Source of the DNA: Macrostomum lignano
Lineage: Eukaryota
Length of the DNA: 64,000 bases
Assembly (NCBI GenBank): GCA_002269645.1
Contig: NIVC01000195.1
Span: forward strand, 124,001 to 188,000
Direction of reading: 5' to 3'
Of the stretch, positions 1 to 64,000 are shown piece after piece. Positions within the stretch are counted from its first letter, which is position 1, and each line of letters starts with the position of its first letter. Under the pieces are notes generated by a model that saw only the letters and a list, made by a program, of their open reading frames with translations, searched no databases and had not been told where the DNA came from. The translations under genes were made by a program, and so were the position numbers.

Positions 1-1023
1 ATCCGACAAGCGGCAGCGGCAGCAGCTACAGAGCAGTGTAATATCAGTATAACATAATTCATTTATTGTTAAAGCAGAACAGACCAGGTGTTAACAAGGT
101 AAAGTAGCAAATGTACGCTCGTACTATCGATTGATCTGTTTAATGTGCGTAAACAGTTTGAATACTCTGTGATAAATAGCATGATTAAAAGATTACACAG
201 CAAATAATATCAGCTGATGAAGCGGGATCCAGCAGCCTCTCTGAAGTTCCGAAATAGATGATTATAACGTAACACATGTGTAATAAAAACAAGGCCAGGA
301 AGCAGATAAAATTGGTTGCTAGGGCTAAGTTATTGCACTAAGATCTGCCATGTTAATCAGCTGGCATGCAGATTATAATATAGCAAAGTGTTAATTTTCA
401 TTGTATAGTACTGCATAAGCATAATAGTCAGTAGTATATGGCATGTGAGTCAGCCAGTTCGGATATATAAAAACCAAAGTTAAAAGAGAACTTTGCTACA
501 GCTTGCCAAATTTAGATTAGCAAGCCTAAAAATTTATATGAAATAAATTTGAGCATGCAAGCAGTGTTCCCACTCCAATCTACCCATTTTTCCTCCGCAG
601 CCTAAAGAAAATTCCGCAGATAGCTTAACCTATTAAATATGATAAGATTTTCAACAAAACTATGGAAAAAAACTTTTGAACAAGCATTTTTTTAAACTCA
701 AAATAAGTAAGCAAGTCTAAGTCAATGTATTCTAGACTTCCAGTTTACAATCAAGTTGTCAACCCATCACATTGGCTGTGGATGGCAAAAAGTTCTTTTT
801 ATTCTACTTTAACGAAAAAACAATGGCTGGCTCAATGTTTGCACTTTACGGAAAAGATTTGACGTGTCACGTGACACACAGGCACAACTGCTATTTAGTT
901 ACAACTACAAGCATTAAACATTCTTTAGGTTCTATTCAACTGTTAATAAAAGTAAAACTAATTAAGTAAAGTTAACTACTAGAGATACAATACTTTGCTT
1001 ATTAATTAGACTGCTGCCAAGAC

Positions 1024-1232
1024 TAGAGATTGGACAGGATGAAGATTTTTGGGATTGGGATTCCTAATTTCGGGAATCGGGATTGCAATTCATGATTGAA
1101 TTTCAGGTTTCAGCATTTAAAGATATGAATATATAAGATGGTTGGATGGGATCTCAAAATAATTTCAGAATCATGATCATGAGTTTGGCCAGGATCCCAG
1201 GCTTTTGTGATCGGGATCCAATCCTACCTCTA
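1024..1232. mobile_element. 209-bp hAT-type MITE nested in the hAT element
   Basis: Termini TAGAGATTGGA / TCCTACCTCTA form an imperfect inverted pair. Flanking 8-mers GCCAAGAC (1016-1023) and GTCAAGAC (1233-1240) match 7/8. Internal GGGAT motifs. Confidence 0.6.
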
Positions 1233-1292
1233 GTCAAGACGCGTGACATTGTCTTATTAGTTACTAGTACGCCCCATTGTTCTGTTTTCTAG

Positions 1293-3668
1293 TCATTTGC
1301 ATATCATCTTGGCGGCCTTTTTCAGTGCTTCTGCAGCCAGCTCGTCTTGAGTCTTCAACTTTCGCTTCAGCAGCTTGGCGTCATCATGTAGAGCTTTGGC
1401 CTCTCGCTCTTCTAAAGTCCTCATTTTTTTCTGATACTCGAGCAGCATAGCCGAAGCAGCTCGCTTCTCAGCTTCAATTATTTCACGCTCTGCAGCCAAC
1501 TTTTTTTCAGCCGCCTCCAATTCCATCTTCTTCTTGTTTACTTCAATCTCAGCAGCAAGCTGCTCTTCCAACTGTTTAGCGGCAATCCGTGCATCTTTCT
1601 TGGCCTTATCAGCATCTCTTTGCTGTTGAAGGAATTCCATGTACACTGAACGAGCCTTCCCAGCAGACTGAACGTAGACGTCTGTCAATGGAAAGTTTTC
1701 GCAGGTTGTAGGCTCCTCACCAACTAGCCCAGATTGGCGGATGTAGTGTCGAACAAAAAGGCAGGCATCAATAGACAATTCACCAAGCTTGTTGCGTTTT
1801 TTCGTTAACAAGTCCGATAACTCGCTAAAGACTCGCTCTACTGCAGCGTTGCCTGGCTGAATGGTCAGAGCACCCAAAGCTAGTCGGGTTAGTGTGCCGT
1901 ACTTTTTTTGACCACCAAGCTCTAGGGCTGACACGCGAAGCCAAAATGTAACCACATCATTGTCCTTAGCCAAAGCCACTACCTGTTGGTCAACGAGGAA
2001 GCATCGCCATTCGGAATCAATTTTTGATACGGAATCAGGTGTATATTCCATTTGTTTGGCTAGGTTACATGCAGCAAGCGATGTAGTAGCTGCTGCGAGA
2101 CCGACTTTCATAGGATATTGCGGATCCAGAAATTGTAGCGAGCGTAAGACAGGATTCGACAGAGGCAAATGTTCTTGCAAGTACAATGCAAGTTCACGAT
2201 AGAAGGTGCGAACACGTAGGAAAAAGAGCTTCTGTTGAGTGTCCGACAAGCCTTTTTTTAATGTCTCTTTAGCTGCTTCGCCGATAAAGATGGCTTCATT
2301 AGAGAGGAAGTATTTGCCTTCCAACGACAAATTTCTCAAATGTCGATTGTTCTCCTGAATGTGCGCTGGATTTAAAAAGAATGACAAAGTCTGCCTAAAC
2401 AAATTGCGGACTTCTCCATGCAAAAGATGGACACACGGCTCCTCTGTCTGAAATGCCTTCTCGAATTGGTCTAGATGCGGCAAGACAGCAGCCAGAAATT
2501 GCAGATTAAGCAGTGTATGCGTCGACTTTAGGTGCTCAGCAATTTCTTTGGTCTTTTTGGTCTTTTGCTCAATCAGAGATGGATTCTTCACAAAGAATTC
2601 TTCCAGAGAATCATATTGCTCAATAAGCCTATTAACAACAGGCAAAAGCTGCACCCATCTTGTTTCAACGCGCCGCAACATGCGATGCTGGGCCACTTGA
2701 AGCAGTGACTGAACTTTGTTATAACGCGTCCACCTTTTCGAGGTCTGAAAGTAGGAGAACACTTCATCAGCGAAGTCCTCTACATTTCCATCAAAGGCTT
2801 CACATGCACGTCGAACCGCATTGGAGACAATATGCAAACTGCATGGTCCAATGGAAACAAGATGAGATGCAAAGTCATGCATTATTTTTTGGAAGCCGTT
2901 AAACTTTCCAACCATAACTGCTGGTCCATCTGTTGATATGCTAACACAGTTCCTAATCGGAATGTTGAATTCATCGAGAATCTTCAAAACTTCCTCTTTC
3001 AGAGCAGCGGCTGAGCAGTCAGAAACTTCAACTGTTTTCAAGGCAGTTGTACACAGCCTTCCCTTCTTCGACGACACAAATGATATTACAACTGCCATGT
3101 GCTTTCGTGCCCCATCAGATGACTCGTCAATAGAAAGGGAAAACAGTCCGCAGCCAGAGTTCAAGTCTTGAATCATCTCATCACGCATCACTGGTGCAAG
3201 AGCGTGATTAACAAGATAGCACAGTTTTGTGCGATGGCACTTCATGTCTTGAGCAATTTTGCTATCATGAAACATAGCTGGGTACACACCCGAGTGGTCG
3301 GCTGTATTGTACGCAATATTGTGCTCAATAAAATGGATTCCAAGTCGCAGCTCTGCCATTAGCACTTCTGCGTCAGCCTTCTTCATGGCAGTGAAAGATG
3401 GCTTGCTGCCTTGAGTAGGAAAAAAGTGTGCTATCCCAGTCTCATTCATGACTGGCAATCGACTCTTGTGCTTCTTGCCTTGGGCGTGGGCTGTAACTGC
3501 GCCGAACCCACTAGTGCCGAGGTGAAATGATTTTTTGCACACGGTGCAGAAGCCAAGCAGTTCGTCACTTCGATCAGGCTGAAGCCACTCGCTAAGGACT
3601 CGTCCATCAATGGATCGCTGTAACCACTCATGTCGAAATGCTGTTGCACGAGGCTTGCTTAGAGACAT
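1293..3668 (-). CDS. hAT transposase, 791 aa, uninterrupted
   Basis: BED-like finger (CTVC...H...H), DDE residues in SIDESSD / STDG / AVERVFS, CxxH (CSLH), TRW motif, hAT dimerisation-like region, K/E-rich C-terminal tail. Confidence 0.93.
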   Translation of the reverse strand: MSLSKPRATAFRHEWLQRSIDGRVLSEWLQPDRSDELLGFCTVCKKSFHLGTSGFGAVTAHAQGKKHKSRLPVMNETGIAHFFPTQGSKPSFTAMKKADAEVLMAELRLGIHFIEHNIAYNTADHSGVYPAMFHDSKIAQDMKCHRTKLCYLVNHALAPVMRDEMIQDLNSGCGLFSLSIDESSDGARKHMAVVISFVSSKKGRLCTTALKTVEVSDCSAAALKEEVLKILDEFNIPIRNCVSISTDGPAVMVGKFNGFQKIMHDFASHLVSIGPCSLHIVSNAVRRACEAFDGNVEDFADEVFSYFQTSKRWTRYNKVQSLLQVAQHRMLRRVETRWVQLLPVVNRLIEQYDSLEEFFVKNPSLIEQKTKKTKEIAEHLKSTHTLLNLQFLAAVLPHLDQFEKAFQTEEPCVHLLHGEVRNLFRQTLSFFLNPAHIQENNRHLRNLSLEGKYFLSNEAIFIGEAAKETLKKGLSDTQQKLFFLRVRTFYRELALYLQEHLPLSNPVLRSLQFLDPQYPMKVGLAAATTSLAACNLAKQMEYTPDSVSKIDSEWRCFLVDQQVVALAKDNDVVTFWLRVSALELGGQKKYGTLTRLALGALTIQPGNAAVERVFSELSDLLTKKRNKLGELSIDACLFVRHYIRQSGLVGEEPTTCENFPLTDVYVQSAGKARSVYMEFLQQQRDADKAKKDARIAAKQLEEQLAAEIEVNKKKMELEAAEKKLAAEREIIEAEKRAASAMLLEYQKKMRTLEEREAKALHDDAKLLKRKLKTQDELAAEALKKAAKMICK

Positions 3669-4291
3669 CTCACTACGAGGGTACGAGCGTATTCTCAGAA
3701 TATTTTTTCAGTTATTGTCTTATTGAGTTAAACGCAAGTCGCAAAGGCAGCAAAGCTGAAAAATAAGTTGAGCTACTTTGTAAAGTCTTTCTAGCCAACC
3801 TGATCTATTTAATTAACTATTGGTATTGACTCATTAAACTCGCTTCCAGACTCATTAGGTTCCAATTTCCATTCTAGCTCTATGCGAAAAACTAAGTTTC
3901 CTAGTAAGAGGGTGGCGGTGGAACATAGACTAAACTAAGAACTACAATCAATAAAGAAATGAACTTTTAAACAGTAGTATAATGTGTACAAATAATTAAG
4001 GAGAATTCCAACAAATAGAAAATACTAGATATTGACAAATATATATATATATAAGATATTTAGTATATAGATTGTATAAAACTAAAGTGTGTCCTCAATT
4101 CCTCATATATTCAAATATCAGAGCAAAATCGGAGCAACCAAATTTCCGCAGATTGCAAAATTCCTCTTGATTTTCCACAGGCGAGCCAGAAATTCCGCAT
4201 TGCGGAATTTCCGCAGGTAGTGGGAACACTGCATGCAAGCCCCAAGCCAGCGATAAGTCCTGATGAAGCAAGGCTTGAGCCCAGCCTCCTC

Positions 4292-4400
4292 TTAGCGAGC
4301 CAGCTTGTGGATTTTGGCCAGCCGTTTGCGCAGTTCGGTTGGAAATTTCTCATAGCACGGCTTGCAGACCGGCTTCAGGTCGTACTCGTAGAACTTCGTC
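4292..4400 (-). CDS. LIMS1: PINCH/LIMS exon 7 (last): [35 protein letters not shown]
   Basis: Matches the PINCH C-terminus (vertebrate [26 protein letters not shown]). CAG acceptor at 4401-4403, TAA at 4292-4294. Confidence 0.93.
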
Positions 4401-4614
4401 CTGCGGCGGCGGGAGGGTGAGTGCAAAACTGTACATGAGTGAGGGATGGCAGCTTCCTGCCGTGCAGCCAGTGTTTTGCATTTCTGGTCTGCTTCTTTTG
4501 CCTGCAGTTTAATTTTCGCCTTGCTGCAGAAATATCAAAATAGCTGCGTGGCAATACAACCATAGCTGCCTGTAGCTGCCCTTACTGAGATTCTTGTCTC
4601 AGTAAGTTTATTAA

Positions 4615-4883
4615 CGGGATAATAATAACGATAATAATAATAACAATACTTAATTGATTACACCTGCCCTAGTGGGCAGATGTGCAACCGACAGCTCATC
4701 TGAAGGCTGCGTACGGCTGTTCAGTCCAAGGACTGGGAAGGGGGGGTTTCAGCACACACACACACACACCCTCAATTACCCCGGTGAACTGAAGCAATGC
4801 CGAGTTAAGTGTCTTGCTCAAGGAATCGAACCCCCGACCTTTAAGTCGTGAGTCCGACGCTCTAACCACTAGGCTACAACCCC
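4615..4883 (-). mobile_element. tRNA-derived CORE-type SINE, internally deleted copy
   Basis: tRNA head with A and B boxes, partial CORE (TTGAGCAAGACACTTAAC), 3' stem-loop and (TTA)n tail. Homologous to 28305-28568. Confidence 0.85.
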
Positions 4884-4953
4884 TAACGGGGTGAGCAGCG
4901 GGTTAGGGGGGGGGGGGGCGCACAAGCAGCATCCACAGACCCAGCACACTCAC

Positions 4954-5105
4954 TTTTGATTCATCTGCCTGTCGCAGACGGAGCACTGGAAGTGGGCGGA
5001 GCACCAGCTCTTGCAGCAGGCCTGGACGCACTCGTCGCTGATGGTGTCGTTGCAGACAAAGCAGGCCTGGCCGAACAGCTGCTGGAAGTGGGTCTCGCAG
5101 TAGGC
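4954..5105 (-). CDS. LIMS1: PINCH/LIMS exon 6 (end of LIM4, LIM5)
   Basis: AYCETHFQQLFGQACFVCNDTISDECVQACCKSWCSAHFQCSVCDRQMNQ. CAG acceptor, GTGAGT donor, phases fit both neighbours. Confidence 0.93.
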
Positions 5106-5227
5106 CTGCAGCGCGGGATTCGGATTGGAGAGCGATTATCGATTAGGTTAAGGGAATTATCACTTGGATTATAAGTCGGATTAGTGGCAATTCTCATTTG
5201 GATTAGAGGAGATTTAGGGAAGAGTCT

Positions 5228-5405
5228 CAATCGGATTAGGAGAGATTTTCAATCGGATTAGGAGAGATTTCAATCGGATTAGGAGAGATTTTCAATCGGA
5301 TTAGGAGAGATTTTCAATCGGATTAGGAGAGATTTTCAATCGGATTAGGGGAGATTTTCAATCGGATTAGGAGAGATTTTCAATCGGATTAGGGGAGATT
5401 CTCAA
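5228..5405. repeat. 21-22-bp minisatellite, ~8 copies, in a PINCH intron
   Basis: Unit (T)TTCAATCGGATTAGGAGAGAT. Confidence 0.9.
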
Positions 5406-5414
5406 TCCTCCTAC

Positions 5415-5902
5415 CTGTCCGCGCCGCTCAAAGAAGCGGGTGCCGTTGAACGGCTTCTCGCAGACGGCGCACACGAAGTGCTCCACGTGCCAGGCCTTGT
5501 TGATGGCGTGCACCACGCGCTCCTCAATCGGCCTGCGGCAGCGGGCGCAGACGGGGACGCCCAGCTTGTCGAAGCAGCGGATGCAGTACAGCTGGTCGTC
5601 CTTCTCGCGGGCCTCGGCGGTGAGCTCGGCGCGGCAGCCGGTGCAGTTGAAGTGGTAGGGGTGGTAGTTGTCGCCCTTGAAGCGGAGCACCTGGTCGGCC
5701 TCGATGATGTCGTGGCAGCGGTTGCAGAGGAAGCGGGCGGCGCCCCGGACCCGCTCCTTGGCGTTGCAGTCCTTGCACAGGGCGCGGCCGAGGTTCTTCA
5801 CGAATGCGTCGGTGAGGGCCAGGCCGCACAGCTGGCAGGTGAAGCAGTCCGGGTGCCATGAGGACTGCATGGCGCGGATCACCCGGCCGACGATGAACTC
5901 GC
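5415..5902 (-). CDS. LIMS1: PINCH/LIMS exon 5 (LIM2-LIM4)
   Basis: GEFIVGRVIRAMQSSWHPDCF...YHPYHFNC...WHVEHFVCAVCEKPF, closely matching PINCH. CAG acceptor, GTAG donor. Confidence 0.95.
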
Positions 5903-5944
5903 CTGATAAGGGAGGCGAAACAGATGGATCCAGATTCCTGATGT

Positions 5945-6170
5945 AAAGATCTAGATGAATGCTGTATAGATCTAGATGAATGCTGTATAGATCTAGATGA
6001 ATGCTGTATAGATCTAGATGACTGATGTATAGATATAGATGCCTGCTGTATGGATATAGATGCCTGCTGTATGGATATAGATGCCTGCTGTATGGATATA
6101 GATGCCTGATGTATAGATCTAGATGTCTGCTGTATACAGTAGATATAGAGGCCTGAGATATAGATATAGA
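5945..6170. repeat. Degenerate 21-bp minisatellite, ~10 copies
   Basis: Unit ATAGATCTAGATGAATGCTGT and variants. Confidence 0.85.
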
Positions 6171-6179
6171 AAATCTAAC

Positions 6180-8702
6180 AAAGCAACTTACACACCCACC
6201 AAAGCAAGCTACACACCCTAGATTGCAACCTAGACACCCGCCAAAGCAAGCTACACACCCTAGGTTGCAACCTAGACACCCGCCAAAGCAACCTACACAC
6301 CCGCCAAAGCAACCTACACACCCGCCAAAGCAAGCTACACACCCGCCAAAGCAACCTACACACCCACCAAAGCAACCTAGACACCCTAGATTGCAACCTA
6401 CACACCCGCCAAAGCAAGCTACACACCCGCCAAAGCAAGCTACACACCCGCCAAAGCAAGCTACACACCCGCCAAAGCAAGCTACACACCCGCCAAAGCA
6501 AGCTACACACCCGCCAAAGCAAGCTACACACCCGCCAAAGCAAGCTACACACCCGCCAAAGCAAGCTACACACCCGCCAAAGCAAGCTACACACCCTAGA
6601 TTGCAACCTACAACCTACACACCCGCCAAAGCAAGCTACACACCCTAGATTGCAACCTACACACCCGCCAAAGCAACCTACACACCCTAGATTGCAACCT
6701 AGACACCCGCCAAAGCAAGCTACACACCCTAGGTTGCAACCTAGACACCCGCCAAAGCAAGCTACACACCCGCCAAAGCAACCTACACACCCGCCAAAGC
6801 AACCTACACACCCGCCAAAGCAAGCTACACACCCGCCAAAGCAAGCTACACACCCGCCAAAGCAAGCTACACACCCGCCAAAGCAAGCTACACACCCGCC
6901 AAAGCAAGCTACACACCCGCCAAAGCAAGCTACACACCCGCCAAAGCAAGCTACACACCCGCCAAAGCAAGCTACACACCCGCCAAAGCAAGCTACACAC
7001 CCGCCAAAGCAAGCTACACACCCGCCAAAGCAAGCTACACACCCTAGATTGCAACCTACACACCCGCCAAAGCAAGCTACACACCCTAGATTGCAACCTA
7101 CACACCTGCCAAAGCAAGCTACACACCCTAGGTTGCAACCTAGACACCCGCCAAAGCAAGCTACACACCCTAGGTTGCAACCTAGACACCCGCCAAAGCA
7201 AGCTACACACCCGCCAAAGCAAGCTACACACCCTAGATTGCAACCTACACACCCGCCAAAGCAAGCTACACACCCGCCAAAGCAAGCTACACACCCTAGA
7301 TTGCAACCTACACACCCGCCAAAGCAAGCTACACACCCGCCAAAGCAAGCTACACACCCTAGATTGCAACCTACACACCCGCCAAAGCAAGCTACACACC
7401 CTAGGTTGCAACCTAGACACCCGCCAAAGCAACCTACACACCTGCCAAAGCAACCTACACACCCGCCAAAGCAAGCTACACACCCGCCAAAGCAACCTAC
7501 ACACCCGCCAAAGCAACCTAGACACCCTAGATTGCAACCTACACACCCGCCAAAGCAAGCTACACACCCGCCAAAGCAAGCTACACACCCGCCAAAGCAA
7601 GCTACACACCCGCCAAAGCAAGCTACACACCCGCCAAAGCAAGCTACACACCCGCCAAAGCAAGCTACACACCCGCCAAAGCAAGCTACACACCCTAGAT
7701 TGCAACCTACACACCCGCCAAAGCAAGCTACACACCCTAGATTGCAACCTACACACCTGCCAAAGCAAGCTACACACCCTAGGTTGCAACCTAGACACCC
7801 GCCAAAGCAAGCTACACACCCTAGGTTGCAACCTAGACACCCGCCAAAGCAAGCTACACACCCGCCAAAGCAAGCTACACACCCTAGGTTGCAACCTAGA
7901 CACCCGCCAAAGCAAGCTACACACCCGCCAAAGCAAGCTACACACCCGCCAAAGCAAGCTACACACCCTAGATTGCAACCTACACACCCGCCAAAGCAAG
8001 CTACACACCCGCCAAAGCAAGCTACACACCCTAGATTGCAACCTACACACCCGCCAAAGCAAGCTACACACCCGCCAAAGCAAGCTACACACCCTAGATT
8101 GCAACCTACACACCCGCCAAAGCAAGCTACACACCCGCCAAAGCAAGCTACACACCCTAGATTGCAACCTACACACCCGCCAAAGCAAGCTACACACCCT
8201 AGATTGCAACCTACACACCTGCCAAAGCAAGCTACACACCCTAGGTTGCAACCTAGACACTCGCCAAAGCAAGCTACACACCCTAGGTTGCAACCTAGAC
8301 ACCCGCCAAAGCAAGCTACACACCCTAGGTTGCAACCTAGACACCCGCCAAAGCAAGCTACACACCCTAGGTTGCAACCTACACACCCGCCAAAGCAAGC
8401 TACACACCCGCCAAAGCAAGCTACACACCCTAGGTTGCAACCTACACACCTGCCAAAGCAAGCTACACACCCTAGGTTGCAACCTAGACACCCGCCAAAG
8501 CAAGCTACACACCCTAGGTTGCAACCTACACACCTGCCAAAGCAAGCTACACACCCTAGGTTGCAACCTAGACACCCGCCAAAGCAAGCTACACACCCTA
8601 GGTTGCAACCTACACACCTGCCAAAGCAAGCTACACACCCTAGGTTGCAACCTACACACCTGCCAAAGCAAGCTACACACCCTAGGTTGCAACCTAGACA
8701 CC
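6180..8702. repeat. 21-bp two-variant minisatellite, ~120 copies, intronic
   Basis: Units CCCGCCAAAGCAAGCTACACA and CCCTAGATTGCAACCTACACA interspersed. Confidence 0.97.
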
Positions 8703-8722
8703 AACTCGCAGCGCAGACTCAC

Positions 8723-8789
8723 CGCACTTGGCGCAGCAGGGCTTGAACAGCACACTGAAGTCGTGCTCGCAGTACTTCCTGCCGTCGAA
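8723..8789 (-). CDS. LIMS1: PINCH/LIMS exon 4: [22 protein letters not shown]
   Basis: Matches vertebrate [25 protein letters not shown] acceptor, GTGAGT donor, phase 1. Confidence 0.93.
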
Positions 8790-8874
8790 CTAAAAGCAGC
8801 AAAATGCAAGCAGGCTGCACGCAGAACTTCGGAGAGCACAACATCACAGCAGCAACAGCAGCAACAGCTCTTAC

Positions 8875-8920
8875 CTCGTAGAATCGGCCGCCCTCAAACG
8901 GCCGGAAACACTGGGCGCAC
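8875..8920 (-). CDS. LIMS1: PINCH/LIMS exon 3: (V)CAQCFRPFEGGRFYE
   Basis: Matches CAQCFQQFPEGLFYE. TTTCCAG acceptor, GTAAGA donor. Confidence 0.9.
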
Positions 8921-9359
8921 CTGGAAATGCGGCATGCCGATTAAGCATTGATAGTTAAATGATGACCGCATGCCAGAGCCAGTGTGATAAATAGATAGAA
9001 CAATATAAACAAAAATAAAAAGATGGGACAACACAGAGGCTGAGCATTCAGTCGCTGGTACATTTTATTATGCCATTTAAATAACCAATCAAGTGTGCTG
9101 GCTGACAGAACTGGACAAGGTAAGCAGTCAGCAAACAACAAATAAGCAATATAAATTTAAATAAAGTATACAGGCCGCTCCAGTGGATTGGCAGTGCAGA
9201 CAGACGGACTCTGCATGACAGCAGCGCCAAGCCATACTGTGTGCCATGGCGAGTGTGCATGGGGCGATGGGGCTCACCGGCCTGGATGTCACTTTGTTAC
9301 TCATTAGTACTCTTGCTAATCACCTCAATCCATCTATCGATTTCTATAAGATATTTAAA

Positions 9360-9995
9360 ATCAGTCCCGTTGAGATCCCTAGAATGAATCCCATTAAGAT
9401 CCCTAGAATGAGTCCCATTAAGATCCCTAGAATGAGTCCCATTAAGATCCCTAGAAAGAGTCCCATTGAGGTCCCTAGAATGAATCCCATTAAGATCCCG
9501 AGAATGAGTCCCATTAAGATCCCTAGAAAGAGTCCCATTGAGGTCCCTAGAATGAGTCCCATTAAGATCCCGAGAATGAATCCCATTAAGATCCCTAGAA
9601 TGAGTCCCATTAAGATCCCTAGAATGAATCCCATTAAGATCCCGACAATGAGTCCCATTAAGATCCCTAGAAAGAGTCCCATTGAGGTCCCTAGAATGAA
9701 TCCCATTAAGATCCCGAGAATGAATCCCATTAAAATCCCTAGAATGAGTCCCATTAAGATCCCGAGAATGAATCCCATTAAGATCCCTAGAATGATTCCC
9801 ATTAAGATCCCTAGAATGATTCCCATTAAGATCCCTAGAATGAATCCCATTAAGGTCCCTAGAATGATTCCCATTAAGGTCCCTAGAATGAATCCCATTA
9901 AGGTCCCTAGAATGAATCCCAATAAGATCCCTAGAATGAATCCCAATAAGGTCCCTAGCTAGAATGAATCCCATTAAGATCCCTAGAATGCCTTA
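9360..9995. repeat. 24-bp minisatellite, ~26 copies
   Basis: Unit AAGATCCCTAGAATGARTCCCATT. Confidence 0.95.
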
Positions 9996-10299
9996 AAATG
10001 CCTCAAGTAATCGCAATCCCGAGAGAAGCAGTGAGATCAGTTACAGCACTAGATAATTTGCTTCAGCCCCACAAATAAGTTAAAGTGCAGCTTCCTCAAC
10101 CAGCGCAATCATTATTGAATACACTAAAAGTGCAAATCCTAATAAACCAAATCAGTGGAATGTACTTTTACAATAAAATATTCGGAAAGTACACGACAAC
10201 ATATCAAGACCACTCGCTAGGCTGTATAATCGCGGTTGACAACATGAGAAGTCGAGTAAAGCTGAGAAGCGCCCCCTGTTCGACAGGAGGAGGACTTAC

Positions 10300-10404
10300 A
10301 CAAAGCAGTGCTGGTGCCAGAAGCGGCCCTCATAGGCCAGCACCCCGCTAACCAGGCTGCCCTCGCAGTGGGCGCAGCTGCGAGCGCGGGCAGCGCCGTC
10401 GCCG
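10300..10404 (-). CDS. LIMS1: PINCH/LIMS alternative exon 2b (first Zn finger of LIM1)
   Basis: 105 nt, phase 2-2, encodes GDGAARARSCAHCEGSLVSGVLAYEGRFWHQHCF(V). CTTTAG acceptor, GTAAGT donor. Confidence 0.78.
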
Positions 10405-10637
10405 CTAAAGGCGGGCGTTATCGAGCAGTTTGGTTTTGTTTAAAACAATTGCATTTTTAGTTGCTATGGCATAACTCGAGCGGATAATTACTAGACAGAA
10501 GTGAATTAAAGTGGTCAACAAATAAGTTAACAATATGCAAATAAGCTGCTTGTGCACAGCTGCACACCCCAGTAGTTCATAGCCTTAGGTTTTTATGACC
10601 AAAAATTAATTTTTTTATTAGTCAGAAAAACTGGATC

Positions 10638-11442
10638 AAAACTGAGCACCTGGGAGGGCGGCGACTGCAAACTGAGGATCTGGGAGGGCGGCGACTGCAA
10701 ACTGAGGATCTGGGAGGGCGGCGACTGCAAACTGAGGATCTGGGAGGGCGGCGGCGACTTACAAACTGAGGATCTGGGAGGGCGGCGACTGCAAACTGAG
10801 GATCTGGGAGGGCGGCGACTGCAAACTGAGGATCTGGGAGGGCGGCGACTTACAAACTGAGGATCTGGGAGGGCGGCGACTGCAAACTGAGGATCTGAGA
10901 GGGCGGCGGCGACTTACAAACTGAGGATCTGGGAGGGCGGCGACTGCAAACTGAGGATCTGGGAGGGCGGCGGCGACTTACAAACTGAGGATCTGGGAGG
11001 GCGGCGACTGCAAACTGAGGATCTGGGAGGGCGGCGGCGACTTACAAACTGAGGATCTGGGAGGGCGGCGACTGCAAACTGAGGATCTGGGAGGGCGGCG
11101 ACTGCAAACTGAGGATCTGGGAGGGCGGCGACTTACAAACTGAGGATCTGGGAGGGCGGCGACTGCAAACTGAGGATCTGGGAGGGCGGCGACTGCAAAC
11201 TGAGGATCTGGGAGGGCGGCGACTGCAAACTGAGGATCTGGGAGGGCGGCGACTGCAAACTGAGGATCTGGGAGGGCGGCGACTTACAAACTGAGGATCT
11301 GGGAGGGCGGCGACTTACAAACTGAGGATCTGGGAGGGCGGCGACTTACAAACTGAGGATCTGGGAGGGCGGCGACTGCAAACTGAGGATCTGGGAGGGC
11401 GGCGACTGCAAACTGAGGATCTGGGAGGGCGGCGACTGCATT
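10638..11442. repeat. 30-bp minisatellite (33-34-bp variants), ~26 copies
   Basis: Unit AAACTGAGGATCTGGGAGGGCGGCGACTGC, lying between exons 2a and 2b. Confidence 0.95.
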
Positions 11443-11520
11443 AAACTGAGACATGAATTCCCCAGATCTGATGACAGAACAAAATCGTTCAAGCGCAAGC
11501 AGGCAGCCGTGAGGACTCAC

Positions 11521-11664
11521 ACAAAGCAGTGCTCATGCCAGGCCTCGCCGCCGGCCCGGAACACCCGATCGGCGCGGCCGAACGTCTCGCCGCAGCGCTG
11601 GCAGGCCGAGGACTCGCCGACACCGACGTTGGCCGCGCCGGCCGGGCCGCTCAGCTGCATGCGG
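11521..11664 (-). CDS. LIMS1: PINCH/LIMS alternative exon 2a (first Zn finger of LIM1)
   Basis: 144 nt, phase 2-2, encodes RMQLSGPAGAANVGVGESSACQRCGETFGRADRVFRAGGEAWHEHCF(V). TTTGACAG acceptor, GTGAGT donor. Confidence 0.88.
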
Positions 11665-11761
11665 CTGTCAAAGGAGAAAAAAGAGAGTGCAAATTTCTGC
11701 TTCTAAAAGATAAGAAACACAATTCGAGCCAGGAGTCACAGCAGTTGATTCCCAAGCTCAC

Positions 11762-11892
11762 TCGAATCCGCCCTGCACCATGTCCAGCTCAGTCTGGTAG
11801 TGGTCAAGGCTGTTATTGCTGCCGTCCAGGTGCCTCCCAGCGGCGCCATCAAAATTGACAGGCAGGTGTCCGGAATTGTAAGTGGCAGCCAT
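11762..11892 (-). CDS. LIMS1: PINCH/LIMS first coding exon (MAATYNSGHLP...DMVQGGF)
   Basis: ATG 3 nt after a TTCTGTTGCAG acceptor. Open frame to a phase-2 GTGAGC donor compatible with both 2a and 2b. Full protein 378 aa (2a) or 365 aa (2b). No homology support for this exon itself. Confidence 0.7.
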
Positions 11893-12527
11893 TGCCTGCA
11901 ACAGAACAGCATTTCAAATCTATTAACATTCAAAATATACTTTATAATCTGTAATCCTATTAGAAAAATTACAAGCTTAGAGAATTAGCAATAATTATGT
12001 AATATACTATTTTTTCCACTAGGAATTTAGGACAAATAAAATAAACAATGCTATAGTCATGATTTAATACCATACCACTAACCTGGCACCTTAAGGTGGC
12101 ATAGCCTGCTTGTGTCTAAGCCATGAGGTGCGCCCTGTGATATTGCTGTTATGTTTGCAAATAAGGCCTTATTTTACATTGTGCACTGCAATAAATATTT
12201 AATGCACTTGGGATTGCTGCATAAGACAGACATTTAACAATCCTAAAAATTTATAATATATCATAATATTTATATGCCTATATTTATCAATAAAACTATC
12301 TTATTAAGGGATTCTTATTGAAAATGTTTGCAGCACTACAGCAAAGCATTGCAGACAAACAAATTTCAAAAACATGGGTAAGTTTTGCTATGCACCTTTT
12401 CAAACAAAACTCAAGTTGCCAGCCTTCTAGAATGTCAATATATTAATTAGTTCTGTCAGGACATTTGATTTTCCCAACCTATTAATGGAGACAATAATGT
12501 CTAGATGATGACCAAATACTTTAGAGA

Positions 12528-12879
12528 TGTAGCGACTTTCTTCATTTGTTCCACCTTCTCGCGTATGTTTGTATGTCTTAATTCTGATTGGCTGCCTCTC
12601 TGTGCTTATCTCTATCTCTGCCTTCTCTGCCTTCTGGTCGCACCTTGTACCCACTCCCCATTGCACGCTTATTTGTTCTTCGTTATCATTTTTCTACCCC
12701 CTCACGCTCTCGTGCTCTAATCATTCACCCCCGTCTCTTATCGTGAATGCAACCCCACCCCCCCCCCTAATTTAGGCAATGTCTTATAAATATATGAATT
12801 TTGGGCCCTGCGCCCTCACCTGCTGGTTTGTGTAGTTCAATTCCAAGAAGTCTGTCTGTGTTTACTGATATTAATTACA
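12528..12879 (+). repeat. 5' LTR (352 bp)
   Basis: Direct repeat of 17261-17615. Confidence 0.95.
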
Positions 12880-12944
12880 TGGCGCCCGAACAAACAAACC
12901 CTATCAGCTATAGATAGTTTTTTGCCCTAATGCGTGCGTCTCGC

Positions 12945-13138
12945 CTGCCGGCCTCGTTCTCCTCGTCTCGTTTGCCGGCCTCGTTCTCCTCGTCTCGTTT
13001 GCCGGCCTCGTTCTCCTCGTCTCGTTTGCCGGCCTCGTTCTCCTCGTCTCGTTTGCCGGCCTCGTTCTCCTCGTCTCGTTTGCCGGCCTCGTTCTCCTCG
13101 TCTCGTTTGCCGGCCTCGTTCTCCTCGTCTCGTTTGCC
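12945..13138. repeat. 27-bp tandem repeat (~7 copies) in the retroelement leader
   Basis: Unit GCCGGCCTCGTTCTCCTCGTCTCGTTT. Confidence 0.95.
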
Positions 13139-13141
13139 ATT

Positions 13142-16100
13142 TCTTCGAAGCTAGGGTTTCTTCTGTGTGGTCCATTGGCTGCCGCCGAGTCAGTGAAAGA
13201 TCAACAGACCGTTTCCGCCGATCAAGTTGAATGTAGCGCTGCCCAGACCTTGTGCTGTAGTGCTCCCGTAGACGATCTCTCCTCTTTTTGGCGGCTTGAA
13301 GCATTGGGAATCTGTGAACGTCAGGAAGACGCTGCAGAAAGTTCCTTTAACTGTCACCCGGAGCTAGAGAACGGTAGATATACCGTAAAATTGCCGTGGA
13401 AATATCCAGAAGGCTCCGTGCCGTTGAGAGACCACTTTGATATGGCGTATAAGAGACTGAGTACCACACTCCGTGCACTGCGAAAGGAACCTGAGACTCT
13501 AATGAAGTACAGTGAAATCATCTCAGAACAGGAAGCATCTGGCATAATTGAAAAAGTGCCTGAGGAGGATTTAGGCAATAAGAACTGCCACTATCTACCC
13601 CATCACCATGTCACCAAGGCCGACAGTGAGTTCACACGGTTACGCATTGTCTTTGATGGATCGGCCAAAAGTCGGGGTGGAGACGTCTCTATTAATAATC
13701 TACTTCACGTCGGTCCAACTGATGTTCCGCTGATACCAGAAATTCTGATGCGGTTCCGTATCAATCCTATTGCTGTCACAGGTGACATCGAGAAGGCCTT
13801 TCTGCAGATAGCCATTGAAACTCAGGACAGAGATTACTTACGATTTTTGTGGACTCTCCCGAGCGAGCCAAACAACGTTTTTCACTACCGATTCTGTCGG
13901 TTACCGTTCGGTCTCACGTGCTCTCCTGGTATCTTGCGAGCTACGGTAGTTCAACACCTTGATTTTCACCAGCAGACCTTTCCAACGACCGTCAATGTCA
14001 TTCGCCGAGACCTATACGTCGACAATTTAGTTACTAGCTGTAAATCTCTAACGGAAGCCCTCCAGCTGTATCAGGATACTAAAGTGATATTCAAGTCCGC
14101 AGGCATGAATATGCGACAGTGGAAGTCCAATTTGGATTCGTTTAATAGGTCGGTGCCCGGTCAGGATGTCGGTCACGCTGAGAGAGTTCTAGGGCTCCGC
14201 TGGGACTCTATTCAGGATGTCTTCCTCATTCACTTCCAGGATCTGGTTGACAAGGCTATTGCCTCGCCTTCCTCTAAGCGGTTGATGTTAGGAGTGCTTG
14301 CCTCGGTGTACGATCCATTGGGCGTTCTATCGCCTGCTTTGACCGTTGTCAAGGTGCTGTTGCAAAAGCTGTGCGTTCGAAAGTATGGTTGGGACGACGA
14401 ACTACCACCAGACATCGCCGAGATTTGGAACCAGTGGTTGCAGTCATTGATGCACTCGCAGTTTGTAATTCCTCGTTATTTATTCGCCACTCTCGAGTCA
14501 GTGCCGACAAAATTGGAGCTGCATGGATTCTGTGACGCCAGTTCATCAGCGTATGCCGCCTGTGTGTATATCAAGGCTTATTCGGACACAGGCAAGATTA
14601 CGACGCAGCTAATTCAGGCAAAAACGCGCGTAGCACCGCTTTCGAATCTTAGTATCGCCCGACTGGAATTGTTGGGAGCTCTCATTTTGGCGCGTCTGAT
14701 GCGAATGGTTTCGTCTCAGTTTCCGAAGGTTCCTCGTTATCTCTGGACAGATAGCAGGACGACTCTCTTGTGGATTACGAACACAGAAAAACTTCGACCG
14801 GTTTTCGTCCAGAATCGCATCAAAGAGATTCGACTTCTAACTTCGACATCTGAATGGCGACATGTTCCGGGGGAGTTGAATCCTGCCGACCTGCCGTCTC
14901 GCGGCTGTCTGCCGGAACAGCTGCAGAATAATGCTGTGTGGTTAAGCGGTCCCAACTTCCTTCACACTTCCTTCTACCAGCCTTCGCCTGACGATCTGCA
15001 GTTAAGCGTTGCTGCTGAGGACTTCATTACAGGAGTAGTGTCACAAAGTGATGACCAGAGCGAAGGAGCACATAGTACACTGCACGTCTCTTCCGTCGTT
15101 GACATAAGTAGATTTTCACGTTATTCCCGTTTAGTACGCGTCCTAGCTTGGATAAGGAGATTTGTCAGCAACCTTAAAAGTAGTCTAGTCGGTCAGACGA
15201 CTAACAGAGCAGTAGCACTGACAGCACACGAGCTCAATACTGCAGAAGAGCTTTTGTTGATGTCAGTTCAACGACAAGAACTTTCAAAAGAAATTTGTCA
15301 CATTCAGAATGGTTCGGCGGCCACACCACTAAATAGAGATTTGAATCTTTGGCTGGACGAAGTTGGTCTGTTGCGTTCGCGCGGTCGGATTTCGGTGATG
15401 TCCTTCGATGTAAACAATCCGATCTTAGTACCTCGACACAGTCCGTTAGAGCAGCTCATAATTCGAAACGCTCATCAGGCAGTTGCTCACGAGGGAGTCG
15501 CGTCGACGCTATGTAAGGTCCGTGAAAAGTACTGGATCGTGAAAGGCCGTCAGCGAACAAAGCAGGAATTGTCGAAGTGCGTAGTGTGTAAAAAGATTCA
15601 AGGACGCTCCTACACAGTACCTCAGATTTCTCAGTTACCGGACTTTCGTCTTGCCGATATTCGACCTTTTCAATCCGTCGGCATTGATTATTGTGGTCCG
15701 ATGTTCTATCGGACGGGGGAGGATGGTAGTGAAACGGGAAAAGCGTATGTACTACTGTTCACGTGCTCCTCCACTCGCGCAATTCATCTAGAACTACTTT
15801 CTGATATGACTACAGCTCAGTTCTTGAACGGCTTACGACGATTTGTCAGTCGGAGAGGAATACCTTCCATTATCAGTGATAACGCAAAGACCGCTGCACC
15901 AGTAACGAGCTGGAAAGTACTGGATCGTGAAAGGCCGTCAGCGAACAAAGCAGGAATTGTCGAAGTGCGTAGTGTGTAAAAAGATTCAAGGACGCTCCTA
16001 CACAGTACCTCAGATTTCTCAGTTACCGGACTTTCGTCTTGCCGATATTCGACCTTTTCAATCCGTCGGCATTGATTATTGTGGTCCGATGTTCTATCGG

Positions 16101-17002
16101 ACGGGGGAGGATGGTAGTGAAACGGGAAAAGCGTATGTACTACTGTTCACGTGCTCCTCCACTCGCGCAATTCATCTAGAACTACTTTCTGATATGACTA
16201 CAGCTCAGTTCTTGAACGGCTTACGACGATTTGTCAGTCGGAGAGGAATACCTTCCATTATCAGTGATAACGCAAAGATAACGCAAAGTAACGCCAGTAA
16301 ACACCAGTAACGAGCATAGGAGCAAGCACCAGTTACGAAGTTCAGTCGTTCTGTGCTAACAAGAGAATATTGTGGGCGTTCATTCCTGAAAAGGCTCCCT
16401 GGTGGGGAGGATTCTGGGAAAGGCTCGTCTGTATGGTAAAAGACGGCCTTCGAAAGAGCATTGGCAAAGCTTTACTAACATTTGATGAACTATCCACTTC
16501 GGTTATCGAAGTCGAATCCATTGTAAACAGCAGACCACTGGTCTACGTATCGGCAGATGAGATCAACGACGTGTTGACACCAGCTCACTTTCTGATTGGA
16601 ACTCGGTTGACGCAAGAGCCGCTTAGATCCGAATATTCGAATAATGTTGAACACTTTCTACCATTGCCGGTTCGTCTGAAGCATTTGAGAAGAGCGTTGA
16701 ACGTCTTTTGGGATGTTTGGAAAGCGTCGTACGTCACGGCCCTTCGTGAAAAGGCGTTTCATTCGCAGAAGGGAGGAACAGTTGCAAAGGTCGGAGACGT
16801 CGTTCTGATCCACGGAGAGCCTCATCAGCCGAGAATGCAGTGGAAGATGGGCGTTGTGGAGTCTGTCGTAGTTGGTCGTGATGGTGCTGTTCGGTCGGCC
16901 GTGGTCCGAGTGTCGAAGGAGAGGGGCTCTCGAGGAGCCGAGCGCGTCAGACGGCCAGTTCAGGCTCTCATCCCTCTGGAATTCACTGTCTCTTCTATCT
17001 GA
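13142..17002 (+). pseudogene. Disrupted Pao pol (RT, RNase H, integrase)
   Basis: SKLGFLLCGP, FWRLEALGI, YLPHH, RIVFDGS, DIEKAFLQI, YVDN, LHGFCDAS, NPADLPSRG, HHCC, GIDYCGP, APWWGGFWERL. No upstream ATG, gag or protease. A 388-bp duplication breaks the integrase (ORFs 13175-15979, 15927-16310, 16370-17002). Confidence 0.92.
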
Positions 17003-17260
17003 GCTCGATGTCTTTGCTTCTCTTGGTTTACACTTTCTTATTTGCCTTGATTGAATCTAACGTGTTTTTTTTGTCGATCATTTTGCCACCAATTATTCAT
17101 GGAATTCTTCGTTATCGTTTCGTTTCGTTGCGTTTTTTGTTGTTGTTTTTTGTTGTTTTGCTAATCTCGCAAAGCTTCCTTTTTGGTTGTTTCTGACACT
17201 CTTTTTGCTTTTTTTGCTTTCCGACAGAAATGACAATGAGGTCTTTGTCATTTGGGGGAG

Positions 17261-17615
17261 TGTAGCGACTTTCTTCATTTGTTCCACCTTCTCGCGTATG
17301 TTTGTATGTCTTAATTCTGATTGGCTGCCTCTCTGTGCTTATCTCTATCTCTGCCTTCTCTGCCTTCTGGTCGCACCTTGTACCCACTCCCCATTGCACG
17401 CTTATTTGTTCTTCGTTATCATTTTTCTACCCCCTCACGCTCTCGTGCTCTAATCATTCACCCCCGTCTCTTATCGTGAATGCAACCCCCCCCCCCCCCC
17501 CTAATTTAGGCAATGTCTTATAAATATATGAATTTTGGGCCCTGCGCCCTCACCTGCTGGTTTGTGTAGTTCAATTCCAATAAAAGTCTGTCTGTGTTTA
17601 CTGATATTAATTACA
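17261..17615 (+). repeat. 3' LTR (355 bp)
   Basis: Direct repeat of 12528-12879, with AATAAA at 17579-17584. Confidence 0.95.
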
Positions 17616-19080
17616 AGAGACTAGTAGCAGGTGCAGTTGAGGCCTGCAAACTATCAAGGCTTGATTAGACATTATGAGCTATTACATTATGAGCTAGAAA
17701 AAAACACTCAAACTAATACTAGAATAGTTTTTAATGTCAAGATATCTAGGCTAACTAGCTAAGCTAAAACCAGATACACTGAAAACCAAGATGCTCTGAC
17801 TCAAGTCCCTAATTCCCTATGTACTACATATAGCTCTATTCTACTGAATTTTATCCCAATTTATATCAACTATCAGATAATTTAATTTGCTATAGTTTTG
17901 GTAAGTTGGCATTAATCTCAGAAGAACAGGGGATTAGAGATCAAAATCTAGGATCAAGTTAGGATACTATAGCATTTGTATACTATAAAAACTTAAGTTT
18001 AGGCTAATGTCTGATATGATAAAAAGTTATATCATAAATCTGACCTTTACAAAAATTTTTGCATAAAATTTTGGTACATAAAGGCTATTACTAGACTTTG
18101 AAATATATACCCTACTGTCCTATAATAGATACTTTATTTATTAAGCTATATCCTAAATTGTATTTTATAAAATTTTTAATTGTAAATGAATACAGATTTT
18201 GGAACTATTTAACAATTAGCTTTAATCACCTAAACAAACATTAGGGGTCAAACAAGATCTTAACTTTGCAATGTATATAAGATTTTGACTTTTTATTTAA
18301 TCAAATCTTAACTTTAATTTTCAACAATGCCAAAAACATTTTAGATTGAGTATTAGTATACACTAGGTCTAGTAAGGGAAAAATATAGGACCTTCTTTGT
18401 ACACTAGAATAAAAAAATGTTTTCACTATATATATACCAAAGGTTGTACACTTTTAAGGTACATCTTTTTTGTTTTGCTCTGTTTGAAATGAATTCATTA
18501 ATCATTATTCATTATTCATGCAAAGTAATAAACTTTTAGGGCACAAAGGTTAAAATTGTTTTTAATTATTTTTGTTCTATGTTAACAATGTTAAATATAG
18601 TAGCATATTATATATAAAGTCATACTAATTTTTTGTAGATCCTAATAATAGATATATGCCAAAATTTTCCAATGCTATATACACTAGAAAATCCCAATAT
18701 ATATGTTGCCTTCCAAACTATGATGCCAAGGTAGGAGCTAGTTTTTTGTCAAAATCATTATGCCATTTTCAATTTTGACATGCCATTGGCATAAAGGATA
18801 GTAGATAAACATAATGGAAATGCAAGATAGAATTTGCCAATTACAATTACAAAAGCAAAATTTCTATCAATGCATGATGAAATGCTATTTGCCATTGATC
18901 ATAAAGTGCAAGTTGAAAGTCATGTAACTATCACTATAAACAAGATAATATTTGAACAAACTTAAAAGTAAAACTGAAATTTGGAATTGGAGATTCAGCA
19001 TTGGCAATTGGGCAAGGCAATGCTTATCCCATAGTACTATAAGACTCATACATGCCCCAAAAAATACCCAAGTAGTAGTA

Positions 19081-19143
19081 CTAAGTAGCTGACGAGGCAT
19101 TTTGACTTAATAAGACAGTTATAGTTACTCTTGCCGTTTACCC
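19081..19143 (-). pseudogene. 63-bp degenerate 28S rRNA fragment spanning the R2 target site
   Basis: Reverse complement matches the remembered conserved 28S sequence GGGTAAACGGCGGGAGTAACTATGACTCTCTTAAGGTAGCCAAATGCCTCGTCATCTAATTAG at 50/63 positions, ungapped. Confidence 0.75.
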
Positions 19144-19911
19144 AAAGTTGTGTTTATTTTGCTTTAAGGATTTTTTATATGCAAGTCGCATTTTTGGCCA
19201 AAAGCTACGTTGTATTTTTGTTAAAAACTAAATTGCATGGCCAACCGAATTTTGGAGGTTGCGCATGTATGATAAGACTTATTTCTATTTTATTCTAGTG
19301 GTATCTTACAAATAATTTTCTGTTTATCTACATGACACACTGGTAAGATGGTTGCCCTATATTCTATATATGCTGTATATATATAGTTTATTGCTTATTG
19401 TAAAGGAACTTGAAGATATTAAGAAGTTGTTGATATATAAACTTGAATCAATTCTAGATTATTATTATGCATGTGTACATGCATGTTATTCTGCTTTAAT
19501 GATATTCTGTATACCTATTTAACCATAGGCATATTCCTTCCAACTTACATATAGCTCAACAGTTTAAAAGTAGAAATGAAATGAAAAGAATAAGATTTAT
19601 TAAGTTACCTAAAGTGATTTTTGAAAAGGAAAAATGGATTGTTTTTCATGCAAGCATATGTACAAAACTACTAAGTATAACAATCATCAAGATTTTAGGA
19701 TTGGGATTAGAAACTTTGCTAATAAATTTAAATTCTAAACATATAATAAAGTAATTTACTTGGAAGTTTTTTGCTTAATTAAAAATGCCATTATTAAATT
19801 TTTACTTCTTAAATTAAAACCAAATGTTAAAGCAAAATTGTCATTATATTGCATTCTAACTATAAGGAACAAACTGAAAATTATTCCTATGGCATATGTT
19901 AAAGATATAGG

Positions 19912-21860
19912 TAGGGACTTCAGTGAGATCGGATATATGTGCGATTTTTTTTAGAATATGCTAAAATGTTGCAATTTCAAATTTAAAATACTCTGAAACT
20001 ATAGTGAATTAAAGAAAAGTGAAATATACTCTGTAATCTAGAAGAAAATTGCAATAGAATATAGTATTACTTGACCCAAAAAACTTCATTAATTCGGTAT
20101 AGTTTACTATGAAAGTGAATCACTCTCGTGCCGAAAAAAAATTTTGTGACCTTTTTTACGGAAAAAAGGTATAATCGTAAAGTCTAAAGTTTGTATTAAA
20201 AACAATGTTTTAAACAAAGTATCTTTGCAGAAACATAAAGGTAGATAAAAATACTACAATATTTTGATTTTTTCAGTAAGAAAAAAATTTTCTACATCAT
20301 AATTTAATGTACTTAAAATATTTTTTTTATTTTTTTTACGATTTCCAATAGAGAAGAAGACAAAATGATTTCTATTTTGTGTTCTGCATGCAAAAATATG
20401 TATAAAGAGCAAAAATTTTCGGAAGAAATCTCTGTCGCTCATGGAGTTCTCATTTCTATCCCAATGTATTAGTTTTGCCATTTAAGATATGAAAAATTAA
20501 AATATTTTCTTAAATTTAAAACGAGAAAGCTTTTTGAAGCTATTTTTCTATACTAAATGGCAAGACAAATCAAATAGAAAAGGTCTCAAAATCCAAGATG
20601 TTGTCGCTCTTGATGAAATTTGGGCTCAAATTAGGTAAATACTACAGGTATAAGGCAGGAGCAACAATGTATTATATTTATAGTGTAAAATGCATCGTCA
20701 TATAATCAATCGTTTAATTTAGAATTGAAGGCAAAGATATAGAAATTTAAGGCTTAAACAACAATTTGTAATTTAAATGAGTAGGTAGCAATTGATAATT
20801 AAAGTAACTAACAAAGAAGTAACAATTCTCTCATGCAGTGGTATATCCAAATGGGGATAGAGAATTCTCAAGGCTCTGACACTTCAGTGGCTATATGGTA
20901 CTCTACTATCTTAATTACTAGCTCATGCTATTTGGCAGCCTAGCTGCCCCACTTGTCTGGCTATTAGCTAGTCTATAATACAAACATACCAAATTTGGCT
21001 AGTCTACATTGATATCCCAATTTTCTGCATTACTGTGTAGGAACACAACAGATACACACCCCTGTGGCGCTGAAATGCCCCCAGAATCTCAGCTGTGGCA
21101 CTAAAAAGTAGTGACTATAAAAATCTTAAAAATCATCCTCCTCATCTTCATCCTCATCTGTGCTTCCAGAATTCTCTGCAGGTGTCGATAGGACATACAA
21201 GTCTTTTCTCATGTAATCGACATAGAGATTATACTTGTATTCCTTGCCTGGGTAGTCGTCTAAGGCAAATGTTTAAACTACTGGCTTTTAAAAAAGGTTA
21301 CTGTTAAAAAACCTAATCATCCTAAGCCTAACTTTGCCTAAAACTTAATAACTATACTATACTTATGCAGCTATATATGTTTTCTACAATTTAAGATCAT
21401 TTAAGTCAGTTTAAGAGCAGTATATGCTGAGATATTAAGCTTAAAAAATAAAAAACATGCATGCATTTTGCTAGTTTCTAACATATGGTCCCACCTTTGG
21501 AGCTAGAATAGGGCCTACTATATAAGGCATTTTTTTTCTTATGAATGTATATTATATTTTAAAAGCTGAATAAAAAATCTAAAAAATGACACCAAACCCA
21601 ACAATTAGCATTTTAAATAAAAAAAGTTATTTGCAAAAAAGTAAAAAATCCTTAACTTTTATTTACAAAAGGTCACATTCCGTAATACATTTTGTCCATT
21701 TGAAAAAACAGAATTTTTTTACGAAAATGTTAATAACTTTTTTATTACTGAACCAAAATTAAAAAGTAGAGCCATTTTGTGATCCTGTTATTGTTCTCTA
21801 TCAAATCAAAATCTAAAAAATAAAAAAAAATTAACTTTCAAAATCTCACTGAAGTCCCTA
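19912..21860. mobile_element. Non-autonomous TIR element, 1949 bp (hAT-like termini)
   Basis: Perfect 18-bp TIR TAGGGACTTCAGTGAGAT (19912-19929; 21843-21860). Direct repeat ATATAGG at 19905-19911 and 21861-21867. No long ORF. Confidence 0.8.
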
Positions 21861-23359
21861 ATATAGGGTAGCTATCTCATTAGTGTGCCATTCAGATAAG
21901 CAGAAAATAATTTGCACAATACCATTGCGGCATTGGAATAAGACAAATTATTCATATGGTATCATGGGGATAAGCATTGCTATTGGCAATAGCATAATAA
22001 ATAGTAAAAAAAATTGTGCCATTTTGGTATAACAGCATCAAAATCATTAACATTTTGCCATTTTTAATTTCAACATGTCATGGCATGCCTATGACACAAA
22101 AAACCCAGTGTAGGAGAATTTTTAAAAGAGAAAACTCTATTACTTATTTTATTTTTTAGATTCCTAGAAGCACTTGGCCTATACCATAGGCCCTAGGCCT
22201 AGTCTGTTTGACTTTGACTGATTATGAATTTTAATTTGTGATAAATCATTAGTCATGACATGACTTATTGTGATCATCCCAAGACCATTATAATTTCATT
22301 GATTGAATATACATAACATAATGTATTCTTAATTATTCTCTCCATGAAACTTCATAAAGTGAGTCAATTTCATACATGCAATGCAAGTAAATAGAAACAA
22401 AATCTCGAAATCTTGATAAAATCAGTGAATCTAGTATCATGGACATTTAATCAAACAAATAAAATATCGAATCTCAAAATTTACAAAAATTCAACAATAG
22501 GCCTAGAAAGTCTGACCCAAACAACTATGTTATACCAGGCTTACACTTAAACTTAAAGCAAAAACGAAAATATTTCACATAGTGACATAGTCGCATATTT
22601 TGGGTTTTTGTATTGCCTTTTTTACTTAAAGTGAATCAATCATTCTGTTAATCAGGCTAAATAATAATAGACACAGAAATTAAAAATACACACCAGACAA
22701 ATTCTATAAAACAGTAAACTCAAACAAATGTGATAACTTTGAACTCCATGCCCAAGCCTGTCAGAAGTAACAGTATTTTTTACCACTGTGTGATTTTTAT
22801 AAATCTTTTTTAAAACCTTTTAAAGCTTTTTATATCGGAGATCTGCAGAATTCGGGTACCGGTCAAACCGGCAACAAGATGATCCGGTGATAGATGATCA
22901 TGTGTCGCTCGAGTAATGTAGTATTGTACTGCAGTGCAGTATATGCATTCAATTATATCGATAGTATGAAAAAACGTGGTAAAACTAACTGTTCTAAACA
23001 ATGCATTTCTTTTTAAATTAGATTTGAGGTTTATGATTAAAAGCTTAGTGATAAAAAATCACATTTCCAATTTTTTTTCGATCAATGAGTTGTGGGCCAC
23101 CCTTAATGTACATGTACACGCAGCTGCTAAACTAACTGTACTTTAGCGTGTCCATTTGTACACGCACGCTGGAAAGAACTACTACGCACTATCAACAAAT
23201 GCCTATAAGCGCACAGATAAAGAACAACTTTAAGCATAGCCAGCAGTAACTTCGGCATGCCAGCTGGAGCACGCTAGTGCTTTTGCATCTTTGAATGGCT
23301 GTTGAGTCGGGCTTAAAGTTCTATGCCTGAGCTATATGTACATCGAATTGAAGACACGT

Positions 23360-24830
23360 GCACAACGAAACAAACAACAACAAAATACGCGGCCCCGCAT
23401 GCAGCGTCAGTTACAGCAGGGCGCGTCACATGGCGCGCCGCAGAGCCTGGGAGCGCTTCGTTGGCAGTGCCGGGCACCCCAGCGTCGCACAGCAGGCAGT
23501 CCACATATCGACGGGTTCGGGTCTGACCCCGCCTGAATGGGCCCTGCAAGGTGAGCAGCAGGACGTCCTGAACAGGTTGGGGGCAGTAGCCCTCGGCCCG
23601 GATCACGTGGCCCGCTAGTTGAAGTCGCCGCCGGCGCAGGATCGTGGACAGGCGCTGCAGCTTGGCCCGATCGTACAGGGCCTCGGTCCTGACGCTCTCG
23701 TCAGCTCGAAAGGCCGCACGGAGCAGCCCTGAGTGTACCGAGTCCAGCTGCCGCTCTAGCGTAGCCGTCAGCGTAGCCGTAGCCGTTGTAGAGCAGGACG
23801 GTTTCGACCACCGCCGAACCTCAGAGCGCTGTGTCAGCAACCCCAGGAGTGCTACTCGTTGTGGAGAGACTTCCGGGAGAGGGTGAGGTTGCTGGAGAAG
23901 GGGAGTAGTCGATAGTAGGTTCCTACGGTTGATAACAACAACAACAACAACCACGGCCTGTCACAGCCGAGCCCTCTGGCGGTCGGGCAGCGCTTCGGAC
24001 TGGAGGACGGCTTGGATTGAACGGAAGGCCGCACCCTCTGCGCCGCCAGAGGTCCTCCTTCACGTGAGGCCGCTGGGATGCCGGCCGGCACAGTCAGCAC
24101 CTCGGTCACCTCAGCGTGTTGACAACGAGACCGACGCTCGGTGCCACCTCGACCAGCTTGTCGATCTGGCGCTGGGCGCCTTCAACGGACGAGGACAGAA
24201 GGGTGAGGTCGTCGGCGTAGCCAGGCACGCTCAGTCGCTTTTCGCCGTGGCGGCGACCGATGCGTCTGCGCATCAGGAAGCCGTCGTCAGCCGAGGGGAG
24301 TGCGGTCCGAAGCACCCAGTCCAGCAGCAGCACAAAGAGGAACGGCGCCAGCGTGTCGCCCTGCAGAACCACAGCACCTCGAGTGTCGCAATACAGCGCC
24401 ATGACAGCGTCGACCGGCTTCTGGGGTACCTGGTAGGCTCGAAGGACAAAGGGAAGCGCGGCTCTCAACAGCGAGTCAAATGCCTTTCGAAAGTCAACTA
24501 AGACAATGATCAGCGTAGACTGGCGGATGCGCGCCTCCTCGATGACACAGCGGAGTGCGAGGATCTGTGTGGTACGGGTACGGTACGGCTCCAGCACCGA
24601 CTGCAGACGATCGAGCAGCAGCCGGTTGAAGAGCTTCGCGGTGCAGGAAATCAGCGAGATCCCGCAGTGGTCTTCTTTCCGTGTTGTCTTTATCGGGATC
24701 GGCACGATGTGCGCGACGGTCCACTTGGTGGGCCGGCCTGGTGTTTTTCGAGCGAACAGCACAACGTCCTCCGTGGTGACTGGTCTGGTGCAGAGTTCCT
24801 CCTCAGCTGGGAGCGGCGTGTCCAGTGGGA
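23360..24830 (-). mobile_element. Degenerate RTE-clade non-LTR retrotransposon fragment
   Basis: RT motifs GISLIS.TAKLFNR, VDFRKAFDS, LQGDTLAPFLF, YADD (ORF 24106-24762). RTE-like C-terminus RRRRLQLAGHVIR...RRG...YVD. (TTG)n-like tail near 23365-23385. Boundaries approximate. Confidence 0.8.
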
Positions 24831-25042
24831 GCGCACACTCATAACTTCAACTCGAAGCAATAGAGAGCGATAGCGACGGAATATAAAAAAGAATATTGGC
24901 CTTCAAGCAAAATGAGTTTTGCATCGGTCATCTGTTTACTACTGCTTAATATCAGGTATAATATTTCTGTTTAAAGGAATTCCATGCGATGATATACAAG
25001 CTCGTACATATAAGGAAATGTTAAAATATCAACTCAAAGCTC

Positions 25043-26626
25043 TTAAAAGTCCACGACTATCACGAAGCAGCAGGAGTCGCTCGCGCGCTCAGCCGCGCAG
25101 ACTCCTCTCGGACACGGACACGAAGACGCCGCCGCACCTCGCCGAGCGGCCGCTGTTCCACGCGTAGCTCGCCGCCTTGGCCAGCCGGGGCCGCAGGCTC
25201 GCGGAGAAGCGCCGGCCACCCTGGCGAACACCCGCATGCCCTGGCGCAGCACCCGCTCCAGTTGGGCCCGGACAGCCGGCCGGCCAGCCAGGAGGCTCTT
25301 CACGCTGACCACCGGCAGGCCGCGGCGTCTGCTGCTGCCGGCCGAGAGGACGCGGCCGAACAGCGGGAAGCGCCGGGCGCCGGGCCGCGGCTGCACGGCG
25401 AGCTCCACGACTTGCTGGCCGCCACCGCCGCCGCGGCTGAACAGCGACTTGCGCACCGAGCCGCTTCCAAAGCGTTGCCATGACAACCGGGACACACTTC
25501 CGGGCTGACCGACCAAGCGCCAGGGAGACCAGGTGAGAGCGGCCAGCCCAGCGGGCAGGTGCCTGTCGGAGCAGGTCTCCCGGCGAGTTCGGACCGCCCT
25601 TGCAGCCCGCGCCCGCGAAATTCTCGCAGCTGCCATGATGGACTTCGTGACGGTCTTCGTGACGGGCTTCGTGACGGGCTTTGTGACAAGCTTCGTGACG
25701 GGCTTCTTGACGGGCTTCGTGAAGGGCTTCGTGACGGGCTTCGTGACGGTCTTCGTGACGGGCTTCGTGACGGGCTTCGTGACGGGCTTCGTGACCGACT
25801 TCTTCGCCTTTCCTGAAGTTCCGGCGGTCACCGCCTTGGCAGTCTTTGTTCGCCTCGCCGCAGTCTTTGTCCCAGTGGCTGCCCCGGACGGGTCGGCGGC
25901 GACGCTGCTGGCCGCCAGGGTGGCCGCCGACGAGCGGCGCACGAGGCCCAGCATGGCGCTCACGTCGCCGGCCAGCGCGGCGCCGTCCCTGGCGCGCACC
26001 TCGCGCTCGTAGCCGTCGCGAAGGATGTCGGTGCCGCCCTCCCGGTAGGCGATGGCCATGAGGAAGTCGCGAACGCCCCGGAACTCAGCCAGGGGGAGCC
26101 GCAGGCCGCCGGTCACCTTGGCGACGTGGTCCATGAAGCTCTGCGAGTTCCTGCTGCTGCCGCACTGCACGCAGTACACTGTGACTCCCAGCTGGTGCAG
26201 CAACTCGGTCTCCGCCTTCCAGTCGATCTTGTACTTGTTCCTGGCGCTGCCCACCTCGTGCGGGAAGGCGTCGCCGACAAGCACCAGAGCGCGGCTGCTG
26301 TGCGGGCGCCAGCTGAGGCGGGTGCGGGCCTGCTGCAGCACCAGCTCGTAGCACTCGGGCTCGTCCCCGCCGTGCGTGCCCTGCACAGTCTTGGCGAACC
26401 GCACCAGGTCCGCTGTGGAGGTGCCGAAGTCGCGGATCTCCGTCTCGTACCTGTCCCCGTAGTCTCCGTGAGCGATGAGGGCCACGCTCAGGTCCGGGAT
26501 GTCGGTGGCGAGCCGCTGCAGCATCTCGGCGATGTTGCTGCGCACCTCGTTGATGACGGAGCCCATTGAGCCGGTCGTGTCGAAAGAGAAGGCCAAGTCC
26601 AGCGGCTGAGCTCCAGGGAGTGCCAT
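25043..26626 (-). CDS. Intronless vWA-domain protein with Lys/Thr repeats and an ET/GIY-YIG-like C-terminal domain (probable frameshift near 25215)
   Basis: vWA motifs DLAFSFDTTGSM, GDY.D, GGDEPECYE, LVLVGDAFPH; (KPVT)n repeat; C-terminal RRETC...WSPW...VVELAV...RVFARV. YAWN lies in another frame that ends at 25089. TATA box upstream. Confidence 0.85.
   Translation of the reverse strand: MALPGAQPLDLAFSFDTTGSMGSVINEVRSNIAEMLQRLATDIPDLSVALIAHGDYGDRYETEIRDFGTSTADLVRFAKTVQGTHGGDEPECYELVLQQARTRLSWRPHSSRALVLVGDAFPHEVGSARNKYKIDWKAETELLHQLGVTVYCVQCGSSRNSQSFMDHVAKVTGGLRLPLAEFRGVRDFLMAIAYREGGTDILRDGYEREVRARDGAALAGDVSAMLGLVRRSSAATLAASSVAADPSGAATGTKTAARRTKTAKAVTAGTSGKAKKSVTKPVTKPVTKPVTKTVTKPVTKPFTKPVKKPVTKLVTKPVTKPVTKTVTKSIMAAARISRARAARAVRTRRETCSDRHLPAGLAALTWSPWRLVGQPGSVSRLSWQRFGSGSVRKSLFSRGGGGGQQVVELAVQPRPGARRFPLFGRVLSAGSSRRRGLPVVSVKSLLAGRPAVRAQLERVLRQGMRVFARVAGASPRACGPGWPRRRATRGTAAARRGAAASSCPCPRGVCAAERASDSCCFVIVVDF
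25645..25800. repeat. 12-bp coding repeat encoding (KPVT)n
   Basis: (CTTCGTGACGGG)n, ~13 copies, in frame in the vWA ORF. Confidence 0.9.
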
Positions 26627-26717
26627 GTGTTTATTGAGAAAGCGTTCGGTTCAGAGTCAGAAGCTTGGCAAGGTTTTGCTCTGTGTCTGAGCAGCTGGTC
26701 GGAGTCCGGAGGCTCGC

Positions 26718-26724
26718 TTATATA
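26718..26724 (-). promoter_or_regulatory. Candidate TATA box of the vWA gene
   Basis: TATATAA on the minus strand in GC-rich context, ~92 bp upstream of the ATG. Confidence 0.55.
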
Positions 26725-27087
26725 GACTTTTACAGCACGGGCACCGCGTGTGGCGACACGCCGACTCAGTTTCTCTGCCTTCCTCCCTGATTGAACTCAA
26801 CCCGCCCCGAAGCTAAAAATAGAGAAGCGGTGAGCCCCGCTGCCAGAGGTAGGGTTGGGGCTGTACTCGGCTGCAGGCCTGCAGTACGCCTGTTGAACGG
26901 GCTTTTTTCTTTGCAAAGAAAGTGCAGGCAAAGCCAAAATCTTACCGCGTGTGGCCACAAGCGCGGTGACCACATTAGGCACAAAAATGAGTTTATTATA
27001 GAAACGCATTAAGTATGCATTGAATAAAACAAAGGTTGAACAAAGGTTTAGCTTGAAGCGACTTGAGAAGCAGCTATAGATAGTATA

Positions 27088-27195
27088 TTAATACCCATGC
27101 TTTAAGGGCGTGAATGAGAAATTCTGATTTCTCTGATTTCTCAGAAAAAGGCGCCCTCTGATTTCTCATTTATGCCCGCAAAGCATGGGTATTAA
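27088..27195. mobile_element. 108-bp hairpin mini-MITE with TTAA ends
   Basis: TTAATACCCATGCTT ... AAGCATGGGTATTAA is perfect; the imperfect inverted match extends to ~35-40 bp. Confidence 0.6.
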
Positions 27196-27364
27196 TGAGA
27201 TTGTGCCATAGACATTTTTGCCTTGGCAAGGCTGCGAGAGAAAAAATAAAAGAGCAGGGAAAGTGGCGGTGTGGGGGCGAAAATATGAGAAACAGGGCCG
27301 TTTTTTTATTAAAGTTATAAAAATATTATAGAACATAGCGTCCTTTTACTTCAGCTGTCCATGG

Positions 27365-27958
27365 TCAGCATTCCAAGGAGGCCAGCTCGGCCTCCGCCTT
27401 CGGCTTCTCTTCTTCTTTTTGTTGTTTCTGCTTCTTGCAGAGGTAGCAGCAGCAGGCGGTGATGAGGACGCCGCAGCCGGTGCAGAAGGCGATGGAGAAG
27501 TTGAGCACCAGCAGGGCGATGCGCATGAGCAGGGTGAACCTGGCGAACAAGAACATGGGCTTGTGGCAGTAGCTGCCTGCGCTGGCGGGGATGGTGGTTG
27601 CGTTGCCAACGGGCGGCACCAAGGGCGACTCCGGCAGGGTGAACACCGGGTCGGTGCCGAAGACCCAGACGCAGCCGCAGATGAACCAGATGACGACGAA
27701 CAGGTCCAGCAGCAGCAGCAGGCATCCGCAGCAGGTGACTTCATCGCGTTCTTCCCGCCGGCTCCGGTTCGTCAGCAGGCTGGCCAGGTTGCTCACGGTC
27801 AGGACGATGCCAGTGCAGCCGGCCACCACCAGGTAGACGGGCACCTTCGGCTGGGCTGGACAGTCGTACAGGTACATGGAGCCGACGACGATCTCGGCGA
27901 CGCTGAGGCCCACGTCAGCCAGGATCAGGCAGAAGATGACAAAATTTCTGCAGCTCAT
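27365..27958 (-). CDS. TMEM272: Intronless TMEM272-like membrane protein, 197 aa
   Basis: Four hydrophobic helices with family motifs IVVGSMYLYDCPAQPKVPVYLVVAG, WFICGCVWVF, YCHKPMFLFA. AATAAA at 27305-27310 (minus). Confidence 0.82.
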   Translation of the reverse strand: MSCRNFVIFCLILADVGLSVAEIVVGSMYLYDCPAQPKVPVYLVVAGCTGIVLTVSNLASLLTNRSRREERDEVTCCGCLLLLLDLFVVIWFICGCVWVFGTDPVFTLPESPLVPPVGNATTIPASAGSYCHKPMFLFARFTLLMRIALLVLNFSIAFCTGCGVLITACCCYLCKKQKQQKEEEKPKAEAELASLEC

Positions 27959-28024
27959 GGCGGCGGCGGGAGGCGGGCAGGTGGGGCTGCTTCACACTTG
28001 CAGCCGCTGCGCCCTTTGCGGCCC

Positions 28025-28031
28025 TTTTATA
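28025..28031 (-). promoter_or_regulatory. Candidate TATA box of the TMEM272-like gene
   Basis: GCGTATAAAAGGG on the minus strand, ~67 bp upstream of the ATG. Confidence 0.6.
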
Positions 28032-28304
28032 CGCGCCCTGATGCGAAATACCAGAGATAAACTTTTTTCAGAATTCGAACTGGAGAGATTTCTGTGCACT
28101 GTCTGACCCCGCTTGGCTTGGCTGGACTTTGGACCGAGCGGCGCCTTCAACTGCCGGCCCCACCGACCGATGCTGCACTTTTGTGCTTCTTTTTTTCACG
28201 CGGCTCGATCGATATCCTATCAAAAAGTGCCACTTCTGCGACTCTATATTATTATTTTTCGTGCATAGATACTATTTATTTGTATATATTTCGTGAATTT
28301 TTAC

Positions 28305-28568
28305 GGGGTTGTAGCCTAGTGGTTAGAGCGTCGGACTCACGACTTGAAGGTCGGGGGTTCGATTCCTAACCCACCGGAACAATTTGTGTCCTTGAGCAAG
28401 ACACTTAACTCTGCATTGCTTCAGTTCACCCAGCTGTAAAATGGGTGCCAGCATAATTAGCTGGGGTAATTGCGGTGTGTGGCGACCGCTGCGGCTGATC
28501 GAGAGCTGTCGGTTGCACATCTGCCCATTGGGGCAGGTGTGATCAATTTATTCAATTATTATTAATTA
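28305..28568 (+). mobile_element. tRNA-derived CORE-type SINE, fuller copy
   Basis: A box TAGCCTAGTGG, B box GGTTCGATTCC. CORE-like TGTGTCCTTGAGCAAGACACTTAAC...CAGCTGTAAAATGGG (compare the MIR core). 3' hairpin CACATCTGCCC-ATTG-GGGCAGGTGTG and AT-rich tail. Confidence 0.88.
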
Positions 28569-28789
28569 GTTGCAAAAAACAGCTTGCTGCCCGTCTAACA
28601 CGAAATAAATTAAAAAATATGAAAACAATGTTGAATACGAGTATTGCAGTTGCAGTTGAGTAGCAAAGTAAGAGAGCTATAATCCGCTCCAATATATACT
28701 CAGCAACATTGAAAAGTCGCCATCACGAGATTCCGTCTGTGCTAGCCACTTTTGAATTTTGCGAACGACGCAACTTTCGCTACGCCATG

Positions 28790-29729
28790 CGGGAGACTTC
28801 CATGTAGGTTGAGGAATGGAGTGGGGGTGTGTGCACGCGGGAGACTTCCATGTAGGGTGAGGAATGGAGTGGGGGTGTGTGCACGCGGGAGACTTCCATG
28901 TGGTTGAGGAATGGAGTGGGGGGGTGTGCACGCGGGAGACTTCCATGTAGGGTGAGGAATGGAGTGGGGGTGTGTGCACGCGGGAGACTTCCATGTGGTT
29001 GAGGAATGGAGTGGGGGTGTGTGCACGCGGGAGACTTCCATGTAGGTTGAGGAATGGAGTGGGGGTGTGTACACGCGGGAGACTTCCATGTGGTTGAGGA
29101 ATGGAGTGGGGGGTGTGCACGCGGGAGACTTCCATGTAGGGTGAGGAATGGAGTGGGGGTGTGTGCACGCGGGAGACTTCCATGTGGTTGAGGAATGGAG
29201 TGGGGGTGTGTGCACGCGGGAGACTTCCATGTAGGTTGAGGAATGGAGTGGGGGTGTGTGCACGCGGGAGACTTCCATGTGGTTGAGGAATGGAGTGGGG
29301 GTGTGTACACGTGGGAGACTTCCATGTAGGTTGAGGAATGGAGTGGGGTGTGTACACGCGGGAGACTTCCATGTAGGTTGAGGAATGGAGTGGGGGGTGT
29401 GTGCACGCGGGAGACTTCCATGTGGTTGAGGAATGGAGTGGGGGTGTGTGCACGCGGGAGACTTCCATGTGGTTGAGGAATGGAGTGGGGGTGTGTACAC
29501 GCGGGAGACTTCCATGTAGGTTGAGGAATGGAGTGGGGTGTGTACACGCGGGAGACTTCCATGTAGGTTGAGGAATGGAGTGGGGGTGTGTGCACGCGGG
29601 AGACTTCCATGTAGGTTGAGGAATGGAGTGGGGGTGTGTGCACGCGGGAGACTTCCATGTGGTTGAGGAATGGAGTGGGGGTGTGTACACGCGGGAGACT
29701 TCCATGTGGTTGAGGAATGGAGTGGGGGT
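28790..29729. repeat. 47-48-bp minisatellite, ~20 copies
   Basis: Unit GGGAGACTTCCATGT(A)GGTTGAGGAATGGAGTGGGGGTGTGTGCACGC. Confidence 0.96.
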
Positions 29730-30679
29730 TGCGAGGGTTGGACGGATTAAAGCTACCCCCCAGTTTTCTTGTATCTTTTACGAGTAACTTTTAAGGCATA
29801 TGATTTTTTAAACACACATTAAACACTCGTAGAAGCAAGCAAAAGTGACACTACTTCTGGGACCCTTCGTATTTCGGAATAGTCCAAGAGAAATTGCTTA
29901 CTGGCGCATAGAGTGGCGACTTCTCAATGCTGGCTGGTCCGCCAGGAAACATCGTGTATAAAAACCTACAAATCGATAAATTAAAATACGGACGTACAAC
30001 AGAAATACCTAGCTTAAATTATACTGAATTTTTATTTGATATACTTTACTAACAGTAGAAATATAAGAAATATACGCTAATAAAAAATAAATAAATATAT
30101 GTCAAATACACGTACTCTAACTAATCAAATATTGTAGTCACTACACCAACGATGATTTCTCAAAAAATACTAAAAATTCTGACGCACGCAGTGAACGGTT
30201 GAAAAAATTTCCTAGAAATCCGATAGAGCTTTTAACGGGTGCAGGCTATTCTTGATACTGAAGACGGCCTCATTTTAGGTACAAAATCAGTATTTTACAC
30301 AGGCCCTGTTGGTATATTGACTTCATGTACTACAAGGCCTATTTCGTATTCAGGCCTCATATCGTACAGTGGTCTCATTTGGTACACATGGCTGATTTAC
30401 TAACCAGGCCTCAGTTGGTAGAGGGGCGAAATTTACACGTAGTAATCAGGCCTCATAGCGTAAAAGCTGCCTCGTTGGGTACCCAGCCTCCTTGTGCAGC
30501 AGTCAGTGAGTCAGTGAAAACGAAATGCAGTTTCCCATCCAGATGCGCTGACTGAAAGTCCATGGCTGGGGAATTGAAGTCGGCTTCAGCCAATCCAATA
30601 CAGGGGAGACCCTCAGCTGCTGCTTACAAAACGGCAGCCACCGCAGGACTGCAGCTCCGGTGCAGACGAACTGAGCAGC

Positions 30680-30979
30680 ATGTCTGAGCCGCTATTGAAG
30701 AATGACTCGAACCATTGGCCTTTGATCTTGCCGCCGCAGCCGCCACCACCGACCGTGGCGCCCGCAGCCTCCCTGATGCCGCTGCTGGCCTGCAGCCTCA
30801 CAGCCGCCTGCCTGCTGGCCCTGACGCTCCTCGCCTGCGGTCTGCTGCTCCGGGCCGAGGCCGTGCGGCGCCGAGGTCGCGCTGGCCGGGACGGCGTGGA
30901 GGACGAAAACGAAGGCGAGCTGGGGGCCGCCGCGGCCGCCATGCAGTTCGCCATGTTCGGGTCGCTGACTGGCGACTGA
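30680..30979 (+). CDS. Possible 99-aa single-pass membrane protein
   Basis: GC-rich ORF with one hydrophobic helix (LLACSLTAACLLALTLLACGLLL) followed by a basic stretch. No recognisable homology. Confidence 0.4.
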   Translation: MSEPLLKNDSNHWPLILPPQPPPPTVAPAASLMPLLACSLTAACLLALTLLACGLLLRAEAVRRRGRAGRDGVEDENEGELGAAAAAMQFAMFGSLTGD

Positions 30980-31064
30980 CTGATGAGGAGTGAGGCTGCG
31001 CTTGGATTGCGGCAGCTTGAGCAGACTCTTCGTGGCCTGGCTCGGTGCGCTCTTGTGGCGCGGG

Positions 31065-31610
31065 GACTCAAGCTGTGGTTTGACTCTTGCTGTGAGCTGT
31101 GAGCTGTGGCTTGACTCTTGCTGTGAGCTGTGGTTTGACTGTTGCTGCTGTGAGCTGTGGTTTGACTGTTGCTGCTGTGAGCTGTGGTTTGACTGTTGCT
31201 GCTTTGAGCTGTGAATTGACTCTTGCTGTGAGCTGTGGTTTGACTGTTGCTGCTGTGAGCTGTGAATTGACTCTTGCTGTGAGCTGTGGTTTGACTCTTG
31301 CTGTGAGCTGTGGTTTGACTGTTGCTGCTGTGAGCTGTGAATTGACTCTTGCTGTGAGCTGTGGTTTGACTCTTGCTGTGAGCTGTGGCTTGACTGTTGC
31401 TGCTGTGAGCTGTGGTTTGACTGTTGCTGCTGTGAGCTGTGGTTTGACTCTTGCTGTGAGCTGTGGCTTGACTGTTGCTGCTGTGAGCTGTGGTTTGACT
31501 GTTGCTGCTGTGAGCTGTGGTTTGACTCTTGCTGTGAGCTGTGGCTTGACTGTTGCTGCTGTGAGCTGTGGTTTGACTGTTGCTGCTGTGAGCTGTGGAC
31601 TGTGAGCTGC
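31065..31610. repeat. 24/27-bp minisatellite, ~21 copies
   Basis: Units GCTGTGGTTTGACTGTTGCTGCTGTGA and GCTGTGGTTTGACTCTTGCTGTGA. Confidence 0.95.
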
Positions 31611-32304
31611 ATTGTGGACACATGTGAAGAAACTGTTGTGAACAATATTAAGAAACATAGATTGTAAATTTCCTTTTCAAAATATTTTTAAAGTTAACGA
31701 AAGCAAAAAGAGGGTATTCACATAAAATGTTATAATAAATGCATAAGCAGATTATACAGATTTCTCGTGCTGGTCACATGAAAATGTTACGCAATTCAAA
31801 AGATTTGCCTTGAAGCCAGCCCCCAATGCACAGAGTGTACATGCCTATCAATGAGAAAGAGCACCGCTTGTACATCCTGCGTGAGTGCAAGCCTGCATAC
31901 GCATCCGTGTGCCGTGCTCACAGGCCAGCGCAATGAGCATGCCTGCTTGCCTCCTCGCTGGTGTGCTCGAGGCCCCTACGGACTAACTGAGCTGGAAAAG
32001 TCCCAGAGCCAGAGCTGGGCCGGTTATTCAAACTCAAAGGCTGCATGCAGACAGGAAGGAAGATGGGAAGATCAGCAAGGCACTGCCAGAGCTCAGTCTG
32101 TTAGCTCAAACCGCAAGCGCAGAGTCTTGAGCAAACAGTAGCCTTGGCTAAGCTGAGACCACAGCCAACTTCACCCAAACTCTCTCACAGGGAGTTGAAC
32201 TCAGCCTGTGACAGGCGAGGCCCCGAGACTGCAAGAATTAAGTGATGCTGCGAAATACAAGAAGTAACTGCAACGTGCAATCGAAAGCACATTTGCCTAT
32301 GAAA

Positions 32305-33360
32305 TGGAAAATCAAGGTGTACCTTGACTCTCACTGCTCAAGACAGGTGTACCTTGACTCTCACTGCTCAAGACAGGTGTACCTTGACTCTCACTGCTCA
32401 AGACAGGTGTACCTTGACTCTCACTGCTCAAGACAGGTGTACCTTGACTCTCACTGCTCAAGACAGGTGTACCTTGACTCTCACTGCTCAAGACAGGTGT
32501 ACCTTGACTCTCACTGCTCAAGACAGGGGTACCTCGACTCTCACTGCTCAAGACAGGTGTACCTTGACTCTCACTGCTCAAGACAGGGGTACCTCGACTC
32601 TCACTGCTCAAGACAGGTGTACCTTGACTCTCACTGCTCAAGACAGGTGTACCTTGACTCTCACTGCTCAAGACAGGTGTACCTTGACTCTCTCTGCTCA
32701 AGACAGGTGTACCTTGACTCTCACTGCTCAAGACAGGTGTACCTTGACTCTCACTGCTCAAGACAGGTGTACCTTGACTCTCTCTGCTCAAGACAGGTGT
32801 ACCTTGACTCTCACTGCTCAAGACAGGTGTACCTTGACTCTCACTGCTCAAGACTGGTGTACCTTGACTCTCACTGCTCAAGACAGGTGTACCTTGACTC
32901 TCACTGCTCAAGACAGGTGTACCTTGACTCTCACTGCTCAAGACAGGTGTACCTTGACTCTCACTGCTCAAGACAGGTGTACCTTGACTCTCACTGCTCA
33001 AGACAGGGGTACCTCGACTCTCACTGCTCAAGACAGGTGTACCTTGACTCTCACTGCTCAAGACAGGGGTACCTCGACTCTCACTGCTCAAGACAGGTGT
33101 ACCTTGACTCTCACTGCTCAAGACAGGTGTACCTTGACTCTCACTGCTCAAGACAGGTGTACCTTGACTCTCACTGCTCAAGACAGGTGTACCTTGACTC
33201 TCACTGCTCAAGACAGGTGTACCTTGACTCTCACTGCTCAAGACAGGTGTACCTTGACTCTCACTGCTCAAGACAGGTGTACCTTGACTCTCACTGCTCA
33301 AGACAGGTGTACCTTGACTCTCTCTGCTCAAGACAGGTGTACCTTGACTCTCTCTGCTCA
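32305..33360. repeat. 30-bp minisatellite, ~35 copies
   Basis: Unit GTGTACCTTGACTCTCACTGCTCAAGACAG. Confidence 0.97.
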
Positions 33361-34227
33361 GACATTTGTACCTTCACTCTCATTGCTCAATATAGGTGTA
33401 CTTCAGGAACTGATCAAAACAGGTGTGCCTCAGAGCTGATCGTCCCTGGCTGGCTGGTCGTCTTTGACTGCTGGTCCAGGTGGAACCGCATAGCAGTGGC
33501 CCAGAAAGCTACATTGAGCACACAAAAAGCAGACAAATTAAATGGTCATTTGGCTATAACATCAGCTGTAATCAGGTGATGGTTCTTATTGTGTATTTAC
33601 AATAAATTCAGCAAAAATTGATTAAGAAGCAACTAAAGTCTCTTCAGATTCCTAGAGACCCAAACAAATATTTGTTAAACATTTGCTGCTCAAAATAGTT
33701 TATAAGAGAATAGATAAGAAATATTGCAATTCGCCAAGCTGAGGATAGCTGTGCAGCAATTGCACGAATTTTACCAGTATTTCAATGTCTACTTACTTAA
33801 AGTAGACATAATAGCGCATGCAGTAGTTAAGTAGAAACACAAAAAGGGCAAAAATTCCGGCATGCTGCAAAGTGGATTCTGAAAAGACGCTGGCAAATCA
33901 AAGTGCAGTCTGGAGGAAAGTCTGCTCTAAAAATGATGATTCAACAGCCATGGCATTCCGGATTCACGGCAACAAGTGCTCTGCGAACTGTTCATCATGG
34001 GGTTATGGACTTTGATTTTGATTGATTGAGAGAGGAGAGATGTGAGGAGAGGAGAGAAAAAAGAGAAGAGGGGAGAGAGAACTGAGAAGAGAGATTTTTA
34101 ATGTGAAGCTTTAAAGGAACCGATGGCCGGATAGAGGTTTGCCGACCGCTGATCCAGATGGTTGCCTAAGGCATTGAAAACAGAATCGAGCCTTCAAAAC
34201 CAAAGTACTAGTAGAGGGGGGGGGGGG

Positions 34228-34647
34228 TCAGGACGCGGGCGATCCAGTCAACGGGGAATTCGCAGCCGCTGAGTCTTCGCTCATTGAGTCGCCAGCCATG
34301 GCAGCGGACTCGTGAGCAGCCGGAGGCGCGGGGGCGGGACTCAGCCAGCGCTCCAGGGCGGGCAGGCGCATCAGTAGGCCGCAGATGACGCTGCCAGGCA
34401 GCCGCTGCTTTGAGTCGATGAGGCGGCGCATTCGCTCCTGGGTCCGCCGCGCCAGCTTCGTTGGCGTCTCGCCGGGACCCGGCAGCAGCGGCCGGTCTAT
34501 GAAGGTACGCAGCTTGACGGGGAAATAGCCCAGCGTGATCACCAGCGGCAGGCGGGTCCGCTCGTACAGCCGGCGCAGCAGGCCGAGGCCCGGCCGGAAG
34601 CAGAAGATGCCCTCGCGAATGTTGGTGGTGAATACCGGGTAGATTGG
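34228..34647 (-). CDS. TMEM68: TMEM68 exon 3 (last)
   Basis: PIYPVFTTNIREG...FPVKLRTFI...LIDSKQRLPG, matching TMEM68 PIIPMFTQNIREG...FPVKLRT. TTGCAG acceptor, phase 0. Confidence 0.92.
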   Translation of the reverse strand, partial: PIYPVFTTNIREGIFCFRPGLGLLRRLYERTRLPLVITLGYFPVKLRTFIDRPLLPGPGETPTKLARRTQERMRRLIDSKQRLPGSVICGLLMRLPALERWLSPAPAPPAAHESAAMAGDSMSEDSAAANSPLTGSPAS

Positions 34648-34764
34648 CTGCAAGTGGGTGGTGGGAGAGAATATTTAATAGTAGCGCCTACTATAAGTAC
34701 CAATACGCGAGATTTCAGGTAAAAGCGACAAATTTGAACTTTTTTTGTCACCAGTGACGGATCT

Positions 34765-35085
34765 GGGTGGGAGTTGTGGCGGGCGGACCAGCAACTGAGG
34801 ATCTGGGAGTTGTGGCGGGCGAACCAGCAACTGGGATCTGGGAAGGCGGCCTAGCAAAGCAACTGAGGATCTGGGAAAGCGGCCCAGCAACTGGAATCTG
34901 GGAGTTGTGGCGGGCGGACCAGCAACTGAGAATCTGGGGGTTGTGGCGGGCGGCCCAGCAACTGAGGATCTGGGAGTTGTGGCGGGCGGCCCAGCAACTG
35001 AGGATCTGGGAGTTGTGGCGGGCGGCCCAGCAACTGAGGATCTGGGAATTGTGGCGGGCGGACCAGCAGCTGAGGATCTGGGATC
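34765..35085. repeat. ~36-bp minisatellite in TMEM68 intron 2
   Basis: Unit GCAACTGAGGATCTGGGAGTTGTGGCGGGCGGCCCA. Confidence 0.9.
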
Positions 35086-35110
35086 GCGGGAGTTCAGCGG
35101 GATCGCTCAC

Positions 35111-35464
35111 CGCTCCAGCAGAGATGGCAACCCGCGCGAAGCCGGTCCGCCGGGACCACTCGATGCTGTAGAAGGGGTCGGCGAACAGCGCCTCGCGCAG
35201 GCCACCCGGCATGATGATGACGACGCGGCCCTGGCGCAGCGCATCGGCGCAGGTCTCCACGGTGCCAGGCGTGACGTTCATGACGCGCAGCAGCAGGGCG
35301 AAGCCCGGCACCTTCCACAGGAAATTGTCGGCAACTATGAATGGCTGCCGGTCCGTCTCTAGCACCAGGCGGGCCACCAGGAAGTACACGTCCAGCGGGA
35401 ATACGCCGTGGTATACGATTAGCAGGGCCGGACCGTTGCTAGGCAACCGGTGCAGCCCGGAAAC
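35111..35464 (-). CDS. TMEM68: TMEM68 exon 2 (acyltransferase core)
   Basis: GPALLIVYHGVFPLD (HxxxxD), VADNFLWKVPGF, PGGLREALF, GFARVA. AG/GT boundaries in phase 0. Confidence 0.93.
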
Positions 35465-35566
35465 CTTTTAGGGGAATTTGGGGAAAGACTGGTTATGCCG
35501 AGTGTACACAATAAGGCTGATTGTACATCAGTGGGCTTGTTCAGGCAGACCAGAAACTGTACCAAC

Positions 35567-35851
35567 CTCGTATCCATGCCAGAGTCGTCCAAAGGCGGCC
35601 CAGAAGCCAAGGGCTGTGTGGATGGCGCCCCGCCAGATGGAGTACTGGTAGGATTCCGCCAGACGGTGGCGCCATTTCCACAGCTGCAGCCAGAGCAGGG
35701 AGAAGTATAGGAAGAGCACAACCAGGTAGGGCAGCAGCAGGCAGGTGATGGCGGGCAGGTACAGATAGTACAGCCATGACAGGTAGCTCAGCGTGCCAGG
35801 ATCGGGCAACAGCAGGTCCGCCAGGGCTGCTGCCAGACCGGCTGCCGGCAT
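35567..35851 (-). CDS. TMEM68: TMEM68 exon 1 (protein ~352 aa in total)
   Basis: TM segment LLLPYLVVLFLY and LWHGYE. ATG 8 nt after a CCCGCAG acceptor; GTTGGT donor. Confidence 0.88.
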
Positions 35852-35886
35852 TGCTGGGCCTGCGGGAGTGGAACAGCCGTGCGGCC

Positions 35887-37471
35887 TACAGAGTGCTGTC
35901 ACTGGAGTGCCCTGTCTACAGAGTGCTGTCACTAGAGTGCCCTGCCTACAGAGTGCTGTCACTAGAGTGCCCTGCCTACAGAATGCTGTCACTAGAGTGC
36001 CCTGCCTACAGAGTGCTGTCACTAGAGTGCCCTGCCTACAGAATGCTGTCACTAGAGTGCCCTGCCTACAGAGTGCTGTCACTAGAGTGCCCTGTATACA
36101 GAGTGCTGTCACTATAGTGTCCTGCCTACAGAATGCTGTCACTAGAGTGCCCTGTCTACAGAATGCTGTCACTAGAGTGCCCTGCCTACAGAGTGCTGTC
36201 ACTAGAGTGCCCTGCCTACAGAATGCTGTCACTAGAGTGCCCTGCCTACAGAGTTCTGTCACTGGAGTGCCCTGTCTACAGAGTGCTGTCACTAGAGTGC
36301 CCTGCCTACAGAGTGCTGTCACTAGAGTGCTCTGCCTACAGAGTGCTGTCACTGGAGTGCCCTGCCTACAGAGTTCTGTCACTGGAGTGCCCTGTCTACA
36401 GAGTGCTGTCACTAGAGTGCCCTGCCTACAGAATGCTGTCACTGGAGTGCCCTGTCTACAGAGTGCTGTCACTAGAGTGCCCTGCCTACAGAATGCTGTC
36501 ACTAGAGTGCCCTGCCTACAGAGTGCTGTCACTAGAGTGCCCTGTCTACAGAATGCTGTCACTGGAGTGCCCTGTCTACAGATTGCTGTCACTAGAGTGC
36601 CCTGTCTACAGAATGCTGTCACTGGAGTGCCCTGTCTACAGATTGCTGTCACTAGAGTGCCCTGTCTACAGAATGCTGTCACTGGAGTGCCCTGTCTACA
36701 GATTGCTGTCACTAGAGTGCCCTGTCTACAGAATGCTGTCACTGGAGTGCCCTGTCTACAGAATGCTGTCACTGGAGTGCCCTGCCTACAGAATGCTGTC
36801 ACTAGAGTGCCCTGTCTACAGAGTGTTGTCACTAGAGTGCCCTGTCTACAGAATGCTGTCACTGGAGTGCCCTGTCTACAGAATGCTGTCACTGGAGTGC
36901 CCTGCCTACAGAGTGTTGTCACTAGAGTGCCCTGCCTACAGAATGCTGTCACTGGAGTGCCCTGTCTACAGAATGCTGTCACTGGAGTGCCCTGCCTACA
37001 GAATGCTGTCACTAGAGTGCCCTGTCTACAGAGTGTTGTCACTAGAGTGCCCTGCCTACAGAATGCTGTCACTGGAGTGCCCTGTCTACAGAATGCTGTC
37101 ACTGGAGTGCCCTGCCTACAGAGTGTTGTCACTAGAGTGCCCTGTCTACAGAATGCTGTCACTGGAGTGCCCTGTCTACAGATTGCTGTCACTAGAGTGC
37201 CCTGTCTACAGAATGCTGTCACTGGAGTGCCCTGTCTACAGAATGCTGTCACTGGAGTGCCCTGCCTACAGAATGCTGTCACTAGAGTGCCCTGTCTACA
37301 GAGTGTTGTCACTAGAGTGCCCTGCCTACAGAATGCTGTCACTGGAGTGCCCTGTCTACAGAATGCTGTCACTAGAGTGCCCTGTCTACAGAGTGTTGTC
37401 ACTAGAGTGCCCTGCCTACAGAATGCTGTCACTGGAGTGCCCTGCCTACAGATTGCTGTCACTAGAGTGCC
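35887..37471. repeat. 30-bp minisatellite, ~53 copies, directly upstream of TMEM68
   Basis: Unit ACAGAGTGCTGTCACTAGAGTGCCCTGCCT and variants. Confidence 0.97.
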
Positions 37472-37934
37472 AAAGTAAAAAAGTCCAATAGCAGAAGTTA
37501 AAGGCGGTAAATGTTGCAGCAATGTCTCACAAAAACAAGCGCCAAAGCCAAAGCAACGGGCCTGCAGTTCAGTTTCTTCAAGTCAACTGTTAGTGTTAGG
37601 TAGCAAATGGGAAGGTTTTAAAGACGATATTCTCTGGGGAAAAGGGGAAATCACACACGACAGGTAACGCCGGAAGTGCTGCACGCGGGGAATCTATGCT
37701 CTATGTTAGAAATTTTTTACTAGAAAAATGCTCGTGAGATATAAATATGTCAGATCTGCTTGCTTGAGGATAGAAATAATAAATACTACTAATAGTGCCG
37801 ATAAGGAAAGTAGTATCGCTCGATACCACAAGGGGAACATAAAGCAGCTTAGGACGTTACACAAGGAATAAGAAAGTTTTTGATTGTGCAAATTTTGACT
37901 CATTTTGCGTATCACAAAGGATAATTGGGCCTGT

Positions 37935-39097
37935 TATGACTCATTCCGCATCACATGATTCCGCACAGCCATTTTGACTCATTCTGTCACATGATACCGC
38001 ACAGCCACTATGAATCTTTCTGTCACATGATTCCCCACAGCTATTATGACTCATTCTGTGCCACATGATTCCGCACAGCCACTATGACTCATTCTGTGAC
38101 ACATGATTCCGCACAGCCACTATGACTCATTCTGTGACACATGATTCCGCACAGCCACTATGACTCATTCTGTGGCACATGATTCCGCACAGCCACTATG
38201 ACTCATTCTGTGGCACATGATTCCGCACAGCCACTATGACTCATTCTGTGGCACATGATTCCGCACAGCCACTATGACTCATTCTGTGGCACATGATTCA
38301 ACACAGTCACTATGACTCATTTTGTGGCACATGATTCCGCACAGCCACTATGACTCATTCTGTGGCACATGATTCCGCACAGCCACTATGACTCATTCTG
38401 TGGCACATGATACCGCACAGCCACTATGACTCATTCTGTGACACATGATTCCGCACAGCCACTATGACTCATTCTGTGGCACATGATTCAACACAGCCAC
38501 TATGACTCATTTTGTGGCACATGATTCCGCACAGCCACTATGACTCATTCTGTGGCACATGATACCGCACAGCCACTATGACTCATTCTGTGACACATGA
38601 TTCCGCACAGCCACTATGACTCATTCTGTGACACATGATTCCGCACAGCCACTATGACTCATTCTGTGGCACATGATTCCGCACAGCCACTATGACTCAT
38701 TCTGTGACACATGATTCCGCACAGCCACTATGACTCATTCTGTGGCACATGATTCCGCACAGCCACTATGACTCATTCTGTGGCACATGATTCCGCACAG
38801 CCACTATGACTCATTCTGTGGCACATGATTCCGCACAGCCACTATGACTCATTCTGTGGCACATGATTCCGCACAGCCACTATGACTCATTCTGTGACAC
38901 ATGATTCCGCACAGCCACTATGACTCATTCTGTGGCACATGATTCCGCACAGCCACTATGACTCATTCTGTGGCACATGATTCCGCACAGCCACTATGAC
39001 TCATTCTGTGGCACATGATTCCGCACAGCCACTATGACTCATTCTGTGGCACATGATTCCGCACAGCCACTATGACTCATTCTGTGGCACATGATAC
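37935..39097. repeat. 38-bp minisatellite, ~30 copies, each with ATGACTCAT
   Basis: Unit CTATGACTCATTCTGTGGCACATGATTCCGCACAGCCA. Confidence 0.97.
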
Positions 39098-39874
39098 CTC
39101 ATACTTTCATAGCCCATTTGATATGCTCACAGTTCCTTCGCACTCAGAATGGAAACAGGACAGCAGCGGGACAAACTCCAATCTGCCTTAAATAACCAGC
39201 GATAATAAGCTGGAGAAGTTGTGATAGAGAAGCTAAAAAACGCAATCAAGAGTTAAGCGTGCCTGTCTAGAGAAAGCACAGGGTGGTGCATCAGGCAGGG
39301 GAACTATTGCGCAACAACTCCGACCGGCTTGCAGAGCCAGACATAAAGAAAAAAGAAATAATTTTTCTTTACAGCCAAACTACTTACTTGAGGAAATACT
39401 GAGTAGCATATAAAGCGTATAAAGTGCCGAAGAGCATTCAAACGCACACAGAAACGGCGACAGCGCCTTCTCACTGAACAAAGCAAACAAACTAGGAAGG
39501 CGGTAACTATAATAAATCTACTAAAAATAAATTAAACTTATATGCAAAAACTAAGGGCATCAGAGCCAGCCCAGTGACATGCTCTGCACGTCGCAACCAC
39601 ACTTATATGTACAGGCCAGGAGTGCATAGCATGAGTACAGCACATGCACACATGCGCATTAGTTTGATTTCCAGAATAGGTACAGCTGAGGGCTAGTAGA
39701 ACAGATAGGATAGAAATCTACCGCAAAAAGCAAGCGATTCACAAAATAGGAAGTGCCCCGGGCCTCGGGCCCAGTTCCGCGGCTTTGATAGGCAAAGAAA
39801 CAAATTGGAGAAGCAGTGAATAAATTCAAGCCAAGCTATAAGTTGCTTCTAAGCTGTTGGGTTTAAATTCAGTC

Positions 39875-40325
39875 TCACCCCTGACTCTCCATCTCCATCT
39901 TTCTCTATCTCATCCCTGACTCTCCGTCTCCAACTGTCTCAGTCTCACCCCTGACTCTCCAACTCTCTCAATCTCATCCCTGACTCTCCATCTCCATCTC
40001 TCTCAATCTCATCCCTGACTCTCCGTCTCCAACTGTCTCAGTCTCACCCCTGACTCTCCATCTCTCTCAATCTCATCCCTGACTCTCCGTCTCCAAAGGT
40101 CTCAGTCTCCCCCTGACTCTCCATCTCTCTCAATCTCATCCCTGACTCTCCATCTCCATCTCTCTGTCTCACCCTTGACTTTCCATCTCAATTAATATCA
40201 GTCTCACCCTGACTCTCCATCTTCATGTCTCAGTCTCACCCTGACTCTCCATCTTCCTCGCTCAGTCTCACCCTGACTCTCCATCTTCCTCTCATTCTCA
40301 CCCTGACTCTCCATCTCACCCCTGA
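39875..40325. repeat. Degenerate pyrimidine-rich tandem repeat in the CASD1 3' region
   Basis: Recurrent CAGTCTCACCCTGACTCTCCATCT. Confidence 0.85.
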
Positions 40326-40445
40326 CTCTATTTCTACCTCACAGAAGTCACGCAAGCAAAAGTGAATCAGCTAAGAGCAAAGCCAGTATGGAATGCGCCA
40401 CCCAGCAGGAGGGCAGCAGACAGTCTCAGGCGAATCCACGGGGCC

Positions 40446-40940
40446 TCAGCTGAACGAGAAGGCGCCATGCGTCACCCCGATGGGCACCAGCACGGCGCAG
40501 AAGATCAGCAGGTTCCGCATCGCCAGGCGCCAGTCGTCGGGCACAGCGTAGGGCGTCAGCAGCCGGGTGATGGAGTGAACCTCGTGCGCCAGGCACACAA
40601 ATATGAATGACGTGGTGATCAGGTTGAGCACATAGTTGGACGGTATGAGCACAAGCAGGCCGCTAGTATCGTTGGACAGCCACACGTGGTACTGGGCGAT
40701 GAACAGCTCCAGGGCGATGCGGCCGAACCAGGCGAAGAACACGGAGTAGCGCTGGCGCAGGGAGCCCCACACGTTGCGGACGCAGGCGTAGCCCAGGATC
40801 GGCAGCACCACCAGCAGCGGGTGCACCGAGTTGCAGTCCTGCTTGCTGGGGCACAGCACGGCGAAGGCCGTGTAGGACAGGCAGGCCAGCAGGCCGACCA
40901 GGCTCAGGCCGGCTGCCACGCCGCGGCCCGCCAGGTCACC
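40446..40940 (-). CDS. CASD1: CASD1 exon 4 (last)
   Basis: YNSVHP-like CNSVHP, YACVRN, WFGRIALELFIAQYHVWL, VLIP...LNL, TPYAVP. TAAAG acceptor, phase 0. Confidence 0.93.
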   Translation of the reverse strand, partial: GDLAGRGVAAGLSLVGLLACLSYTAFAVLCPSKQDCNSVHPLLVVLPILGYACVRNVWGSLRQRYSVFFAWFGRIALELFIAQYHVWLSNDTSGLLVLIPSNYVLNLITTSFIFVCLAHEVHSITRLLTPYAVPDDWRLAMRNLLIFCAVLVPIGVTHGAFSFS

Positions 40941-41069
40941 CTTTAGATGGTGGCGAAAGGGGGCTTTCGGGTGGCCTTCGGTGCTTTGGGGAAATACGGC
41001 GAATTCACTTAAAGTCTGTCTGTGACAAAACAGACCGCCATTCTAGCTTGCTGTTTCTGCTTTTCAGCG

Positions 41070-41700
41070 AAACCTGTCCGGTCCCCTACAACCTGACCGG
41101 TCCCCTACAACCTGTCCGGTCACCTACAACCTGTCCGGTCCCCTACAACCTGACCGGTCCCCTACAACCTGTCCGGTCACCTACAACCTGTCCGGTCCCC
41201 TACAACCTGTCCGGTCCCCTAAAATCTGTCCGGTCACCTACAACCTGTCCGGTCCCCTACAACCTGTCCGGTCCCCTACAACCTGTCCGGTCACTTACAA
41301 CCTGTCCGGTCCCCTACAACATGTCCGGTCCCCTAAAATCTGTCCGGTCCCCTAAAATCTGTCCGGTCACCTACAATATGTCCGGTCTAATACGACCTGT
41401 CCGGTCACCTACAACCTGTCCGGTCCCCTACAACCTGTCCGGTCCCCTACAACCTGTCAGATCACCTACAACCTGTCCGGTCACCTACAACCTGTCCGGT
41501 CCCTTACAACATGTCCGGTCACCTACAACCTGTCCGGTCCCCTACAACATGTCCGGTCCCCTACAACCTGTCCGGTCCCCTACAACCTGTCCGGTCCCCT
41601 ACAATCTGTCCGGTCACCTACTACTTGTCCGGTCTACTTCAAACTGTCCGGTCCTACATAACTTGTCCGGTCCTACGTAACATGCCCGGTTTCCTACAAC
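41070..41700. repeat. 19-bp minisatellite, ~33 copies, CASD1 intron 3
   Basis: Unit GTCCCCTACAACCTGTCCG. Confidence 0.95.
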
Positions 41701-41839
41701 CTGTCCACCATTCGCTATTCATCCTTCCCCGAATACGTGTGCTTCCTCATTCCACATCTCTTCTGGAATTAAGAAGCTCTTACCCTTCTACCTGTCTTTA
41801 AAGCATCTCTAATTTCCCTTCCCCGACATCGCTCCCCAC

Positions 41840-42385
41840 CTGGTGACTGTCGTCCAGCAGACGGAAGTGCCTGGCCGCCTGGATGCAGATGGCGGCGGCG
41901 GCGCCGGCCAGGCTGGAGTAGCGGTCCAGCGACCAGCGGAAGCGCCACTCCCGGGACCGGTCCTCCGAGGCGACAAACAGCGACCTGGCCGGGCCACTGA
42001 GGAACAGCTTGCTGAAGGCGTACTCGGAGGCGTACAGCAGCGACACCAACAGGACCACCACGCCGAGCTTGGCCGCCGCGGCTGCCAGAGTGAAGCCCGG
42101 CCGGCGGTCAAGAGTGGCCTGGCAGACCCGGGGCCAGGCGACCGCCATGAAGAAGGTGACCAGGAACCAGTGAGACACCAGCGGCACAAAGTAGTAGAAC
42201 TGGTAGGGCCGGTTCATGACCAGGCAGAGGCACACCACCAGCACGTTCATGCGGAACAGCACGCGCAGGCCGCGCACCAGGCAGCCCTTGAAGCCGCGAG
42301 ACCAGAAATAGGTCATGTGACCGAAGCCGGATAGGAACAGGTAGCTGGACACGCACACCCGGATGTGCATGTACACCGGGAGCAC
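41840..42385 (-). CDS. CASD1: CASD1 exon 3
   Basis: VLPVYMHIRVCVSSYLFLSGFGH, MNRPYQFYYFVPLVSHWF, EWRFRWSLDRY. Confidence 0.95.
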
Positions 42386-42489
42386 CTGGGAACGGGGGCG
42401 AAGTGAATTAGCGGTGCAAGTTTGACTAATTTTGGGATTGCTGTTTATCTTGAGTGATTTGGGGATTCGGAGGATACGGACACAGAGGC

Positions 42490-43405
42490 TTGGGATTCGG
42501 GGATAGGGACACGGAGCCTTGGGATTTGGGGGACACGAAGCCTTGGGATTTGGGGATAGGGACACGGGGTCTTGGGATTTGGCGATAGGGACACGGAGCC
42601 TTGGGATTTGGGGGACACGAAGCCTTGGGATTTGGGGATAGGGACACGGAGCCTTGGGATTTGGGGATAGGGACACGGAGCCTTGAGATTTGGGGATAGG
42701 GACAGGGAGCCTTGGGATTTGGGGGACACGAAGCCTTGGGATTTGGGGATAGGGACACGGAGCCTTGGGATTTGGGGATAGGGACACGGAGCCTTGGGAT
42801 TTGGGGATAGGGACACGGAGCCTTGAGATTTGGGGATAGGGACAGGGAGCCTTGGGATTTGGGGGACACGAAGCCTTGGGGTTTGGGGATAGGGACACGG
42901 AGCCTTGGGATTTGGGGGACACGAAGCCTTGGGATTTGGGGATAGGGACACGGAGCCTTGGGATTTGGGGATAGGGACACGGAGCCTTGGGATTTGGGGA
43001 TAGGGACACGGGGTCTTGGGATTTGGCGATAGGGACACGGAGCCTTGGGATTTGGGGGACACGAAGCCTTGGGATTTGGGGATAGGGACACGGAGCCTTG
43101 GGATTTGGGGATAGGGACACGGAGCCTTGAGATTTGGGGATAGGGACAGGGAGCCTTGGGATTTGGGGGACACGAAGCCTTGGGATTTGGGGATAGGGAC
43201 ACGGAGCCTTGGGATTTGGGGATAGGGACACGGAGCCTTGGGATTTGGGGATAGGGACACGGAGCCTTGAGATTTGGGGATAGGGACAGGGAGCCTTGGG
43301 ATTTGGGGGACACGAAGCCTTGGGATTTGGGGATAGGGACACGGAGCCTTGGGATTTGGGGATAGGGACATGGGGCCTTGTGATTTGGGGATAGGGACAC
43401 GGGGT
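42490..43405. repeat. 24/29-bp G-rich minisatellite, CASD1 intron 2
   Basis: Unit GGAGCCTTGGGATTTGGGGATAGGGACAC. Confidence 0.95.
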
Positions 43406-43438
43406 CCAACAAACAGGGCCCAGACACCCAGACCCTAC

Positions 43439-43957
43439 CTGCGAGGCGGAGGTCATGTGGTACACCAGGATGATGAGCTGGGCCACTCCCTTCCACTCGT
43501 CCGTGACATCCCGGTGCAGCAGCTGGGTGTACTGCGAGTTGTCGGTGAAGAACAGCCCCAGGACCAGCACGTACAGCAGCGGGATGACAAAGTTGAGCGC
43601 GGTGAAGGTTTTGTTCTCCTTCATGAAGAAGGAGGTCCGGTCGCAGACGAAAAAGTAGCCGAGCACGAGGCCCAGCTTGGCCAGAGCGCAGGCGAGCTCG
43701 TGCAGCGAGTCGATGACGGAGAAGGGGCTGGCGTCCGAGCCGGTGCGCTGGTGCGTCATGGCGTAGGTCGGCTTGAGGCGGCGGCCGCCGTCCTTGCGAA
43801 CGAATGCGTTGAACAGGCAGAGCAGGCCGGCCACCACAGCCCAGCAGGCGAAGAAGGCGAAGGTGAGCAGCTGGCTGATGGTCACGGGCTCCGGCACCGA
43901 GCAGCAGGTGCCGTCCGAGTACTTCATGTGGTTGTTGCAGTAGAAGTTGGCCAACAC
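43439..43957 (-). CDS. CASD1: CASD1 exon 2
   Basis: NFYCN...DGTCC, YFFVCDRT, LHRDVTDEWKG. Confidence 0.95.
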
Positions 43958-44039
43958 CTGGTTGGGAAGATGGAATTGTTCCGAAATGGAATGAGGAACA
44001 TGGGATAAGGCGTATGGCTGGAGAAATGGGAAATACCGA

Positions 44040-44415
44040 ATGGGAGCATGGGGAATACGGGATGGGGTATGGGGGATACAGGGTGGGATATGGGAAATAC
44101 CAGATGGGATATGGGGAATAGCGGATGGGATATGGGGAATAGCGGATGGGATATGGGGAATATACCATAGGATATGGGGAATAGCGGATGGGATATGGGG
44201 AATATAGGATAGGATACAGGGAATAGCGGATGGGATATGGGGAATATGGGATAGGATATGGGGAATAGCGGATGGGATATGGGGAATACCGGATAGGATA
44301 TGGGGAATAGCGGATGGGATATGGGGAATATGGGATAGGATATGGGGAATAGCGGGTGGGATATGGGGAATACCGGATAGGATATGGGGAATAGCGAATG
44401 CGATATGGGAATACC
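44040..44415. repeat. ~21-bp minisatellite, CASD1 intron 1
   Basis: Unit GGGATATGGGGAATAGCGGAT. Confidence 0.9.
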
Positions 44416-44454
44416 AGATTGCCAAAAGTGCTTTAAAGGGAGAAAATTCCCGAC

Positions 44455-45297
44455 CTGCACATCCCAGTTGAGCGCCAGCGGGCTGAGCGATACGCCGTCG
44501 GAGCTGTTGAAGAAGCCGACGCCCTCGGCGATGAGCCGGCTGGAGCTCCAGACGCTGATGCCGCTGGGGTCCAGCACCCTTCTGGCGGCTTCATTCAGCC
44601 GGTTGATGAGGCCGTTGGAGGCGTAGCGGCTGGCGTTGACGGCCAGCTCGTCCACCGGGTCCTGGAGCTTCCACAGCAGCTTGCTGCGATCGCGCAGGGC
44701 CACCAGCTGCGGCAAAGCGGCGCTCAGATTGGCGCCAAACTGGCGCACAAGCGAGTCCAGCATGCTGGCATTGGCAGCCTGGTAGAGGCCGTGGCCGAGC
44801 ACCACCAGCTGGGGCGGGGCGCGGTTCAGAGCCGCCAGGAAGCTGCGCAGATCGGCGTCGGTTCGCGGGTAGCGCTTGAACACGGCGCGCAGCTTGGTTG
44901 GCGCCGACTGCAGCTCCGTACGCTGCGGCCCGGCCGGGGAGCCGCTGAGCAGTTCGACAAAGGCCGAGAACAGCGCGCGCATGCGAGAGTCGCCGACAAA
45001 GTAGATGGAGTTCTGGCCGCCCCAGTAGGCGATGTAATTCAGGCACATGCTCAGGTCCTGCCGGGAGTATTTGTGCGCCATGCAGCCGGACGGTTGCCAG
45101 GTGCTGTAGCCCTGGAAACGGCCCTCGGACAGCAGCCACTTGCAGGTGTCACCGCCGGACTTGAGCAGCAGGACGCCGTGGTAGGCGGAGAAGCAGACCA
45201 TCAGCAGCAGCGCCAGGCGCTTGGCATTTTCCACATTGACGATCTGCGAGATCTCCTTGGTGGCCAGGGAGTTGAACCGCTGACTGCTGAGCTCCAT
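44455..45297 (-). CDS. CASD1: CASD1 exon 1 (signal anchor + SGNH-like domain); whole protein 800 aa
   Basis: CKWLLSEGRF...WQPSGCM.HKY, FVGDSRMR, W.LQDPV. ATG 4 nt after a CCGCAG acceptor; GTCGGG donor. Exon sum 2403 nt. Confidence 0.92.
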
Positions 45298-46222
45298 TTG
45301 TCTGCGGCCACTAGTGAGGGATCCAAGCCTGCGGGCAACCCATTGGTGTCCAATTAGCAATGAGGAAAAATACTGCAAATATCTGAGCCTAATTCGATGG
45401 CAAAGCTTTCATTTAAAGCAAAGTAGACGTGTTCAAAGTGCGCAACTATTGTCAATAAAAACTTTGAGCTATCTGGAATCTAGATAGTCAGCAGATCTTA
45501 AGAAGCAAAATATACTTGTTTTGTAAATAACTAAAAATTAAGCTTAAAACTAATAGTTGTTTGGTAGTATTTCTTATAGACAAAAGCTCAAGGTAGATTT
45601 TGACTTGCTTAATATTGTGCAATATTAATGAGAGATAAACTTAATATAATACTTGATGCAATTACATTGATTATTCTGTTTGAAAATTATTTGTTAATAA
45701 AGCTAACAACTCACAATAGTCAATGACAATAGTTTTTTTCTAGCTGAAATTAAACTCAAGCTATGCTAAGTACCTTTTTAGTCAGCTACTTAATCATTTT
45801 TTACTGCTAAATACCTATACCTAGGGCTATTTTTATTGTAGTTGAATCTAAATGCACTTAAACAAAGATACTCATAACAACATAAGTATACTAAGGTAGC
45901 ATATATATTAATTGATATGCCATACAAGAAATTTACATTTTGTATAAAGTCAATTAGCCATTTCATGTATAATGCTTTGTATACTAATACAAAAGTATTA
46001 AAGATAATATATGTATATTGTACCCTATTTTAGGGTTAAGATACCCTTCTGTCTACCTGTTTATCTCCTCCCAAAAATCTTAGATCTACTACTTAATACA
46101 ACTAAAACTTTTTAGGGGGGATAAATATAAGTATTTTGTTTTTTATAATGTATATAAGCTATAAACTTGGCAAAGGTATATAAAAATGGTATATAGAATC
46201 AAAAAAGCTATTATTATTTATT

Positions 46223-46679
46223 GGCAGTTGTTATTTGTCCGGTGTCCAGACAAATAGCCTTTTTGATATTTGTCCGGTTAAATTGCTAACGCAAATATCT
46301 TATTTGTTTCATAATGAATATTCTAGATTTTTAAGACCTTTTCTCATATACTGATTAATATTTTCTTGTATTACTTGAGTATAAGCAACAAAGCAATGTA
46401 GGGCCTATTCAATTTGGCATAATTTGGTGTATAAGACACACATTAGTATGACAATATAATAATCAAGACACGAGTAAGAAGTCTTTGAAGTCTAGGAATA
46501 TTTACCCTTGTGGTTTTTATAAACTAGATATTTTAGCATTATCAATTTAACCGGACAAATAACAAAATGTCTATTTATCTGGTATTAACCGAATTAATTG
46601 GAAAGCATGGTCAGGATCCAGTAACCAGACAAATAACCACATCGCTATTTGTCCAGTCACTAGACAAATAACAACTGCC
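46223..46679. mobile_element. 457-bp MULE/Mutator-like MITE
   Basis: ~36-bp imperfect TIR GGCAGTTGTTATTTGTC... plus inner inverted block ATTTGTCCGGTTAAATTG. 9-bp TSD TTATTTATT (46214-46222, 46680-46688). Confidence 0.8.
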
Positions 46680-49184
46680 TTATTTATTCAACTTAGTTTT
46701 TTGTACTTGCTAGGCTTAAATATTTTTAAAAATGTTTTAGCTTAATTTATATTCCTAAATACTTTTTTTAATTTTTTTAAAGACAACTTTGTCAATTTAA
46801 TTATTTTCAAAAAAATGAAACAATAATTTTTTTCTCAATAGGATTTGTTATGTTAGGGGTGTATTTTAGTTTTCACTAAATAGTTTAATGCTTTAAGTGT
46901 TTTGATTTTAAAGCTAATATATTTTTATATTTTTGTCTTTTTTGGAAAGTTTTAGGTCAATCAATATAGCTAAAAATGTGCATACAGTGAGTTTAATGAA
47001 CGATCTTGCAGGATAGCCAAAACATATTTAATGATGCTTCTATTCTATAAAGTTGTTTAACTTTAGATTATTCCTAACTTTTAATTGGCTTGCTGAGTAG
47101 TAGGCCTATGCAAGGACAAACCTTGCATGCATGTTTCTAGTCATTGATAGGAAAACAGTAGGCCTACCATTAGTTTAATTTTAGGATTGAAAATAAAAAA
47201 ACCTAGCATAATAATAATTACAAAATGCTGCCATTGCCATAGTCAGTCATATTAGAATCCCTAACCTATACTAAAGGCTTTTCTTATCTGGATTGGACTT
47301 CGATACCAATGGCAATAAGTATCACTACTAGAGTAATACTATTTATTTTAAAGACCGACCGACTCTCTTCGGTCGAGAATAACAATGATGAGAATTCAAT
47401 ATTCAGACTCCGTTCTGTTCTTGAAATTAGATCGGATCCATTGAATCAACACGCAACAAATTTTAACAAAACATCTATAAATTATATTGTTTTAGGCTGG
47501 ATTGAACTGACAGAGAGAAAGACCAGACAAAAAATATGTGGATAAATAGTACGCATACGGTTATGAAGTGTACTCTCGTAGCTGACATCTTTTCTGGCTG
47601 GAAATTTCTAGAATGTCTATTTTTAGAATATGTTGCATTGTCCTAGACTGGAGAAAATATAGGACATGGGATGGCTTTTATAGTTTTATTTATATATCAC
47701 ACCCCCTAGTGATGCTACTCTGGACACGATAGCCATATTATTTGAAATCAGAGCTTCATTTGTTCAATGTTCAAATGTTTAAAGTCATCATAAGCTGCAG
47801 GTAACTATAGAGAGCTTTGAAGGATGGTGTTTGCGAAGGGTGGTGTGATTTTGATTCTATTATCAATTCTGATTCCAGAGTCAAATCATTTTTGGGAAGT
47901 CATTTAACCTTAACCAAATCATTTAACCTAAATTTAGAGGCCTATCTGTACAATTGCTATTTCACGAATTGAAACCAAAGACTACTGAGCACTTTGTTAT
48001 AGTCTAGTCTATAGTCTAGAATATAGTCCTTGATTAAAACTTTCTAGAAGATATAGCGAAACATCGACATGTCACATGTGTAGACATATGCAGTGACTTG
48101 AAACATGAATTTAAAGTAATATAATACCGAAGTTGGTTCTTTTCGGATGATTCTATAGTTCTGGAATCGCGTCGTCGTGAAAACAATCTGAGAGAGAAAA
48201 CATAAGTGTGCTCTTTTGTCGTTTTTTCCTTTGTCATTTTTATTACAAGTTGTATAGTAGCTCGTACGTTGTCTCTGTTCTCAGCTCTCTCCGTTGGCCG
48301 TTAGTTCTCACCCTAACCTACGACGTATTCCGCCAACGTGCCTATTCAAATTTAGTGGGCTGCTGCCGTTATTTTCTGCTCATGGGGGTTTCGGTCTTGC
48401 GTTTGTAAACGGTCGTCCAGAGTTTCGCGATGATCTGCTGTGCAATATTTAAACGGCCTTGATGGCCTGCACGATCGTTATGTGAATTCAATACGAGCCT
48501 ATATATTTTATAATTGTTTAGTCAAAAATTAGTGAATTAATGCGCTGGAAGACGCATTCGCCATGGGTCGAATAATCGACCTATGACTTGACTGACTTGA
48601 CTTGACTGTCACAATTCACGTGCTCACGTCTCCCTGAAGTCTAACATAATCTGGGGGTTTACTGTCTGTAGACATCACCAGTCTGACCAAGTTGTTTCAA
48701 TAAGATATACTTTAGACTGATGATAGCTGAGTTATCTTTTAGTGAAACTGTAGACCAATGCTGCATCAGATAAGCATTACATTCGACATTACTAAAGTAC
48801 AACGGCGACTCGAAATCAACACGGGCTCCGCCTCAATTCTCAGTCTGAAATCAATTAAAGCCCGCATCCAGCCGTGACTTCCCCCTAAGCTGCTGTTCAA
48901 CCCTCAGTGTTTTTTGCATCCCCTTTGTGTTCGCCGTACATTTAAAATTCATTCTATACAGTCGCACACGCAAGATTGGCTTTAGCAATAATATGATTTG
49001 CCTGCTGCTGCGCGGCCCGAGATGCTTTGTGTCAACTGTGATCGATGAATCCATTTTAGCTAATATTGTAATGCTTTAATAAAGCTGATTCGTTTGAAAT
49101 GCAAATATAAATTTTTAATAGTAAAGCCTTCACACGCCCCTGCTGTGACTTCGCACCTCCTGAAGTCTGCGTCATTTTCTTAGC

Positions 49185-49672
49185 ACTCAGTAATGGGTGG
49201 GGAAGCACTCAGTAATGGGTGGGGAAGCACTCAGCAGTAAGGGGTGGGAAGCACACAGTAAGGGGTGGGGAAGCACTCAGTAATGGGTGGGGAAGCACTC
49301 AGTAAGGGGTGGGGAAGCACTCAGTAAGGGGTGGGAAAGCACTCAGTAAGGGGTTGGAAAGCACTCAGTAAGAGGTAGGAAAGCACTCAGTAAGGGATGG
49401 GGAAGCACTCAGTAATGGTGGGGAAGCACTCAGTAATGGGTGGGGAAGCACTCAGTAAGGGGTGGGGAAGCACTCAGTAATGGGTGGGGAAGCACTCAGT
49501 AAGAGGTAGGAAAGCACTCAGTAAGGGATGGGGAAGCACTCAGTAATGGGTGGGGAAGCACTCAGTAATGGGTGGGGAAGCACTCAGTAATGGTGGGGAA
49601 GCACTCAGTAATGGTGGGGAAGCACTCAGTAATGGTGGGGAAGCACTCAGTAAGGGATGAAAAGCACTCAGT
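49185..49672. repeat. 22-bp minisatellite, ~22 copies
   Basis: Unit AAGCACTCAGTAATGGGTGGGG. Confidence 0.93.
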
Positions 49673-50164
49673 ACAGGATCAGAGCACTAAGGGATTGAAC
49701 ATTCAATAGGAAATGATGAGAAGAGCCCGAAGTTTGATTTCTTTATCCCGTCAGTCTGAGGCTGGCCTGCATTTCCGCACCAAATAGAGAAGACAGCCGA
49801 AGTGCATTTCATTAAAATGCTCAGCTTTCTGCGACTGGCGCCTCAGCTGCTCTTTTTGCTTGGTTAGCTCAGTTCATATTTACAGTTTAAGAGGCTCCGG
49901 GAGGCAAAACTGGGGCACGGGATCGATCCCGATAGAGGCCAGAGTCTCCGCATCCATATCCGTTCTTCCTTTAATTAATGAGCCTCTCGACTCGCACCTG
50001 CACGCAGGAGCTTCGCTTTGTTGAGGCCTCGGCAGCGCTAATTGCTAGGGGGCTCAGCCAGTTCAGCTGCCGCTCGGTCACGTACGGCGGGTGAGTGTCG
50101 TCTCATGTGGCCGCCTTGCGGCAGTCACTCGCAACAGGTGTCATCTGTTTGCGTTATGGGCCGT

Positions 50165-51110
50165 TGTCTGATATCTGTAGACTGCTGTCTGATATCTGTA
50201 GACTGTTGTCTGATATCTATATACTGTTGTCTGATATCTATAGATTGTTGTCTGCTATCTATAGATTGTTTTCTGATATCTATAGACTGCTGTCTGATAT
50301 CTATAGGCTGTTGTCTGATATCTATATACTGTTGTCCGATATCTATAGACTGCTGTCTGATATCTATAGGCTGTTGTCTGATATCTATATACTGTTGTCT
50401 GATATCTATAGATTGTTGTCTGCTATCTATAGATTGTTTTCTGATATCTATAGACTGCTGTCTGATATCTATAGGCTGTTGTCTGATATCTATATACTGT
50501 TGTCCGATATCTATAGACTGCTGTTTGATATCTATATACTGTTGTCTGGTGTATCTATAGACCGTTGTCTGATATCTATTGATTGTTTTCTGATATCTAT
50601 AGATTGTTGTCTGATATCTACAGACTGTTGTCTGATATCTATAGGCTGTTATCTGATATCTATAGACTGCTGTCTGATATCTATAGATTGTTGTCTGGTA
50701 TCTATAGACCGTTGTCTGGTATCTATAGATTGTTGTCTGATATCTATAGATTGTTTTCTGATATCTATAGATTGTTTTCTGATATCTATGGACTGTTGTC
50801 TGATATCTATAGACTGTTGTCTTATATCTATAGATTGTTTTCTGATATTTATAGACTGTTGTCTGATATCTATAGGCTGTTATCTGATATCTATAGACTG
50901 TTGTCTGATTATCTATAGACTGTTGTCTGATATCTATAGATTGTTTTCTGATATCTATAGATTGTTTTCTGATATCTATAGATTGTTTTCTGATATCTAT
51001 AGATTGTTTTCTGATATCTATAGATTGTTTTCTGATATCTATAGATTGTTTTCTGATATATATATACTGTTTTCCGATATCTATACACTGTTGTCTGATA
51101 TCAATAGACC
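50165..51110. repeat. 21-bp minisatellite, ~45 copies
   Basis: Unit TGTCTGATATCTATAGACTGT. Confidence 0.95.
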
Positions 51111-51999
51111 GTTACCTGATGTCTTTAGACAATTGGGACATCTAGCTATATAAGTATTTATGCAATATGTACATAAAAGACAAAGCAATAGGATTGCCCA
51201 GATTTGCAATCTATTAGACTAGCAATCCAATATATAATTAATAAGCTGGACCATCAACACACACTGAATCACGCTCCGGTTTGGAAAATCGCAGCTGGCT
51301 AAAAAATCAAAGCCGGAGGCACGTGAGAGGCCGCAGGTTCAAGTGTCCTTTCAAATTTCTGCATGCAAATCAACTGCAGCCAGCCGTCTCTCAGCCGCTT
51401 CACTGCTCGCACAATCTGGGGTTACCATGGCAACAAAACACTTTCCCTCTTCTGCCGAGATCGAAGGGCAGAAGCTGGAGGCCGCCCAGAATGAAAGCCG
51501 GGAGGACGGCTCGCAATTGGCGCAGCTGCACTTTGTGTGAGCGACTCCGTGGCGACTAACAGGAAGAGGCCACTCAGGCTGCCTCTGTCTCTGCTGCAGC
51601 CTCACCCCCTTCCTCTGCCCCATCACCCCCCTGCCCGGCTTCCCAGCCTCCATTGGCCCGGCAACAGACAGGGCGCCCTCTCCAAGCGGGTTAAATGCCT
51701 GCTGGTCGCCTCAGCAGCCTGGCCAGCCTCCCAAGTCTCCCTCCGGCTTCTCTACCTCGATGCCATCGGGAGGGCACCGCGGCCGCAGCCAAAGCCGCCG
51801 AACCCGCGGCAGCTGCCTGTCCCGGCGATGCTGCTGCTGCGGGGCCGACGGGGAGTCCGACAGCGGCCGGAGCAGCAGCGAGGGGGACGAACACAGCGGC
51901 GGAGGCTCCGGCCTCGATTGCGTTGAGGATGTCGAAAGATCCGCGTCAGTGAGACTGCTCTGCGCCTCCGAGCGGCTGCTGCGGCAGTCCGATGACAAG

Positions 52000-54040
52000 T
52001 ATGGATTGCTAGTCTATCCTGTGGTGTGGATTGCTAGTCTATCCTGTAGTATGGATTGCTAGTCTATCCTGTGGTGTGGATTGCTAGTCTATCCTGTGGT
52101 GTGGATTGCTAGTCTATCCTGTAGTATGGATTGCTAGTCTATCCTGTAGTATGGATTGCTAGTCTATCCTGTAGTATGGATTGCTAGTCTATCCTGTAGT
52201 ATGGATTGCTAGTCTATCCTGTGGTGTGGATTGCTAGTCTATCCTGTGGTTTGGATTGCTAGTCTATCCTGTGGTGTGGATTGCTAGTCTATTCTGTGGT
52301 GTGGATTGCTAGTCTATCCTGTGGTGTGGATTGCTAGTCTATCCTGTAGTATGGATTGCTAGTCTATCCTGTAGTATGGATTGCTAGTCTATCCTGTGGT
52401 GTGGATTGCTAGTCTATCCTGTAGTATGGATTGCTAGTCTATCCTGTAGTATGGATTGCTAGTCTATCCTGTGGTGTGGATTGCTAGTCTATCCTGTAGT
52501 ATGGATTGCTAGTCTATCCTGTAGTATGGCTTGCTAGTCTATCCTGTGGTGTGGATTGCTAGTCTATCCTGTAGTATGGATTGCTAGTCTATCCTGTGGT
52601 GTGGATTGCTAGTCTATCCTGTGGTTTGGATTGCTAGTCTATCCTGTGGTGTGGATTGCTAGTCTATTCTGTGGTGTGGATTGCTAGTCTATCCTGTGGT
52701 GTGGATTGCTAGTCTATCCTGTAGTATGGATTGCTAGTCTATCCTGTAGTATGGATTGCTAGTCTATCCTGTGGTGTGGATTGCTAGTCTATCCTGTAGT
52801 ATGGATTGCTAGTCTATCCTGTAGTATGGATTGCTAGTCTATCCTGTGGTGTGGATTGCTAGTCTATCCTGTAGTATGGATTGCTAGTCTATCCTGTAGT
52901 ATGGCTTGCTAGTCTATCCTGTGGTGTGGATTGCTAGTCTATCCTGTGGTGTGGATTGCTAGTCTATCCTGTAGTATGGATTGCTAGTCTATCCTGTAGT
53001 ATGGATTGCTAGTCTATCCTGCGGTATGGATTGCTAGTCTATCCTGTAGTATGGATTGCTAGTCTATCCTGTGGTGTGGATTGCTAGTCTATCCTGTAGT
53101 ATGGATTGCTAGTCTATCCTGTAGTATGGATTGCTAGTCTATCCTGCAGTATGGATTGCTAGTCTATCCTGTAGTATGGATTGCTAGTCTATCCTGTAGT
53201 ATGGATTGCTAGTCTATCCTGTAGTATGGATTGCTAGTCTATCCTGTAGTATGGATTGCTAGTCTATCCTGTAGTATGGATTGCTAGTCTATCCTGCGGT
53301 ATGGATTGCTAGTCTATCCTGTAGTATGGATTGCTAGTCTATCCTGTAGTATGGATTGCTAGTCTATCCTGTAGTATGGATTGCTAGTCTATCCTGTAGT
53401 ATGGATTGCTAGTCTATCCTGCGGTATGGATTGCTAGTCTATCCTGTAGTATGGATTGCTAGTCTATCCTGTGGTGTGGATTGCTAGTCTATCCTGTAGT
53501 ATGGATTGCTAGTCTATCCTGTAGTATGGATTGCTAGTCTATCCTGCAGTATGGATTGCTAGTCTATCCTGTAGTATGGATTGCTAGTCTATCCTGTAGT
53601 ATGGATTGCTAGTCTATCCTGTAGTATGGATTGCTAGTCTATCCTGTAGTATGGATTGCTAGTCTATCCTGTAGTATGGATTGCTAGTCTATCCTGTAGT
53701 ATGGATTGCTAGTCTATCCTGTAGTATGGATTGCTAGTCTATCCTGTGGTGTGGATTGCTAGTCTATCCTGTAGTGTGGATTGCTAGTCTATCCTGTAGT
53801 ATGGATTGCTAGTCTATCCTGTAGTATGGATTGCTAGTCTATCCTGTAGTATGGATTGCTAGTCTATCCTGTAGTATGGATTGCTAGTCTATCCTGTAGT
53901 ATGGATTGCTAGTCTATCCTGTGGTGTGGATTGCTAGTCTATCCTGTAGTATGGATTGCTAGTCTATCCTGTAGTATGGATTGCTAGTCTATCCTGTAGT
54001 ATGGATTGCTAGTCTAACCTGTGTTGTGGATTGCTAGTCT
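52000..54040. repeat. 25-bp minisatellite, ~80 copies
   Basis: Unit GGATTGCTAGTCTATCCTGTRGTRT. Confidence 0.97.
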
Positions 54041-54569
54041 ATGTTCCGTTGGTATCGCTGATTGATGCAGGTAGCAAATCGTGAGCTGGATTCAAGTTTT
54101 TTAGGATTGAATGGGAAAATGGGAACTGCAACCCCTTGAATGCCAATTTCCCTCTCTGATTTTCAATCTTCGATTCGTCCCTCGATCCCAATTTGCAGCT
54201 CCTAGCAGCAGCTCGTTGTGAATTTTTAATTTCCGCCAACATTTTCCTCGCTGTAGATGAGGCTTCCTGTGCCCTGCGAGGCTGCGTCTCAGGTGCTCCG
54301 GCCCCAACCAACCCGCATCTTTCAGAATTTCTGCCAGCTTCATTGAATCCCGCGGCGACCCTCCGTCCGGATGTGGCCCGGACTGCCCGGCTCGCCAGCA
54401 CCCGATAGTCGCTGATGAAGCACCGGAGACTGCAGCCTCCGACGAGCCTGACAAGCTGGGTCGCCTGTACACCAGGGGCCGGCGGCAGCGGCCAAGCGCC
54501 GGCGGGTTCTGGTGGCCTTCAAGACAGTCTGCGACCGAGGGACCAGCACCGGTGTGCGACAGGTGAGCA

Positions 54570-55247
54570 GTGTCAGACACTCATACCTGACACGGCTGAT
54601 AGTGTCAGGCACTGATACCTGACACGGCTGATAGTGTCAGGCACTGATATCTGACACGGCTGATAGTGTCAGGCACTGATATCTGACACGGCTGATAGTG
54701 TCAGGCACTGATATCTGACACGGCTGATAGCGTCAGGCACTGATATCTGACACGGCTGATAGTGTCAGGCACTGATATCTGACACGGCTGATAGTGTCAG
54801 GCAAAGATACCTGACACGGCTGACAGTGTCAGGCACCGATAACTGACACGGCTGACAGGGTAAGGCACTGATATCTGACACGGCTGATAGTGTCAGACAC
54901 TGATATCTGACACGGCTGATAGTGTCAGACACTGAAATCTGACACGGTTGATAGTGTCAGCTGACACCGATACCTGACATGGCTGATAGTGTCAGGCACT
55001 GATATCTGAAACGGCTGATAGTGTCAGGCACTGATATCTGAAACGGCTGATAGTGTCAGGCACTGATATCTGAAACGGCTGATAGTGTCAGGCACTGATA
55101 CCTGACACGGCTGATAGTGTCAGGCACTGATATCTGAATCGGCTGATAGTGTCAGGCACTGATACCTGACACGGCTGATAGTGTCAGGCACTGATATCTG
55201 AATCGGCTGATAGTGTCACGCACTGATACCTGACACGGCTGATAGTG
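54570..55247. repeat. 32-bp hairpin-containing minisatellite, ~21 copies
   Basis: Unit TGATATCTGACACGGCTGATAGTGTCAGGCAC with internal inverted pair CTGACAC/GTGTCAG. Confidence 0.95.
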
Positions 55248-56009
55248 ACGGCTAACATCGCAGGAAGGTTCAGCCAGTTTCTTCCATCAACTCAGTCTGA
55301 GCTCATCTTGCGCAGCTGATTGGGCAATCAAGAGCTTTACTTAATTTCTGTCCCCAATTTGACAGAATCTGCAGCTCTGGCAGCAGATGTACTTGTGTGC
55401 TTGTGAGCCTGCAGGGTCCCTCTGTGCAGCTCAGAGGCATCGATCAGCCGCCCTGATCAGCCGGAGCGCTGCCAGCAGGAAAAGACTGCGTCAGCGCCCC
55501 TTCCTGTGCCAACTGCAGAGTGCTAAGAATAACTCAGCTGAGCTCCCAGCCTCCCTATTGATGAAGATAAGGAGAGAAAGAGACGGAGGAGCATCCGACT
55601 GAGCACGCGCCAAAAATGAGGGGTGTGCGCGTCTATGGGAGAAGGAATTTTATTGCCCTCAAATCGTAAAAACTGGATTGTAAACCATTCTGTTATAATA
55701 CTTTACTGTCTATTAAATTTAAAACTGCTTAAAAAAAACCCCGCGCTAACTGCACTACTTTTGGTTAGTAGCCAGCACAGAATATCATCAAAACCTTAAT
55801 AAGCTTTTCTGCATTGCCCATGGACAGCAGCTGCAGCTGCGTCGCCACTCTGACAATGGCGGCGGCGGCGTTGGCGTTGGGGGCTGCAAAATCGCCGCCT
55901 CCTCCCGGCTGGCAACCGGCGGTCTGGCGGCGATGCGGGCGCTGACGGTCAGCCTGCCGAGGGGCCGGGCGTCCGTGCGGTGAGAATTCTCTGGCCTTGA
56001 CTGGCGACT

Positions 56010-56925
56010 GGTGTGGCTCCTGTGTGCTGTCCTGGTGTGGCTCCTGTGTGCTGTCCTGGTGTGGCTCCTGTGTGCTGTCCTGTTGTGGCTCCTGTGTGCT
56101 GTCCTGGTGTGGCTCCTGTGTGCTGTCCTGGTGTGGCTCCTGTGTGCTGTCCTGGTGTGGCTCCTGTGTGCTATCCTGGTGTGGCTCCTGTGTGCTGTCC
56201 TGGTGTGGCTCCTGTGTGCTGTCCTGGTGTGGCTCCTGTGTGCTGTCCTGGTGTGGCTCCTGTATGCTGTCCTGGTGTGGCTCCTGTGTGCTGTCCTGTT
56301 GTGGCTCCTGTGTGCTGTCCTGGTGTGGCTCCTGTGTGCTGTCCTGGTGTGGCTCCTGTGTGCTGTCCTGGTGTGGCTCCTGTGTGCTGTCCTGGTGTGG
56401 CTCCTGTGTGCTGTCCTGGTGTGGCCCCTGTGTGCTGTCCTGGTGTGGCTCCTGTGTGCTGTCCTGGTGTGGCTCCTGTGTGCTGTCCTGGTGTGGCTCC
56501 TGTGTGCTGTCCTGGTGTGGCTCCTGTGTACTGTCCTGGTGTGGCTCCTGTGTGCTGTCCTGGTGTGGCTCCTGTGTGCTGTCCTGGTGTGGCTCCTGTG
56601 TACTGTCCTGGTCATAGGGACCACTGTACATCATTGGGACCGCTGTACACCATTGGGACTGCTGTACATCATTGGGACCGCTGTACATGTACATCATAGG
56701 GACAGCTGCACATCATTGGGACCGCTGTACATCATAGGGACAGCTGCACATCATTGGGACCGCTGTACATCATAGGGACAGCTGCACATCATTGGGACCG
56801 CTGTACATCATAGGGACAGCTGCACATCATTGGGACCGCTGTACATCATTAGGACCGCTGTACATCATTGGCACCGCTGTACACCATAGGGACCGCTGTA
56901 CATCATAGGGACCGCAGTACATCGC
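56010..56925. repeat. Compound array: 24-bp unit (~25 copies) abutting a 19-bp unit (~16 copies)
   Basis: GTCCTGGTGTGGCTCCTGTGTGCT to ~56610, then ACATCATTGGGACCGCTGT. Confidence 0.95.
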
Positions 56926-57454
56926 TGGGCCAACAGCGAACGCAGTTTCCTCTGGATTTTGCTTCTGCAATTTTCCAGCTGAACTTTCGGCTCAGAACCT
57001 CCGCAAGCAGAGCCATGCAGCAGGTGCTTTCGTAAGCAAAAGCAGAGTCTCAAAGTTCACGCGAGCTGGGAAGCCAAACTCAAAGTTTTTGGCATGCAGA
57101 AGCTGCGCGAAAATCCTTTGCCCCTGCTAATTCCTGGAATTAATCCCCCGAAGCTAATCCCGAGGCTCTCCTCAGCTGTCATTGGCTCGAAATATGAGCT
57201 CAGAGCGCGGAGGGAATCGCTTGGGGCTGGCTGGCTGCAATCCCCATAAGAGCGGCTTGGGCTTTCTGCCATCAGCTAAGAGAGAAATAATCATCCAAGA
57301 GGAAATTCTTTTAACTCTGCGGCTCACCACGTTACCATGGAAACGCCGAGCGATGAGTGGCGCAAGCGGCGACACCTGTTGCGCATCTCCAAGTCGGACT
57401 GTTCCACCGTTGCCGCGCGCCGGCCAGCGGGGCCGTCGGGGTGAGCTGCGACCA

Positions 57455-58277
57455 GGGGTCCTTGGACTGGGGTCCTTGGACTGGGGTCCTTGGACTGGGG
57501 TCCTTGGACTGGGGTCCTTGGACTGGGGTCCTTGGACTGGGGTCCTTGGACTGGGGTCCTTGGACTGGGGTCCTTGGACTGGGGTCCTTGGACTGGGGTC
57601 CTTGGACTGGGGTCCTTGGACTGGGGTCCTTGGACTGGGGTCCTTGGACTGGGGTCCTTGGACTGGGGTCCTTGGACTGGGGTCCTTGGACTGGGGTCCT
57701 TGGACTGGGGTCCTTGGACTGGGGTCCTTGGACTGGGGTCCTTGGACTGGGGTCCTTGGACTGGGGTCCTTGGACTGGGGTCCTTGGACTGGGATCCTTG
57801 GACTGGGGTCCTTGGACTGGGGTCCTTGGACTGGGGTCCTTGGACTGGGGTCCTTGGACTGGGGTCCTTGGACTGGGGTCCTTGGACTGGGGTCCTTGGA
57901 CTGGGGTCCTTGGACTGGAGTCCTTGGACTGGAGTCCTTGGACTGGGGTCCTTGGACTGGAGTCCTTGGACTGGAGTCCTTGGACTGGGGTTTCAGCCGC
58001 ACATTGAGACTCAGCCGCACATTAAGACTCAGCCGCACATTGAGACTCAGCCGCACATTGAGACTCAGCCGCACATTGAGACTCAGCCGCACATTGAGAA
58101 TCAGCCGCACATTGAGACTCAGCCGCACATTGAGACTCAGCCGCACATTGAGACTCAGCCGCACATTGAGACTCAGCCGCACATTGAGACTCAGCCGCAC
58201 ATTGAGACTCAGCCGCACATTGAGACTCAGCCGCACATTGAGACTCAGCCGCACATTGAGAATCAGCCGCACATTCA
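57455..58277. repeat. Compound array: 14-bp unit (~38 copies) abutting an 18-bp unit (~16 copies)
   Basis: GGGGTCCTTGGACT to ~57990, then TCAGCCGCACATTGAGAC. Confidence 0.96.
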
Positions 58278-58849
58278 GTTTCACACAAGAGCTCGTTGCA
58301 CTTGCATTCGTGCTTCAACGATATTAATGATAAGCTATACCAGGTCATGCCAGAACCGGTCACTTATCTAATCAATCTGCCAGTGTCACATTGGCAGCTT
58401 GATTGCCGATTCCTGAGAGCTCCTGAATCATTAATAGGGCAAATTTCATCCCGACCGATTGCCCCAGATGTGCTTCTGCTCGAAACTGGTGACCGCAGAG
58501 CTGGCCGAGCCTGTCTCAGCTTACGGTGGTGGGGTGGGGGTACAGCGGGGGGCACAGCGGCCGAGAGCAGTAAAATGCCGAGGCTCGGCAGGCAAAATGC
58601 CGCATTGATCGATTTGGCAATTGCGGACTGCAGCAATGCGAAATGAGAGATCCGAGACGGCGGCGAGGGAAGGGGAGGGCGTGCCGCGGACCCGAGCTGA
58701 CCGGCTTCATCTCGGCGCAAGCTAAGGGGAAGAGGAGGGCTACGATGCAGTGCCCTGCTGCAGTTCATTGTGCAGTAGTGAGCTGCAAAAAAGCAGCGCA
58801 CAGTCCAAGGACCCAGATTTGCCGCTGATGAACTTTGCCACTGCATGTG

Positions 58850-59600
58850 CGGTGAAGGAATAGAGCTGATTGCTAATCTAGCCAACTTGGGTGAAGGAAT
58901 AGAGCTGATTGCTAATCTAGCCAACTTGGGTGAAGGAATAGAGCGGATTGCTAATCTAGCCAACTTGGGTGAAGGAATAGAGCGGATTGCTAATCTAGCC
59001 AACTTGGGTGAAGGAATAGAGCGGATTGCTAATCTAGCCAACTTGGGTGAAGGAATAGAGCGGATTGCTAATCTAGCCAACTTGGGTGAAGGAATAGAGC
59101 GGATTGCTAATCTAGCCAACTTGGGTGAAGGAATAGAGCGGATTGCTAATCTAGCCAACTTGGGTGAAGGAATAGAGCGGATTGCTAATCTAGCCAACTT
59201 GGGTGAAGGAATAGAGCTGATTGCTAATCTAGCCAACTTGGGTGAAGGAATAGAGCGGATTGCTAATCTAGCCAACTTAGGTGAAGGAATAGAGCTGATT
59301 GCTAATCTAGCCAACTTGGGTGAAGGAATAGAGCGGATTGCTAATCTAGCCAACTTGGGTGAAGGAATAGAGCTGATTGCTAATATAGCCAACTTGGGTG
59401 AAGGAATAGAGCTGATTGCTTATCTAGCCAACATGGATTGGAGGATTTGGGTGGATTGCTAATCTAGCCAACATGGAATGGAGGATTTGGGTGGATTGCT
59501 AATCTAGCCAACATCGATTGTGGGATTTGGATGGATTGCTAATCTAGCCAACATGGATTGGAGGATTTGGGTGGATTGCTAATCTAGCCAACATGGTTGG
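58850..59600. repeat. 39-bp minisatellite, ~19 copies
   Basis: Unit GATTGCTAATCTAGCCAACTTGGGTGAAGGAATAGAGCG, with diverged units at the 3' end. Confidence 0.95.
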
Positions 59601-60049
59601 GGGTAGATTGACTCTGTCTTTCTCGCACACCTTCGCTGATCAACCCTCCCAAATATTTGGTCATCCATTGCAAAAATAATCCTATGTCTAATCTTCGTGC
59701 ATTGCCTACTGGAAGTAGAGAGGGCCCAAGTGTCTAAATATTTATTCACATCGGAGGAAACGATCTGCTCTCAAACCAGTCCCTACCCAGGTGGTCCTGT
59801 AGCTAACTGATGCCGTCAATATCCAATTTGGAAAATAGGAGACGAAAGCAGCTGCTGGATGGATAACAAGATGACGCTAGATGCCAATCCGGAGCCCGAT
59901 ATCCAGCTGCTTCTGGGATAAATTGGTCAAACCAATCTTCTGTTGCAAAACAGTCCTACAGCTCCACTTGAATAGAGCGCAATTGAGCAAGCAGCTCTGC
60001 GCCTGCATTTAGCCTGCAATCACGGCTGCTTGCGCTCTGTGCGCTTCTG

Positions 60050-61560
60050 ATTCATTTTCACCCTCCTCTTCACCCTCCTCTCCACCCTCCTCTCTACCCT
60101 CCTCTCCACCCTCCTCTTCACCCTCCTCTCCACGCTCTTCTCCACCCTTCTCTCCACCCTCCTCTCCACCATCCTCTCTATCCTCCTCTCCACCCTCATT
60201 TTCACCTCCCTCTTCACCTTCCACTTCACTCTCCTCTTCATCATTCTGACCTCCTTTACACCTGCCAGTTTACCCTCCTCTTCGCCTCCTCTCCCCTCCT
60301 CTGCCCTCCTCTCCCCTCCTCTCCCCTGCTCTCCCTTCCTCTCCCCTCCTCTGCCCTCCTCTCCCCTCCTCTGCCCTCCTCTACTCTCCTCTACCTTCCT
60401 CTCCCCTCCTCTGCCCTCCTCTGCCCTCCTCTCCCCTGCTGTCCCTTCCTCTCCCCTCCTCTGCCCTCCTCTCCCCTGCACTCCCTTCCTCTCCCCTCCT
60501 CTGCCCTCCTCTGCCCTCCTCTCCCCTCCTCTGCCCTCCTCTCCCCTGCTCTCCCTTCCTCTCCCCTCTTCTGCCCTCCTCTCCCCTCCTCTGCCCTCCT
60601 CTGCCCTCCTCTGCCCTCCTCTGCCCTCCTCTACCCTCCTCTACCCTCCTCTGCCCTCCTCTCCCCTGCACTCCCTTCCTCTCCCCTCCTCTCCCCTCCT
60701 CTGCCCTCCTCTCCCCTGCACTCCCTTTCTCTCCCCTGCTCTCCCTTCCTCTCCCCTCTTCTGCCCTCCTCTCCCCTCCTCTGCCCTCCTCTGCCCTCCT
60801 CTGCCCTCCTCTGCCCTCCTCTACCCTCCTCTACCCTCCTCTGCCCTCCTCTCCCCTGCACTCCCTTCCTCTCCCCTCCTCTCCCCTCCTCTGCCCTCCT
60901 CTCCCCTGCACTCCCTTTCTCTCCCCTCCTCTGCCCTCCTCTGCCCTCCTCTCCCCTCCTCTGCCCTCCTCTCCCCTCCTCTGCCCTCCTCTCCCCTCCT
61001 CTGCCCTCCTCTCCCCTCCTCTGCCCTCCTCTCCCCTCCTCTGCCCTCCTCTCCCCTGCTCTCCCTTCCTCTCCCCTCTTCTGCCCTCCTCTCCCCTCCT
61101 CTGCCCTCCTCTCCCCTGCTCTCCCTTCCTCTCCCCTCTTCTGCCCTCCTCTCCCCTCCTCTGCCCTCCTCTCCCCTCCTCTGCCCTCCTCTCCCCTCCT
61201 CTGCCCTCCTCTGCCCTCCTCTCCCCTCCTCTACCCTCCTCTACCCTCCTCTGCCCTCCTCTCCCCTGCACTCCCTTCCTCTCCCCTCCTCTGCCCTCCT
61301 CTCCCCTGCTCTGCCATCCTCTCCCCTGCTCTCCCTTCCTCTCCCCTCTTCTGCCCTCCTCTCCCCTCTCCCCTCCTCTCCCTCTCTCCCTCCTCTCCCT
61401 CCTCTGCCCTCCTCTCCCCTCCTCTGCCCTCCTCTACCCTCCTCTCCCCTCCTCTACCCTCCTCTACCCTCCTCTCCCCTCATCTTACCTCCTCTCCCCC
61501 CTGTCCCCTGCTCTCTCCCCCTCCTCCTCTCTCTTTCCACTCGTCTTTACCCCTCCTGTT
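60050..61560. repeat. 1.5-kb polypyrimidine/polypurine tract (10-bp unit)
   Basis: (CCTCTCCCCT / CCTCTGCCCT)n, almost all pyrimidines on the plus strand. Confidence 0.96.
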
Positions 61561-62162
61561 CACCCTCCCTGGTCTCCATTAAATAAACGTCCCCATGTCT
61601 CCCTCTGGTGACTCTTTTTCTCCGAGCTGGGCTTCAATGCTCTGTCGAAGGCTTACTTCTGTTCTCAAGCAGAGTTTGAGCAAACGCTCAAATCTTCCAA
61701 AGAGTTCAGCTCGCGGTCATCCTTGGTTGGAACCAGCCCTTAATCTAACGAATTTCTTAGTTCGCTACTGCGCAGTAGCGGCCTGCGACTATTGGCATTT
61801 CTATTTAAGAAGCCCCCAGGGACTCCCTCGGGTGAGGATCTGATTGAAGGCAGATCCACTGGGATTTCGCAGCGGATTATCGCGCTGGCCCCAACAGTTT
61901 GTTGTTCCAGGAGGCTGCGGCTGCCATTTTGGCATCCGACTGCTCAGGGAGGGGAGTCGCTGAGCTAAGCCAGCTTAATTAATAGTCATGATTAAACATT
62001 AATGAGAGCAGCACGGCTGAAGGCCCCGTGTTTAGCGAAGTGGCGCCGCGCCCTCCGCTACTCAGTCGTCGCTCTCTGCTTGCTCTGCGAGCAGCAACTC
62101 AGCCTGCAAGTCTCGCAGGATCCCCCATACAATTTCTCACCTCCTCCTCCGCCTCTCCCAAG

Positions 62163-62263
62163 ATGTAAAAGAAAATAAGGGGGCTAAGAAGAGCAGCGAA
62201 ACGGGAGAGGCTCTGGCTCCGGTTTCCTTCTCTGCCGGGTTTGCACCCGCAGCAGCAGCACCC

Positions 62264-62299
<36 letters not shown>

Positions 62300-62734
62300 G
62301 GGACTCCCCCGGCTTCCCAGTCTAAAATTGAGCGAGTCGCAGCCCCGTCTGCCCAATGGCGGAGCGGCTGTGCAGCGGCCTGGGCGGGCAGGGGTGGCGG
62401 GGGGCGCGGGGGGCGATAGCGGAAGCGGGGGCTGTGGCAGGGCGATACAAAAGGAAGACAAGACTTGGAGACAGCGGCCGGATCAGATAACCAGCATCCT
62501 GGCTCAGCCGCATCAATCACAACGTCAGGACTGGAAGATGCTGTCGCGAACCGCTGCGGCAAGCGCTGGCCAGGCAGACTTGGCCGGCCTGACTGGGCCA
62601 CGGCGGGTTCGCTTTGAGCCGCACTGCAGGTCCGTGGCGGCGGCGGCTGCTGAGACAGCCGGGCATCGGGAGGGAGTGCAGGCGCCACATCTACCGTGTC
62701 CTGGCGGCAGGAGGCACTCTTGTCACACCTGCTG
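62163..62734 (+). other. Probable GC-rich exon of an unidentified gene with a (CAG)n tract
   Basis: Pyrimidine-rich acceptor ...CCTCTCCCAAG near 62162 and a CTG|GTGAGT donor near 62735. Frame and even strand are ambiguous. Confidence 0.3.
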
Positions 62735-63162
62735 GTGAGTGACTCTCTGAAGAGCACTCTCGCTCTCTCTCTTTCCTGTCACACCTGCTGGTGAGTAACT
62801 CTCTGAAGAGCACTCTCTCTCTCTCTCTCTCTCTCTTGTCACACCTGCTGGTGAGTGACTCTCTGAAGAGCACTCTCGCTCTCTCTCTTTCCTGTCACAC
62901 CTGCTGGTGAGTAACTCTCTGAAGAGCACTCTCTCTCTCTCTCTCTCTCTCTTGTCACACCTGCTGGTGAGTGACTCTCTGAAGAGCACTCTCTCTCTCT
63001 CTCTCTTTCCTGTCACACCTGCTGGTGAGTGACTCTCTGAAGAGCACTCTCGCTCTCTCTCTCTCTTTCCTGTCACACCTGCTGGTGAGTGACTCTCTGA
63101 AGAGCACTCTCTCTCTCTCTCTCTTTCCTGTCACACCTGCTGGTGAGTGACTCTCTGAAGAG

Positions 63163-63197
<35 letters not shown>

Positions 63198-63269
63198 CTG
63201 CTGGTGAGTGACTCTCTCTCTCTCTCTCTCTCTCCTGTCACACCTGCTGGTGAGTGACTCTCTGAAGAG

Positions 63270-63344
<75 letters not shown>

Positions 63345-63609
63345 CACACCTGCTGGTGAGTGACTCTCTGAAGAGCACTCTCTCTCTCTCTCTCTCTCTT
63401 GTCACACCTGCTGGTGAGTGACTCTCTGAAGAGCACTCTCTCTCTCTCTCTCTCTCTCTTGTCACACCTGCTGGTGAGTGACTCTCTGAAGAGCACTCTC
63501 TCTCTCTCTCTCTTTCCTGTCACACCTGCTGGTGAGTGACTCTCTGAAGAGCACTCTCTCTCTCTCTCTCTTTCCTGTCACACCTGCTGGTGAGTGACTC
63601 TCTGAAGAG

Positions 63610-63666
<57 letters not shown>

Positions 63667-63755
63667 CACACCTGCTGGTGAGTGACTCTCTGAAGAGCAC
63701 TCTCTCTCTCTCTCTCTTTCCTGTCACACCTGCTGGTGAGTGACTCTCTGAAGAG

Positions 63756-63826
<71 letters not shown>

Positions 63827-64000
63827 CACACCTGCTGGTGAGTGACTCTCTGAAGAGCACTCTCGCTCTCTCTCTTTCCTGTCACACCTGCTGGTGAGTA
63901 ACTCTCTGAAGAGCACTCTCTCTCTCTCTCTCTCTCTTGTCACACCTGCTGGTGAGTGACTCTCTGAAGAGCACTCTCTCTCTCTCTCTCTTTCCTGTCA
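62715..64000. repeat. Compound minisatellite (~37-bp core + variable (CT)n), ~20 copies, running off the window
   Basis: Core TGTCACACCTGCTGGTGAGTGACTCTCTGAAGAGCAC. Confidence 0.96.

Follow-up and report, generated by a model that had tools for sequence, protein, structure and literature searches.

A probable alternative first-finger exon for LIM1 in a PINCH gene of the flatworm Macrostomum lignano

The PINCH gene of Macrostomum lignano described here contains two adjacent exons, 2a and 2b, each of which encodes a first zinc finger for the LIM1 domain, and the question raised by this locus is whether exon 2b is a genuine coding exon and, if so, whether it is spliced in place of exon 2a or together with it. 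The region at positions 4000-12200 of the window (the whole stretch of 64,000 nucleotides that was analysed) is identical to the corresponding part of contig NIVC01000195.1 in assembly GCA_002269645.1 (locus L004). The minus strand of the window carries a PINCH gene of seven exons encoding five LIM domains, in which all internal exon boundaries are AG/GT (Table 1). The best matches of the product are LIMS1/unc-97/PINCH proteins from many phyla, with 55-66% identity over >80% of the length, and the assignment of the gene as a PINCH/LIMS (unc-97, steamer duck) orthologue is supported. The product containing exon 2a is the annotated protein Mlig029859g1 (P0182), except for 11 missing N-terminal residues. 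Two more near-identical copies, Mlig024389g1 and Mlig024389g2 (loci L001 and L003), are present in the same assembly, which fits the hidden polyploidy of M. lignano reported in PMC10468722. Rfam and tRNA scans across the PINCH gene yielded no matches.

Table 1. Positions in the window and contents of the exons and the minisatellite of the PINCH gene (exon/intron borders are marked by a slash).
Feature	Position	Strand	Description
Exon 1	11762..11892	-	ATG at 11892; 131 nt; ends in phase 2; donor GA/gtgagc
Exon 2a	11521..11664	-	Linker and canonical-type LIM1 first zinc finger CQRCGETFGRADRVFRAGGEAWHEHCFV; 144 nt
Minisatellite	10639..11440	-	30-nt unit, ~26 copies; occupies the greater part of the 2a-2b intron (1,116 nt)
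Exon 2b	10300..10404	-	9-residue linker and divergent first zinc finger CAHCEGSLVSGVLAYEGRFWHQHCFV; 105 nt; unannotated
Exon 3	8875..8920	-	Begins the shared LIM1 second zinc finger CAQCFRPFEGGRFYE; conserved CAQC
Exon 4	8723..8789	-	Remainder of LIM1 and start of LIM2
Exon 5	5415..5902	-	LIM2 to LIM4
Exon 6	4954..5105	-	End of LIM4 and first part of LIM5
Exon 7	4292..4400	-	End of LIM5, C-terminal tail, stop codon

An earlier note on this DNA had described 2a and 2b as exons of 144 and 105 nt that share phase 2-2, begin with C, and end in TGCTTTGT, and all of these features were reproduced on the minus strand. Exon 2a is bounded by the acceptor ...cctttgacag/C and the donor TGCTTTGT/gtgagt, and exon 2b by ...cgcctttag/C and TGCTTTGT/gtaagt. 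In both exons, the first base completes the GA- codon left open by exon 1, and the last two bases start a Val codon that is finished by exon 3. Translation also reproduced the complete CCHC finger claimed for each exon, i.e. CQRC-x18-HEHC in 2a and CAHC-x16-HQHC in 2b. Either exon alone links exon 1 to exon 3 and yields a five-LIM PINCH, as the note had stated: splicing of exons 1, 2a, and 3-7 gives a protein of 378 aa, splicing of 1, 2b, and 3-7 gives one of 365 aa, and Pfam detects five LIM stretches in both products. The reading frame is also kept on translation when both exons are included or both are skipped.

The LIM1 built with exon 2b conforms to the LIM pattern used here (C-x2-C-x16-23-H-x2-C-x2-C-x2-C-x16-21-C-x2-(C/H/D)), reading CAHC-x16-HQHC-FV-CAQC-x17-CEHD. 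Against the Pfam LIM profile, LIM1 scored 62.7 bits with 2a and 53.5 bits with 2b over the whole profile (the latter covering positions 1-55 of the 58 in PF00412, against a cut-off of 22.9), whereas LIM1 without its first finger scored 31.4 bits and matched only the second half of the profile. Judging from these scores with and without the finger, the 2b finger is no chance resemblance.

The view that the two exons are duplicates held up, 2a and 2b being adjacent, homologous, and phase-compatible copies of the LIM1 first-finger exon. All but three positions agree over their last 31 nt, of which 10 lie in the intron, and this near-identity supports an origin by tandem duplication. The 39-nt length difference is in-frame and lies mostly in the linker before the finger. 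Synonymous-site similarity cannot date this duplication at a GC3 of ~0.9. The derivation of 2b from another LIM domain was also considered and was rejected as the primary explanation, given that its position, its phase, and the last 31 nt with the donor flank match 2a. What speaks for such a derivation is that 2b aligns gap-free to paxillin fingers in HMMER and also resembles the x16 finger of LIM2. The acceptor of exon 2a is the strongest in the gene (18/20 pyrimidines); that of 2b has 13/20 pyrimidines, a value within the range of exons 3 and 6, both constitutive, and the 2b donor reads GTAAGT. In quality, the splice sites of 2b equal those of these two exons.

Several LIMS1 isoforms that RefSeq lists for molluscs and Lingula have an odd first finger beside CAQCF. 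Two consecutive first fingers are present in 25 of the ~260 PINCH proteins that were fetched; these 25 represent twelve species of mollusc, two genes of Lingula, and the bryozoan Watersipora, and an example from Haliotis (abalone) reads ...CRRCGDGFSATEQIVNSNGEVWHTQCFV-NGSSEPRGAM-CSKCGEDIEAQEQMVNYHGQVWHPSCFV-CAQCF.... The insert, of 37-42 residues, is missing from sister isoforms of the same genes, and the annotated isoforms in the three phyla contain 2a, with or without 2b. Tandem-finger PINCH isoforms are already contained in the automatic RefSeq annotation of other phyla. At the genomic level, an exon of its own encodes the insert in Crassostrea gigas (L007) and in Lingula (L008); this exon follows the first-finger exon at a distance of 1.6-2 kb, precedes the CAQCF exon, is in the same phase, and has GT/gtaagt donors. 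The existence of a 2a+2b mRNA in C. gigas is confirmed by two 1.4-kb Logan contigs that lack introns, stem from separate sequencing runs (SRR6151001 and ERR10659098), and match the oyster 2a+2b protein exactly on translation.

The flatworm and lophotrochozoan 2b exons agree in their location between the first-finger and CAQCF exons, in their phase (2-2), in linker length (9 residues in the flatworm versus about 4-14 in the other phyla), and in their composition, i.e. a linker and a CCHC finger that closes with CF[VS]; within the finger, the place of the conserved Phe is taken by an aliphatic residue, and a Tyr stands before xGxxWH. They differ in finger spacing (x16 in the flatworm, and x20 in the equivalent exon 2b' of an old M. 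lignano paralogue, versus x18 in lophotrochozoan 2b), and in the lack from the flatworm exon of the lophotrochozoan 2b signatures CxKC and EQMVN[YFC]NG (full form EQMVN[YFC]NGQVWH). Profiles of the 2a type and the 2b type were built from lophotrochozoan fingers. The 2b-type profile was preferred by M. lignano 2b (+11.0 bits) and 2b' (+8.6 bits), and generic first fingers of LIM2-5 also preferred it, by 5-9 bits; the 2a-type profile was preferred by 12-23 bits by the M. lignano 2a (15.7 bits) and 2a' fingers and by those of Schistosoma, Echinococcus, human, and fly. In pairwise comparison, 2b matches the bryozoan 2b best, with 13 identities (CCHCEASI...YNGQIWH versus CAHCEGSL...YEGRFWH). Flatworm 2b is probably orthologous to the lophotrochozoan 2b exon, the support from sequence being modest but consistent, and independent duplications are possible. 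Exon 2b is absent from Schistosoma, from Echinococcus, and from the nemertean Lineus, in which the corresponding intron is only ~230 nt long; a single ancient origin would thus need several losses. A search of the literature on M. lignano PINCH genes and on alternative exons in PINCH LIM1 returned nothing relevant, and no publication on the tandem-finger isoforms came to light.

How exon 2b is used, if it is used, bears on the central claim of the earlier note, namely that 2a and 2b are probably mutually exclusive. Under strict exclusion, each mRNA would contain exactly one of the two exons, and two five-LIM isoforms differing in the first finger of LIM1 would be produced. This is consistent with the intact five-LIM protein obtained from either exon alone and with the arrangement of 2a and 2b as adjacent, homologous exons of the same phase, which are the features used for predicting mutually exclusive exons of tandem-duplication origin in PMC5740500 and PMC9013439. 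It is also consistent with the existence of 2b-only protein models, of which just two were seen: Ostrea edulis X3 (P0246, RefSeq) and the model P0083 of the M. lignano paralogue.

Against strict exclusion, none of the mechanisms that enforce it (frameshift with nonsense-mediated decay, a short intron, U2/U12 incompatibility, or competing RNA structures) was recognized in this gene. Both the double-inclusion and the double-skipping forms are in frame, and nonsense-mediated decay therefore cannot filter them; the intron separating 2a from 2b, at 1,116 nt, imposes no steric block; and all of the splice sites are GT-AG. Inverted repeats and duplexes among the unique intron segments were no better than those in shuffled sequences (|z| < 1). 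The sole recurrent inverted match, a GC-rich 8-mer shared by the intronic minisatellite and exon 2a, was judged to be due to chance. In the three other phyla, moreover, every isoform seen to contain 2b also contains 2a, save Ostrea X3, and in C. gigas the rule of one exon per mRNA is broken for the homologous pair by the 2a+2b mRNA contigs. The Ostrea isoform itself starts within a 5'-extended exon 2b, with MLSLLRR directly upstream of 2b, and thus represents an alternative first exon that involves no splice from exon 1 to 2b. The lack of any enforcing feature, together with co-inclusion in the oyster, makes strict exclusivity the less likely mode, and we regard it as unlikely in M. lignano. 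The claim of mutual exclusion was accordingly not upheld. What the note had said of the form containing both exons, i.e. that it keeps the frame and leaves an orphan half-LIM, was borne out, but its treatment of this form as the odd one out was not, since the same form is documented elsewhere as the 2a+2b mRNA of the oyster.

A second alternative, which we rate slightly below strict exclusion, is that 2b is a silent relic, i.e. a duplicate that M. lignano has stopped splicing into its mRNA and that has simply yet to decay. All three annotated M. lignano copies use 2a, which is present in every annotated M. lignano protein, and 2b is present in none of them, as expected of a relic. Exon 2b also lacks most of the near-invariant residues of the PINCH first finger (the GF motif and EKIVNSNG), and the exon has disappeared altogether from other flatworms. 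Neither the 2b-only, the 2a+2b, nor the skip product had an exact match in the look-ups, and the collection equally lacked the 2a product of the window gene itself; the absence of 2b is thus weak evidence, because M. lignano RNA assemblies are apparently not part of this collection. An exhaustive HMMER search with the 46-aa translation of the 2b frame (10300-10439) gave only weak matches to multi-LIM or repetitive proteins and no close relative.

Comparison of the three gene copies (L001, L003, and L004) bears on the same question. Exon 2b shows 0/105 differences among them, whereas the unique intron differs by 2.9-3.8%, the figure is 0.3-0.6% for the constitutive exons, and 1-2 nonsynonymous substitutions are present in exon 2a; exon 1 is also without differences, and the minisatellite varies in both sequence and copy number. 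At the intron rate, the probability of 0 differences in 105 positions is ~0.02, a marginal value obtained from three very recent copies only. The identity of 2b among the copies is accordingly no more than suggestive of its maintenance, and its marginal significance is a point in favour of a relic. The composition of 2b is that of coding sequence: the GC contents of its three codon positions are 0.71/0.57/0.86, compared with 0.73/0.60/0.92 in 2a and a GC3 of 0.9 in the other coding sequence, and the unique intron flanking it has a GC content of 0.35-0.42. The reading frame, the four ligands, both splice sites, the in-frame 39-nt length difference, and the GC contents by codon position are all intact in 2b, which argues against a relic.

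The strongest line of evidence for the maintenance of exon 2b comes from the old PINCH paralogue Mlig018043g1 (L002), which differs from the window gene in its intron positions and has diverged from it with a dS of 1.46 and a dN of 0.155 over exons 3-7. The paralogue retains the order 2a'-2b'-3' (2a' at 10935-11120, 2b' ending at 12377, and 3' at 18648), and its 2b' encodes an intact finger with the donor phase of the 2b in the window gene. Candidate acceptors for 2b' lie at 12053, 12095, 12125, 12173, and 12230 of L002. An older gene model, UniProt A0A1I8IS40 (the P0083 mentioned above), splices 2b' onto exon 3', and the LIM1 of this model has pLDDT values of 83-91 in AlphaFold. Since synonymous sites are saturated at this distance, a neutral relic would have lost the frame, the four ligands, and the donor, all of which the paralogue has kept; under neutrality, both exons would need independent recent origins. 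Taken over four lines of evidence, exon 2b is probably genuine and alive rather than decayed.

A third alternative, that 2b serves as an alternative first coding exon reached from an intronic promoter or by trans-splicing, is suggested by the MLSLLRR start of Ostrea X3 and by the 2b' frame of the paralogue, which is open for 121 codons and has an upstream in-frame ATG near L002:12033, but is highly improbable for the window gene, where a stop at 10442-10440 ends the frame upstream of 2b after 12 codons and no in-frame ATG lies before or within 2b, and where a transcript starting upstream of 2b therefore could not translate the finger.

The explanation that we prefer, to which we give somewhat better than an even chance as a whole, is that 2b is a genuine and maintained alternative exon with a lophotrochozoan counterpart and is probably co-included with 2a. 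Under this explanation, the default mRNA would be 1-2a-3, because the acceptor of exon 2a is by far the strongest and this is the only annotated form. Exon 2b would most likely be the flatworm counterpart of the second first-finger exon found in molluscs, brachiopods, and bryozoans. From the exon anatomy and the isoforms of these phyla, we infer that 2b is used in M. lignano mRNA, probably together with 2a. Inclusion of 2b would place its CCHC finger directly ahead of the shared second finger, and LIM1 would be rebuilt with a different N-terminal half, whether 2a is present or not. With both exons included, the product would be a 'five-and-a-half-LIM' PINCH, its 2a finger forming a loose half-LIM.

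What such a rebuilt LIM1 might do can be considered from known structures. LIM1 is the ILK-binding domain of PINCH (PMC3561323), as the earlier note had also stated. The best solved-structure matches of both M. lignano LIM1 versions are PINCH LIM1 chains (E values of 3e-25 with 2a and ~2e-20 with 2b), i.e. those of human PINCH1 and PINCH2 LIM1 with the ILK ankyrin domain (PDB 3F6Q, 2KBX, 3IXE, and 4HI8), and both versions have the second finger with its CAQC motif in common. They are distinguished by their first fingers: the LIM1 with 2b requires a two-residue gap in alignment with PINCH LIM1 and none in alignment with paxillin-type LIM fingers. Across animals, the canonical first finger hardly varies (CxRCxxGFxxxEKIVNSNGExWH), and the 2b-type finger differs at these positions, which makes an effect on ILK binding plausible. 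AlphaFold modelling of the 2a+2b isoform from Haliotis gives pLDDT values of 72-82 for 2b and the second finger, <50 for the linker, which is disordered, and 56-67 for the 2a finger. The 2b finger of this isoform is accordingly modelled as paired with the shared second finger, with the 2a finger as a loose half-LIM. The proposal in the earlier note that the exon pair could switch the adhesion complex by isoform survives in part: the first finger of LIM1 would still be exchanged whenever 2b is included, as in the AlphaFold model, but probably not through either/or splicing.

Tandem exon duplication is a well-known source of alternative exons, and mutually exclusive pairs such as ATE1 7a/7b and SCN-alpha 5a/5b have been described (PMC7797038, PMC12772994, PMC9741552, and PMC9013439). 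The PINCH exons resemble pairs of this type in that adjacent, phase-compatible, homologous exons, old and conserved, exchange a homologous segment; they differ in that no enforcing mechanism was found in this PINCH gene and that other phyla include both members of the homologous pair together. The class of tandem-duplication alternative exons is therefore known already, whereas exon 2b of M. lignano was itself unannotated before. Four-and-a-half-LIM (FHL) proteins carry a constitutive N-terminal half-LIM, consisting of a single finger, before their complete LIM domains. A PINCH containing 2a and 2b would resemble them in having a half-LIM ahead of complete LIM domains, as suggested by the detached finger in the Haliotis model; the origins are unrelated, and the half-LIM of PINCH would arise by alternative splicing.

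The exon pair holds a lesson for annotation, i.e. that duplicated exons of the same phase are not mutually exclusive by default, given that the homologous pair is co-included elsewhere. M. lignano, a transgenic regeneration model, would gain an unannotated coding exon in two paralogous genes. LIM1 of PINCH is the handle for ILK-PINCH assembly in the integrin adhesion complex. [quoted passage not shown] If real, a second first finger, conserved and encoded by an exon of its own, would offer a natural experiment on the portion of LIM1 needed for ILK binding, and may represent a possible route to ILK-independent PINCH.

Minisatellites occupy most introns of the PINCH gene, the longest of those in the window reaching 2.5 kb (table below). 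These arrays vary strongly in both length and sequence across the three near-identical Macrostomum lignano copies of the gene, with a divergence of 11-13%, and the exon 4-exon 5 span measures ~19 kb in one of the other copies (L003) versus 2.8 kb in the window copy. Intron 6 also carries a tRNA-like stretch (window 4800-4880, minus strand) bearing A- and B-box motifs (TAGCCTAGTGG ... GGTTCGATTCC), which was spotted by eye, was reported by neither the ARAGORN nor the Rfam scan, and is perhaps a SINE fragment.

Minisatellites in the introns of the window copy of PINCH
Repeat unit	Window position	Location
30 nt	10639-11440	2a-2b intron
24 nt	9365-9990	
42/21 nt	6179-8682	
21 nt	5927-6170	
22 nt	5227-5407	

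In the array between the two first-finger exons, every 30-nt unit (window 10679-11435) contains GUCGCCGCC, which is complementary to GGCGGCGA within exon 2a (window 11545-11560), and the splice-site-like motifs ttgcag and gtaagt are also found in the units. The 26 copies of the unit could in principle mask exon 2a; we judge the complementarity to be a chance match between GC-rich sequences.

Comparison of exon 2a among the three gene copies (window 11521-11664, L001 4923-5066, and L003 10232-10375) revealed nonsynonymous differences located in the linker preceding the finger (GAANVGVG, GSANVCVG, and GSANVGVG), whereas exon 2b contains no differences among the same copies. Exon 2a has an in-frame ATG as its second full codon (RMQLSG...; window 11657-11659, minus strand), and a transcript initiated in this exon could therefore encode a full five-LIM protein in the absence of exon 1.

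Open reading frames of other types were identified around the gene and elsewhere in the window. Directly downstream of PINCH, a 791-aa frame (window 1293-3668, minus strand), at which the assembly annotation likewise calls a gene, contains a hAT dimerisation domain and DUF4371 and probably encodes a hAT transposase. Upstream lies what appears to be a BEL/Pao LTR retrotransposon: a 934-aa frame (window 13175-15979, plus strand) contains Pao retrotransposon peptidase, reverse transcriptase, and integrase zinc-binding domains. A further long frame (window 41798-44425, minus strand) gives a strong hit (E 2e-111) to the Cas1p-type 10-TM acyltransferase domain and probably represents one exon of a CASD1-like gene.

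The old M. lignano paralogue Mlig018043g1 (L002 10001-25416) differs from the window gene in its intron positions, i.e. an additional intron lies within the counterpart of window exon 5, and the intron between exons 5 and 6 is absent. The finger encoded by 2a', the first of its two first-finger exons, terminates in CLK, not in CFV. The reading frame of the second, 2b', is open for 121 codons and includes an in-frame ATG near L002 12033; 2b' might thus serve as an alternative first exon.

Among molluscs, the Ostrea edulis RefSeq model XP_056005636.1 begins immediately upstream of exon 2b, its product being a 2b-only PINCH, and the corresponding ATG of Crassostrea gigas is out of frame (L007 13400-13610). 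The PINCH loci of the nemertean Lineus longissimus (L011 17064-17420), Schistosoma (L005), and Echinococcus (L006) each contain one first-finger exon, located at the same intron position, but lack a second; in L. longissimus, the intron at the exon 2b position is just ~230 nt long. Because these three lineages are without a second finger exon, exon 2b is patchily distributed among spiralians.

Follow-up and report, generated by a model that had tools for sequence, protein, structure and literature searches.

A spiralian protein family joining a MIDAS-type vWA domain to a PF19239-type GIY-YIG-like domain, found through a Macrostomum lignano locus

Introduction

On the reverse strand of the window analyzed here, i.e., a 64,000-nucleotide stretch of Macrostomum lignano contig NIVC01000195.1, lies an ORF running from ATG to TAA and encoding 527 aa. 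What kind of protein does this ORF specify, is the gene intact, and does its C-terminal domain cut DNA or bind it? A first-pass annotation made from the sequence had read the product as a fusion of a vWA domain, a basic repeat linker, and a GIY-YIG-like domain. Here, we follow each part of the protein into its family.

Results

The ORF is byte-identical in sequence to the gene span of model BOX15_Mlig020601g1 on NIVC01000195.1, and M. lignano gene models match the window protein at 95-100%. Full-length homologues of the product occur in abalone, limpet, mussels, and one annelid (E values of 1e-62 to 1e-52), and every motif listed in the first-pass annotation was found, each in a conserved column of the homologues. 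A chance ORF is therefore ruled out. The current annotation of the locus has a wrong 3' end and skips 63 nt inside the repeat. The features of the locus are collected in Table 1, and we hold the three-part anatomy, together with the family assignment of the C-terminal region described below, to be highly probable.

Table 1. Features of the vWA-PF19239 locus, with positions in the window
Feature	Positions	Strand	Remarks
ORF as assembled	25043..26626	-	527 aa; final 53 codons outside the ancestral frame
TATATAA motif, possible TATA box	26718..26724	-	98 nt upstream of ATG; motif match only
vWA domain with conserved helical extension	25934..26626	-	aa 1-231; VWA_4 below cut-off here; PF00092 on orthologues; ~40% identity to bacterial vWA
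MIDAS-type motif DTTGS	26567..26581	-	DxTxS variant; aa 16-20; invariant in clade
AHGDYxD	26453..26473	-	clade-invariant companion of DTTGS
GGDxPECYEL	26342..26371	-	clade-invariant companion of DTTGS
GDxxPH	26258..26275	-	clade-invariant companion of DTTGS
Basic, acid-poor linker	25586..25933	-	116 aa; 23% K+R; <1% D+E
12-bp tandem repeat x 12.8, (KPVT)n	25643..25795	-	Tandem Repeats Finder, 90% matches
PF19239-type (ET-type) GIY-YIG-like domain	25089..25585	-	frame corrected at 25204/25205; RRE, WSPW, VVELAVQ, PLFGRV, MRVFARV, SYAWN
RRETC	25571..25585	-	
WSPW	25520..25531	-	
VVELAVQ	25391..25411	-	
MRVFARV	25217..25237	-	
1-bp deletion, CTCCC to CTCC	25204..25205	-	relative to intact paralogue NIVC01002499.1; shifts frame
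SYAWN	25155..25169	-	in a frame other than that of RRETC, WSPW, VVELAVQ, and MRVFARV
Ancestral stop codon TGA	25089..25091	-	common to intact paralogue

The N-terminal part is a MIDAS-type vWA domain, as had been proposed. Pfam VWA_4 (PF25106) matched the window protein with an E value of 2e-5 and 24.6 bits, just under its 27-bit cut-off, and orthologues with 33-60% identity matched PF00092 at 36.4 and 44.5 bits (cut-off, 23.8 bits). Of the 145 relatives found for the C-terminal domain, 21 also carried VWA matches. The residues of the MIDAS site (DTTGS, T84/D88, and D119) vary little or not at all across 40 clade members, and the site is apparently complete. The relatives closest in sequence are uncharacterized bacterial vWA proteins of ~355 aa, and the vWA clade may have come from bacteria long ago. 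A profile of this clade found no PDB relative by sequence, no defence system or named family was matched when the protein and its bacterial vWA relatives were scanned with NCBIfam and PADLOC, and no conserved operon was seen at two loci of the bacterial relatives. In eukaryotic members of the clade, the vWA domain is fused to nucleoplasmin, CCCH fingers, WGR, or SWIM+RING, and a scallop fusion carries an AT-hook; these partners give the eukaryotic clade a leaning towards chromatin.

The basic (KPVT)n linker predicted by the first-pass annotation is likewise real (Table 1). Across the vWA-PF19239 family, the linker is a low-complexity segment of ~80-120 aa, and its basic character is kept in 24 fusion proteins (median, 27.5% K+R). 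The KPVT repeat itself, a microsatellite expansion within the linker, is private to one paralogue pair, differs in copy number between the paralogues, and is absent from the other paralogues and from orthologues. The description of this segment as histone-H1-like applies to its lysine-rich composition only: a Pfam search of the window protein at E <= 1 gave no match to the linker-histone (H1/H5 globular) domain.

The C-terminal region, a domain of ~160 aa in the family, is placed by sequence comparison, at the family level, in Pfam PF19239 ("GIY_YIG_domain"), which we take to be the plant ET-type domain found in plant EFFECTOR OF TRANSCRIPTION proteins. Searched singly, the M. lignano domain sequence gave no PF19239 match even at E <= 10. 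Against a curated cut-off of 21.4 bits, the vWA-fused subfamily consensus reached 24.1 bits, the abalone fusion P0142 26.2 bits, and the consensus of the wider family 34.2 bits; PF19239 matches were obtained for 36 of the 145 relatives (best E value, 1.3e-45). Alignment of the fusion subfamily to clear PF19239 members with hhalign gave a probability of 98.5% (E = 3.4e-15; 145 columns), and a profile of 11 fusion proteins reached 280 clusters at E <= 1e-3 in an exhaustive search of 1.84 billion representatives. In an alignment of 128 domains, RRE, WSPW, VVELAVQ, VFARV, and SYAWN fall on invariant or near-invariant columns, and the window domain presents the PF19239 motifs in the family order (i.e., RE, WSxW, the (Y)E strand, the VR(R) strand, and DYAW). 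Word-indexed searches with C-terminal profiles gave 5 and 3 proteins, none of them a plant ET protein.

As the first-pass annotation had implied in calling for frame repair, SYAWN is off-frame relative to the other motifs. Comparison with an intact paralogue shows one base to be missing at the frame break, a point absent from that annotation. As a result, 39 conserved residues at the C-terminal end are replaced, among them the Trp of DYAW that is invariant in the family; the family comprises at least 8 gene models in M. lignano, six other paralogue models keep the SYAWxSGR...SV tail, and Mlig013221 and Mlig029225 are intact paralogues. This loss raises the somewhat unlikely prospect that the locus is a dead copy, i.e., a recently pseudogenized duplicate in a transposon-rich region, with which the reverse-transcriptase fragment 300 bp downstream, the nearby hAT and BEL/Pao elements, and the presence of at least seven other family models in the genome would agree. 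Against it, the ancestral frame past the deletion stays open to the same stop codon, the remaining ORF is intact over 1.4 kb, and differences from the paralogue in that frame are mostly synonymous. The paralogues differ by 12 synonymous and 11 non-synonymous codons overall, and three of the four differing codons beyond the frameshift are synonymous; at the codon level, purifying selection on the gene is evident. The deletion also sits in a C-run. The M. lignano assembly is presumably long-read based, and single-base errors in C-runs are common in such assemblies. The deletion is either an assembly artefact in a homopolymer or a mutation that inactivated the gene very recently. A look-up of the frame-repaired protein found no exact match, a result that is uninformative on assembly error.

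As defined in PMC1564403, a competent GIY-YIG nuclease combines the two name-giving motifs with an Arg at the centre and a C-terminal Glu, and frequently has an Asn as well. The tyrosines of both motifs had been reported as lost from the window protein, and this is indeed the case in the flatworm copies: every M. lignano copy has Val at the GIY position, where 84% of the 128 family domains have Tyr, and the YIG position is Phe, in PLFGRV (Tyr in 59% of the family). By hhalign mapping, the central Arg is replaced by Ser (16% Arg in the family column) and the C-terminal, metal-binding Glu by a non-acidic residue (Pro/Arg; 26% Glu in the family column). Beyond the flatworm, the canonical Arg, Glu, and Asn positions are unconserved across the vWA-fused subfamily (23% N at the Asn position). 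Most members outside M. lignano retain the first Tyr and the invariant Glu adjoining it.

These residues bear on whether the domain is an active DNA nuclease or nickase with a non-canonical site formed by the invariant Glu after GIY, the third-strand Arg, and DYAW. Such a protein would cut DNA, for example, in repair, mobile-DNA defence, or programmed genome processes. The domain is homologous to a family that takes its name from a nuclease fold, which speaks for this activity, as do the Glu, Arg, and Trp columns that are invariant in all 128 domains, the prevalence of the first Tyr, and some canonical-looking relatives (Mercenaria P0125 repeat 6, P0176, and P0216) that keep Tyr, Tyr, Arg, Glu, and Asn; a passage of PMC6585611 citing Ivanov 2008 also reports that the plant ET2 domain nicks DNA. 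However, the invariant residues could equally be structural, the canonical Arg, Glu, and Asn positions are unconserved in the fusion subfamily, and the M. lignano copies have in addition replaced both Tyr residues. Judged from these substitutions, the domain is probably not a nuclease in this protein, and we consider catalysis improbable.

An AF2 model of the C-terminal domain (pLDDT 89.4) has a strand-strand-helix-strand-helix order compatible with the GIY-YIG core. The fold check proposed in the first-pass annotation gave no support at the level of significance: Foldseek found no significant PDB match for either the 175-aa whole-domain model or the 112-aa core-only model. With the whole-domain model, the best E value was 0.11, and T4 endonuclease II (EndoII) and Hpy188I were among the weak matches, EndoII ranking 39th with the highest TM-scores of the 50 listed (0.30/0.38); the PDB matches of the core-only model included no GIY-YIG structure. 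In BFVD, the best matches were unnamed viral proteins (E values of 1.8e-3 and 4.5e-3). By sequence, profiles of the fusion subfamily reached no GIY-YIG structure in the PDB and gave chance matches to ribosomal proteins, and phmmer with the whole protein returned low-complexity noise only. A profile of canonical-looking family members had only two matches at E <= 10 among 177,635 PDB sequences, both sub-significant and both GIY-YIG nucleases (T4 EndoII, E = 0.048; UvrC, E = 0.14).

Of the three-part fusion proposed earlier, the vWA/MIDAS and basic-repeat parts stand as described, and the C-terminal part stands, at the family level, as a PF19239 member with a candidate GIY-YIG fold. The domain, and all of PF19239 with it, might have no relation to GIY-YIG and be an alpha/beta domain that resembles it only in short motifs, making the nuclease analogy misleading; the lack of a significant Foldseek match for two confident models and the sub-significance of the EndoII and UvrC links would fit such a fold. 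We nevertheless consider it distinctly improbable. Both of the PDB sequences reached are GIY-YIG nucleases, the EndoII alignment covers the YIG strand, the Arg helix, the Glu, and the WN motif in the correct order, and EndoII and Hpy188I recur among the weak structural matches. The order of secondary-structure elements also fits, and the Pfam curators named the family GIY-YIG.

The three-part architecture is present in abalone, limpet, mussels, scallop, apple snail, the annelid Dimorphilus, and flatworm. Mollusc genes have introns inside the vWA part, at ~aa 150 in limpet and abalone and also at ~aa 205 in limpet; the 1.58-kb ORF of M. lignano is intronless. Given this spread and these introns, neither the recent retroposition nor the horizontal transfer suggested by the first-pass annotation is needed, and a retrocopy does not fit, because the block duplicated with the paralogue extends 1.4 kb upstream and includes a neighbouring ORF. 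A recent M. lignano acquisition by either route, for which the missing intron and the ~40% identity of the vWA part to bacterial proteins could be cited, is thus very improbable for a gene whose architecture recurs in molluscs and an annelid and which has at least 8 models in M. lignano.

Discussion

The sequence comparisons establish the architecture, family membership, residue losses, taxonomic spread, and purifying selection. We assign a probability of roughly 0.6 to the explanation as a whole, i.e., a conserved spiralian family (molluscs, an annelid, and a flatworm) whose members would act as nuclear adaptors; this figure combines the firmer anatomy and family assignment with the less certain mechanism. 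On whether the protein binds DNA, sits in the nucleus, and works as an adaptor, we infer the following scheme. The C-terminal domain would serve as a DNA- or chromatin-binding module and not as a nuclease; the lysine-rich linker may help by binding DNA non-specifically or by directing the protein to the nucleus; the vWA domain could recruit a protein partner through its MIDAS face in a metal-dependent manner; and the whole protein would thereby act as a nuclear adaptor. Taken by itself, this non-catalytic adaptor mechanism seems to us about an even bet.

A more specific version would make these proteins a spiralian-wide class of chromatin or genome-surveillance factors, in which DNA structure or modification is read by a nuclease-dead GIY-YIG module and the bacterial-type vWA domain, with its MIDAS site, brings in an effector. 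We put this forward tentatively, as a rather unlikely extension of the adaptor reading. If it were true, a "plant-specific" ET nuclease module would have had an independent career in animals, in another architecture. On this reading, the spiralian proteins would have the GIY-YIG module in common with plant ET regulators, and possibly with giant viruses of algae; according to PMC6585611, ET genes are confined to plants.

The architecture is new and is built from known domains. Domain catalogues list both types, and database entries label the proteins "VWFA domain-containing" or "uncharacterized"; the literature searched contained no description of the vWA and PF19239-type combination. If the adaptor reading is right, the family would offer an animal case in which a GIY-YIG nuclease fold has been put to use in binding. 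It would also offer a traceable domain swap, in which a bacterial-type vWA protein trades its C-terminal domain for another while the N-terminal half stays, and a candidate nuclear factor in M. lignano. This flatworm is a laboratory model with transgenesis and RNAi, used in stem-cell and regeneration work.

Comparison with known systems

Family-level tests with PF19239 suggest that plant ET1/ET2 and HRT share the GIY-YIG-like domain type of the window protein. The link to plant ET draws on the Pfam family and on motifs attributed to these proteins: the N-terminal RE...WSxW extension, the (V/I)YE strand, the ...VR(R/W) strand, and DYAW(N), which appear in the window domain in the order that the first-pass annotation gave for ET. 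Past DYAW, we found neither a Cys-rich ET repeat nor a further Pfam match, and the protein ends ~20 residues later. ET proteins, described as plant-specific, end in Cys-rich ET repeats that bind zinc and DNA, and they have no vWA domain (PMC6585611). In contrast, the GIY-YIG-like domain of the window protein is itself C-terminal, is tethered by a basic linker to a vWA domain, and is missing the canonical catalytic residues. Because the Cys-rich ET repeats are absent, the protein as a whole is not an ET/HRT protein, and the earlier label of that type does not extend beyond the domain.

Distant similarity to the classical GIY-YIG nucleases, the group that includes the UvrC N-terminal domain, T4 endonuclease II, and I-TevI, runs through the canonical-looking PF19239 members. 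The flatworm domain model has a strand/helix order compatible with theirs; it differs from them in the replacement of Tyr, Tyr, Arg, and Glu and in an extra N-terminal beta-hairpin region of ~60 aa.

On the vWA side, bacterial and chytrid proteins of ~355 aa (VWA_4/PF25106) are 36-49% identical to the window vWA domain and share with it DTTGSM, AHGDYxD, GGDxPECYEL, GDxxPH, and the helical extension. Their C-terminal domain (GRGFYEF...STSxNR...FLYE) was considered as a cryptic ET-type relative and rejected, being unrelated to the ET-type domain (hhalign probability, 0.3%).

On the PF19239 side, the Mercenaria protein XP_053393955.1 carries six tandem PF19239 domains after a transposase-type HTH and matches the fusion profile at E = 2e-32. 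Mollusc multi-domain PF19239 proteins of this kind have no vWA domain, and the canonical catalytic residues are retained in several of the repeats.

Gene layout and reading frame

The gene is an uninterrupted ORF of 527 amino acids (aa) running from ATG to TAA in a block of ~60 to 63% G+C (see the table below). It matches the span of gene model BOX15_Mlig020601g1 (NIVC01000195.1, GCA_002269645.1) byte for byte, and the deposited 506-aa protein of this model differs from the ORF solely by skipping 63 nt within the repeat. The top database matches are Macrostomum lignano proteins (88 to 95% identity). At both this locus (L002, 6001-7584) and that of the paralogue Mlig013221g1 on NIVC01002499.1 (L001, 6001-7443), the deposited models lack part of the uninterrupted ORFs (63 and 51 nt, respectively), always within the KPVT repeat, which looks like an annotation artifact or a repeat-length polymorphism of the transcripts used.

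Features of the gene and of its neighborhood (window coordinates unless in aa)
Feature	Position or length	Strand	Basis or content
ORF (527 aa)	25043-26626	-	
vWA domain	aa 1 to ~231	-	Pfam and motif alignment
Non-MIDAS motifs of vWA domain	26258-26473	-	His, Asp, Cys, and Glu motifs
Linker	116 aa	-	Composition: 23% K+R, <1% D+E
Tandem repeat	25643-25795	-	12-bp unit x 12.8, encodes (KPVT)n
C-terminal domain	~165 aa	-	RRE, WSPW, VVELAVQ, PLFGRV, MRVFARV; SYAWNSG in a different reading frame
Stop of ancestral frame	25089-25091	-	Stop codon common to the paralogue
Block common to paralogue locus	24888-28015		Includes the 197-aa ORF
Hydrophobic, membrane-protein-like ORF (197 aa)	27365-27958	-	No Pfam match
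RVT_1 ORF (218 aa)	24106-24762	-	RVT_1 match, 3e-15
hAT-type transposase ORF	1293-3668	-	
BEL/Pao pol ORF	13175-15979	+	Peptidase A17, RT, integrase
CASD1-like 10-TM acyltransferase exon block	41798-44425	-	1.9e-111
BAG6-like match	50095-51153	+	Weak
Strand-skewed stretch	6001-8000		GC skew -0.46, AT skew +0.54
Strand-skewed stretch	60001-62000		GC skew -0.70, AT skew -0.62

Relative to the intact paralogue, the window carries a single isolated 1-base gap (CTCC for CTCCC) between 25204 and 25205, behind which the SYAWN motif sits in the other frame, confirming that this motif requires frame repair. Read in the ancestral frame past the break, the window continues as ...ASLRPRLAKAASYAWNSGRSARCGGVFVSVSERSLRG to the common stop. 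Codon differences between the two copies comprise 12 synonymous and 11 nonsynonymous changes; of the 4 codons that differ 3' of the break, 3 encode the same amino acid when read in the ancestral frame. The tail is retained in six other M. lignano models and in one 60%-identical protein from another sample. Because the tail is conserved and the ancestral frame is open to the common stop, the break is either an assembly homopolymer error or a lesion of very recent date; searching for the exact frame-repaired protein sequence gave no match, which is uninformative on the cause. That this particular locus is a dead copy, a reading compatible with the family model, is a real but minority possibility.

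Family assignment of the C-terminal domain

Full-length homologues were found in Haliotis, Lottia, Dreissena, Mytilus, and the annelid Dimorphilus (E values of 1e-62 to 1e-52). A profile built on the C-terminal domains of 11 vWA fusions, searched against 1.84 billion cluster representatives, matched 280 clusters at E <= 1e-3 (177 at E <= 1e-10). Among the best 145 of these 280, 36 matched PF19239 (Pfam GIY_YIG_domain) at E <= 0.01, the best (1.3e-45) being a Mercenaria protein in which the domain is repeated six times in tandem, while VWA_4 and VWA (PF00092) occurred in 21 and 19, respectively. HMM consensus sequences of the vWA-fused subfamily (24.1 bits; E = 3.5e-5) and of the wider set (34.2 bits) both exceeded the curated PF19239 cutoff of 21.4 bits, which an abalone fusion (P0142; 26.2 bits) passed directly; a Pomacea protein (0.0026) and P0006, P0131, and P0185 (0.025 to 0.054) fell below the threshold. 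Profile alignment (hhalign) of the fusion subfamily with eight canonical-looking PF19239 domains gave 98.5% probability (E = 3.4e-15; 145 columns). The M. lignano domain alone had no Pfam match even at E <= 10. The first-pass annotation as an EFFECTOR OF TRANSCRIPTION (ET)-type GIY-YIG domain thus holds at the family level, through profile, consensus, and hhalign evidence, and not for the single M. lignano sequence. Taken together, the anatomy and this predicted family assignment are highly probable.

In Mercenaria mercenaria XP_053393955.1 (P0125), a transposase-type HTH precedes a tandem array of six PF19239 domains, of which some have the full catalytic set and others are degenerate; this is a different, equally unstudied architecture of the domain.

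Catalytic residues and predicted fold

[quoted passage not shown] We scored the catalytic positions in 128 aligned domains. Tyr (84%), Phe (9%), and Val (5%; the M. lignano copies) occupy the GIY position, and Tyr (59%) and Phe (16%; including M. lignano) occupy the YIG position, so that the suspected loss of both tyrosines was borne out. The canonical Arg, Glu, and Asn occur in 16%, 26%, and 23% of the domains, respectively; M. lignano retains the Asn, and hhalign mapping places Ser at its Arg position and a nonacidic residue at its Glu position. Invariant residues are the Glu directly after the GIY position, the third-strand Arg (VRR), the DYAW Trp, and the second WSxW Trp. The complete catalytic set is retained by a small number of canonical-looking relatives, and the M. 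lignano protein lacks four of the five residue features of an active GIY-YIG nuclease. The simplest reading of these alignments is that the vWA-fused subfamily carries a nuclease-derived module that has probably lost DNA cutting by the classical mechanism, most clearly in the flatworm; an active nuclease with a noncanonical site appears unlikely.

A canonical-looking PF19239 profile had two matches at E <= 10 among 177,635 PDB sequences, T4 endonuclease II (EndoII; 0.048) and the UvrC GIY-YIG domain (0.14). The alignment to EndoII covers the YIG strand, Arg helix, Glu, and WN motif in turn; these matches point to a weak but specific link with classical GIY-YIG enzymes. An AlphaFold2 model from a 66-sequence alignment (pLDDT 89.4; pTM 0.86) comprises an N-terminal beta-hairpin region and then strand-strand-helices-strand-helices, a predicted order that is as expected for a GIY-YIG core. 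Foldseek searches of the PDB with the whole-domain model gave no significant match (best E value, 0.11), the GIY-YIG enzymes listed being T4 EndoII (rank 39; TM 0.30/0.38) and Hpy188I (rank 45), and the 112-aa core model (pLDDT 81.8) had no GIY-YIG match there. The two top matches among predicted viral structures (E values of 1.8e-3 and 4.5e-3; TM 0.49 and 0.41) are unnamed proteins, presumably of chloroviruses from their accession series. The structural check proposed earlier therefore yielded a confident model of compatible order and weak Foldseek matches, so the modeling neither confirms nor contradicts a GIY-YIG fold; with the profile link included, a different fold seems distinctly improbable.

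Linker and vWA domain

A basic, acid-poor linker is a property of the whole family (medians across 24 vWA fusions, 27.5% K+R, 3.5% D+E, and 80 aa). The KPVT repeat is confined to the Mlig020601/013221 pair (~13 and ~5 units), and the linker of the paralogue Mlig029225 is Lys/Ala/Pro-rich and nonrepetitive; the supposed likeness to histone H1 is thus merely compositional.

VWA_4 matched the window protein at E = 2e-5, slightly below the curated Pfam cutoff, and its orthologues (33 to 60% identity) pass PF00092. When the domain is aligned with 39 relatives from bacteria or metagenomes (36 to 42% identical), the MIDAS-type DTTGSM and the motifs AHGDYxD, GGDxPECYEL, and GDxxPH are invariant from bacteria to the flatworm, and the latter three hint at a second site for a metal or ligand. 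A sequence search found no solved structure related to this part. The nearest relatives are bacterial proteins of ~355 aa and one chytrid protein, whose conserved C-terminal domain differs and is not related to the ET-type domain (hhalign, 0.3%); the two bacterial gene neighborhoods examined contained no conserved operon. Bacterial, chytrid, and SWIM+RING-fused members (P0016-P0079, P0014, and P0068) have in common a conserved C-terminal domain of ~120 aa that no Pfam model covers (…RFQVLEVD…GRGFYEFTK…STSxNRKL…FLYEV). Elsewhere in eukaryotes, members of this vWA clade have nucleoplasmin, CCCH fingers, WGR, or SWIM+RING as fusion partners, and an AT-hook occurs in one scallop fusion. The vWA part may have originated in bacteria long ago.

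Paralogues and origin

In M. lignano, the family comprises at least eight gene models, which form four pairs. The pair Mlig023510g1/Mlig028846g1 (P0021 and P0288) has lost the MIDAS (AFNTIQLFDS for SFDTTGSM) and AHGDYGD and has an intact C-terminal domain, which suggests that the C-terminal module may function without the MIDAS site.

The block common to the two loci includes the 197-aa ORF just upstream of the gene. Limpet and abalone orthologues have an intron at ~aa 150 of the vWA part (the limpet also at ~aa 205), and the Dimorphilus orthologue, like the M. lignano gene, has none. The context and orthologue findings indicate that the three-part architecture is old within Spiralia. The gene is indeed intronless, as first read, but the retroposition offered to explain this does not fit a duplicated block carrying an upstream ORF or the introns of mollusk orthologues, and a recent transfer or retrocopy into M. 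lignano is very improbable.

The 197-aa ORF (L001, 4657-5347; 96% identity) is absent from the deposited annotation. The RVT_1 ORF lies ~300 bp downstream of the gene and appears to be a retroelement insertion specific to this locus, because similarity to the paralogue locus stops at 24888. Extreme strand skews in two stretches suggest low-complexity or satellite sequence.

Proposed function and comparison with known systems

In general, vWA domains use the MIDAS and its metal ion to bind acidic residues of their partners. By analogy, and from the architecture, we propose, with a probability of about 0.5, that the protein is a nuclear adaptor: the lysine-rich linker and nuclease-derived domain would anchor it to DNA or chromatin, a partner protein would be bound at the MIDAS face via a metal ion and one of the partner's acidic residues, and the two together would deliver the partner to DNA.

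A literature search found no account of vWA joined to PF19239 or of ET-type domains in animals, in line with the initial description of an uncharacterized fusion; the domain types are known, and their combination is new among the literature searched. ET genes have been reported from plants only (PMC6585611). Because the M. lignano protein lacks the ET repeats of the plant proteins, its classification as an ET protein was rejected, whereas its C-terminal domain is probably related to their GIY-YIG-type domain and may work like it.
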